64,000 bases of DNA from Nemertoderma westbladi (taxonomy: Eukaryota; Animalia; Xenacoelomorpha), in contig JAUCBJ010000128.1 of NCBI GenBank assembly GCA_032718475.1, forward strand, positions 9,514 through 73,513, read 5' to 3'. The notes under the pieces were generated by a model that did no database searches, was not told where the DNA came from, and worked only from the letters and a program-made list of their open reading frames with translations. Each line of letters begins with the position of its first letter. Position 1 is the first letter of the stretch. Shown one piece after another: positions 1 to 64,000 of the stretch. A program made the position numbers and the translations under genes.

Positions 1-244
1 TTATTCATATTTTCATTTTCATATTCAATTCATAGAATTGATTTAGCAGCAAACATTTAGCTAATTGAGCAGCAGCTTGATTTAGTGTTAACAATCTGGG
101 TTTTCATTCGGGAGGCTCCAGATTTGTTCCCTCGATGACGCATTTTTTTTTACTGTTTTGGCACAGGACTTTAAATGCTGCAGACTAGCTCTACCAAGGA
201 TTTCGTCCTTTGATGGTCGATAAATGAGAACCATGGTAACTTGG

Positions 245-873
245 AAAACAGAGTGGAAGGGTTTATTATGGAAGATCACAAATGGTGGAGAACAAGCATT
301 TCTTTTGCGCTTTAGGAAACATAGTGGAGGGGTTTACTATGGAACATCACCCACGGAGTGAACAGGCATTCCTTTAGTAAAGAGACTGGAAGGGTTTACT
401 GTGGAAGATCACCCATGGTGGTGAACAGGCATCCTTTAGGAACCAGAGTGGAAGGGTTTACTGTGGAAGATCACCCATGGTGGTGAACAGGCATCCTTTA
501 GGAACCAGAGTGGAGGGGTTTACTGTGGAAGATCACCCATGGTGGGGTACAGGCATTCCTTTAGGAAACATAGTGGAAGGGTTTACTGTGGAAGATTACC
601 CGTGGTTGTGAACAGGCATTCCTTTAGGAAACAGAGTGTAAGGGTTTACTGTGGAACATCACCCATGGTGGTGAACAGGCATTCCTTTAGAAAGCAGAGT
701 GTAAGGGTTTACTGTGGAAGATCCCCCATGGTGGTGAACAGGCATTCCTTTAGGAAACGGAGTGGAAGGGTTTACTGTGGAAGATCACCCATGGTGGTGA
801 ACATTCATTCCTTTAGGAAACAGAGTGGAAGGGTTTACTGTGGAAGATCACCCTTGACAGCGTACAGGCATTC
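245..873. repeat. Minisatellite, ~62-63 bp unit, about 10 copies
   Basis: Unit GGAAGATCACCCATGGTGGTGAACAGGCATTCCTTTAGGAAACAGAGTGGAAGGGTTTACTGT is repeated in tandem, and the first copies are degenerate. It explains the 21-aa periodic ORF 539..886. Confidence 0.95.
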
Positions 874-1067
874 ACTAGCCTACTAAGCCTAAATGTTACT
901 ATTTTAATCTATTCGATATATTTTAACGTATTTTTTGAAATAGACCGTTGTACTTACAGTATTATTCCTATTTTACCTATGCCAGTATACATGCAGTTTA
1001 ACTATTAGGCTCATTCCATGAAAAGGTCAACCTCCCCACTAATTTTGAAAAATGATATGTACTGTAG

Positions 1068-2321
1068 TGTACGCGCTTTTGAAGACCTTTAGCAGTTTAA
1101 CCTGCCAAAATTTATATGTCTTTTGGTTTATAAATAGACTTTAGAAGTTGACAAATATTTAATACCAATAAACACAACATTAGCAGAAGCCAGCCTAGTG
1201 CGCGTCCATTCACCCGCTGGATATACCCGGGAGACTGGATTCTGAGGGCTTAGATTATTATTGCAGTGTAAGCTTACTGTATTATTCGATTGATCGTTAA
1301 TAAATAATTTCTGACTAATATTATTCACTTTCGGGAAATATTAACAGTTCCTTTAGGACGTGGCGCTCTATCTAGGTAAACAGAGATATGACTTATACTA
1401 ATCACAACGGCAAGTCGGTAAGGCTTATGATTCACGTATGAGGCGCATTCTTTAGGAAATGCTTAGTTATCAGTCACAATCAGGCACACTACCGGTAACA
1501 CACAATACTGCTCACTAATTTGCCGACCGTCAATGAATTTTATCATATATAAAGCGAACAGCAACGGACTCATGTAGTGCTTATCAAATAGCATTAAATT
1601 CACTACAAACCACAACAATATAAGTCGCAATCGCTATATATAACCCGTCTCTCTAACCTGTAGTGTATCAAGAAAATTGGGAAATTTGGGTTCTTTATAG
1701 ATGTTCTCCAAATAATATTCAACCAACTGATACAAAATATGACAACAGTAAATAGCAGTATAATAATGTATGTTGAACAGATAATGTAAGACTGAAGTGA
1801 GATAAGATAACAGTTATACGCTCTATAATTTAAACCTACTAATGTTTCTTCTAAAGTATGAAAACGAGTTGACTCTAGAGCCGGTGTTCCTGGCCTAGAT
1901 AGAAACAACACAACAGTATCACGAAAAACAGTAAGACTGAACACTCCTAGCATGATCTGCCAAAATATCTCCACATCGACAGAAAAAATCGCTCTGATTG
2001 GCTGTTAAGCTAAAGAAAGAACCATGTGTCCAATGGCCGTTTCCATGTCAGCAACCAGCTGTTAGATGTCGTAAGCTGAATCATCAAGGCTAAGCTGTGC
2101 CAGGGTATTTGGTGCATTGCGGGTTTTTTGCCTTACCATGTCCGCCAAAGCACACATATAGAAGAATGACGTTTATGTCCGTTAAAACACCTATAACGGT
2201 ACCTTGCGGGCGAGGGGGATATATATATATAGTTAGAGAGCTTTTTAGAGTATTCCAGCGCCTGGGGGAAAACTGGATTGCAAAGCAAAAGGGCCAGTTA
2301 TATCCCACAGAAGCTTTTACA
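1068..2321 (-). repeat. 3' LTR of element A (1254 bp)
   Basis: Direct repeat of 24619-25870, differing by about 7 substitutions plus one AT-dinucleotide indel by eye. A short purine tract GGGAGCGG (2329-2322, minus strand) immediately precedes it. Confidence 0.97.
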
Positions 2322-2399
2322 CCGCTCCCAGAAAATGGGATTTGAGTCTATAAAATATACAAAATCACAGTTTCTAATATACGTAAATACTCTAAACAG

Positions 2400-3848
2400 T
2401 TAGTCTTTCTTACGCGGACGGCGTTTACGCAGTTTTTTAAAGCTAGCCAGAGTCTTTTTCTCTTTGGGGCGAGCCACTTTACAAGGAGGGCTATAACTCC
2501 TGGGTGAAGGGTGCAATATGATTGCATCAGAGGGTGTAGGATTATGGTCGGTGTATCCGCCAGACGAAGTACCGGGTTGATTGACATCAACGTCGGGGGA
2601 GAGGGGTCTAACGGCTTTGAGAGCTCGCTTTAAGACAGCCGCTCTTACGGGTCCTTTACGAGTGGTCTGAACGAGAGCCGTGGGTGGACCATAGGCAGTT
2701 CGAAACCTCTGGGGTTTAACGGTTCTTTCCAACTCGCGTTCGCGGGCTCGGTATTCGTAAGGCCGTCGATACACTTCCTGTAACTCGGGGTGTGAGTTAA
2801 CAAATAAGTCTCCATAGTCCGGATCCTGACGGATATAATTGATTAAGTTATAGGAATGAAGGTCGCTAGGATTAACACTCCTGAGAAATTTGCGTACGAA
2901 CTTGGTTGAAATACATTCTCCGACGCGCTTCAGTAGTTCGTAACTCGATATGCGTGATTTCTGTTCGACAGAAGCGAATAGATAAGGATGGAACGCATAA
3001 ACTCCTTCGTAAGCGCGTCCAGGATAATAGCGATGGCGCGAATCACAATGTAAATCAGCGTTCGCTTCCCAAGCTCTGATGTAACGTAGTGTGATCATTT
3101 CATCTACGCTTTCTAAATCGTGATTAAAAGGGCAATCGAAACTGGCGTGTCCCTTTAGCCGACAACGGTGACATTGAGTCATAAATTGAGGGCAAACCGC
3201 AAAAATGTGCAAGTTATTGAGTCTACAATACGCGCAATAAATTTCCATCGCCGGTTGTTCGTGGAAATAGAAACAGCGGATGTTTGTGTCCATGGGCGTA
3301 ACATGGTCTCTCGATGCGCATAACCGACAACGTTGCCGAGAAACATAGTTGGCATGGCGATAATCGTACGCAGTGAGACACTGTGGACCTTGATACCATT
3401 CTAGGAGGTAATCGTTGTCGTTGTTCCGGGCGCGATAGGCTGAATCTCCTCAGATTCTAGGCATATTGGTTCGTCTTCCCAGTCTGTTACGAATAGAATT
3501 TTCGTGATCTATTCTCGGTTTATCGTTACGACTCCGCTGGGTATGATATTTAAATCGAACCATTTCCCTTTCGGTGTCTACATCGTCCGTATCATGTAAA
3601 TCGATAGGATGGCCGGTAGTTAGGAAGTCCATATACGTACCATTATGATGCGTATAGCGAGTGGTGAATTTTCGATAGTCCAATTGACGCGTAAGTTGCT
3701 CTTGGGACATCGGCGGTTCGATATAACGACCATCGTCCTCCGTAATGGTTGGATCGGCTTCACCGCATATCAAGCTATCCACAAATGCTTGTAAAGGTAG
3801 AGTATATCGCTCCCTGATACCAAGATCATCTTCTATCAACTCCGTCAT
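2400..3848 (-). pseudogene. Accessory 3' ORF of element A (~482 codons, one in-frame TGA at 3450-3452): zinc-knuckle protein with a basic C-terminus
   Basis: ORFs 3450..3848 and 2400..3293 are in the same frame, and 3449-3294 is open (GDSAYRARNN...QRCRLCASRDHVTP). Motifs are CRLCASRDH, CAYCRLNNLHIFAVC and CHRCRLKGHASFDC (CX2CX4HX4C), and the C-terminus is KKLRKRRPRKKD. Confidence 0.7.
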
Positions 3849-5478
3849 ATCTGCTATCTGAGTTTATTAATATTGTAATGAGTTTATGTTTAGGCGAGCG
3901 GGCGTCGCTGCCTACCTCTCTTCGCCCCCGGACAGTGGGATTCTCAGCGCCGATGTACCGTCGTCGCGGTGTTTACGCCAACATGTAGCAACAGCAAGAC
4001 AACGATAACTGGCACAAGTCACTCCACTGTCCGTCCCAAAGGCTTGAATCCACTTTAGGTTCTTTCTATAGGAGAGTTGGGCTACTTTCACAATTGCGAC
4101 TAGCTACTGTAAACATACTTTAGCAGTAACATTCACCTATAAATGCACAAATTCCACACAACTGTCACCAATTGTACACATACAGGCCATTTGTCTGTTA
4201 GTCAGTGCCTTCCAGAATGTCACGTTATTACTGTGTATCTTTGGATACTAACAGTGTGCTATGTATTCTCTATGCTAGGCAATGGGACAAGCTTTCTATT
4301 GTTCTTTTAACTTGCTTCTAATTCTAGCGTGGGTGTTGCTATGGTGACATTATGGAATGCTAGCGGTAGAATTAGGGTAATTCTCATGCATACAGATCTG
4401 GGATGCTATTTAATAATAATTCTTTAATTGTCAATATCCTCTTTATGCATGATTTTATTAATTTTATCGGCTATTGACTATATGTTGGGGATTCTCGCAC
4501 TCTAATACACTCAATAGGATGAATCTCCGCTCCCATGATCTATTAATTAATGGAATTTTGGGAATGTTATAAATTGCACAAAATGACAATTTGTGAAATT
4601 CATTTAAAATATGAATTTAAATTTATTCCCGTGAATTTTATTATTTGATGTTAAAATTGACACAATTTTTATTCCAGAGCATGTCCGGGGATTGAGGATC
4701 CTTAATTCTATAAAATTGTCTTTTAAGAGTATCGGTAAGTGCTGCGATATCTTAATTGACTAGAAATTTTAAAGGATCTGAATTTTACAGATTTTAATAA
4801 ATATTAAATTAATATTTAAGATGGGCACCGATTTATTTCAGAACTTGACTGGAGACGTTAACCATTGATTCTAGAATTTGTCTTTCAAGTATATCGGTGG
4901 GTGCCGCGATATCTTAATCGACTAGAATTACAGATGGTCAAAAGGTTTAACAGATTTATTTGCATTTACGCTACTGTTAGAGGGACATCACGCTACTATA
5001 TGTATTATTTAATATAAGGTAGAAGAGCAATATCGCACGAAGCAATGTCAGTGTGAAGAGGCAAGTCGTTTCCAAGGTCTACCCAGAGCTTGGTTTAGCT
5101 GAGACACGAGGATCTGAACTTTGCATTCCTAATACTCTGCCTACCAATAATACTTAAATATAGTAGGAGCTTTATTGTACTTTAATAAGTACGAACATTT
5201 CATCTTACTGTAGTCACGTATTTATAATAGGATACGGACAGTAAGGAAAGAGAAAAATAATTATTTCTCGCCGTCGCACTAATTATATATTATAAGTAAT
5301 TACGTACGTAATAAACACTAATATATTGCACTAATCTACTAAATAATCACTAAAATAACATTCTACTAAATAAAATTAAAGAAAACGATTATAATAAAAT
5401 TACATAATAATACATACATAATATAAAATAATAAAATAAATATAAAATAATATAGTCACACACCCACTCCATATGTTA

Positions 5479-8400
5479 TTACGTTATGGAGTCCCTAGAT
5501 ATTTGTCGGATTAGGGAAGTGGTCGTAGGAAGAGTATCTTGCCTTCCATAGTTTCCGGACAGTTTTCGGTCTCTTTCCAGTAAACATAAACGACCAGCTG
5601 GGCGATTGAGTTGTTGTGTTACTTTCTCCGCTCCCTTGGCCTGTCTAATCTCCGCCGTAGTAAGATGAGGAGGCCATTCTTCTTCTTCTTTACTTAAGAA
5701 GTCGGATCCACCTAACCAGCCTGGAGTATCTATCAGTTCTTGAGGAGTTGCTCCTCTGGAAGCAATGTCGGCTGGATTAATCGTCCCAAGACAATGTCTC
5801 CATTGATCTACATTAGAGTTAATATCGTCATTATCTGAGGAGTATGGTGTTCCCTCAGTTGGGTCGTCCACATCACTGCTCTCCACTTCCCATTCCTTTA
5901 CTTGGTATACCTGTTGTTGAGGTAATCTCTCTTTGAGAGTTCTACGGGAAGGGCCAGTGAAGTACCAACCTACTCTAGTTCTTACCGCATAGGTTTGTAG
6001 TGGCTGCGGTTGAGCAGGCTGTTTCTCCAATGTCTCGAGCGCCTCATGCGCGTTTTGGCCGATGAGTATTTGCACTCCAGGATAATCTGTCTGGAATCGA
6101 GGTATCTTAAGCTGTTGGATGCTCTCGTCCTCGTCCCAGTTATAAGGTTCTACTTGGGTAGTAGCGAAGTTCTTTATAGCCACCATTTTTACTGACCTTA
6201 TACTTTGTGCTCCTAATTTATCCTGGGGGGTGGACAACGCACCTACATAGTAATCTGCCGTTATGGTAGATTTCCAAACCTGCATAATTCCGGACATATT
6301 CAACTTAGTTTGGAATTTGGGTTGTCCAGCAAAGATATCTTCGGCTAGTTCTTGATCGATGAATGTTCCTGTGCTGCCGGAGTCAAGGAGGGCGTTCACT
6401 ATGTAACTTTTGGTAGGACCGTGAACTCTTACCTGCACTACAGGAAATTCTCTGATTCCTACGTTGGAAGTTGGAGCTTTCCAAGATGGTTGTCTGTCAA
6501 AGGTAGTTGGGGGGAACTCATTGTCGGTGTCCCTTTCGTAAGTAAGTGCTCGATACACCGCGGTATTGATTAGGTAACAGGATTCGTTGGCGTCGGAGAA
6601 TTCGTCCGTATAGAATCCTTCCATCTCAGATTCTTGATCAGTGTCATTTACATCACTGAATTGGACATGTAGTTCGGGCTCACTTACCTGACTCGGGTTG
6701 TCTCGTTCGAACTCACTGTGTAACAAGATGTGATGTTTCGCGCCACACTTTGCACACTTTACGTCGGAGTAACAGGTTCGCCGTTGGTGTCCTGATCTGA
6801 GGCAATTATAGCATAACCGCTTATTCCACAGGACTGCACGTCTGTCTACAAGGGATTTCTTTAGAAATTCAGCACACGCACTCAAACGGTGGGGCCCGTC
6901 GCACAGCGCACATTTTGGTTTGATGTTACTCACTTTACCTTGGGTAACGTTATGCACTCTCGTTCTTTCTTCGGGCTTTCTTCCGTGAATTCTCTTAGGA
7001 GACGTAGGAGGAGTTGTTGTTACCTGTTCTCTCCTGTCACTGGTTCGAGACTTGTATTTACTTACGTCTTTATAGGTCTTGTTGTCATAGTAAGATTTTG
7101 CTGTGTCTTTCCCGCTGTCCTCTTCTTGAGAAGCTTGGCTTTCGCCGTCGTCAGTATAACACACTGGTATTATCCTTCTCCTAGAAACGGGTTTCTCACT
7201 TACCTTATTTTCCGATGTTTTCTCTCTGGACTGCTTTATGAGTTGTAATTTTACTTCACTATCTAAGAAGGACATGAGATCAGCCATGGTAGGGCTTCGT
7301 CGTTGCTGCTCATTCATATACAACACTTTCTTGTCCCAGCGTGTACATACTCCACCCTTTGGTAAAGTAGAGACTACTGCTCCAATAACCATGGAACTCT
7401 GATATTCATGAGACTTACCCAACCAGTCCAATTGTCTACAGATCTCCTGAATCTCATCGGAAAACTCTATAATCCCGCTACTAAGGAAGTTTCGGGGGGC
7501 TACTAATTTTGCATACAAATACTTAGCTATGTTATCCTTGTTACCATACCTGATGTTTAATGTATCCCAAACTTGTCTTAATCCTTCTGGATGTCCAATG
7601 AACTTTAACGCCATTAACTTGGGAGGTCCTTCCAAGCACTTGATGAGGAACCTAAGTTTCTCACTGTTAGATAGTACAGAGTTCTGTATGCTGTCTTTGT
7701 AATATTCATTGAAAGGTAACCATTTCATCACCATTGAATTTGACGATCTCTCCCACTTTGACCGCTTGGCGGGCTTCTGTTCTAGCCATCTGACGCGTAA
7801 AGCTTTCTTGGGCCATCGTGTTATTTAATATCGAATTATCGGTATATAAATTTCTCGGATCATTATCAGGTCTATAGGGAATATCATTAACAACAGGTTT
7901 ATAATCACCCTTAATAGGGTTTGCTATAGGAGTTTCTACTTCACTAGCAGTATAGATGCGTGTAGGCTCCACACCTTGCGCATGTAATACTTCAGACCTA
8001 ACAGGTTGACACAATGTTACAGGGGGTATTGGTATCGCTTTTTGTATATTGACTAATTTGTCGCGTTCTAGAGCGATACTTTGCTGCACTTCTTGCAATT
8101 CGGCCCTACCTTCCTTTACTGTTCCCTTAAGTTGGTGGACAGTCTCCTGCATCTGTCCGAGCAGGAGATTCATCCCCCGCCGTCCCTCCTCTACCCACTC
8201 GACCGCCGAAGCGGGAGTCGCCAACATTGTAGCGGGCTGACGCGGGACGACAGGAGACAAATCTTTGATTTCTCTCTCAGCTTCCAGGACAGGGATATTC
8301 TCATGGACTGTTCTACCGGGCACAGGCAGTGTAGTACTGTGTAAAGGGAATTTAGAGTTAAGCTCTGGAAGTACAGGGGTCTCTAGCACAGGAGTGACTT

Positions 8401-8813
8401 TGGGAACGACAGGCCTAATTATTTCAGGCTCATCAACTATAGTAGGGAGTTTTTTGACCTTAATAATTTGGTCTGTAGGTTCTATACTACTTAAGTCCGT
8501 GCTAGCTAGTTGTCTTCTAACAGCTGGGGGCAAATCAGGCAATTTGTGACGGTAAGATGTTTTTCTACGCCTGCTTAGACGAGATCTATTTCCTCCGCCT
8601 TCAGGATCGGTGGTTTCGCTTTCCTCCGATGATGTATATCCCTGGCGTTTGGGAGTAGATCTTCTCATCATCTGCATGTGACTAGCAGTTAACTGTTTAT
8701 TTATGTTGTCTTGCGTCTCTTGCAGATTTTCCAACTCTAGTTGGGTAGTCTCCTCAGACGCTCTCAGTTCTGCTTTTGCCACCGCTGCCTTTCTTTCTGC
8801 TTCTGCTGCTGCC
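5479..8813 (-). pseudogene. Element A gag-protease with an RNase H remnant (3' part)
   Basis: ORFs 7706..8782 and 5479..7734 are joined by a frameshift at the KFNGD..WLPF motif. CALC..H..C, CYNC..GH..C and CAKC..HH knuckles and ALLDSGS are present. After the protease the frame jumps straight to QWRHCLGTINPADIASRG, with no YxDD and no integrase. Confidence 0.9.
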
Positions 8814-9612
8814 TGTGCCGGATACTGATCACAATACGATGTATATTAGATAGGTTATACAGTATGTTTTAGCTCGTATAGGTCGTGCCACCGGAAGTGA
8901 CACGATGCCCGGGCTGATTCAGGCTTTGTGATAGCAGCTATCTGAGGATAGTAGAACAGGCTATCTATTGGCATTGCTTTTTTACCGCTCTGCTACATTT
9001 CCTGTTCAGTCAGTAGGTGAGCCTACCGACCGGTAGACTCACTGACAACTGTGCGACATTTATAGCTAGGCTTTGCCTTAGCTTACAGTCTTAAGCTAAG
9101 GGCCTATTTACCCGTAGGTCCGACAGACCGGCTTCTGTTTGCATAGTGCAGCAGTGGTTGGATGTGCTGTCAGGCTGTGTGTGTCTGACATTTTGTCAGA
9201 CACGAACTTTATCTGTGAGTTCGCTTGTAGAATATACCGTATGGTTTATGGTATATTTATATTTCTGTATTCGTGCCTTGTCAGTCATTATATTATACGA
9301 CCTGAGACCGCAGTAGTTTACATGAGTTTTTTCATATTAGATGGAGTCAGTAGCCTCAGCCTGACAGTCCCCGTAGCTAGCGCGTCTTTATCCATACTTC
9401 ACCCCTAGCAATTGCCATCCTTTACCGATCCGCCGATAGGACATTCAGACTCAGGGTCTGACTATTAGACTGCAGACCCCGCGTCTGAATGTTGGACTAT
9501 CGTTCCCAGTTATTGGGCCTCAGGATAGTCGGACCAAGCCGACTATCGGACTGTTGTATTTATTTATTGCCAGCGGTCGTTCTACTGTTCTAGTTAGCGG
9601 CCATCCGGCACA
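8814..9612 (+). repeat. 5' LTR of element B (799 bp)
   Basis: Ends TGTGCCGGAT...ATCCGGCACA (10-bp inverted termini). It differs from the 3' LTR by one substitution and a 7-bp duplication by eye. Confidence 0.98.
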
Positions 9613-9624
9613 GTAAAAAAGCAA
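9613..9624 (+). promoter_or_regulatory. Non-tRNA primer-binding site of B (GTAAAAAAGCAA), complementary to LTR 8974-8985
   Basis: Abuts the LTR end with no TGG. It is the exact 12-nt reverse complement of TTGCTTTTTTAC at 8974-8985. The priming function is inferred. Confidence 0.8.
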
Positions 9625-10084
9625 CCTTTACAGCTTTAAACAGTCATTAGACTGTCTGACTGTTAGACTGTTAACAAAAAAGCATCCTTTCTGCCTTTAA
9701 ACAGTCATTCTGTCATTAGGCTGTTAGTAAATAAAATAATTAGGGCCTAAGCATTAAAATACATTTCAGCATTTATATTTAGGCCTAAGTCTGTAAGTCT
9801 GAAAAAAGTGTATTTCTGTATTTTTACAAATAATTCCAGAATGTCAGGCTAAGCCTTTAGCCTTCTTCCGTCTTCAGCCTTAGTACTGAAGTACCGTAGT
9901 CAGCAGGTCAGGTAGTAACTTTTCTATTGCCCAGGCATATATCAGTAGCGCTGTAGCCTATATATTTGAAATTACCGGTAGGCCAACACTAAACTTTAAG
10001 TAGTACCGAGTTTTCGGTTGTTTAAATTAAATTGCCAAATTGTTTATTGTTTACTTGTTGCAATACCAGAATACCGGTACTAAA

Positions 10085-13000
10085 ATGTCAGCTCCAGGTG
10101 CCGAGAGCAGTAGTAGCACAAGTTCTGGGACAACAAACTCGGTGCTAGCGATGCAGCCACTTGATGAATCCCAGCCTCCTTCCCAAGGGGATATTGTCGG
10201 GTTGGATGGACTGGATATCCCTTCATTAAGATATAAACTACGTGCACATAAGGGTAAGTTTACCAAAATATATAGTGAATTTATGGAATGTCACCAACGA
10301 ATTACCGTAGAGCAGCGCAAAATACGGCTATTTACAGCCAAGCAAACATTGCATGATATTAATTGTATATGGTCAGCCTTACTTGTAAAATTTCAATTGC
10401 AAGGAAATGAGGACCAACATGCAATTTCGAAAGTGGAACGCGCAGAATATCATGAGATGCAGTGTGCCAAATTACGCGAAATATATAGCCATTTACAGGG
10501 ACCAATAATTCCTGTACCGGTATTAGGAGACACACCTAGTCCCGTTCATATCGATGAGACACCATATTATAATGATACAGTCGAACAAGTCAGTCAGGGT
10601 GATTCAAGTAGACAGGGACACACATTTACCGCGAGTACACCTGCCAATTTTAATGATATGGATACATTGGTGGACATATCAACAGGGGCAGGCGCAGGGG
10701 GCATTAGTGAAGAGACACCAGTTTGTCCCATTGCTGTAGACATTTCTGCAGCAGTGTATTCACTGAATAAAGGCCCATTGATACCTGATAGTGGTAGTGA
10801 ACCAGTTAAATCACCCATAGACGCTGGTGTCGTTTGTACTGAAATGGTGATGGGGTCTAGGGCTGTACCAAATGACATTACTGCCAGGAATGTTACTGGT
10901 AGTGATACTAGTTCACAAATCAAACCATCGGATTCGGTTTCACAACATAGTTCACAGCTTTCTGAGAAATCTAAATCATTAAGGGCTCTCAGGAGGCATC
11001 AAAGGGCTTTGCTTAAGACTAAACAAATGGAAAATAACCTACGTTTAGCTGAGGCGCTTGATAGTGAAGAAACGAAACTCAAAACGGCTCAACTAGAGGC
11101 AGAGGCAGTTGCTGCTGCAAATAAACGTTTAGTCGATCTCAAACTTGAGCAACAGCAATCTAGGGCTAAACGCCAACTTGCTGTCACTGAGTCTCATAAT
11201 GACCTAGAACGGGCTACATTAGAGGTCCTTTTGTCGACAGATGAACCTGAAGTTTTAGCTGCTTTAGAGGCAGGTTCAGATCCATCTAACTATAGATCAC
11301 CAATTATGGCTTTATTTAATAAGCCTAAAGTAGACACTAATCCTTGTATAGTCACATTTCAGCAAGATGGTGGTGAATTATCCTCTGTTGGTCCCATAAG
11401 ACAGGAGGACACCTACATGCCTATAAACCCTAGGCCTAGGCCACTATCTCCTATTGTTTCTATTCTACACAACCAACCATTTAATTCGACTCAAAATCGT
11501 AATGACATGTCAGTTGAAGTCGATATGCAGGATTCTAGTCCTGAATATAAATTGACTATGCCAACTGTGGACGAGGGAATGCAAACTGATACTCACTTTG
11601 TTATTACCCGTTCTACACAGGTTACACCTACTGAAATTGTCACTGCATTGCCCCCTGGCCCCATGACACGGTCTTTGGACAACAGGGATATCTCTGAATC
11701 CCAATATAGTGGCAGTCAACGATATCTTCACTATACACATACGAACAATGACGGTGATGATTATAGCCACACAAATATAGATAATGTAAATACATTTGTG
11801 CCCAGCTATAATCCAAGCACTACAATTTCAAATATAGCACAGCCATCACAAAAAACCCACAGAGTGGACCCAATAGTGACAACTGTTTCCCCCCAGGCCC
11901 AGATGTCCTCCCGCAGTTGGGCTGTACCTGATAAATTACTTGATAAATTGTCAGAGCCTATGTTTAACTCTTTATTGCAGGGCTCACAACCTATGCCTAT
12001 AAACCATTTAGGAGTAGGTGATGTGTTTAAGCCACCATATAAGGGTGGAATTAGAAGTGATACACCATCAAATGTACAAAAATTTTCTACACCTGAGAAT
12101 TTTTACCATTTCGATTGTTTGAAAGCAAACCCTGTGCTTAATTCGAGTCCAGGATTCCAGATACCTGTTCCTGGGGCACAAAATTCACCTGAATCGCCAA
12201 TTAACAATTGGCCCATACCTGAACCATTACAGAACCCTTTTCATGATCCAGGTCACCGTGTGGGGATGGGATCTACTCCTAATATCGAATCACAGATGTG
12301 TGAAGTCATGACACAGGTTATGAATGTTAGTGCCATGAGTGTAAAGGCTATTGAAAGGCTAAACACTAAGCTTTCATTGCCAAAAATGGAAGTGCCAAAA
12401 TTTAATGGAGAAGCTAGTGGCTATATAAATTTTGTAGCTAGTTTTATTTCTTATATTGAATCTCAAGAATTAAATGAAATGGAAAAATTCATGTGCTTAA
12501 CACAATATTTGGGCCCAATTCCCCTTGGTCTGGTTAAAGGGTTTTTAGGTTTGCCAGGTGGGTATAAAGCCGCTTGGGATGCCTTGCATGGAAGGTATGG
12601 CCATCCGAGTGTTATAGTTGAGAGAATTATAACAGAATTGACAGAAAAAGTTGATCTGAACTCTGGTTCAGAAACACAACGTAGGTTCAAATTGCAAAAT
12701 TATGCAGACAAGATCTCACAAATGGTTTTGGTTTTGCAATATTTTAAATCAGCGGATGAAATGAATTCATCTACCAATCTGCGAAGGGTTGCCGAGAACC
12801 TCGACATTCGAATGTATGAGCGGTGGAAACGCAAAGTTTATTATATTAGACAAAACCACAACCGTGAACCTAGATTAACTGAACTTGCAGAATATATAAA
12901 ATGTGAAGCACAGATTGTTAATGATCCTGTTTACGTTGATGTAGGTGGTGGCTACAGGCCAAACCAAACAGCTAATGTACCAGGGTCAAGTCAATCCAGT

Positions 13001-16000
13001 AAACCAAGTCCACAGCGAGTGTCCACAATAAATAACTTAAATTCAACACCAATGGCTACATTAAATTATGTGTCAACCACTGGTGCACCATCTGGTTATA
13101 GAGGGACCAGCAGAACTAGGGGAGGTGGAAATCGACCTTTTAGGCCTGCTTCAGCTTCAGCACATGGACCTGACCCATCCACACGATCAAACGATCCTAT
13201 GAAGTCCCCAGAACCAGTTCAAGGAACTTCTAATGGAGCAGGCTATAAAGAGGAAAATACATCCACAATTCCAAAGCGAGTATTAAATTGTTCTTATTGT
13301 GAACTAGAAGGACATACAATATCCCATTGCTCAAAGTTTAATCATTTGGACATTATCCATAAGGTGGCATGGTACCACAGTGGGGATGTATGTCACTATT
13401 GTGTGGAAAGGGGGCATAGGAATACTGTCTGCCCAAAATATTCAAAAATAACACGCAAACCAATCTGTGAGCATTGCCAAGGTGCTCACCACTCTGTCCT
13501 TCATTGGATTCTTGGTTATATAGAGGATACCAAGAAATCAGCTAAAATTAAAACATTTAGGAGTGAATTGGTTTCAAGTAATTCCATGGCTGAGATTCCA
13601 ATTTCAGCTGAAACAAATAAATCTGGTACATATAGTATCACAAATCATGATGTGACAATATTGCGTTGTGATAAGCAATCGCATATTAATATGGAGATGT
13701 GGTTGTCTGTAGTACCCGTAACTATTGACATAAATGACAAACGTCTTAGTACTTTTGCCTTGCTGGATTCAGGTTCAACTCATACAGTTTTGCATGCTAA
13801 GGTATTGCAGTTCATGAATGAAGTTCCGGATTCCCAATCTTTGATGACAATCAAAGAGGTATTATCAATTAGTGTGCATCCTATTGCTTCGATAGCTTGC
13901 TCTATTAGGCCTTTAAAAGGTCGCCCCGCAGTAGATGAAACATTTATTACTAAAGTTTCTAACACTTTGGTGTTAGACAACCTTCAACAGACAAGAGTCC
14001 CAGATCTGGCAAGTATAGATTTGTCAGCATATCCAGATTTCCAGCCATATCTGGATCAACTAGTTCCTTCAGGTATTGAGTTACCAGAAGTTACTATAAT
14101 CATAGGTCGGGATGCTGGTTACATTCATGAACATGCAATAGTTCAAGAAACAAGAGAAGGCCCTACTATTGTGCATACACCATTTGGGTATGCCTTAGTG
14201 GGACCAATTCCATCTGTTAAAGTGAATTGTGAAATCAGGCATCTTGAAATATCCAGTTATGATTGGGTGTCTGTAGTTAAACAACAATTAGGTTTGGAAG
14301 GTTATACTAATGATGACAATCAGGTTCTGAAACCAATGTCCAACGCTAAGGATGAGGAAACCGTCTTATCACGGAGCGATGAACGAGCATTATCCATACT
14401 TAAGGAAACAACTACCTTAGATAATGGTCGGTATACTGTAGGAATGCTCTGGAATCAAAATCCTCCTCAATTAATAAATAACTATCCATTGGCGAAGCGT
14501 CGACTGGATGGCTTAATACGTCGTTTAGAAAAGTATCCAGCCAAATATCAACAATATCATAATCAATTGTTAGATTATGAAACTGCAGGATATGCAGTAA
14601 AGTTATCATTGGAAGAATTTAAAACACATTCACCACAAACTTATTACCTACCTCATCATCATGTTGAACATGATAGTAAACCTGGTAAGATCCGCATAGT
14701 TAATGATGCGGCAGCCATCTATAAAGGGATGTCATTGAACTCCCAATTATTAGATGGTCCACCACAAATTATACCCCTCATTGGAGTATTAATACGTATT
14801 CGTTTAGGGAGCATTGCTTTCTGTTGCGATATAGAGGCAATGTTCCACCAGATTGGTGTAACTAGGGAGGACTCCGACAGCCTTCGGTTTCTATGGAAGC
14901 CACCTAAGGGTGATATGGTTGTCTATAAAATGGTTCGACACCCATTTGGAGCGCGTGATTCACCTTGCATAGCAGGTAACACTGTTAAACAGTGTGGGAA
15001 AGACCATAATGACTTATTTGTTTCTGATGTTGCTAGAGTTATTGATGAGTCATTTTATGTTGATGATGGTCTACCATCAGTTGACTCAGTGGAAGAGGCC
15101 ACTCAATTAGCGCATGACCTAATTGATTGTCTATCCTTAGGGGGTTTTAATCTTAGAAAATTCCAGTCAAACAGTAAAGAGTTTCTGGCTTCCATGGCTT
15201 CAGATGCTCTCAGTCCTAAAGTTGATCTAGACCTTGACCACTTGCCAGTGACTAGAGCCCTTGGTGTGGTTTGGGACCCACAAGCTGATATATTTACCTT
15301 TGATGTGAAGGTTAAACAACGTCCTTATACTAAAGCAGGTTGTCTTAGTAAGTTTGCGTCAACATATGATCCTCTGGGGTTCCTTGCACCATTTCTAGTT
15401 CAGGGTAAACTAATAATACAGTCTATCTGGAGAGCAGGGTGTGACTGGGATGATAAAATCCCAATGGAACTGCAAAGAGCGTGGATAAAGTGGGAGAATC
15501 AACTTCCTCTTCTTAATGATGTAGAGATAGACCGCCTCCTGCGGCAAGATCTTCCATCTAGTTGCAACTATCAATTGCACTTGTTTTCTGATGCCTCTGA
15601 TTATGCATATGGGGCTGTGGCATATATACGTGCTGAGTATAATAGGGATGTACGTGTAAACATATTATACTCAAAGAGTCGTATTGTTAATATGGCTTCA
15701 ATTACTTCTACACCTCGACTAGAGTTAGAAGCCGCCGTATTACTGACAGACATCATTGTGATGCTGCGACTTGAGTTGCATCTCGGTGATGTACCAGAAT
15801 ATTTCCATACTGATTCTACAGTAGTATTAGGGTATATTCGTAACCCTACATGTGTTTTGAAACGCTATGAAGCAACCCGTGTTAATAAAATTGTCTTGAG
15901 AACTACTCCTAACTCTTGGCATCATGTACCAGGAGTTTTAAACCCGGCTGATGATATCAGTCGTGGATTATCCGTCAAGAACTTGCTAAATAAATCCCTT

Positions 16001-17201
16001 TGGTGGCATGGCCCACCATACCTTACGGATTTACCATCCACTTGGCCACGGCCAATTACCGACATTGATATTCCTACAGGGGATAATAATCCTGAGGTTA
16101 ATTTATCCAATTTTGATCCGGGGGTCTATGTTGGTAACATTAACACCCTAGGACTAACTTCTTTAGATCGGCTGATCTATGAAGAGGGGGCTATCTGCCA
16201 TGAGGGGGCAGATACATGCAACTTACAGTGTGCATATGTTGCAAACCTCTCATCTAGCATTGTCTATGACTGCGAGAATGAGACATGGCGCTCTGTAGTT
16301 GACTTAGACATCAATGACAAAGATGACGTCACGCTAGAAAATGATCATCTAGCACCCATTGAGATAAATCTTCACAAAATTAACTTAGCTAAGGATATGT
16401 CTATTGATGATAGACTTAAGTATTTCATCAATAAATATTCATCCTGGTATTTGCTGTGTTTACTTACAGCGTGGCTTATACGGTTGTTTGATTGGCATGT
16501 CTGGTGCCTCGGAGTCAAACAAAAGAAAGTATTAGAAACCGAAATGAGCGTAAATGCACGTGTGACAATTGCAGAATTGCGTAAATCTGGCTCATGTATC
16601 TTGCGTTATGTTCAGAAACAGACATTTAGTAAGGAATATGAATGCCTTAAGAGAGGTCATTCAGTCCCAATAAATAGTAAATTACGTAACTTAGTACCAC
16701 ATATAGATACAGATGGTTTAATTCGAGTTTCCAGTCGTATAAACGCATCTAATAAGCCTTATACAACTGCAAATCCAATCATTCTGCCAGCGCGCCATCC
16801 AGTGACCTCAGCGATTATTCGTTATACACACACTAGAATGGGTCACTTAGCAACCAATGCAACTCTGTCAGAAATTAGGCGGAAGTATTGGATCATTGCT
16901 GGACAGAGTCAAGTACGACAAATTATAGGGAAATGTTATCGCTGTAAACAAACACGCGCAAAACCAATGACACAAATTCAGGCTAATTTGCCTGAAACCA
17001 GAATACAACCATACCACCCACCTTTTGAACATAGTGGGTGTGATATGTTTGGTCCTTACACTTTAGAGCGGAGAGCAACACGTTCTACTTTGTATGACAT
17101 TCGTTATGGCATGATATTTACATGTCAAGTAACTCGTGCCGTACACCTGGACCTTGCAGCAGATGCATCATCTGATGCATTCATTAATTGTTTACGTCGC
17201 T
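10085..17201 (+). CDS. Element B gag-pol polyprotein, 5' part (Gag, zinc knuckles, aspartic protease, RT, RNase H, integrase N-terminus)
   Basis: Uninterrupted ORF of ~2370 aa. Motifs: PKFNG gag motif, ALLDSGS, YLPHH, DIEAMFHQI, PFGARDSP, FYVDD, LHLFSDASDYAYG, PRLELEAA, NPADDISRG, integrase HHCC and GCDMFGP. Confidence 0.96.
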
Positions 17202-18690
17202 GAGCAACAGGTATGAGGCTCTTGCCTCTGAGGCGGCAGATCACTGTGAGGGCTATACTGCCTTTACAGAAGCAGTTAAGTTAGCAGCTGCAGAAACAGT
17301 TCCTGTATACCCTCGAAACAGGAAAAGGGCCCCCTGGACTGACAACAAAATTCAGAAGTGCCGAAATGACCTTCATAAGGCGCAGAAAGAGTCCCGACTC
17401 AAACAGACTACAGCGGCCAAGAATGCAGTTAAAGCTGCATCTAGGTCCCTGAACAGGCAGTACTCTGCTAATCTACAGGAGCTAATAAACCAACAGGTTG
17501 ATGCCATCAATGATGCTGACGACAGCAGGCAATCATCCCAGGCATGGAAATCGATCAATCTGCTTACTGGGCGGAAAAGCCAACCAACCACCAAGGTTAA
17601 GGCTGAATCACCAGCCGATCGCCTCAATGGTTGGAAAGCCCACTTTGAAAAGCTCCTCAATAATGACAGGGTATTGCCTGATAACTTTATAGAAGTAAAA
17701 GTGTCTGAGTCTGTACTCCCAGATATTCCCATTGGCGATATCTCCTTTGCAGAAGTGAAGGCTGCTGCAAAGAGCATTAAGACCAATCGTGCCAGTGGTG
17801 TAGATGGTGTTCCCCCTGAGGTCTTTAAAATACCTGAGTGTTTAAAGCTCATCTATCCCATCATAGTAGACATGTACCGTACAACAAGAGTCCCACAAGA
17901 AATGAAAACAAATAAGTTGGTGCCAGTTCCCAAGAAGGGCAACCTAACACTCTATGGTTCTTTTCGGGGAATCTCATTGATCTCGATTGCTGCAAAACTA
18001 TACAATAGAATTCTATTAAATCGCATCAGGGATCCCATTGAGAGACTGCTACGTGGAAATCAGAATGGGTTCCGTAAAGGTCGTGGGACCATGGAGCCCA
18101 TTTTGGCACTTAGAAGGATAATTGAAGAGTTATCAAAAAAGAAAGACAGGCATCTGGCTGTTATCTTTGTTGACTTCTTCAAGGCCTTTGATTCAGTCTC
18201 TCGCTCACGTATGTTCAGCATACTTTCATTATATGGGATTCCTGATGAAATTATTGCAGCAATCAGATCAGTATACGATGGTTCGACAACATTTGTGTCT
18301 ACTGTTGACGGTGACACAGAACCATTTGAAGTGTTATGGGGCGTCCTCCAAGGAGACACACTTGCACCATTCTTGTTCATTATTGTGGTTGACCCCAAGC
18401 TTGACACTAGAACAAAATCGCCTCCGCTTTGCAGGACATTGCTTTCGCCGTGAGGACCAGCCAGTGCATAATCTTGTACTTTGGCAGCCTCATGGAGTGA
18501 ATAAGCATGGAGGACAGCCCATGACTTTCTTGAGACGCATCTTAAAGGACACTGGCCTTAAAGATGCGGATGATCTAGCAAATGTCATGGGTGATAGGGA
18601 GTTGTGGCGGTGCAATTTTGTTGACAAGCCGGCATAGCATTCTTAAAAATGCAGCTGCAATGCAGCATGCCGATCCTAGTAGTAGTAGTA
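17202..18690 (+). mobile_element. RTE-clade LINE, 5'-truncated and internally deleted
   Basis: TSD GTTTACGTCGCT (17190-17201, 18691-18702) and a (TAG)n tail. RT motifs are QNGFRKGR, FVDFFKAFDSV and GVLQGDTLAPFLF. The RTE-type C-terminus RLRFAGHC..LVLWQP..MGDRELWR is present, but the YADD block is absent. Confidence 0.93.
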
Positions 18691-18702
18691 GTTTACGTCG
18701 CT

Positions 18703-19433
18703 TCACAGGACGTAGAGGTGGAGTATCCCATATGTACTCAGATAATGGCTCAAATTTTGTGGGCGCCGAGTCACAACTGGGATACTATAGAGCTTTAGTG
18801 AGTGAACCTGGGGTTGCAGATTTTCTTCGTAAAAGTGGTATAGAATGGCACTTTGGAGACCCTTACGCTCCCCACGAACGAGGTTTCATTGAACGCCTTA
18901 TTGGCATAACTAAACAAATTTTAATGTCAACATTGGGTGACCGGCTTGTAACCGAGGATGTGTTAATGACATTCCTCGTTGAAGTAGAGAATATTCTTAA
19001 TAGTCGGCCTTTGACAGCATTATCTGACGACGCAAATGATTTTGAGCCACTCACACCCAACCATATTCTCTGTAACAGACCCGCAGAGAATGCACCAATA
19101 GCTGAAACAAATGCTTCAGATTTTGGTAGTCGCCATACTTACCTTCAAACTGAGGTTCTCCGTGACCTTTTTTGGAGAAGATTCAACACGGAATACATTA
19201 CATTACTCCAAAAGAGACCGCTCTGGAATAAAGTTGAGCGAAACATTCAAGAAGATGACGTTGTTCTTATTACTGACCCCGACAAACCTAGGTCCAGATG
19301 GTCTTATGGTAGGGTAATATGTACATACCCAGATGCCAATGGGATTGTACGCAATGTGCGTGTGCGTGCCCAGAATGGACATGAATATAAACGTCACATT
19401 CACTCATTGTGTCTGCTGGAGCAGGCAGAGTAA
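18703..19433 (+). CDS. Element B integrase core and C-terminus (continuation after the LINE)
   Basis: Removing the LINE and one TSD restores NCLRRFTGRRG in frame. YSDNGSNF, ERLI, LNSRPL, LTPNH and W..GRV motifs follow. Confidence 0.95.
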
Positions 19434-19617
19434 TGAGGCGATTACAAAGTCTTGTTAGACGTATTTACTTCAACACATTTCGTTTTTTAAATGTACGTTT
19501 AAATTTGTCAACTGTCAGTGGTATGCATCGCTGGCACAAATTAAAAGGTAATAATAAGTTAGTTTAATTAAGCTTTATTAGTATAGGCCATGTAGAGCTA
19601 CTAGTAGGGACTGCTAG

Positions 19618-19811
19618 GGCGCTTACAAGCCCGAAGATAATGTGGGTATGGAGAAAAGGGGCGTTTACAAGCCCAAAGATATGTGGGTATGGAGAAATGG
19701 GGCGTTTACAAGCCCAAAGATATGTGGGTATGGAGAAATGGGGCGTTTACAAGCCCAAAGAAAGATATGTGGGTATATGGAGAAATGGGGCGTTTACAAG
19801 CCCGAAGATAT
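19618..19811 (+). repeat. ~40-bp minisatellite in the 3' UTR of B (~5 copies)
   Basis: Tandem units of GGGCGTTTACAAGCCCAAAGATATGTGGGTATGGAGAAATG. Confidence 0.92.
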
Positions 19812-20702
19812 GATAGGGACTTCATATGGGTCACTTAAAAGTACAATAGAAACCCATCAAATAATGGAGATAATGATATGATACAATATGGGCTAAAGGA
19901 TACAACTAATTGTTGAAGGATGCCTAGCTCATATATACATATATATTGCTCAGATGATTGAATTTGCAAGTTATTTTATATTTATGTTTATAATGATGAA
20001 ATATAGACAATTTGATCTTTCGGGCCATACTAAATTCCTTTGGAACCGTTAGCATTAGGATTAACTGCTTAAGTCCATTTTTTTTTATTGTGTTCATTAC
20101 TTAATTTCAAGTAAATCATCTTTACATGTCCTACTACTTGTAGTTTAGAGTTGCCTTTATTATTACAAATTTGTGTATGGTGGTGGGATATATTTTGTTT
20201 ACAAGTGATCTCACAGCTCACAATTTTTGTAAAGTTAATCGAAAACATATTTGTAATTTAAAACGCCAACCATGTGTTTTACACACATGAGCCATATGTA
20301 GCCTGAAATATTTTTAAATAGATAAAAGACAGTATGGTGATCATTAATCTTGCGCAATACTCCTTTGGAAGTAGTGTGCGATTTATCTCTTGCGAAATAT
20401 ATTTTATATATTATTTGGGATACTAAAGGAGCTGAGTATTGCTGTGTTGATTCTTATCAGATTTTAATTATATGTTTCTAATCTACCTATACATCTTGGT
20501 CCCATTGTGGCTGGTTGTGGATTCTTAAACGATACCTGACAACCCAATGTCATTGTATGTCCGCCCCTTACATTTAAGGATCTCTAAATACTAACTGCTG
20601 ATTGGGCAACACAGCATATACTTAGAAAGCAATATGTATCCTCGTTTTTATATATTTTGTCATGGTTGGATTTCATTCTACGCCTGCAAATCCAGAGGGG
20701 GC

Positions 20703-21494
20703 TGTGCCGGATACTGATCACAATACGATGTATATTAGATAGGTTATACAGTATGTTTTAGCTCGTATAGGTCGTGCCACCGGAAGTGACACGATGCCCG
20801 GGCTGATTCAGGCTTTGTGATAGCAGCTATCTGAGGATAGTAGAACAGGCTATCTATTGGCATTGCTTTTTTACCGCTCTGCTACATTTCCTGTTCAGTC
20901 AGTAGGTGAGCCTACCGACCGGTAGACTCACTGACAACTGTGCGACATTTATAGCTAGGCTTTGCCTTAGCTTACAGTCTTAAGCTAAGGGCCTATTTAC
21001 CCGTAGGTCCGACTGACCGGCTTCTGTTTGCATAGTGCAGCAGTGGTTGGATGTGCTGTCAGGCTGTGTGTGTCTGACATTTTGTCAGACACGAACTTTA
21101 TCTGTGAGTTCGCTTGTAGAATATACCGTATGGTATATTTATATTTCTGTATTCGTGCCTTGTCAGTCATTATATTATACGACCTGAGACCGCAGTAGTT
21201 TACATGAGTTTTTTCATATTAGATGGAGTCAGTAGCCTCAGCCTGACAGTCCCCGTAGCTAGCGCGTCTTTATCCATACTTCACCCCTAGCAATTGCCAT
21301 CCTTTACCGATCCGCCGATAGGACATTCAGACTCAGGGTCTGACTATTAGACTGCAGACCCCGCGTCTGAATGTTGGACTATCGTTCCCAGTTATTGGGC
21401 CTCAGGATAGTCGGACCAAGCCGACTATCGGACTGTTGTATTTATTTATTGCCAGCGGTCGTTCTACTGTTCTAGTTAGCGGCCATCCGGCACA
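20703..21494 (+). repeat. 3' LTR of element B (792 bp)
   Basis: Direct repeat of 8814-9612. Confidence 0.98.
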
Positions 21495-22353
21495 CTGCCG
21501 CTGCCTTCGCTGCTTCTGCTTCTGCCGCTGCCTTTGCTGCTTCTGCTTCTGCCGCTGCCGCTACCTTTGCCGCTTCTGCTTCTGCCGCTGCCGCTACCTT
21601 TGCTGCTTCTGCTTCTGCCGCTGCCTTTGCTGCTTCTGCTTCTGCCGCCGTTACTGCTGCTGCTTTTCAGTCCTCTATCTGTTTTTTCTTTACTTGTTCT
21701 TCTTGGACTCTAGTGAGGCGGAGTTTTTCATCAAATTCAGCTTGGTTTGCAGCTAACATTTCCGCATCGATTGCGTCCAACACAAGCTTGGTTCCTTCAC
21801 TATTGGGGCGAAGTCCAGACAGTCGTCTCCTCAACTCTTCGTCTCCTAGGAATCGCTGATAGTCTGACAGATAGATGTCAATGGCGTCTCTAGTTCGCGG
21901 CTTCTCTGCTGTTAATTCGCTTTCCACTTCGCTTTCCACTTGAGAAGAAGTGGCGTCGGTTGATTCTTCATAGGTTGGCCGTTCATCATAAACCGTATCC
22001 GCCATCTTCGCTCCGCGTTCGGGCGTCCGCTCAGCAGTATCCGAACTACTGGAGCTATCGGGCCGCTGAGAACTAGGTTCTAGGCTAGGATGTTGCTGCT
22101 GTTTGACAGCTGCTTCTTGATCCCGCTTGACTTGGGCCCGAGTACCGATGATAGACCTACGTTGTTCTACTAGCCTAGGGTCTGACACTATTACTGTAGG
22201 GATGGCCTTTTTGACAATAGTAGGTGACTTCGACTTGGATCTAGGATGTTCTATACTTGGATCTGGGTCACTGATCTTTTTAAGACACTGTCTAACAGTC
22301 ATTCTAACACTTTCTAAGAGACTATCCGACAGTGATTGGGTTGTGTCAGACAT
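21495..22353 (-). pseudogene. Element A gag N-terminus, including an AEAEAAK coiled-coil repeat
   Basis: ORF 21667..22353 ends at an in-frame TGA. The frame continues as KAAAVTAAEAEAAKAAAEAEAAK... up to the B insertion and resumes at 8813 (AAAEAERKAAVAKAELR). Confidence 0.85.
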
Positions 22354-23729
22354 GTTTGTTTGTACAGTTGAATGCCTACTGCTATGATTATAGCTAAAGC
22401 AAGTCTAGCAATTCAGTATCACTGTTAGCCTAGTAATTAATTACCGATACTGCTACTCAGTGTAGCGTGATATATATATAATATATTAGAATACCGGTAT
22501 GCTTATAGTATATATATAAGTATTATTACAGACTAGATTTGTTACAGAGTACCGGTATATAATTTTAGCACAAATATATAAATATATAATAGGCCTATCG
22601 TGAATACCGGTATGCAGCTTACACTTATAGTATATATAAGTATAATTATGAACTAGAATTAATTACAGAATACCTGTATGATTTCAGCCCAACTTTATAG
22701 AAATAAATGTAATAAGCCTATGGTAAATACCGGTATGCCAATTATTTTAGAATAATTGAATTTCTGAATATTTTAGGGTTACTTGGTTACTTTAACTCAC
22801 TTTATTACTGTTATTTAAGCAGTAGACCAACTGATATTGGGACCTAGTTGTTGTATAGCAGGCCTACTATTTATAAATCGTTTGAGTTGATTTATAATAT
22901 ATATATACCCGTTTAAAATGGGTCTTGTCAATATTTGAAATAAATGTTATTATTTCTGGGGGAGTCACTACACAGAAGCTTTGCGCTCTCAGTGAAGTGC
23001 TACTTATGGGACACTAAAACAGATTATTCTAATTTACCTAAGTTACTTAATACTACAAATTACTTACGATACGGGTGAGATTAATTCTCTAATTAAAACA
23101 CAACAAAATATTACGTATGAAATTTTAGGGTAATTTTACAGGAAGTCTACAAACCAGTCTAACAAAGGGTTAGAACTTCTGGTTATTACAACGGACAGGG
23201 TACTACGGTATTTGAAAATAATAAGTAGTAGTAAATACACTGTGTTGTCCAGATAGGAAAATACCACCGTCTGACGACCTATAGCCGTATCGCTATAGGT
23301 ACTACGTTATGTATCACGGAGTGTCCCTACCTAGAAGTTAATTACCACGGTCTACCAGAACCAACGTGCCTATTAACCACTTTACAACACAAATATACTG
23401 CCTACACACTAATTACCTTCGGAAAGCACTGTACACTAAACCCTAAATTAGGTACAAGTACTGGTACAACAACAATTAGTAGTTAAATATACTTGAACAG
23501 TTAAAAGAACCACGGCATCTGCTGGAGTGACCGAAGCACAAAGTCACCAGTCTTTTCCTACGCAAAGCAGCCCGTGTAGTACCGGGGTTAATTTAACTAT
23601 AACGGTATGTGTAACAAGCACAATTACTGTAGGAATAAACTTGGGGACATGAATGTTGCGAATAATCGCATAAACTCTGAATAATAAATATTACGCTACC
23701 CGTACAGAATACTCAAACAAAATACAAAC

Positions 23730-24260
23730 CAAACGCTGGCAGACTACCACCAAGCCTAAATAAACTACAGTATGTGCAGATTCCGAAACGGTTAGTTAGT
23801 ATGCGTTCTAACACGGTAGTACGACTTATTCTTTAAGAGGGGATTGACCTTACAGCTATGGCTGCCCCAACTTACTAACTGGCACTTTATCAGACAAACT
23901 CTACACACGCAGCAATCTCTTCAGACCTAATAATAGCTAGACAACAATCCAGCCTACAAAATATCTGGGTAATAACTATTACGGTACCTGAACAGACCAC
24001 ACAAACAAACACAGGCCAAAACGCTGGCAGAATACTGTCAAGTCTAAATAAACTACAGTATGTGCAGATTCCAAAATGGTTAGTTAGTATGCGTTCTAAC
24101 ACGGTAGTACGACTTATTCTTTAAGAGGGGATTGACCTTACAGCTATGGCTGCCCCAACTTACTAACTGGCACTCTATCGGACAAACTCTACACACGCCG
24201 TAATCTCTCCAAACCCAACAACAATCCGACAACAGTCCGGCCTACAGTTATCTGAACAAT
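23730..24260. repeat. ~290-bp tandem duplication in the leader of A
   Basis: AAACGCTGGCAGA...AAATAAACTACAGTATGTGCAGATTCC...GACAAACTCTACACACGC occurs at ~23731 and ~24019. Confidence 0.9.
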
Positions 24261-24427
24261 CTGAGCAGACTTACACGTCTTCAGCTCAATATTAACTTAC
24301 TAGGAAATAAAACTGACAGAAATAGACCTAAGTAAAATCCCAATAAAAACCAGGCGTTCCCGATTTAATATCGAGACCTACCGGTATACAATAATCAAAT
24401 AGAATAATACTAATGTACTTATACTGG

Positions 24428-24552
24428 AAGTACCGGTTAGGAAAGTTGGGCCTACGGACCTACAGAAGTACCGGTTCTGGCAGTTGGACCTACGGACCTA
24501 CAGCAGTACCGGTTCTGGCAGTTGGGCCTACTGACCTACAGAAGTACCGGTT
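24428..24552. repeat. ~38-bp tandem repeat (3+ copies) in the leader of A
   Basis: Units of AGTACCGGTTCTGGCAGTTGGGCCTACGGACCTACAG. Confidence 0.85.
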
Positions 24553-24607
24553 CAGGTTTACCGGTCGACCGGTACTTTCAACTTTATTGCTTACTGCAAT
24601 AAAGTCA

Positions 24608-24618
24608 ATAACTGTTAT
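24608..24618 (-). promoter_or_regulatory. Non-tRNA primer-binding site of A (ATAACAGTTAT on the minus strand), complementary to LTR 25368-25358
   Basis: Abuts the 5' LTR with no TGG. The plus strand reads ATAACTGTTAT at 24608-24618 and its reverse complement ATAACAGTTAT at 25358-25368 (also 1807-1817). Confidence 0.7.
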
Positions 24619-25870
24619 TGTACGCGCTTTTGAAGACCTTTAGCAGTTTAACCTGCCAAAATTTATATGTCTTTTGGTTTATAAATAGACTTTAGAAGTT
24701 GACAAATATTTAATACCAATAAACACAACATTAGCAGAAGCCAGCCTAGTGCGCGTCCATTCACCCGCTGGATATACCCGGGAGACTGGATTCTGAGGGC
24801 TTAGATTATTATTGCAGTGCAAGCTTACTGTATTATTCGATTGATCGTTAATAAATAATTTCTGACTAATATTATTCACTTTCGGGAAATATTAACAGTT
24901 CCTTTAGGACGTGGCGCTCTATCTAGGTAAACAGAGATATGACTTATACTAATCACAACGGCAAGTTGGTAAGGCTTATGATTCACGTATGAGGCGCATT
25001 CTTTAGGAAATGCTTAGTTATCAGTCACAATCAGGCACACTACCGGTAACACACAATACTGCTCACTAATTTGCCGACCGTCAATGAATTTTATCATATA
25101 TAAAGCGAACAGCAACGGACTCATGTAGTGCTTATCAAATAGCATTAAATTCACTACAAACCACAACAATATAAGTCGCAATCGCTATATATAACCCGTC
25201 TCTCTAACCTGTGGTGTATCAAGAAAATTGGGAAATTTGGGTTCTTTATAGATGTTCTCCAAATAATATTCAACCAACTGATACAAAATATGACAACAGT
25301 AAATAGCAGTATAATAATGTATGTTGAACAGATAATGTAAGACTGAAGTGAGATAAGATAACAGTTATACGCTCTATAATTTAAGCCTACTAATGTTTCT
25401 TCTAAAGTATGAAAACGAGTTGACTCTAGAGCCGGTGTTCCTGGCCTAGATAGAAACAACACAACAGTATCACGAAAAACAGTAAGACTGAACACTCCTA
25501 GCATGATCTGCCAAAATATCTCCACATCGACAGAAAAAATCGCTCTGATTGGCTGTTAAGCTAAACAAAGAACCATGTGTCCAATGGCCGTTTCCATGTC
25601 AGCAACCAGCTGTTAGATGTCGTAAGCTGAATCATCAAGGCTAAGCTGTGCCAGGGTATTTGGTGCATTGCGGGTTTTTTGCCTTACCATGTCCGTCAAA
25701 GCACACATATAGAAGAATGACGTTTATGTCCGTTAAAACACCTATAACGGTACCTTGCGGGCGAGGGGGATATATATATAGTTAGAGAGCTTTTTAGAGT
25801 ATTCCAGCGCCTGGGGGGAAACTGGATTGCAAAGCAAAAGGGCCAGTTATATCCCACAGAAGCTTTTACA
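24619..25870 (-). repeat. 5' LTR of element A (1252 bp)
   Basis: Direct repeat of 1068-2321, upstream of the minus-strand gag. Confidence 0.97.
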
Positions 25871-27653
25871 TGTAGCTTTGAATTTATACTTATTGTGGGT
25901 CAAAATTTATCGTACTTCATGAATTCTGTGCTAAAAATTGTATCAACACAGGCGGTTTCTCAAAAATAGTCGAATTACAAATTATGCACCTGCTCTGCAC
26001 AAAATATGAATAAAAGTGTGCAAAAGTTTCGTTTCCTGTAGGCACTTCCCATGACCAATAAATTAACATTTCTGAGCCTGTACCAAATCAAAAACAAACC
26101 CTTTTTCGAATTTTTTTGGTTTCATTTAATTTCACCAGTGTTTAATTCCTCTGTAATGAAATCGATAAAGTTAATGATGTGATGTCCCATACTTTACCTA
26201 AAATAGTGAAATTTTTAGTTTATTCACAGAGATGTAAATCAGCCTAATCACCCAGTGGAATGCAAAGCACGTTTGTGTTGCGTCATCGTATAAAACAATT
26301 AGTTTCATCTTCACTCCCTCAGAAATATCATGGCGGCCAATTTAAAATTGTCCCATACTTTACCATTAAAATGGCGATTATATTAGTGCACTCTATTAAT
26401 GTAATATGTGAAGCCAGGAGTGTTATAATACTCTAAGGTCATAGTCGGCCGTAAGAATATGAGTCTATATTTGAACTGAGAATCATTCCTCAGTCAAGAA
26501 ATCTTTGGGTTTATGCATGTAAAGTCCCATACTTTACCAAAAAATAGTGAAATTTTTAATTTATACACAGAGAAGTACTGTAGTCTAACTCAGCCCAATC
26601 ACCCAGTGGAATGCAAAGCACGTTTGTGTTGCGTCATCTTAAGAAACAATTACCTGTAGTTTCATAATTTACTCCCTCAAAAACATCATGACGGCCAATT
26701 GAAAATTGTCCCATACTTTACCATTATAATGGCGATTACATTTTAGTGCACTGTATTAATGTAATACTGTATATGAAACCTGGAGGGCAGGAGTGTTATA
26801 ATGCTTTAGGCATTTAGCTTGGTAATGCTTTTATAATGCTTGGGGAAGCATAGAAGTTTGAACTAAGAATCATTCCTCAGTTAACTAATATTTGAGTTTA
26901 TGCATGTAAAGTCCCGTACTTTACAACAAATTTCAAAAAATTTAGTTTTTTAGCAGATAAGAAGATCGGTAAGTACAGTAATTGATACATTTTCAGAAAA
27001 ATTGAAAGAATTTCTAAACTTTTCACAGACTACATGTGTACCAAGTTTGGTTATATTTCATCAATGATTGGCGGACTTATTTCGGTTTTTATCACAATTT
27101 TGAAACTATCGGTACCAACAGACAGACTGTCTGATATGTGACCTTTGATTCCTTAAACCTCAGATTCTTTCAAAACTTTTGACAAACTTCATTCATCCCA
27201 AGTTTTGTTTAATTGCATCTTTAAATTACCGAGTTATACAGTATTAGCGATCAAAAATTAGACAGATGACAGATAACTCCTCAACGGCACCCATCCATAT
27301 GCATAGGCACCCATGTGCTGTGGATAACATTGTACATGTACAGGCAATCAAAGTTCAAAATTGTGTACGAATGACCCGTACTTTACTTTGGAATGAGCCA
27401 TTAATGATTTTAAAATACTCTATTTTTCGCACTAAAACTGTGTACAGTACATACAGTATGTGGCGTTAAAATATTAAATAGTTATTTATACAAATCTTAT
27501 TTCAAATAACATATTATCTTTATTTATATCATTTGTACTTAGGCAATTCAATGTATGTCATGTGTCTCTTAATTTAACTGCCAAACTCTTATGACACTAA
27601 TAACCAATACCAACATTTCTCCCATTCAAAATTCATACTGTATTTGTCACAGT

Positions 27654-27795
27654 GACGATAAGTTACCAGGGGCGATAAAGACCCGGGGGCGATATGTTCC
27701 CAAGGGGCGATAAAGGACCATTTGAGGGGCGATAAGTTCCCAGGGGGCGATAAGGTCCAGGGGCGATAAAGGCGCAAGGGGCGATAACGCCCTAC
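27654..27795. repeat. Array of GGGGCGATAA motifs (~8 copies, irregular 17-25 bp spacing)
   Basis: Directly visible. Probably a remnant of a non-autonomous element. Confidence 0.75.
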
Positions 27796-28102
27796 AATCA
27801 TGGAAATATGGTCGGACTGGAGACATGTAGTATGTACGATGATGTATGTTGTATGACATTCTTGTATGGTATTACTTACTTTACTTTAGTCCACACAGTC
27901 TGGCAGTATACTGGTATAGATACAGTTACTACAGTATACTGTACTACTGTCTGTCTATAGTTAGATACTGTACAGCTGTATGTAAAGTACAGTATAATAA
28001 TAATTGTTTTTTGTTCCATTTGTTTGATCTGGTAATTGCAGTACTACAGTCTGACAGTTCTGCAGTAGGCCAACCTCAGTAGGCCAACCTCATTAGTTGA
28101 TA

Positions 28103-28795
28103 ATGGCGACGGTAACACCTCTTGTCGGACTCGTATTGGGTGGGACAGGGGCTACTGGCAAGGCTCTAATAACCCAACTATTGGAGGATTCCAATTTCAC
28201 TAAGGTCATAGTCGTCGGCAGAAGAACAGCGTCGTTGTCGGACGATAAAGTCAAGGAGATTATTATAGACTTCGACCGAATAAAGGATCACTCCAGTGCG
28301 TTTACTGGAGCGGATGTTGCGTTTTGTTGTCTCGGTACAACGCGCGGAAAATCCGGCGTTGAGGGTTTTAAAAAAGTTGATTACGAGTTTGTAGTTAATT
28401 CAGCCGAGGCGTTGAAAACAGGTGGATGCAAACATTTCCATCTGGTCACTTCGGCAGGTGCGAACGCCAACTCCCGACTGCTGTACCCCCAGACTAAAGG
28501 TCGCGCCGAGGAGGCGGTCAGGGCGCTAGGGTTCCCCCGAGTTAGTGTCTACCACCCCAAAATGTTGCTGACTAAACGCGATGAATCCAGACCGGCGGAG
28601 TCCCTCTTCCAGTCTCTGTTGGCCCCGGTCGCCTGGGCCTCTCCCACCCTACTCACCACTAGGTGTAGCACTCTCGCGCGCGCTATGATTAACAACTGTT
28701 TTAACTCCCTCCCCGGTGATGATACTTACGAGGTTGTTGACAACGCGAAGATTCACGTTTTAGCTGACGGTTCTAGTAAAGATAAATCCACATAA
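28103..28795 (+). CDS. HTATIP2: Oxidoreductase HTATIP2/TIP30/CC3-like NAD(P)-binding atypical SDR, intronless
   Basis: GGTGATGK Rossmann motif, DVAFCCLGTTRGKSGVEGFKKVDY, GGCKHFHLVTS.GAN, LYPQTKG..EE. The 230-aa ORF is intact with ATG in an ATAATGG context. Confidence 0.92.
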   Translation: MATVTPLVGLVLGGTGATGKALITQLLEDSNFTKVIVVGRRTASLSDDKVKEIIIDFDRIKDHSSAFTGADVAFCCLGTTRGKSGVEGFKKVDYEFVVNSAEALKTGGCKHFHLVTSAGANANSRLLYPQTKGRAEEAVRALGFPRVSVYHPKMLLTKRDESRPAESLFQSLLAPVAWASPTLLTTRCSTLARAMINNCFNSLPGDDTYEVVDNAKIHVLADGSSKDKST

Positions 28796-29679
28796 ATTTG
28801 GCATTATTCCTGTAGGCGCCTATTCAAACATTATAAGTTTTAAAACTTCGTTTTCCTTACAACATAAGTTTTAAAACTTCGTTTTCCTTACTAACCTTAC
28901 TTCTTTTCCTCACATCCTACGTTTCTTATAATTAATATCTTTCAAGTCACCGGACCGTGACAGGATACGATACGATACGAAATACAATTTACGTATCTTG
29001 CTTGGTATTTTTTCGTAAAGGCCTAATCTAAATCTACATGTAATACGAATAACTACTGTACTTTTCGTACCAGAATTGTTTCCTATTTTTAACGATAACA
29101 GTCTTATCATAAATTAGTTATTTATCCGTTTATTTATTAAAAGGCAAATAACTATAATGCAACATTTCTACACCAGCAGTATACAGTATTTATATAACCC
29201 ATTATAACTATATATTATAATTTCTTTCAGTTTCAGATACTCCTATTCAACCTAGTGTTTGGATGGTTGTTTAATTAATTACTTAAATATTTTATGGTGA
29301 TGTTTATTCTTAAATGGCGGTTGTGTCGGATGGTAGGGTGGCTAGTTAGTAGACTAGACATTAATGTGCTGGATCGTATATCTAACCAATTAAATAATTT
29401 CTTTATTTATTCGTAATTAACTGCTCCCTAATTCGTTTGGATTTATGTGCTGTCTTGTTTATTGTAATTATTATGTACATTTTGTTGTTATTAAAAAAGT
29501 ATATATATTATGTTGCTTCTTGATTTGTTGAATAATATAATTACTGATTTACAGTTGTCTGGAGTGCTCTTTCTTATATCCTGTTGGGATGGTTAGGCTT
29601 CCCGGATTGTAACATTAATTTGTCGCTCGGGTCGTATATAGGTGGCAAGAAGGCTAATACGTACCGTGTTAACCGGATC

Positions 29680-29900
29680 AGACATTTCCCACTACAGGAT
29701 CAATCCTGCTCCTAAATATAAAAATCTTAATATCCTCCAGTTTAACCTTCTGAACTCTCATCAAGTTGCCCTACGAACACACTCAGACTACTCTATTCCT
29801 AAAGTAAGATCTCAAAGGAAAGACCCATGAGTTTTCAAGGCTCAACAATATGGAACTCAGTCCCCTCTGACTCTCTGACTTAATATATAGAAATTTATTA
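29680..29900 (+). mobile_element. Decayed 3' fragment of a CR1/L2-group LINE
   Basis: Fragmentary translation ..LRTHSDYSIPKVRS../..SFQGSTIWNSVPSD.. resembles CR1/L2 ORF2 C-termini. Confidence 0.4.
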
Positions 29901-30694
29901 TTGCTTATCAACCTGTAAAGTAACAGTCACAGTCTCTTGCTTAGCTCGTATAGTAACATTTGCCCCCCCAACCCCTGACCAACTCCCCCCCCCCCCCCCC
30001 CCCCCCCACCTCCGCACGCCCGTGGCTATACTAGCCACGCTATTGCTCTTTCTATAGTCACTACCTATCTTGTAATATGTATCATTATTATATGACGTCT
30101 TATTGTCATTTAGTGTATACTGTATGCAATGGGAATATCGGATTACCAAATCAAACTTAAACATACATTTCGGATTTCCAGGATGGTCACTCTCGGGAAC
30201 CCTACTTTTTTTTATCAAAGTATCCAGTTCGGTATAAAATGAATGTTGGCCCCGAACTCGTGTTTTAATTGTCTGATTTGTTTTCCCAACTTTCACAAAA
30301 TCGTTCTGAAATCTAATTGGCGGGCTAGTTTACAGTACTGTCTCTCTAACAACAAATGTACTTATAGGCAGGTGGTTCAATTGGCGTGATAAACGCACAC
30401 GAAATTCATCTTTGTTCGACTTTGGAAAGGATCGCAGATCAATAACTATTCTACAGTAATTGATACATTACGATGTAACAACATGGAGCATGGAAGTCAA
30501 TCTCCCTTTGAGCCGCCACACAAATGCCCTTGTTTGTAGAGTGAGTCAGAATCAGAAGCCATACTTAATGGCTTCCAACGCACACCGTGGCTTCTGAAAC
30601 ATTTGGGAACTGCACAGTACTGCTGTAATTAATAGGTACCGGGCTGTATAGTAGATTACTGTAATTTCTTTCAGTTTAAAAATAACGCCGAAGG

Positions 30695-30720
30695 CAAGGA
30701 CTACTATATAGTAGTCCTTG
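30695..30720. mobile_element. 26-bp perfect palindromic micro-element
   Basis: CAAGGACTACTATATAGTAGTCCTTG, flanked by GCCGAAGG / GCCGTAGC (6/8 match, degenerate 8-bp TSD). Confidence 0.6.
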
Positions 30721-31602
30721 GCCGTAGCTTATCTGAGCCGATATTCAAATCCAAATACTTGTGTATATTAATTAACTTGAATATAATCCTGTTATTATTA
30801 GAGAAACTATAAATACGACAATATAATATTGAATTTAAAAGCAATTACAGTAATTGAATTGTGTTGTAGGTAAGCGGGAAATTTAAAAAGTATTACAGTT
30901 CTCGGTTTTATTTTTCTATTTAGAACTACCGGTACCGGTAGGGTAGTCAGGAAATGCTTAGTTGTTAACTTTATGGACCGGTATACTAGCTGTATAGGCA
31001 GGGCCTTATCAAACCTTGTCTAAAGGTACTTTTATCGGTGTCCGAACGCGAACTGCCGAATTCGCTATGAGAATTTGGGAGTCAGGGGTGGGACGTACTA
31101 GGTAGCGGTACTAGCATTAGCGTAGTTGTACCAGTCTGCCATTCAGCAGTTCAGGCTGTCAGGAGTACAGGAACGGGAGTAGATATAGTCTTTTCTAACC
31201 AAAACTTGCTCACTGAAGAACTAGCGATTAACAACTTTAACAGGGTGGGTATAAATTAAACGCTGCGCCTACTACCGACAACCAACGCCGACAACCATTA
31301 TTAAAGATAATTAATGTTATTTATTAATTTACTGATTGAGGGAAATGAGCAGGTTACAGTGTAAGCTTATTCTAACCAAAACGATAAACGAGAGTCACGA
31401 ATTCAGGTTACATTTTCATATTTGCTGTTGTCGGCAGTGGTTGTTGGCGAGGCGTTCACACCCATAACACTGTAACAGGTTGACTTTCGTATATATTCTG
31501 TACAGCTTCTGTAGATCTATCAGCCTATATCTGTATATGTTCGTGCATATTTGAGCTTGAGCCTTCGTTTCTTTCCACTTAAATCTCACCATTCCTGCAA
31601 TC

Positions 31603-33267
31603 ATGGTTGAGAAAAATGTTTTAAAACGAGGAAAACCAACTATCGGTGCTTTCTCTAACAAACGGAAGAAAAACCGTTACTTTATATTAAAGAAAAATGA
31701 AAACAAGACAAAACTTTCAGCCTTGAAGACTCGACACAATAAATTACTGAAACTCCGCGATAAAGCGCTTCTTACAGCCCACGAGAAGGCCAATAAACTA
31801 AAAGTAGCGAAACACTCTAGGGGCGAACCGGTCCCATTGGACGAGTTAGCAACCGCCAGTTTACGTTCCAGCGTGCGAAGCCGCGAGGATAAATACACCA
31901 AGGCGGTGAACCAACTGGTGCGAGCGGATATGCTTCTGACGGAAACATCGGGCTATTTAATACCGGATGAGGGCCAACAAACAGCCGAGATATCGCAGGA
32001 AGCCATTAGGGATGCTGTCGACATCGCCAGCGCAAATAAATCATTTAATTTACAGCTGCAATTCGGACCTTATCACCTGGATTACACGCGCAACGGTCGC
32101 TTTATGTGTCTCGGCGGCGCAAAGGGTCACGTTGCTGCGTTCGATTGCCTCACAAAGGATTTACTATTCGAGATTAACGTTATGGAGAGCGTTTCGGACA
32201 TTAAATGGCTTCATCAGGAGACCATGCTAGCGGTCGCGCAAAAAAAATGGCTCTACATATATGATAACAATGGAATCGAGTTGCATTGTCTTAAAACCTT
32301 CCCGGGAGTAACTCGTATGGAATTCTTACCTTTCCACTTCCTATTGGCCACGACTAGCGAACGCTCTTACCTTAAATACTTAGACACTTCTATAGGACGT
32401 GAAGTTTCCTCTATAAACACTAAACTCGGTCGTTTATCCGTTATGTGCCAGAATCCGGACAACGCCGTGGTCCATCTCGGACACGCGAACGGCACTGTGA
32501 CGTTATGGAGTCCGAGCGTGGCGACGCCGCTCGCCAAGATGTTGTGCCACAAAACCCCGGTGCGAGGGGTCGCGGTAGACCCCACGGGTCGTTACTTAGC
32601 AACCGCGGGTCAAGACGCTAAATTGAAATTGTTTGATATTCGAGGTTTTAAAGAACTTAAAGAGTTTCGGGTTGTTGAATCGGTTTCGTGTTTGACTTTT
32701 AGTCAGCGGGGGTTGTTAGCCGCTTCCAGGGGGTCTGTAGTCGAGGTTTACCGCTGGGAGACTGATCAAGGTTCGCCGTACTTACGACACGAATGTGACG
32801 ACACTGTGGCCTCATTGCGTTTCTGCCCGTTCGAGGACGTTCTCGGGGTTGGGCACCGACGTGGGGTCGATAGTCTGTTAGTGCCGGGGAGCGGGGAGTC
32901 CAATTACGACGCGTTGGAAGCCAATCCGTACCGGGGAAAGAAACAACGACAGGAGATGGAGGTTAAACAGTTGCTGGATAAACTGAGTCCGGATATGATA
33001 ACTCTGGATAATACGGTGCTCGGAAAGGTTGATGTACGGGAAATAGGGGAGGAAACTGGGGTTGTTAAACGTCCGGGGAAGTTCGTACCGCGTTGGAAGA
33101 AAAAGGGGAAAGGGTCAGCGGGAAAACGTGAGAATATAAAGCAAGGAGTTAGGGAGAAGAGAGTTAGGGAAGAGGTTGATAAGGTTGTGGATGTTACTGA
33201 GGGAGGTGGGGGGAGTGTAAGGAAACCGTTTGTTCCGTATAAAACTACGTTAGATCGTTTCCTGTGA
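31603..33267 (+). CDS. WDR46: WD repeat-containing protein 46 (Utp7/BING4; SSU processome), intronless
   Basis: FGPYHLDYTRNGR, LGGAKGHVAAFD, AVAQKKWLYIYDNNGIELHCL, GHANGTVTLWSP and the BING4CT motif FCPFEDVLGVGH...LLVPGSGESNYDALEANPY..KQRQEMEVKQLLDKL. The 554-aa ORF is intact. Confidence 0.96.
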   Translation: MVEKNVLKRGKPTIGAFSNKRKKNRYFILKKNENKTKLSALKTRHNKLLKLRDKALLTAHEKANKLKVAKHSRGEPVPLDELATASLRSSVRSREDKYTKAVNQLVRADMLLTETSGYLIPDEGQQTAEISQEAIRDAVDIASANKSFNLQLQFGPYHLDYTRNGRFMCLGGAKGHVAAFDCLTKDLLFEINVMESVSDIKWLHQETMLAVAQKKWLYIYDNNGIELHCLKTFPGVTRMEFLPFHFLLATTSERSYLKYLDTSIGREVSSINTKLGRLSVMCQNPDNAVVHLGHANGTVTLWSPSVATPLAKMLCHKTPVRGVAVDPTGRYLATAGQDAKLKLFDIRGFKELKEFRVVESVSCLTFSQRGLLAASRGSVVEVYRWETDQGSPYLRHECDDTVASLRFCPFEDVLGVGHRRGVDSLLVPGSGESNYDALEANPYRGKKQRQEMEVKQLLDKLSPDMITLDNTVLGKVDVREIGEETGVVKRPGKFVPRWKKKGKGSAGKRENIKQGVREKRVREEVDKVVDVTEGGGGSVRKPFVPYKTTLDRFL

Positions 33268-33391
33268 GTAAATAGTTTCGTTTACTTTGACGTCAATCGA
33301 TTATTTTATGGATTAAAATTTCTTATTACATAAAAACAAAAATCCAAATATATTTTTTTTCCTCCCAATTATACTATTTTACTATGTTATA

Positions 33392-34005
33392 CACCATGAC
33401 CCGTAATATTATGTCACTTGCTGATGACACGGACCCACCCCCCAAATTTTTCTACAGATCTGGCTCTAGCACAATACAGGCGCTACTTTTTATATGGAAA
33501 ACATACAAACATACAGCGTTATTTTAACTTGGCTGTCTGGGGTTACTTAATGACTTGGTTATTGGGGTGTTTTGTAGGTACTGACTGGGATATTGATTTG
33601 TTTTTTAGGTTAGGGTTTGTTACAGCGTTATTTTAACTTGGCTGTCTGGGGTTACTTAATGACTTGGTTATTGGGGTGTTTTGTAGGTACTGACTGGGAT
33701 ATTGATTTGTTTTTTAGGTTAGGGTTTGTTGGTCAGGCACAAACAGTAATTAAAGCAGTAATTTAACCCTAACCCTAAGTCATGAGGCTTTAATCCAAGA
33801 AATTTTGTGGAATTTTGGACTTTTTCATTTTGCTATTTTAAAAGTGTCTTTTGCGAAATCGAACCCTCCCTTCATGGGGCCAACGACGGTGAGTTGGACT
33901 AGTTGTGTTCCAAATTTCAAGCAATGTGATAAAGACTTGTAGAAAGATTTGGGGGGGGGGGGGTGCGTGTTATCAGCAAGTGACACTATATAATGGGTCA
34001 TGGTG
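33392..34005. mobile_element. MITE with ~70-bp imperfect TIRs (CACC...GGTG) and TA flanks
   Basis: CACCATGACCC..TGTCACTTGCTGAT.ACACG..CCCCCAAAT.TTTCTACA is mirrored at ~33935-34005, with TA on both sides and an internal ~110-bp tandem duplication. Confidence 0.85.
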
Positions 34006-34809
34006 TATTATTGTATTCAGTAGCTCTTCGTACATTAACAAACTGTTCTAGAATTTGGGGTATTTATATATAATCGGAAATTATATAAATTAAGCCGGGA
34101 TTTGGAATAGCAAGTAAAATAACAATTAAATTGGTAACTGCTACGACTATATGATGAAAGTTTGACTTTAAAATAAATAGAAATTAAAATAAAATTATTA
34201 AAAACCCACCCAGAATCATAGCTGTTTGCTGTTGTGGGGAGTGGGGGCAATGTCGTGTGATGCGTGGTGGCTGAGGGAGGACCCAAGCAAATACAGTCAA
34301 TGGTAGCGCTTTGAAAATAATTAATGTTTTATAAAAACTGCAGTGGTGGAAACTATGGATGGCGAATCGAGTTACTATGTGGTAGGTGTTTGATAGCGTC
34401 CATTAATTGTTCCGAAATGCAGGTGCTGTCCAGAAGTCGGGTGGTAACTGCGCAACTTTAAGGGGGGGGGGGGGGGGTATACACCCCTCAGGTAAAATTT
34501 TCAAATTATTGTTTCTTTATTTCATCTAGAGCAGAATTTAATGAGGATTACAAATCTGAAAACCGCTTAGTGAGATCTATTTCAGTTCTCGAGTTATCAC
34601 TGTTTTTCCATATGACCGTCTGTCCGTCAAATTGTAAGAAAGACAGAAGACCGACAGACAGACAGATAGACTAGATTCCGGCAAAAATTAAAACTGACAT
34701 CGGAAATGAAATCAACGAGATTATCGCCACTTTCAATCTTAATTACACTAAATTTCAGGCGGTTGCTAGGGAAAGGTAACCTTGTTGCTATGGAAACGTG
34801 TATCAGCGC

Positions 34810-36320
34810 CAATGTCACTATTACCATCTTCTCTATCTGATGGATCATTTCGTCGGAGCCCCAAAAACATCGAAAATGTACTGCATTCATAGACCTACGA
34901 AAAGTTTTTGACTCTGTAGATAGATCTGCTATGTGGGTTAAACTTACTGGGCTGGGATTCAGCGGAAAAATTGTTGATGTCATAAAAAGCATATACAGTA
35001 CAACACAGTACAGTACATTACAGTCCTGTGTCCGAGAAAATGGAGTCTGCTCGACGGATTTCTGGTGTTTGATAGGTGTTAAACAGGGGGAGTGGTTATC
35101 GCCGCTGCTATTTAACTTATTTCTGAATGACTTGGAAGATGAGTTGGGGAGGGGGGGGGGGGGGGGGGGTGGTACAGGGCAGGGCATTTCATTAGATACA
35201 TTTAGATTGTTTTTACTTTTATACGAGGATGACATAGTTATAGTAGCAGAAACAGTTGAAGATCTCCAATAATCATATTTTATAACTACTGTAAATACTG
35301 GGCATTATCAGTAAAAATATACAAGTCGAATATAGTTATTTGCCGCACAGGGGGGTATTGTCGCGGCCATAGAAATGGGTTTATGGTGGGGCGATGATTA
35401 ATGTAGTCAGCAGTTATACATATTTTGGTATATTACGTATTTACCAGCGGGTGTAAATTTAATGCCGCACAAAAGGGTGAGAATAAGCCGAACGTGTTAA
35501 CTTAAAGTTTATCAAGATATTTTTGTACGTAAAGCCTTCGACACCAAATTTTATAGTGTGCGGGGAGTCGGGTATATTACTGTACAGTAGTACCTTTAAG
35601 TTTGAAAGGAAGATCCGCATTGTGAAAATGTGGGCTGCGGCTACTTAGGCCTAATAGTAACCGGTTAATTAGGTAGGCGTATAATATACAGTTAACTAAC
35701 TTAGAGGAAGGAAACGGTGGTGATAACTGGGCGACGAATGTTAGGAACTTATTGAATTATTTGGGATTCAACTGGGTATAGAACATGGCCTACTACACAG
35801 TGTAGTAGGCCATGGTATAGAACGACCAGGAGTTAGTCAGTAAGAGGGAATTTTTAATGGCAGTGCGAGAACTGATGTCCGCACAGTTTGTGCAGTTGTA
35901 GTGGTCTGAAATCTCGGGGTCACCGAAGGGAAGGTACTATGTGAAGGAATCATTGGGCGTGGAAAGCTATCTGCGTGTCCTGAGTGGGCACCCGTCATTT
36001 AAGGAGGGTTGTGGCGAAGTTCAGTTGTTCGGCGCATAGACTAATGATAGCAGTACGGAAGGTGGTACAGTATAATGTTGTTGAGACACATGAATTTACA
36101 TTTTGCTAGGGTGGATACGTGGAGGACGAATTTCATTTTTTAATTGTGTGTAGAAGATATCGGGACGGACATTCGGACCAAATATTTCAGTAGCAGTACC
36201 AACAATTGAAAAGTATGAGGAAATTTTGTCGGCCAACAGTAAAGAAAAATTAATTAAACTAGGAAGATTTTTGTGGGAGGCTTTCGGGCGGAGCGAGAAC
36301 ATATTATCCCTAGGATAGCA
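34810..36320 (+). mobile_element. Decayed non-LTR retrotransposon (CR1/L2/RTEX-like RT and C-terminal region)
   Basis: AFIDLRKVFDSVDR, GVKQGEWLSPLLFNLFLNDL, LLLYEDD and NWATNVRNLLNY, with many stops and frameshifts. Boundaries are approximate. Confidence 0.8.
35784..35814. mobile_element. 31-bp palindromic micro-element with a perfect 8-bp TSD
   Basis: CATGGCCTACTACAC-A-GTGTAGTAGGCCATG, flanked by GTATAGAA (35776-35783, 35815-35822), inserted into the LINE. Confidence 0.85.
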
Positions 36321-36859
36321 TCCATTCCTTATTTCTTCTTATTATTATAATTTTTTTAATCTCTATTTTTCTAGTTGGTTTTTATGGGATGGGGGCGGGG
36401 GGTGGGGGTGGTAGTACACGTACCATTATGTCAATAATAGTTTCAATTTGTAGTGGTGCGTACAGTACAACCTCAAGTTTATTTGGTGTAGGCCTATATT
36501 ACAGTGCAGTTATTTCAAATATTCCATTAATTTGACAGAATTTGTGGTATATTACACACTAAATTAAATCTATTACTAAACTGGTTGATTACCCCATGTT
36601 TCAATCATGATTTAATTGAATATACTGTACAGTGGTTTCTAGGGAAAGGTCATCTTGTTGCTATGGAAACCGTGAACCGAACCCCACTTATATTTCTAAA
36701 CTAACCAAGTTATATAATATGAATTGTTCTTCATATGGCTGTTGTATTGTTCAGTATGTAATGACGATAATGTCTATTCGATGATAAAACATTGTGTCCG
36801 ACAACCGGAACCTTACCCTTTCCAAACCCCCGTACCACGGGTTTCCCACCCAAGCCTAA

Positions 36860-39800
36860 TGTGGGGCGAGCCACGAAGTGAGTGAGCCTTAGCGTAGTGG
36901 TACCATTAATCAACCTGTGGGGCGAGCCACGAAGTGAGTGAGCCTTAGCGTAGTGGTACCATTAATCAACCTGTCGTTCTGTCGTTCTGTCGTTCTGTCG
37001 TTCTGTCGCGTTCAATTTTAAACGTTAATAACTCGGCCAATCTTTGATGAAATCTATCCAAACTTGGTACACATGTTGTTTGGCAAAAGTTTAGAAATTT
37101 TCCAAGTAGAATTTCAGTGTGGCCTTCGAGAAGCTAAGATAATAGCAGTTAATTAGTTAATTAAGTTATTACGGTAAAAACACCATTTTCAACCTGCCTT
37201 TTAAAGGAAATTAATTGTTTTACAGTATAAGATTTAAATAATTATAATTAAAAATTATACAGATGTAATCCCCATACGCCATTCTATTATAGTTTTTAAT
37301 TAGTTCAAGTGATTTGCTTTAATAATTGTGTCTTTAATTGATCTAAAGTAATTAAAACGGCAAAAAAAATTTATTCTCATTAAATACTGCTCATTTATTG
37401 GCCAACATGCTGGTACATAGATGGGATGTGTGTGTCATTCCCAGTTGCTGGGAATGATTATTGGTCAAGTCTCTGCTGCTGGCTGGGAGTTGTTGCTAAG
37501 ACTAACCAGAGAGGAATAGTAATAGACAACCAGTATTGCTATTCCAGCCCAGACAGCATTCTTTAAATTCACTATAAATGTTGTATTGCTATCTCAGGTG
37601 AATGACAGATATCATAACATAAATACTATCCATGGCATGGCTGTTGTGTAGGCTTCTGAAATAGTTTATTCCACAATGTATATGTCTGGTTATTTTTTAA
37701 TTGAATTTTTGCAAAGTAGTAAAATTAATGTTCTTAAAAATAATATTATTATTTTATATGTAACCTAGGAAATTAGCTACATTTTTTCGCTGCAGCTTTA
37801 AGAGTGTACATTAATTTAATATTATTTCAATACCCATATTACTACATCGGCATAAGATGCGTTGGCGTTGTATCACACATCTCCACATATCACACATATC
37901 CACATAGATGTATCAACAGTTACTCGCACAGTTTCGAAACTTCGCATAGTTATAACTGTATAAAGATCGTCAGTCTGCGTTTAGGAAAAATATTTTATAA
38001 CAAAACTGGACAAGCGACGAGCGCAACGAGGCATATAATGAAGACGAGTACTGCGTTGACTAAATTATTATATAAACCACCTGGCTTCACATATTGATCG
38101 CATCCCTAGTTATTATTATTATAAAGAACGTCCTAGCCTGCGTTTAAGAAATATATTTAAATACAAAACAGGACGAACGCAACGAGGCTTATAATGAATA
38201 CGAGTACTGCGTTTATTATATTCCTATAAACCACCTGGCTTTGCATATTGAACGTGCGATTGGAAATAAGTTCGTGCTACCCTTCCGTGGGTGGTAGATG
38301 TCGCGGTTATGTATTGGTGGTTGGGAAGGGTGGGGGGGGGGGGGGGGATTAAAAGGGGTGAACACGTACTGTCCCCCTTTCTTTGATTGATTGGTGGTGT
38401 GGGTAAATTTCTCAAAACCTGATTTTGTGATACAGTCGCTCAATTTTAATTTGTATCTCATAACTGGGCCTCGTGCTGCGCGAAGGCCCCACGAACGTGT
38501 CGTTCTGTCGTTCTGTCGTGTTCAATTTTAAACGTTAATAACTCGGCCAATCTTTGATGAAATCTATCCAAACTTGGTACACATGTTCTTTGGCAAAAGT
38601 TTAGAAATTTTCCAAGTGGAATTTCAGTGTGGCCTTCGAGAAGCTAAGATAATAGCAGTTAATTAGTTAATTAAGTTATTACGGTAAAAACACCATTTTC
38701 AACCTGCCTTTTAAAGGAAATTAATTGTTTTACAGTATAAGATTTAAATAATTATAATTAAAAATTATACAGATGTAATCCACATACTCCATTCTATTAT
38801 AGTTTTTAATTAGTTCAAGTGATTTGCTTTAATAATTGTGTCTTTAATTGATCTAAAGTAATTAAAACGGCAAAAAAATTTATTCTCATTAAATACTGCT
38901 CATTATTGGCCAACATGCTGGTACATAGATGGGATGTGTGTGTCATTCCCAGTTGCTGGGAATGATTATTGGTCAAGTCTCTGCTGCTGGCTGGGAGTTG
39001 TTGCTAAGACTAACCAGAGAGGAATAGTAATAGACAACCAGTATTGCTATTCCAGCCCAGACAGCATTCTTTAAATTCACTATAAATGTTGTATTGCTAT
39101 CTCAGGTGAATGACAGATATCATAACATAAATACTATCCATGGCATGGCTGTTGTGTAGGCTTCTGAAATAGTTTATTCCACAATGTATATGTCTGGTTA
39201 TTTTTTAATTGAATTTTTGCAAAGTAGTAAAATTAATGTTCTTAAAAATAATATTATTATTTTATATGTAACCTAGGAAATTAGCTACATTTTTTCGCTG
39301 CAGCTTTAAGAGTGTACATTAATTTAATATTATTTCAATACCCATATTACTACATCGGCATAAGATGCGTTGGCGTTGTATCACACATCTCCACATATCA
39401 CACATATCCACATAGATGTATCAACAGTTACTCGCACAGTTTCGAAACTTCGCATAGTTATAACTGTATAAAGATCGTCAGTCTGCGTTTAGGAAAAATA
39501 TTTTATAACAAAACAGGACAAGCGACGAGCGCAACGAGGCATATAATGAAGACGAGTACTGCGTTGACTAAATTATTATATAAACCACCTGGCTTCACAT
39601 ATTGATCGCATCCCTAGTTATTATTATTATAAAGAACGTCCTAGCCTGCGTTTAAGAAATATATTTAAATACAAAACAGGACGAACGCAACGAGGCTTAT
39701 AATGAATACGAGTACTGCGTTTATTATATTCCTATAAACCACCTGGCTTTGCATATTGAACGTGCGATTGGAAATAAGTTCGTGCTACCCTTCCGTGGGT

Positions 39801-40007
39801 GGTAGATGTCGCGGTTATGTATTGGTGGTTGGGAAGGGTGGGGGGGGGGGGGGGGATTAAAAGGGGTGAACACGTACTGTCCCCCTTTCTTTGATTGATT
39901 GGTGGTGTGGGTAAATTTCTCAAAACCTGATTTTGTGATACAGTCGCTCAATTTTAATTTGTATCTCATAACTGGGCCTCGTGCTGCGCGAAGGCCCCAC
40001 GAACGTG
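36860..40007 (+). mobile_element. Helentron/DINE-1-like non-autonomous element with a duplicated 56-bp head and two head-to-tail 1508-bp bodies
   Basis: 5' TGTGGGGCGAGCCACGAAGT occurs twice (36860, 36916), followed by a (CTGTCGTT)n microsatellite and near-identical units ending CGTGCTGCGCGAAGGCCCCACGAACGTG at 38499 and 40007. The same termini occur at 46772-48657. Confidence 0.7.
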
Positions 40008-40043
40008 TTTGTACTGTAGGGGTAATTACTGTAGCGTTTGTAC

Positions 40044-43000
40044 TGTAGGTGTAGGTAAACTAGTTACAGGCACACGGGGGGGGGGGGGGGGGGGGGGACT
40101 GGGCTGCAGTGATTTCCAGGAATATTAGTATTAGGTTACTACGTACGCCTTCCACCAAGTCAACTCTCAAGGTATCAATACACACATGGGGCTAGGTGGA
40201 TTACAAACGAGGTATACAAAGAGCACGTGATCTGGGATAGGCTGGCTGCCTGGCCGCACCTGTGGCAAGACATAGGTAGCAGGGAGATGGGATATTGGCC
40301 TTGCCGGCTGGAGGCAGGGACAGGAATGTGCAATTAGGCGGTCAATACGTACTACATTATGTACTAGTTTATTGTTATATTGGGGGGGTTTCAGTAGGTT
40401 TTAGTTTTAGGTATTAGGATTATGTACTTAATTAGGGTTTTTGCTACGTATGGGTGCCAGGCTGGGGTCTTAAACCCCCATTCTGGCTCATTACTAGGGA
40501 ATATTCATCCGCGCTACCAGGGTACATTATACACAGACTAGCACTATTGGTTCAGTTGGTTTGGTGACAGAGTGGAAGGTGATATTGTTGTTTTATGGCA
40601 CATAGTTCTTTAGTAGTACAGATTCCTTATTCATTTTACGTATTCACTTATATTATTGCCTTATTTACTTATGCATATCTGATTTATTGTTTGTTATCTG
40701 TTTACATTCTGTTTATATTCTGTATTACTATGGTGCTGTGTAGGGATCGGCCTGCACAGACACCACACTGGAGCGTTTAGTTATCAGTTTCCTTTCCACC
40801 GGACGGGCGGGTTACCTGATTTGGGCGGTCCAGTGGGGAACTCATCATTACATGATATTTACGCCACTACACCAACCCAAAAATAAAACAACATCACGAG
40901 CGGGGGCTGTCTCAGAAAACGACAGCCTCGATAACGACACTACAAAGACCCGCGACGCGGCTTCCCGCGAACCGGCAGACTGGCCTTAAAAAACTGTAAG
41001 ATAGGCCAAAAAGGTATTCCATTATTCTGTAACTCAGACCTGTCAGTCCCTCCATAGGCTACCGTACCTAGGATGTCAGACAGTCTACTTTCTGGCAGTC
41101 AGCCAGCGACAGCACCTGGCCAGGTTGAGCCCAGGGCTCAACCCGCCACTGGCGGGGCAGCAACGGCTGTCCCAGCTACAGCCTCGAGTCCCTTCTCGGA
41201 CCTGAGGAACCCGGTATCGGGATGCGGAAGCCCAGTGGGCCCGAGCTCCCAGGAATCCCCACCTATCCCGTCGACGGAAGGATCCGTCGGGCGGCCGGCC
41301 GGGACCACGACACCCGATGAAACACGGACGTGGATAGACGAGTTAACCACGGCAGCGACGCAGTCACTCCCGACTGAGTTACCACAACGAGGAGAACCAC
41401 CACCACCTCCCGCCGGTCCGGCACGGTTCCCAGAGGAACACCAACGCCGGGAGAGATCGAGATCACCTCCCTCCAGACCGGAGCCGGCGATAGATGACGA
41501 CAAGGGAAGCGGGGTGGACCCAGACCGGGAACCCTCGCAATTAATCCCAGCACTACCCAAACATCCAGCCCGAGGACGCTCGCAAGAAAGAAGCGATCGG
41601 ACGAACCCGATGGGACGGCCCAACGGGACAACGAACCGGAGGAAGCTCCGTTCTTCCTCGGACCCCAACCGGCCCCTAGCGCAGCTTGACACAGGGGTGA
41701 TCGAGCGAGCGGGGCGACATTTTCGATTACAGCGAAGACGATTGGAGACCTGGGCGACTGCCAGACGACCGGATATCGACCTGGCGGCAGCCTTAGAGGT
41801 AGTCAACGACTACGTCAGGATTCTTGGAGAGCAAGGCGCCGAGGAGGAAGCCAAACACTGGGAGACGGACATCGGGGGAATATTGGACGATGCGTTTGAT
41901 AAATGTTTATTCAACCAACAGGTAAGGGTGGGAAACATTTTTATAGGGACACCCAGCCAGCCACAAAACGGCTGGACTGGCATAACCCTAGCCGGTGACG
42001 GCAGAGACCAGGATGAGATACAACCTGGGGACAGTGCGAGTCAGCCGCGTGGTTCAAATTCGAACGCGTCTGACTCCATTCAAAACCGAGTGGAGTATGA
42101 AGAGGCTCTCTTTGAGATGGAAAGGCTCGACCGAGAGGAAACTCTTGAGCGAGAATTAATGAACCAAAAACTTGAATGTGAGAGGGTTGCGCGTGAGGCG
42201 GCCCAGAGAGTGATTGAGGCGGCCCAACGAGCGGACAGCGAGGAGATAGCGAGAGAGAAATTGCGGGCTGATAATAAAGTGAGAGACGAGGCGCGTTTAT
42301 TAGCGATACGTAAGTTAGCGATGGCGCAAGCGCGCGGGGTGAAAGGGGGCTCCACTGCGGGTAGCGGTGTGGGATCCAGAGTGAGCAATAACAGTGTATG
42401 TTCAGCGAGAGCGAGTTCGGGCCAATGAACTAGCGAATTGAGCAGACCCGCCTCGGTAATCGGGCTCCATAGGGGCCCAGCTCATCCGGCTAGAAAACAG
42501 CCGGTTGGGCCGGGTGGAGCCAGTGTGCCAGGGAGTGGTGAATTTGGGGGCGTACCTGTAGGAGTAGCTGCAGCAACTATAGCACCCACAGTAAGCACCC
42601 CACCGATAGTTGTAGTACCTACGGTAGTAACTACACACACCACTACACCTACTATAAGCACTACACCTAATATAATTCCCACAGTTATAAGAGGAACGAG
42701 TTTTTATGGCGGCCCGGGTATTTTTACGGGTCCGCCTCCGCCTGGCGCTACCAGGAATGGCGGCCCGGGTATTTTTATGGGTCCGCCTCCGCCTGGTGCA
42801 ACCAGGATCACAGCGATACAGGAGCTGCCTCCGGCTACCATGAAACCTCCTCACGTAGTACCGGCCGTAGTGGTCGTCGATACTGACGAGGTAAACGAAC
42901 CGAGAGGATCAGCAATGTATTACCCCACCCAGAATCGGGGTGGGCCTCCAGCAGAGGAGGCGACACAGGGGGAGCGAGAAGGAGAGCTCCAGGTTGGACA

Positions 43001-45580
43001 GGGGGAGCCTGCAGTAGGGTTCCGAGTAACACAGGGGGAGGCAGACACCGCCTCCACACACACACAGAGCCACGCCTCGAGGGAGGCGGACCACCAGGGC
43101 TTAAGAGTGCTAACCTCCCTCAAATTTCTGCAAGATAATACTGGTAAGTTAATTATCGCAGAACAAGGGGAACAGGGGAGTTCCCCTACAGCGAACTCGA
43201 GGGGACTTCGAGTAGGGGCCCCAGAATTCGCGCCGGCGGTAGGTAACACCACCAGCCGGGGGAGAGTAAACAGACAGAGCGGGACCGTCGGATTTGCCCC
43301 GCGAACGGTGCTGACAATCAGTGAGACTGCAGCCCGAACAGGGGACCTGCAGACGGACAGAGGGGATGGACGGGAGTCAGCCTCCGAGAGGCCCGACTCA
43401 ACCGCCCACAGGAGTAGGCCAGAGTCGAGGTATCTGGCGGAGCTCTGCAGAAAAGGGGGCTCACCGAGCCCCCCCCCCACGAACAACAACGCGTTCATTT
43501 GGGAACTCTGAATGGCCCCAACAGAATTCCATATATGAACGTATAACTCACCCAGACCCTCCCCCTTCAGGGAGGCGAACGGGCGAGTCCCCAGGTAGAG
43601 AACAATACCCGGATTACCCACGCCCGGGAAGTCGGTTGGGTGAACCGGGGTTTGAGCTACCTCCACTTGCGTACCCGACCAACAGGGTCGGACGGTATAT
43701 AGACCCCTTCGGACCGTCGGAGGAGCCTACGTCAACACGGGCGGACTCATCACCGCGCGTGTACAATGACACAAACTCAACCCACGACAACGAGGCGGTT
43801 TCGACAGCGAAAATGCTCCACATTATACGTGAGCAGAATGAGCTGCCAAAATCCTTAGCCTTTTAAATTCGACGGGAAACACCCCGAGGAATACATACAA
43901 TTTCGGGCTCTGTTTTCCAACGAAATTCTAACAAAGGAAATGTCAGACACCCGTCGACTAACCTATTTGGCGACTTATCTAGCGGGTGACCCGAGGAAAC
44001 TCGTTAATCGTTTCCAGGGCCAGTTGAATGGGTTCAGGAAGGCCTGGAAGGCGATAGAGGATCGGTATGGCGATCCGGAACGGATCATTGATGACGCCAT
44101 ATTCCACCTCACTGATGGGGTGAGGGTTGAAACACCCGACGAAATGACTGAATACAGCGATCGAATAAACCAGCTGATTAATTCCATCGAGACGATGGGC
44201 GAGACCTACCATCTCAAGGCGGGCGGGCTGCTGAATCAAGTGGTTGATGTATTACCACTACATCTGCGTCGCAGCTGGGCACAGCAAGTGACAAAGATTA
44301 CAGCTACGCAACATCGCCGAGCAACGCTAGGAGAGTTTGCTGACTTCATGGAGTACAAGTCAGCGAGTGCTAATCAGCGCTGTTTAAAATACCCCAAGGA
44401 TAAAGGGCGAAGTCGACAGGAACAGGGAGACCGGGGAAAAAGGGAATACCCCACGGGTCGTTTCAAATCCAATTGGAAGTCGAGCGACACCCAAAAATTC
44501 GCCTGTAACAACGTTGGGGACAACAACTACAGGGGTAGGCCATCGGAACCGGCGCATAATTGGGCACCGGGCCGATCGCCTTCGCGGGAGAGCAGTCGGG
44601 GCGGGTCGACCCCACCAACTAACAGTCGACAGGTCCGCTTCGAAGAATCTAAAAGCGGAAGCGCCCCACCCACAGCGAGCAGGGGAAGTGGGCAATGGGT
44701 GAAAGATGTCTTCCGTATAGACATCGGGGAGTTCCCTTTCAACGAAGAAAGGTATTGCCAGTTCCATAGGGGAACGTCTCACAGAACGATTGAGTGCAGA
44801 AACTGGCAGAAGATGGATGCCGACACACACAAGGCGTATGCTAGGAAGCATCACTTGTGTTGGACTTGTGCTCGAACAGGGCACTCTGGGCGGGCATGCC
44901 CATACGATAGTAAGAACACAGAGGGGGATGGTAAGTCCACCGAGCAGCAGGCGCATAAACAGGCGGATAGTAGCACAGCGGGGGAGAGGGTGGCCGATAA
45001 ACAGGTGGCCTTCCCTGTCTTTCCCATGAGACGGAGGTTGCGGAAACCACCGAAGATTAAACCCTATGTGTACCTGAGGATTGTTGCATTAGCGGTATGT
45101 GATAACCACGGTCAGCAGGTAACCACTTTGGGGCTCTTAGACGGAGGTTCAGCGATAACGATGATGGACAGAGTGGTTGCAGACCGCCTTCAAGTTAAAC
45201 GAAGGAAGGCATTTATGCAACTCTGTACCATCGCTAATCCGGACAGAGACGTAGAGTACGACTTGATTCTATGTCGATTAAAATCTATTGTGACATATTC
45301 CCAATATAAGTCGGACCTTGTTGAGGCTCGGGTTCTACCCGAGCTCAATGTACCGGCAGACCGGCCCTCGGCCGATGAAATCCAGCAATACACATACGCC
45401 CGAGGACTGAACTTTAACATACCCAATGACCTGGATGTACCCTATTTATCAGTACTTATTGGTATAGATTGCCCAGGTTCTCACCGGCTACTGCAACCTA
45501 CCATCGAAGGACCAGACCCCGAAAGGGACCCTCAGGTCATGCTAACCCCATATGTTTGGTGTATGACGGGACCTGTCTGA
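40044..45580 (+). mobile_element. BEL/Pao LTR retrotransposon C, 3'-truncated after the protease (probable 5' LTR ~40044/40050-40871)
   Basis: Candidate LTR has TGTAG...CTACA ends. Gag fragments 41073-45580 carry FKFDG, LTYLATYLAGDP, Cys/His knuckles and GLLDGGS, and the sequence breaks off at VWCMTGP. There is no second LTR, so the LTR limits are inferred. Confidence 0.8.
41073..45580 (+). pseudogene. Element C gag-protease (one in-frame TGA, two frameshifts)
   Basis: ORFs 41073..42428, 42438..43511, 43321..43866 and 43940..45580 are collinear with the gag-PR of B and D. Confidence 0.85.
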
Positions 45581-45730
45581 AATCCGTCTGAAAGTGTTTG
45601 AAATTTCTGTTGGATGTTGTTGGAAGCTATCTGAAGTTGTCTGAAGCTGTTTGAAATTGTCTGAAACTGTTGGAAGTTGTCTGAAGATGTTTGACGCCAT
45701 CGGAATTTGTTGGAATTTGCCAATGCGTTA
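45575..45730. repeat. ~10-bp degenerate tandem repeat (TGTCTGAARY/TGTTGGAARY)
   Basis: Directly visible. The same repeat in the same orientation occurs at 49580-49695. Confidence 0.85.
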
Positions 45731-46771
45731 CAAAAGCGTAGTTCATTAACAAAATGTCAATCACTTTTACTCTCAATTTGAAGTGATTGTGAGGGTGTGC
45801 TATTGTCAATTATAAACCGAAACAAAGATTTGTTTCATTTAACAATTTTTATTTACATAATTATGTCGTTAATTATATCAATTAATTAACTACAATGCAT
45901 AAACGAATAATAAATTCCTATAATATAAATTCCGATAAATGAATATAATAACACCAACCATGGAATACTAAATATACTAAATTTAATTCCTTAATTTAAT
46001 TAGAAATGTAAATAATGCTATAAATATATTAGTTTCTTTGACGTAGGGCACTAAATACTGCACATAAACAGATATAAACACAAACAGATTAAGCAAACAG
46101 TAAATATAATTACAATGAGTGAAAAAAATATTTTTGGTTAATTTTATTAGTTGTGTTGAAAGAGCATCGAAATGAAAAGGTTTGCACGTAATACTTCTAG
46201 CCCAACTATTTTTTCGCGCACCTACCCTATTTGAGTAAATTACATTCACACACTCAAAAGTTATTGCAACTTTAGTCTCTGCAAGGCGAACTTCGAAACG
46301 GAACTCCATATCCAATATTGGTTTATAGTTAAGCGGTTCCCTAGTTACGAAATAAATATTCGAGAACAATAAATTATTTAACATTGAGTAAGGCAGCATT
46401 TAGGCAGAATTTAGGAACAAACAAGTACATATTTAAGAATAAAATTACGTATACATGGGAAAACTTATTTTGAATAATAATTATCACTACCCTTTAGTAA
46501 TGATGGGTCGAAAGTCCCCCCTAGCCCTTCACAAGGGAGGGTGGACGTAGGGACGGGGCTCAACGCCAACATATCGTGATAGTTTGTCACATTGGAAGGG
46601 GAGGGGGGGGGGGGGGGGGGGGGTGTGATGAAACGTGGCTGTTAATGTTAAACGTGAATGAATTAATATCATAAAGTAGTATTGACCATTACGCACAACC
46701 ATAATAGATTAGATAGAGAATTGGGAATGTGAAGGCCCTTGTTTTCACGTGACTGCCATGCCATATTATGA

Positions 46772-48657
46772 TGTGGGGCGAGCCACGAAGTTGGCGGAGC
46801 CTTAGCGAATTGACACTGTTAGGGGGTGGGTCAATTTATGCAAATAGTTGTCGTCGTCGTCGTCGTCGTTGTCGTCGTCGTCGTCGTTGTCGTCGTCGTC
46901 GTCGTCGTCGTCGTTACGATTTTGACATGCTAATAACTTTGTCGGATTTAAAGCTGCCAAGTTGAAAATTTGTAGGTATCAATATGAGCAAAAGTTGAGA
47001 TTTTTGAGAGACTTTCAGACACCATCAGTGCAATGGTCTCCCGCTAGAGGGCCACATGTCTAAACATTAAATGCCCTCCCATTTCTTTGCTTTTAATCCG
47101 TTTAAGCTGAAACTTGGCAGATATGTATTAGACCATTAGCTGTGACTTTCAAAGGAGGCGAATCCATCTGCAGTTCTCCAGTCTGCCGCTAGAGGGCCAA
47201 AGGTCTGAAAGTGAAATCGTTGTCGTCGTTACGATTTTGACATGCTAATAACTTTGTCGGATTTAAAGCTGCCAAGTTGAAAATTTGTAGGTATCAATAT
47301 GAGCTAAAGTTGAGACGTTTGAGAGACTTTCAGACACCATCAGAGCAATAGTCTCCTGCTAGAGGGCCACATGTCTAAACGTTAAATGTCCTCCCATTTC
47401 TTTGCTTTTAATCCATTTATGCTGAAATTTGGCAGATATGTACTAGACCATTAGCTGTGACTTTGAAAGAAGGAATTGAATTGAATTGAATTGAAGGCTA
47501 ATCCGTGTGCAGTTCTTCAGTCTGCCGCTAGAGGGCGAAATGTTTGAAAGTGAAATCTTTCTCCCATCTCGTTATTTATGATCCGTTCAAGCTGAAACGT
47601 AGCAGATATGTAGTAGAAGTCGGCCTGAGTCTTTGGTGGGCAGTAAACGGTCTGGAGTCCTCCAGTCTGCCGCTAGAGGGCGAAATGTATAACTGTCCCC
47701 AATTCCTTGATATTAATTTATTTAAAGTGAATATTGGCATATGTACTAGAGCACATGCTGCGTCTTTCTGAGGAAGGTGGTCGATCTGCATTTCTCCAGT
47801 CTGCCGCTAGAGGTAAGCGGAAATTCAAGACGCTGGTCACACTACTAAACGCATTATTTCAACATTCTCAAATATACGCTCCATAAATATTTCATGTTAA
47901 TATTTTATTGATAATCAAGATATAAACCAAGCGGAATTGGGGTGTAAACGTTAAGCAGACACCTGGTGCAGACACCTGGTGCAGACACCTGGTGCAGACA
48001 ACTGGTGCAGACACCTGGTGCAGACACCTGGTGCAGACACCTGGTGCAGACACCTGGTGCAGACACCTGGTGTAGACACCTGGTGCAGACACCTGGTGGG
48101 TGCAGACACCTGGTGGGTGCAGACACCTGGTGCAGACACCTGGTGCAGACACCTGGTGCAGACACCTGGTGCAGACACCTGGTGCAGACACCTGGTGGGT
48201 GCAGACACCTGGTGCAGACACCTGGTGCAGACAGTTAGGCAGACCGGTACTGAAATGAATTACACAATAGCCTACATTCGCAGAAAAGCCTTTCTAGAAT
48301 TATCACTTATGACTACTTATTTGCGTGCATTTTTCACTGGGATTGGCTGCGTGCGTGTCTAGCGTCGTCTCTTTGATTACGTTGAACCATTGGCAATATA
48401 CAGAATGTTTTGATTGGACCTATAGGACTATGAACTTTGCGTGGAAGAATATAATGGTAGAAATCATAACAAATAATACTCATATAACTTATATTTCGGC
48501 AGTTCTTTTAAATATGTAAACCTCTACCGGACTGCTGATTCATATACATTCCTAACATTCCACACCACATTCCAATAATATCCTAATACAGTAATACTTT
48601 CGAATTAGTACTTAAATTAAATTTAAGTCACGTGCTGCGCGAAGGCCCCACTTCGTG
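46772..48657 (+). mobile_element. Second Helentron/DINE-like element with a (GTC)n microsatellite, ~135-170 bp internal repeats and a 13-bp minisatellite
   Basis: Begins TGTGGGGCGAGCCACGAAGT and ends CGTGCTGCGCGAAGGCCCCACTTCGTG, matching the termini of 36860-40007 while the interior differs. Confidence 0.75.
47955..48232. repeat. 13-bp minisatellite (GCAGACACCTGGT)n, ~20 copies
   Basis: Directly visible. It explains five overlapping repetitive ORFs. Confidence 0.97.
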
Positions 48658-48674
48658 TAATGTATATCCGCCAT

Positions 48675-48761
48675 GGGAGAAAACGAAATTGCGACAACTA
48701 TGGAGAATCGGGAAGCCTGGAAGGATGTCATTTCCACTGTCCGAGTTCGCTCGACTTAGTA
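48675..48761 (+). mobile_element. 87-bp extreme 5'-truncated RTE LINE insertion
   Basis: 13-bp TSD GTATATCCGCCAT (48662-48674, 48762-48774). It encodes GENEIATTMENREAWKDVISTVRVRST* (RTE M.DR..W C-terminus) and has a TAGTA tail. Confidence 0.85.
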
Positions 48762-49579
48762 GTATATCCGCCATTGACGTACTGTTGTTATGTAAAAGGT
48801 AGACCTAATCACACCAGTTACTAATTAAAATAATGTCTTAATAACTAATTATATTCATTCATACAATAAGCAATGTAGCCAATTAAGGCTGTGATTGACA
48901 AAGGCTGTGGTTAACCGCACAATTAATTAATTGAAAAAACAAAAATCAAACTAGTAGAGATCATATCCAAACCTGTATAAATATAAATAAACGCAACGAT
49001 ATAACTAACACATGTACATACACTATATTAACTGTAGAGGGGGATACTGTCTCTCCTGCGAAAAGCAAAATATATTTATCAGTATTTTAATTAATGTAAC
49101 TTAAAGAAATTGAGCCTTATTCGAAGAAATTCTACATGGGCATTTTGGACCTATACCGCCACTGCTTGGCTCTTTGGAAGTGTATTTCCGTAAAGCTCTA
49201 TTGTATGGCTCTAGACAAACCCAAAGCAACATTAGTATGTGAACACAGAATTCCATTCCCCATTCATTTCAATGGTAGCCAACTTGTCTTTCTTGTATTG
49301 GGGGTAGACCACTGGTTAGCTTTCTGCTATTGTGTTATTCAAAGATAGCGGCAGGAATAAAGAGAAATACCGACCTCACTAATGGGCTGTTCCTTCAGGT
49401 CAGCTTAAGTTACAGTGTGAATGTTCAAGGGCGCCGCCAGTGGCCAGTCCACTCTGTCGTTATTGTGGCTTTATGAATGGAGTTCCTTTAGTAGTTTCAA
49501 AAGCTTTCATTCTATCTGCGCGCAAGAAGATGGGAGTTGAGTTGGGGTTGCGGTTGAGTGTGGGTGGAGTGATTGACAG

Positions 49580-49749
49580 GTTGTTGGAAGTTGTCTGATT
49601 CTGTTTGAAACTGTCTGAATCTGTTTGAAACTGTCTGAATCTGTTTGAAGTTGTTGGACTGTTGGAGTTTGTCTGAAAGTGTTTGAAGCTGTTGGATCCG
49701 ATCGGTTCAGATCGGATCCGATGGCACTCTGTTGGTGAGCTGGACTGTA
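49580..49749. repeat. 10-bp repeat block plus hairpin, probable transposon end
   Basis: Repeats as at 45575-45730, then the stem-loop GGATCCGATC-GGTTCA-GATCGGATCC, ending ..GGACTG|TA. Confidence 0.6.
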
Positions 49750-52010
49750 GTATTAGTGGGGGCAGGAATTGGGTTAGTTAGGAAGCCTAGATGTACCCGG
49801 GAGGGGCCTGCATACCTTACAGTAAGTAAGTTGCGAGTAAGTAGATTGCGAATTAGTCAATTGCGAATTATTATGTTGCGAATTATATAATTGCAGATTG
49901 TATAATTGCAAGTTGTACTATTGTGATCTGTGATTGCTGACGCTGATTGGTGTGTTACTGAAGTGTGCCTATGATTACGAATACTTAGGTAGGCGCCCCT
50001 TTTCTCTTTGATTGATTTCTATTTCTTAGTTACAACAAATAATTACTGATTAGGTCAAAGTAATACGGCATTTTAGGCTATTACTAGCGAAACCTGTTGT
50101 GTAATAAATTAGAATTACGCATTCTGGAATTCTTAGTAATTAGTACGCTGTTACATATTTGTGACTGTAATTGATTAGTAAAATTAAGAATTAGTACGCA
50201 GCATAGCGGAGAGTAGCTAAGGTAATAATTTAGAGTACCGTAAACTATTCACGCTAAGCGGTTATTTGCATTAGCGGGCAATAAACTAGATCGCAATAGT
50301 CAGTACGCAAGACACTAGTGAGTTGCTGGCCTAAAGCCAGCTGCAGGCAAGTTTAGACCCAGAGCGGTATCACCTACGAAAGACATTGTACTGTACCATT
50401 TTGATTATTTTAAATATTCTCGCATTCACATATTCCGTTAGGGAACCCTCAGTATTCGCGATTAGAAAAGACGTAAGCATTGGCGTATTTCAGTAGTAAA
50501 ATTAGGCGTAAGAATATACTCTGAGTGTAAAGCCCCTCGCACTCGTCTTAAGTAAGCTTAGGGAGCCGACTCGGGTTTATTGTTTTGGTTATTCCCGCGT
50601 GGCTCATAGATTCGAACAGTTAGCTCTCTATCGAGCGATCGGTAGAGAAAGGAACAAGCGATTTTGCAGGAGTTGTGTAAATTTAGTAAAATATATTAGC
50701 GGACGGCAGATTAGCGCCATCCAACGGTAAGTAGCGGTTTTGTATTTAGCAACCCTTACAATTTAGTAATAGCACACTCCTGATCCCCTTTACTTAACAG
50801 TAGAGCAGTCTTTGTGTCTTATTGGTTAGGCGAGAGCTCATTAGGTTGGCAGAGAGGTATACGGGTATTTGTCTGTTCAACAGTTCTGCTGTTAGTCAGT
50901 TAGTATAGGTGTCGCGGTTGTTTAACAGTAAGGTATGTTTTTATTGGCTGTTGCTTGCAGCGGTCAATAGTGTATTCTTTTAGGCTGTTAGTTTAGATTA
51001 CTGTATTCACTGGTTGCGTACAATAGTACAGTAGTACATTAGGCTGATTGCTGTTACTGCGTACGGTAGAAAGGACATTTGTTTTGCCGTACCACACACA
51101 GTATCATTAGGCTGTTAGGTTGGTGTACTGTTTTACTTACTGTACTGCGTACAGTGGAAGTACGGTAGTGCGTTTTTGCTAATTGCGAATACAGCAGTTC
51201 CTTAGGCCTTAGGGCAAATTGTAATTAGTAAGTTTTTTGAAAATTTTAGCTAGGTTTGCGAGAATTCAGTTTCGGTCAAAATTATTTTGTAAAATTCTAG
51301 AGTTTTGTACCGGTATGTTAGGTAACCGCTTAGTTATTTTATACCATCTGGAGATACATGGCAAGACGGAACTTCTGAGCTTGGGGTTCGTGTGGGTCTG
51401 CGGGTTCGGTTTGCAATCAGCGAAGGGACTGAATCTTTGGACGCGGACGTGGAATCTCACAGCAAACAAGGTTAGTTGTTCTGTTGGCACCATTGTGTTT
51501 GTGGAAGCAGTAAAAAATTACTGGTTGTTTAACTGCGAAGCTGAACTCAATTTATTAGTTAGGATAGTTAAGTTTAGCCGGCCATGGTTTTTTGAATCGC
51601 TCAAGTTAGAGAGAGAGTTAGAGAGAGTCGCAACCCGAAGATGTAGCCACGCGCTAGTGGATACATATAATATTTGAAATTAAAATTACGTTGATTAGAG
51701 CTATATATGCAAAATTGGAATTATTTGGGTGGCAAATTTATTCTGAATATTTTGTATTAGATTCAGAAATTATTTTGTGTCATACCGGTATTTAATTGCT
51801 ATAATAGCTATATAATAATATTTTTGTTTAAATATTGTACTAGTATTTGCTATACCCCATTAAATTCACAATATTGCATTGCGAATTTATTTGACATTTT
51901 GGACCAACTGATTATTTGACAAATAATTTGACCGTATTTCGGTTAAATTATAATTATATCTCGAACTTTTGCGAGATATTTTTGCCGGAAGGCAAAACAT
52001 TATTAAGACT

Positions 52011-55000
52011 ATGAGTGTCTCAGACAAAGAGGCACTAGAGGACAGCTATGAGACGGCGGCTGGACCGCCGACTGACGATAGCGTAAATATTACTGTTGAC
52101 GACAATGCCGACTATGACGACGCAGCGAGCGATGCTGACGTAAGTGAACAGGAGGACGAGACAGTGACTAGTGAGGAAGAAGAACTACCTCAGATAATAG
52201 TATTAGGATCCCCTACCGCTACTGTAAGGAAGGATTGTACAGCAGCCCGGACGGAGGTGAGTGATAGGGAGGGTAGTGTAGCAGAAGCGAGAGCCCGGAA
52301 CCCGGTTTCCAGACCTGTGGGTATGGTAAGTGCCGTGGTCCCAGCGGCTGTTAGGAGTACCCGTAGTTCCCGAAATAATCCTTCAAGTCCACCAAGTGTG
52401 AGTCAGGTAAGCGAGAGAGAACTTGATATCGCGATAAAGAAGAAACTTCGCGCGCATGCCGGACATATAACTCGGACGACGGACAAGGTAAGGAAGATGT
52501 TAGCCGACTCAGCGAACATCGGACGGGAAGGGTTAGTAGAGATTAGAAGAGGATATAACTCAGCGTTATTCAAGCAGACGGAGGAGCTTGCAGTCCTAGT
52601 GAAGAAGGCAGTAGAGTCTCAGTCGAGCGACGTGGCGACGAGGATTTACGACAGGGTTTTAGCAGCCTTGTTAGAGCACCGCGAGTTATCGGAGCGATTC
52701 CGACGAGTTAGGACGGAGAACTGGCTGCTATGGGCATCACAAGTGCAGGCGACTCAGGTAAGTGACGCAGAGTTGAGAGACTTAGTGGAGCGGGAAGAGA
52801 TCCAAGATAAAGAAGAGCGCCGTTATCAGAGGGAAGTTACTAGCTGGCTGATGCAGAATGGAGTGGTGGTACCAAGCCAGGTGCTACCGACGACGGAGAA
52901 CATTCAACAGAAGACGTTGACTCCACCCGACGACGCATCCAGAGACAGTGGCGATTCCCAGGTTAGTCACGTGCGAGGGAAGGTTATATGTGCTAGATCC
53001 CTTGTTTCTCACAACTCGGCGGAGGAGAGAAGACGCCGACTGGACGAACAACAGGCGGAAGTTTTGCGTGCATCGGAAGCACGGAAGGAAGCCGAACGAG
53101 AAAGGGAGCGAACACGTAAGTTAGACGCAAAGTTGCGGGAGTTGGAAGAGAAAGGTAAGCGTGAGCAAGCGGAACGCGAACAGAAGGAACGCAAACTCCA
53201 ACTTGAACGCGAACTCCAACTTGAACGCGAACAGAAAGAACGCGAACGGGAAGCGAAGAAACGCGAATTCCAACTTGAACGCGAACGTAAGGAACGCGAA
53301 CTCGAGATCGAGAAAGAGCGACAAGCGTTGTATGAAGAAAAGGCGCGTGTGGAAGAAGAGAGCGCAGCGAGACGAGCGAGGGAAGAAGAAGAACGTAAAC
53401 TGGCGCAGTTGGAAAGTGCGAGATTAAGTTTAGAGAGCGAAGAACGGACTAGGAAGGCGAACGAAATCGCCGAGAAGGGGATGTGAATGATCGAAGAATG
53501 TGGGGCGAGTGTAGGGACCGAGTTGCGAGAACTGTTCGCACTGCAGAAGGCCGAACAGGAAGCGAGAACTCCGGCTATACGCGAGTCTACGACGACCAGA
53601 ATTCCTATACCCGGTCCAGCTATTACGAGTACACGGATCGCTAAACCATTCTCTACATATCGCACGCCAGTTGGTATTAGTGCTTCACCCATCGCCCAGG
53701 ATCCACGTCATCGGAACACCACACCACTATACACCGAATGAGAGAATGAAGAGTTTAGAGAAACTCCGATGGGATGAGTATTTGGCGAACCGAACCCGCG
53801 GGTTTGGAATACGCGGACGGAGCGCCGACCCAGTTCGACGGAGAACTTCCGGGTTAAACCGGAAGAGGGATCATATGAGAGACAGCGGATTACTCAGATA
53901 GAGCCGACTATACAACAGAACCCTAGCCAGGAATTTATTACGAGGGATGAGTTAAGTGCTAGTTTAGCGCAAGCTATATCGCCGCACATCCAACCTATAA
54001 CGGACATGCTTAGTAACCTACGGTTAAAGGAAGCAGCCCAGGTAAGAAGTAATTCTAATCCTAGCAGGCCTGAGTTAGACAAAGTCCAGCCTAGTCAACG
54101 AGTACGCATATCGGAGGAGACTATACCACATAGACCTCAGGTAAGGACGCCTGTCCCGAATATTCATAATCCCAATTTCGAAAATTCGGCGGAAAGATTT
54201 ATTGAGGAGGCTTGGGTCAGGGCCTCGGCGCGCAAACCATCGCGAGCGCTAAGGACTGACACCGAGTCAAGCGATGAAGAGGAAGACATGAGACATCAGA
54301 AGTCCCGAAACTATAAGGAAAGAAGGACCGACGCGGAGCAGGTAAGTTGGAACCACCGGGAAAGGACCAGACTTAACAACCCTGCGGAACTAAACCATTT
54401 GTTAACCCGGAACGACGCAACCCTTAGGGACATAGGTAAGTTTGCTGCTAGGCAAGGACTGCCGACGCAACAACCCCAGAAGTTTATGGGCAACCACAAG
54501 CACTGGAGGACCTTCAAAACCTATGTCGACGAGCAGCTAACCAACAGCACCTTTACTCCCAACGAGAAGTTCAACTATTTGCTTCAGATGCTCCATCGAG
54601 AACCTAGAGCCATTGCTGATAACTTCGTCGGCAATGAAAGAGCATTCGAGTTAGCGATGAAGACGCTTAGCGACATCTACGGGAATAAAACCAAGATGGC
54701 ACAGTCGATAGTAGAAGACTTGGGTAAGGGCGGAAGGATTACAACTCCGTTAGAGCTGTTGAACTTAGCGAACGCCATTTCGAACGCATTGGACATCTTG
54801 AGGACGGTGAATCTACCTCATCATTCTCATCACGCCGAAGTTTTGAAAAGCGTAATTAGACGTTTAAACATGCGTTACCGACAGAAATGCGCAAATTAGA
54901 GAATAAGTTGGAAGGCCAAGGTAAAGTATTGACACTTCAGCATATTCATGACATGATAGCCACAGACGCAGTAGCAGAGATGAAATCAAACTTCTCAGAG

Positions 55001-58000
55001 GAGAATATGAGGGAGTCTAAACCTGTTACCGGTAAGTCTATGGTAAGTTTTGACGATGACAGGACCACTGTGACATTTAACTCAGTAGACAGATATAATT
55101 TGAGTACCCCAGCCTTTAGATCAGACTCGCGAGTATGGTCAGGTGAGCGGTTAGATAGACCTAGGTTAAAGCAACAGGAGTTGCTGGATGGATTTGTAGG
55201 TTGCCAATACTGTTTACTAAAGGAGGTAAGATCTGACGACCATAAGTTAGATAGTTGCAGACGGTTCAAAGAATTAAATTCGGAACAGAGAAGAGTTCAA
55301 GTGCGGACGTTGGACACCTGTTGGGCATGTCTTGCGCCAGGCCATGTACGGCGGCAGTGCCCGAACAGCAAGGACGGATGCATGGAATGCGGCAGACTAC
55401 ATCACAAGTTGCTACATGCGGATTTCCACACCCCAACGGACCGTTACTTACAGCGAAATCCTCAAAGGAAGGGGAGCAAAGAACCCGTATCGATAAGGAG
55501 GAATACGTATACCGGCATCCAGGACGATGGTTATCAACCAGGTTCGTTGGACGAGGATGGCGAGTCGAGCGCGAGAGAAGTGACCTGCCAAGGTTTCACC
55601 GCGGATAGTTCATCGACCAGCGCACGGACGTATTTATCATCGGCCACGTCGGAAATATTTAGCGTGATTCCGGTGAAACTTACTGGCGATAAGGGATCGA
55701 AGCGAATATATGTGATGTTGGACACTGCGTCCACATTATCGTATATCGACGAGGAAGTGGCGAGAGCCGTTTCTAGCTTCCAGGACGCCGAGGAGATCCA
55801 AATAGAGTTGAAGTCTATGCACGGGGTAGGAGACCTCAAGGGACACAGGATATCTGTAGAACTAGACTCCCTACTTCCGAGAGACCAACATACTCGACAA
55901 GAACGGAAAGCTTTGCCATTGGACGGATTTAAGTGTCTAGCTATGAAGGGATTCGGCAGACAGTTAGGTAAGGTGCTGCCGATGAGTCCCATAGCACAGG
56001 AGTATTTTGACAAGCTTAGGATACCCAGACACCAGGTAGGTTATAGGAATGTTTCTATGTTAATTGGTGCAGAACAGCTGATCGCACTCCAATTATGGGA
56101 AACGAGACCAGCTGAGCCGCATGTCAATGGACCACATGCCCATAGGACTATATTAGGTTGGTATACAAGAGTACCCATGTCTTATGAGTTTACAGGTGGC
56201 GACAAGCCAATAGACAGATACGACGAATTACATCCTATAACTCAACCACCGTTAGTAGAACCACCAGACATAGACGAGTTTAGGAGAACCTGTATTGACC
56301 ACTATAGTGACTTTAGCGAGTCGGACGAGGAGTTGATTCCCGATAATGTTAGGTTGTCGGAACCACTTCATAACGACCGGACAGATAGTGAACCCGAGGA
56401 CTGTTATCAGACCCGTGGGTCTGGTTCAGCGGCCCACGCTACTTATCTGACTAACGTTTTGACTTATACAGACATAGTGGAGGGTCAAGTGGCTAAATAT
56501 CGAGACCTAGACATTTTCCAATACAGTGAGGAGGAGTTACAGAAGGAATTGATACGCCAGGACCTCGAGACAAGAGCCAGAACCGTCGAATGGCTGGATA
56601 GGGACGCAATGGAACCCGGTGGATATGACCTAGCCATGTCCACTGATGAGAAGCGGTCGCTGGAGATGATGGAAGGCACCATACGTCTACTACCGACTGG
56701 ACATTTTGAAGTTGGAATGTTGTGGCGTCGACAACCACCTAAGTTGGAGAACAACTACAACTTAGCCTTGAAAAGATTAAACGGAGTAAGGGCTCGGTTG
56801 TTAAAGAATCCGGACATTAGGGAGAAGTATTGCGCTCAGATCAACAACTATTTCGCCAAGGGATTTGCTGGGAAGGTAGAGGACCCTGACTTAGTGACAG
56901 ACCAGACTTATTACACCACTATGTGACTCACCCTGACAAACCTGACAAAGTCCGAGTAGTCAACGACTGCGCAGCAGTCTATAGAGGTATGTCCCTGAAT
57001 TCAGAGTTGATGGATGGTCCCAACCTGAATAATTATTTGATTGGAATACTGTTGCGTTTTAGACAGCGGCGATTCGCATTTACTTGTGACATCGAGGCGA
57101 TGTTCCACCAGGTAAGAGCCTGTAAGGCAGACCAGGATAGCCTTCGCTTTCTCTGGTATGAGAATGAAGACTTATCCGGCCCAGTGGTTACATACCAGAT
57201 GTACGTTAGGATATTTGGCGCCCGCAATAGTCCAAACGGCACGCTGTTTGTTCTAAAGAAAACGGCAACAGCCCAGATTGGTAAGTATCCAGTAGAAGTA
57301 ATCGAGTCCATCTTGAGAAACTTCTACATGGACGACGGATTGGTGTCCAAGGACACGGCGGAATAAGCCATAGAAGTGGCTCACGGCCTACAGGAGTGCT
57401 TGGCTACAGGGGGATTTCCTCTGACCAAGTTCACTACGAACTCGGAGGCCCTATTAGAGTCGTTCCCGGTAAAAGATCGCGGGAGCGGAGACATTGAATT
57501 GGGGGTAGAACCAATCCCCATGGCGCGAGTACTGGGACTCGCTTGGAATCCGAACACGGATAAATTCCAGGTAAGAGTTAGATTTGAGCCCAGTAGCCCA
57601 GACAAAGTTTTGACTAAGAGAATTTGCTTATCGACATTGAGTAGACTATTTGACCCGATGAACTTTATCAGTCCGGTTATATTACAGGCACGAGCGTGCA
57701 TGAGGAAAATTTGGTTGTCCGACCTAGAGTGGGACGAACCAATATCTCCTATACATGCAAAGCAGTGGAGGGAGTGGGAAGCCGAGTTGCATCTATTGAA
57801 AAATATAGATGTACCCCGTTCCTACTTTCCGAATCAGCTGGTATTTCCAGCTGATCTCGAACTCCACTTATTTAGTGACGCAAGTGACACCGGCTTTGGT
57901 ATGGTAGCCTACCTTCGCCGAGAGGTAAGTCAGGACAAGTTTGAGACGGCCTTTGTAACTTCTAGATCAAAGACAATGCCGGTCAAATACATGACTGTCC

Positions 58001-60279
58001 CTCGTGCAGAGTTACAGGCGGCAGTAGTTTCAGTCGAGGTAAGTAAGCAGATAATTGAGGAGTTAGACACGACATTGACCTTATTCTATTGGACGGACGC
58101 ATCCTTGGTGTTAGTATACATTGCGGCCGACAATATTGCACTAAAGACATTTGTGGCCAACAGACGCGCTCAGATCGTTGATTTTTCGACGAAGGAACAA
58201 TGGAGACATTGTCCGGGAGTGTTGAACCCGGCCGACATAACTTCGAGAGGTGCAATGCCGGCGGAATTCTGTCAGGAAGAGTCGCAGGAGTTTTGGTTGC
58301 ATGGACCTGATTTTCTAACGAGGACACAGGAACATTGGCCAGAGCGACTAAAGATAGTGACCAATCCGATGCCTGAAGATGCAGAAGTCAAAGTGGAGAA
58401 AGTCTCTAAGTCAAAGTCTAAAGCCAAACTTAAGTCATTGGAGCGGCCTGAAGAGTCATTGGAGCGGCCCGGAGACCTGTCAGACCTACAGACTTACGTG
58501 ACTACTAGGTCCGGAAGGGTAAGTTATGACGTAAAACCACCCTTACAGACTAAACCAGAGTCAAAGTTGGTAAGTGACGGACAGAAAATGACTGACACAA
58601 TGGAGCCTTTGGTTTCCAAACCTGCGGGTTTGGATTCGAAACTTCCATTAGTTAGCGGACAACCGTCGCTGGCATTAGAGTCATGCAGTGTTTATGACAA
58701 ATTACTAAATTCGTCTGCCTCTTGGCTGACAATTTGTAAAAGAACTGCGTGGTTAAGCCGATACATTTTGTACCTTTGTTTAAAACATTCGAAACATTTG
58801 AGAGAACCATTGAGCACCAATAGTGAGCGAATTCGGAAATTGAAACAACCTCTGACAGAGGATGAGATTGATCAAGCGGAATTAAAGCATTTGAAATATT
58901 ATCAAATGTGTGCCTTCCCAAAAGAATTCTATTCATTATCGGCTCAACGACCAGTTCTCTATAAACCCCTTAGAAAATGGAGTCCATTAATCCATAAGGG
59001 TTTGATTTGTCATAGATCGAGAATTCAGACTGTCGACATAAACTCACAGTTTCGGTTCCCAGTGATAATCCCTAGTCACCCAATAGAATTGCAAAGAGCG
59101 ATTCTATGGGATATACACAAGAGGCTGCATCACGCGGGAAGGTTACACTGTTTGTCGGCAGCGAGACAGCGATTCATTCTATTGCAGCCAAGCAGGGCAG
59201 TCGGCACTATGTATGACGCCTGTCTGGTTTGCAAGAGAGTGAACGCCAGAGTATTGGAACAGGAGATGGCTGAACTCCCGGAAGCGAGAGTGCAGGCATA
59301 TGACCCACCCTTTACGAACACAGGGGTGGACTGTTTTGGTCCGATTGAAGCAAAGAGTGGACGGCTGACCCACAAGCGATGGGGTCTGCTACTGACATGC
59401 ATGGCTAGTAGAGCCATACACATTGAGCGTGTGGCAGACATGTCGACCAAATCTCTGCTCCTGGCCTTGAAGAGATTTATGGCCAGGAGAGGACTAGTAA
59501 AGGCGTTCTACTCCGATAAGGGTACAAACTTTGTCGGAGGGAATAGCGAGTTGAACGCGGCTCATAAAGCGGCACAGAATAAAGAAATTTCTGCAGCACT
59601 TTTGCCGCAAAGAGTAGAGTGGAGATTTAATACTCCAGAAAGTCCTTGGAGAGGAGGAAGTTGGGAGCGTTTAGTTCGCTCTGTAAAACAGGCCATTGCC
59701 AAAACATTGCCTGTGAACAAACAACTTACCGATGACGAACTGGTCACTGCTTTCATTGAAATCGAGCATACCCTAAACTCGAGGCCGATAGCTATGTTGC
59801 CAGACGGTGTTGCATTAACGCCGAATCATTTGCTAATGCAGAGTCCAGCATTTCTTGTGCCGGCATCAGAACCCGTTAGTGCCGACCTATATAGTCGTAA
59901 GAGCTGGAAAGTAACACAATTAGTCGCGTACACATTCTGGGAATATTGGCGGGAATATTATCTTCCCACCATATCCACCAGAACAAAGTGGTACAAAACG
60001 GTTCGGAGTCTCCAAAGAGGAGATTACGTATTGATAACCGAGCCGATTGTCAAGAGAAAATATTGGGAGACTGGAGTGATCTTGCACACACATCCAGACG
60101 TGCAAAACATAGTGCGCACAGTCACTGTGAAAATTAGGTGCAAGTGTCCGCACCCAAAGAAGTGTAAAACTAATGGTTTACACACCTTGGACCGACCGGT
60201 CCAGGATATCGTGTTATTAGAGGAGACACGCATCGAGACGGGAGATTATAATTTGTCTCCTGCCTCAAAACAGAATTAG
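52011..60279 (+). pseudogene. Element D gag-pol (stops at 53484 and 57364, several frameshifts)
   Basis: Coiled-coil gag, QKFMG motif, triple knuckle, MLDTAS, DIEAMFHQV, FYMDD, LHLFSDAS, PRAELQAA, NPADITSRG, integrase HHCC, GVDCFGP, YSDKGTNF and WERLVRS. Confidence 0.95.
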
Positions 60280-60977
60280 TGTTAGACACAACTCACTTCG
60301 TATGCATTCCTCGTATGCAAATACAAGGAAATGCATAGGAGCGGGGTTGTGGTGATTTGCGTTGAGTTTTGTCTAGTGGATATCAAAACAAAATTTTATT
60401 TCAAAATTTTTGGAAAATTTAAAATTTTAAAAAATTAGAAGTGAACCCAAGACAATTCCAGACGCTGTGTATAGACGCGTTTTAGAACTCGTCTATAGAT
60501 AAACAGTAATTTGAAAAGTCGTGAAGCCTGGAAAATAGCATTTAGAAACCATGGTGATGGCTATATTACGTAGGAGTGTAAATTGAGTTTAGCAACTTCC
60601 ACAGATTGGTGCCAACAGTGCAACTAAGGTGCTAAAGGTTAGTAGCACCAGAGGCGTACATGGACCCCACTCAGTAGTTTGCAGTGATGTGTGATATTCG
60701 ATTATCAAACCTGTGGGTTTGGTATAGTCGAGTATTGTGGCTATAGTCCTTTCTAACTACTGTAGTTTAGTACGAGTAATGGGAGTAGTTTGGGCATCAA
60801 AAAGTGAGTTGGTCACGGCCAGTTTATCTCCAAAGTTTTTGCGCTATGCATGGGAATAGGTTAGAGGATAGTTAGTTAGGAAGAGACGGGATCTAGAGAG
60901 TCGAACCTAAACTGCTGGAAGGCAGCGGGGGGGGGGGGGGGGGGGGGTTCGGGAGGTCTGTCTTTCGACGGCATCTA

Positions 60978-62089
60978 ACTGATTTACCCACCGTGTAATT
61001 GGACGAACGATGAACTGCTACCTGCCGTCCGAGATCAATTCGACGGGATGCATCTGTACCGGAGGACTCGAGGCGAGGATCAGGAGACGCCGAAAATCTT
61101 CAGCGTGTACGAGTTGTTCTACAAGTGCGGCGGATGCATGAGTGGACAAGACGTGGCGATTCCCGACCGACTAGACGAGCAACATCCAGAACCGATATTA
61201 ACGCGATGTCAAGCTCACCAGTTCCTTAGATATAACGAGGGAGGTTACCCGATGAGCAACCCGATGATCAGTATCGACTTCAGCGGAAAGCGACCTCCGA
61301 GACCCATTACGCCGACCGTTACGACATTAGATCCGTATACGGAGATTAAACCCTGTTCGACACCCACTTTGATAGACACGGCGGCGGCCATTTCGCTATA
61401 CCGAGCCTATAAAGACCTAGAGGCGCGGCGCGAAGCGGCACGGGACTCGAGTTCCTGGACCACGTTCACTTCGCTTCACCAGGAGAGGAAGCTCACGCCT
61501 GAGTATCCAGACGAGATTCGCGCCGTCCATCCGTCTACTAACTATACCCACGATCCGTGTTTATACGATATTTACTCCAAATTATTTCGGGAAGTTTCGA
61601 CGCACGCACTATTAAGCCCGAATATGTCCAATCCTTTATATATCATCGTCGCTCTGATATATACGTCTAGATTTATTACCCAGCGCACAATTGGCGGCCT
61701 AAGGAGACTCGTTTGGGGTCATTGACCTCTGAACGAGTGGAGGATCAGGACCGCCGCGCCCACAGCGACAACAGCCGGAGCTCACAGCTCGCGGCAAGTA
61801 CCAGAAGGAGGAGTCCTTGGCAAGCGTCAAGCCAAGGACGAGCAGTTCCATTCTATAGCTGAAGAAAGAGGAGTTGGCGGAGGCGCCCACAGGGACACGG
61901 CAAATGGGACGAGGCCGAGGGAGGAGCACCAGTCGGGAGATAGTCGGTGCCCAGGGAACGTCGTCGCCGGTTCCGGGAAGTGACGCCTCAAGGACGCCGT
62001 CAACAGAGTCTACAGGGGGTAGACTGGTGTATCTGGGGAAGGGACAAAGGAGAGGAGCGAGCCCGAGAGACCCAGGAGCTAGCCGATGA
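60978..62089 (+). pseudogene. Accessory 3' ORF of element D, unknown function, decayed
   Basis: GC-rich coding-like island within an AT-rich 3' region. The 225-aa ORF 61048..61725 is open upstream to ~60978 and has open frames downstream. Confidence 0.5.
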
Positions 62090-62952
62090 GACTATAATAT
62101 CACGGAGCGACAAACTCTAGACATATACATCATCGTCGCTCTGATGTATATCGTAGGTTTTGATCAATCATTCGACTGGACTCATATACACTAGTCGTAT
62201 CCATATTTTAGAGTTTTATTTTCGAAGGCCGAAAAATATTGAAAGGAAATACTTTTATTTTATAGTCCGTTGGAAATATGATTTTGAGCCTATACTATAT
62301 TTGATTTTGTGTATATGACTTTATTTGCTCTAAAGTTTATTGAAAGAGGCAAAGGAAGTGATTGGGGAGACAAACCCGCGGGTTTGGCTTACTCCTTTCA
62401 CTTACCTGAGCAATCATCAAACCAAGATGATTTGTGTTTTTTATAAGAAATTAAGTAAAGTCCGAAAATGAAAGAAATTATTACGTATTTTATATTTAAT
62501 TTGATTATCGGCCTTTAATGCAATTTAGTTAAAAATTTAGCCTCAAATACGTTTTATATTTTAGTTCTTTGTTATTATTGTTCTCTATAATTTGAGATGG
62601 GAAATGGGGGACATTGTCCTAGCCATGTTCCATTTCAATAGGTAGACCGTCAATTTGTAAATAAATAAAGGAAGTAATATTTTGTAAATTTAATTTTGTA
62701 TGTAGTAATCATTATGTAGTACGAACGAGAAAGCAGTATTTTGTAAATTTAATTTGTATGAGAGAGATAATATTTGTAAATTTAATTTGTATGCAATTCA
62801 TTATGCAATATCTATAGCAATATTTTGTAAATAGTAGGATTTATAGTATCAAGTATTTAGATTATTTGGAAGAAATTTATTTTGTTTTGTATACATCACC
62901 TTATACTCTTCTACAGTTGGAGGGAAACATTATATGATTTCCCTTGGAGCGG

Positions 62953-64000
62953 TGTTACGGTATATGGCGCTGTATCCACATTATTAGCCATTATGCAGTA
63001 TAATATATTAGTCCGTTATACTGTACGCAATATTGTTGTGCAGCATAATATTTTAGATAAGGCATAATAGCGCAGTGATATTTAGATAGGGAAATCGAAA
63101 CGCCCATATATTTTGAATCCATCCATTTTGTATAGTATGTAGCCCTACCTACGTAATTTTGTATTAGGATATAGGTAGATAGTTCCAGGGTAGCAAGTTC
63201 AGTGGACCCTGGATTTTGTGCTTGCTGTTATTAGCTTCAATAGGGCTAGCATATAGGGACGCTATCCTGACCATTCCGCAGCCAGGGACATGATCCATTA
63301 CCATATATGGTAATAATTTGAGGGTTTGGGGAGCAATAGGGCTACAATCCGGCCTCCTTATTGGACTAACTGCTTCCAGGTTGGCCTAATGCTAGCGCGG
63401 ACTGGAGAGCCAATAGGAGAGCGATTGAGTCACCTTATTGCATCACCCCACTCGGATCACCTATAAATTGGCGGTTTGCCGGTAGAGCTGTACCTATCTT
63501 GTATCCACCACACTTCCCACACTCACGTGATAATCTGTAGGTGTACAGTTAGAAGTATAATTTTGCGTATTTCTGCAATTTGCTATTTTTTTGATTAATT
63601 TCTTGAGATGATTTGCTAGTGCTATTATTCTTGATTGCGTTTCTCAATTAATCCTATCGATTACTGCTAATTACAACCGGAACTATGATTTCTACCCCTT
63701 TTGTTAATGGTTCTATGTGATTCATTTCTACGCAATAATCCTAAGGGATTTTCTGAGACTGTCAGACTTTTGTGATTTTGCATGCGCCGCTACGGTAGCT
63801 ATTCAATTAAATGAAGGGCTAAGGTGCCGGTAAGCGGTGGGCGCATCGGGGGGTTGGGCGACGAAGGGAGAGCGGAGGATTCAAAGGCGGGCAACGCTGG
63901 CGGGGGGTCCACGTTGCGGTCGGGCAATTTGGGCTGTAGGTTGGAGACCGCTCGCTGGTACAGTAATTAGGGGGCTGATGATCCAGGTTTTGTCTCTATT
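62953..64000 (+). repeat. Probable 3' LTR (U3/R part) of element D
   Basis: Starts TGTTA directly after GGAGCGG and contains CCAAT (63410) and TATAAAT (63462-63468). No partner copy is visible. Confidence 0.55.

Follow-up and report, generated by a model that had tools for sequence, protein, structure and literature searches.

A BEL/Pao retrotransposon with a primer-binding site complementary to its own LTR: candidate self-priming, with a primer often predicted to be built by splicing, in a broad group of BEL/Pao elements

The window, i.e., the whole stretch of 64 kb of Nemertoderma westbladi DNA that was analysed, contains an LTR retrotransposon, B, that is nested in the gag region of another one, A (Table 1). 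A single substitution and a 7-nt indel distinguish the two LTRs of B. The integrase core of B is split by a LINE-type fragment of about 1.5 kb, which may belong to the RTE clade and which lies between 11-nt direct repeats at positions 17191 and 18692. The initial annotation had described B as recently active and otherwise intact; B is a young copy, but not an intact one, since the LINE fragment interrupts its integrase. A non-coding 3′ region of 1.25 kb (19434–20689), with 41-nt tandem repeats at 19596–19812, follows the last coding segment of B.

Table 1. Coordinates of the features of elements A and B in the window.
Feature	Position	Strand	Remarks
3′ LTR of A	1068..2321	-	
5′ LTR of B	8814..9612	+	799 bp, TG...CA; TSD CTGCC at 8809-8813
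12-nt block complementary to the PBS of B	8974..8985	+	predicted self-primer and start of R; predicted start site A8973
Non-tRNA PBS of B	9613..9624	+	adjoins LTR, zero spacer
Diverged second copy of the PBS-leader unit	9674..9710	+	61 nt 3′ of the PBS of B; partly complementary to the primer block
gag-pol ORF of B	10085..17203	+	2372 aa; DUF1759, triple Cys-His box, protease, RT (YVDD), RNase H (Peptidase_A17), N-part of integrase
5′-truncated LINE-type RT fragment in the integrase core of B	17202..18691	+	AGT-repeat tail; RVT_1 E=6.5e-19
Remainder of the integrase core of B and DUF5641	18690..19433	+	
Polypurine tract before the 3′ LTR of B	20690..20702	+	
3′ LTR of B	20703..21494	+	TSD CTGCC at 21495-21499
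Non-tRNA PBS of A	24608..24618	-	ATAACAGTTAT on the minus strand; adjoins LTR
5′ LTR of A	24619..25870	-	1252 bp; TSD CTACA
11-nt block complementary to the PBS of A	25358..25368	-	503 nt into the LTR; predicted self-primer

The initial annotation had assigned B to BEL/Pao, and this placement was upheld by the Pfam families, the domain order and the RT-RNase H neighbours of the element. B encodes DUF1759, Peptidase_A17 (E=1.6e-40), Integrase_H2C2 and DUF5641, in the order PR, RT, RH, IN, and presents LTRs with TG...CA ends, a polypurine tract, a target-site duplication and, in Gag, the triple Cys-His box that is given with related BEL/Pao motifs in excerpts of PMC554778. The best 120 database matches all carry PF05380. 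The best relatives are BEL/Pao polyproteins about 43% identical to B, and those that are named come from cnidarians, a nemertean, echinoderms, a limpet, a water flea and fish. With its BEL/Pao families and no detected match to a chromodomain, B falls outside the Ty3/gypsy-type Tf1/sushi elements.

The 12 nt located directly 3′ of the 5′ LTR of B (GTAAAAAAGCAA, 9613–9624) are the exact reverse complement of positions 8974–8985 (TTGCTTTTTTAC), confirming the match that had drawn attention to this element. Neither A nor B shows a TGG in the 9 nt that follow the LTR, and the PBS complementary to a tRNA 3′ end of the ICTV description is thus lacking. The complementary block lies 161 nt into the LTR (about 160 nt had been proposed) in an initiator-like context, preceded by GCA and with an A at 8973. 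The pairing stops at 12 nt, as previously noted, C8986 on the 3′ side of the block being unpaired with the last LTR base, A9612. Only one of the 11,080 12-mers of the internal region of B, that of the PBS, has its reverse complement in the LTR, and just three other positions of the 64-kb window have a 12-mer reverse complement there. Markov estimates of the chance of this match range from 0.6e-4 to 5.7e-4, and the earlier figure of about 1e-4 was therefore about right.

In the predicted fold of 8973–9720, the block and the PBS of B are paired in both the MFE and the centroid structures. Structure in the LTR RNA is strong (z = −10.6 relative to 20 shuffles), the predicted R+U5 segment, of about 640 nt, is unusually long and no AATAAA is present in the LTR. 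GT donors (9017 and 9215) and polypyrimidine-AG acceptors (9284, 9573 and others) are found in the LTR 3′ of the primer block; these motifs could possibly delimit an intron inside R/U5. ARAGORN detected no tRNA gene in the 64-kb window, and an Rfam scan of 8700–10200 returned two sub-threshold matches that we judged to be due to chance.

A second case is present in the window. Element A is a BEL/Pao deletion derivative in which the gag-protease region is kept and the RT is missing, and its PBS pairs with its own LTR at 11 out of 11 positions, with the same geometry as in B but with unrelated letters. The PBS of A is near-palindromic, which raises the chance value (0.001–0.013 under Markov models, with 33 of 61,443 window positions matching by chance) and makes A weaker evidence when taken alone. 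In both predicted folds the pairing between block and PBS forms as 10 bp. A perfect 10-bp hairpin (24581–24605, minus strand) directly follows the PBS of A, with another hairpin after it, and the LTR end and the PBS are spanned by a 7+1+7 palindrome.

Elsewhere in the window, BEL/Pao remnants C and D occupy positions 41058–45580 and 51954–60279, with no LTR pair for either of them within the window, and blind scans revealed nothing credible; for D, which is the nearest row to B in our tree, a purine tract and then TG are found near 60349. An uninterrupted ORF for a WDR46/BING4-like protein of 568 aa (31561–33267) and an ORF for an NAD(P)-binding protein (28097–28795) are probably host genes. 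Positions 36988–40008 correspond to a tandem duplication with a 1.5-kb unit (99.5% identity).

An alignment of 48 polyproteins was used to retrieve 78 loci from metagenomes and 20 from genome contigs, to which 10 regions from the same genomes were added (108 loci in all). Twenty BEL/Pao loci (L079–L098) are located in prokaryotic genome bins, most likely as contamination from host animals; no relatives were present among the viral contigs searched. The 5′ LTR end could be fixed at CA or TA by the two LTR copies in 17 of the 108 loci, which were picked by eye, the end of L028 having been reset to the divergence point of its copies after its pairing had been noticed. Together with A and B these form a set of 19 elements, from which L013, L030, L044, L055, L084, L087 and L093 were left out, their LTR ends not being fixed by copies. 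Self-matches were scored with a fixed rule, under which 10 or more nt, counted from a point 0–4 nt after the LTR, had to match perfectly either the LTR or a predicted splice junction that leaves 3 nt or more on either side, using a donor list written after examples had been seen.

Twelve of the 19 elements follow this rule, four with a contiguous block (A, B, L053 and L083) and eight across a junction. Three others (L032, L091 and L119) carry a TGG-type site, and none of these has a self-match; a perfect self-match of 10–15 nt is thus present in 12 of the 16 non-TGG elements. Lowering the pyrimidine filter post hoc from 9 to 8 of 14 adds L089 and L127, bringing these counts to 14 of 16 and, overall, to 14 of 19. 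The rule is failed by L076 (8 nt) and by L079 (8 nt by rule, 10 out of 11 by eye with one mismatch). Controls yielded matches in 1 of 342 cross-pairs, at 5 of 1292 downstream leader positions and for none of the 19 elements when junctions were shifted by 2–3 nt. The same rules were applied to 50 further loci, which remained from 58 after removal of 8 that lacked usable sites; 7 loci of a distant clade and 4 duplicates had been excluded beforehand. A match to the predicted junction of the element itself is present in 13 of the 50, where cross-pairs would lead one to expect 1.3; two of the 13 (L001 and L030) look spurious. The initial annotation had called for compensatory changes between PBS and LTR across families, and these are observed: A and most non-TGG relatives whose LTR end is defined pair with different letters, and cross-pairs almost never match.

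The lengths of the matches peak at 11 nt, which is the length of 17 of the 26 matches of at least 10 nt, and the paired block ends 0–5 nt from the LTR edge. The primer of Tf1 is 11 nt long, and the modal length found here is equal to it. Probable matches to splice joints outside the fixed rules were also seen in L039, L064, L068, L084 and L086, which depart from them by a GTGTGT donor, an intron of about 1 kb, a 5-nt spacer or an exon-2 half alone on the contig. Several candidates were rejected: the TGG labels given by regular expression to L041 (where it sits in coding-like sequence) and L097 are distrusted, ‘16-nt’ matches of L012, L035, L077 and L080 were artefacts of shortened queries, and the contiguous matches of a blind scan of the relatives were dropped as noise.

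The sequence that pairs with the PBS is not contiguous in the DNA of most relatives, but is split by a predicted intron (GT...polypyrimidine-YAG) of 67–451 nt within the LTR. Since the match spans the junction, pairing is possible only in the spliced RNA; moreover, the PBS follows the junction of each element, which argues against a host tRNA as partner, because a tRNA would not track junctions. In the sister elements L082 and L126, whose pairing spans a predicted intron (338/451 nt), two of the three paired exon-1 bases differ, and the facing PBS bases change too. L045 pairs over 16 nt across its junction, and both flanks are common to the contiguous block of L083, its neighbour in the tree (SH 87). 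These shared flanks between an intron-bearing and a contiguous form are what a precise intron loss or gain would be expected to give.

We built a FastTree phylogeny of 119 RT-RNase H segments, with a midpoint root and BEL/Pao-type rows only, without Gypsy or Copia outgroup. The self-matching elements are spread across a group of 102 rows (SH 82, not strongly supported), which includes B with the window element D (96) and a subgroup of 90 rows (98) containing fish elements. The branch leading to B is long (0.94), with a best identity of 46%, and the larger group through which B is joined to the spliced elements is the one with an SH value of only 82. The TGG-type elements L032 and L050 branch just outside the 102-row group, L091 and L119 far outside. 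The contiguous forms B, L053 and L083 are scattered in the tree, which is midpoint-rooted, so that no direction of change can be read from it. L120–L125 and L096 (G001) form a distant BEL-like RT clade; no LTR pair was found in the 13–16 kb fetched for L120–L125, and L120–L124 present an apparent promoter and a further ORF 3′ of the integrase.

The position of the paired block suggests that it corresponds to the 5′ end of the transcript, in which case the spliced forms would have an exon 1 of no more than a few bases. In 12 of 26 cases the first base of the block is the A of a pyrimidine-A step, and in 10 of 26 such an A is located two bases before the block. Offsets of −2 to 0 from a pyrimidine-A initiator are found in 20 of 25 cases, compared with 36% of background windows (p ~1e-5, for a window chosen after viewing), and B fits this pattern with A8973. 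The correspondence between the primer and the first nucleotides of the RNA is not clean for all elements, since the pairing of L010 (15 nt) and of L045 (16 nt) reaches to the 5′ side of the nearest initiator, and only about 4 of 26 show a TATA-like motif 25–35 nt upstream.

The block ends at the position required for the primer 3′-OH, replaces the tRNA site, covaries with the LTR of its own element and often exists only in spliced RNA; for these reasons, self-priming is the best reading of the pairing. We thus consider it quite likely that B primes minus-strand DNA synthesis in cis with the 5′ end of its own RNA, in a Tf1-like and tRNA-independent manner. This is what the initial annotation had proposed, and the proposal gains support from the pairing retained with different letters in A and in the relatives. 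On the sequence evidence, this pattern is best read as group-wide among a broad group of BEL/Pao elements, with a primer that would often be built by splicing.

The following scheme can be proposed. Transcription would start at the block or 1–2 nt before it (A8973 in B) and, in intron-bearing relatives, splicing would join a very short exon 1 (3–9 paired nt) to exon 2 to produce the primer. The 5′ end of the RNA would fold onto the PBS, and the RNase H of the element would cut 3′ of the duplex, creating a 3′-OH at the LTR edge. Tf1-type self-priming reportedly requires RNase H and retains the primer. Copying into strong-stop DNA would be limited to U5 and to the portion of R that lies 3′ of the cut; the primer region and the intron would therefore be inherited from the 3′ LTR copy. 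The intron would survive if this 3′ copy stays unspliced, and occasional splicing there would lead to contiguous forms such as A and B, which we infer to be intron-less forms carrying their primer ready-made. Finally, the primer would serve as template for the PBS during plus-strand synthesis, and the match would in this way stay in register without separate selection on both sides. In a more far-reaching scenario, a large, mostly aquatic branch of BEL/Pao would have dropped tRNA priming, with the host spliceosome building the primer from an exon 1 of about 3–9 nt. Splicing would affect the cap-proximal 5′ LTR copy alone, and this would mark the correct end for cleavage and allow the intron to persist through the unspliced 3′ LTR; the PBS would be recopied in each cycle from the spliced primer, and A and B would derive from rare cycles whose splicing extended to the 3′ copy and fixed a primer free of introns. 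We give this combined scenario an even chance.

Covariation cannot separate priming in cis from priming in trans, in which a short, capped and spliced RNA, transcribed from a solo or 3′ LTR or ended by early polyadenylation within the 5′ LTR, would anneal to the PBS of the genomic RNA and be cut there. AATAAA or ATTAAA motifs, located 0–93 nt after the paired block in many relatives, could indeed produce short LTR-only transcripts carrying the block. We nevertheless regard an element-encoded primer acting in trans as unlikely, considering that the folds predicted for A and B bring the 5′ end and the PBS together in cis, that the LTR of B is devoid of AATAAA and that Tf1 and Tj1 are described, in the portions of PMC4600332 that deal with them, as using the 5′ segment of their own mRNA. 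The strong structure of the LTR RNA of B and the further hairpins in the leader of A would also fit a purely structural pairing (involved in packaging, dimerization or a translation switch), with priming by other means, e.g., protein priming or 3′-end foldback. Such a role would hardly predict a block that always ends within a few nucleotides of the required primer 3′-OH, that takes the place of the TGG site and is absent from the three TGG elements, and whose length peaks at 11 nt, and it appears distinctly improbable.

A run of six U terminates Pol III transcription, yet such a run would be needed in the primer if B used a host RNA, such as an internal fragment of a tRNA, and its LTR match were incidental. 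Half-tRNA priming does exist in some copia lineages, according to passages of PMC6317226, but the PBS studied here differs in every family and follows the LTR of its own element, which makes a host primer very improbable. As for chance, the starting point was a single 12-mer found by a reader seeking oddities, but B alone has p < 6e-4 and the match is repeated in A and in 10–12 of 14 non-TGG relatives, against a single success among the cross-pairs; chance is refuted for the group and has a negligible probability for B.

If self-priming in cis is correct, it would have arisen in all three superfamilies of LTR retrotransposons, and a large share of the BEL/Pao elements of aquatic animals would be self-primed. 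With a primer built by splicing, reverse transcription would be coupled to host splicing from its very first step; this would create a new host control point and would explain the persistence of an intron inside an LTR. Self-priming would also account for the failure of tRNA-based PBS finders on these BEL/Pao elements, and it predicts exact start sites, exact junctions and exact strong-stop ends.

According to the ICTV, the PBS of Belpaoviridae is 18 nt long and pairs with the 3′ end of tRNA-Arg or tRNA-Gly, and the replication of these elements, primed by host tRNA, is poorly understood (PMC8742986). The elements described here resemble tRNA-primed Belpaoviridae (Semotivirus) by PR-RT-RH-IN encoded in one ORF, the triple Cys-His box, TG...CA LTRs, the polypurine tract and a 5-bp target-site duplication; unlike them, A and B have no tRNA-type PBS, whereas L032, L091 and L119 show a TGG-type site. 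The term ‘PBS’ is absent from the main text of the Sinbad paper, of a metazoan BEL/Pao survey and of a mollusc survey, as far as the available portions of these papers extend. Our search of the openly accessible literature, at the level of listings and abstracts, retrieved no report of BEL/Pao self-priming or of a splice-built primer for reverse transcription.

Self-priming itself is known elsewhere. In Tf1, Tf2 and Tj1, the primer is a 5′ segment of the element RNA that anneals to the PBS and is released through cleavage by the RT (PMC4600332 and PMC5341516, in part), and the process has been described for Tf1/sushi, for Tcn1 and for the TAR/Houba lineage of copia (PMC6317226 and PMC6934838, in part). 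The self-priming predicted from sequence in the TAR, Houba and Osr-1 elements is similar to the one proposed here; these are Ty1/copia elements of plants, and the relevant sections of PMC6317226 mention no intron-built primer. As in Tf1 and Tf2 of Schizosaccharomyces pombe, Tj1 of S. japonicus and the Tf1/sushi and Tcn1 chromoviruses (PMC4600332, PMC5341516 and PMC6317226, in part), the PBS located at the LTR edge is complementary to the LTR of the element itself and not to a tRNA, and here it covaries with this LTR across families; in those known elements, the complementary LTR segment has been proposed or shown to become the primer once cleaved. Unlike Tf1, a Ty3/gypsy element, the elements studied here have BEL/Pao domains and no chromodomain match, and their primer is split by a predicted intron in most relatives. 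Compared with Tf1, A and B also have a predicted R+U5 loop of 600–740 nt, and no U5-leader stem of the Tf1 type is seen in the predicted folds. B would work like the Tf1/sushi chromoviruses without being a member of that group. The mechanism would thus be a known one, in a new variant and in a family said to be tRNA-primed, and its splice-dependent form would be new in kind.
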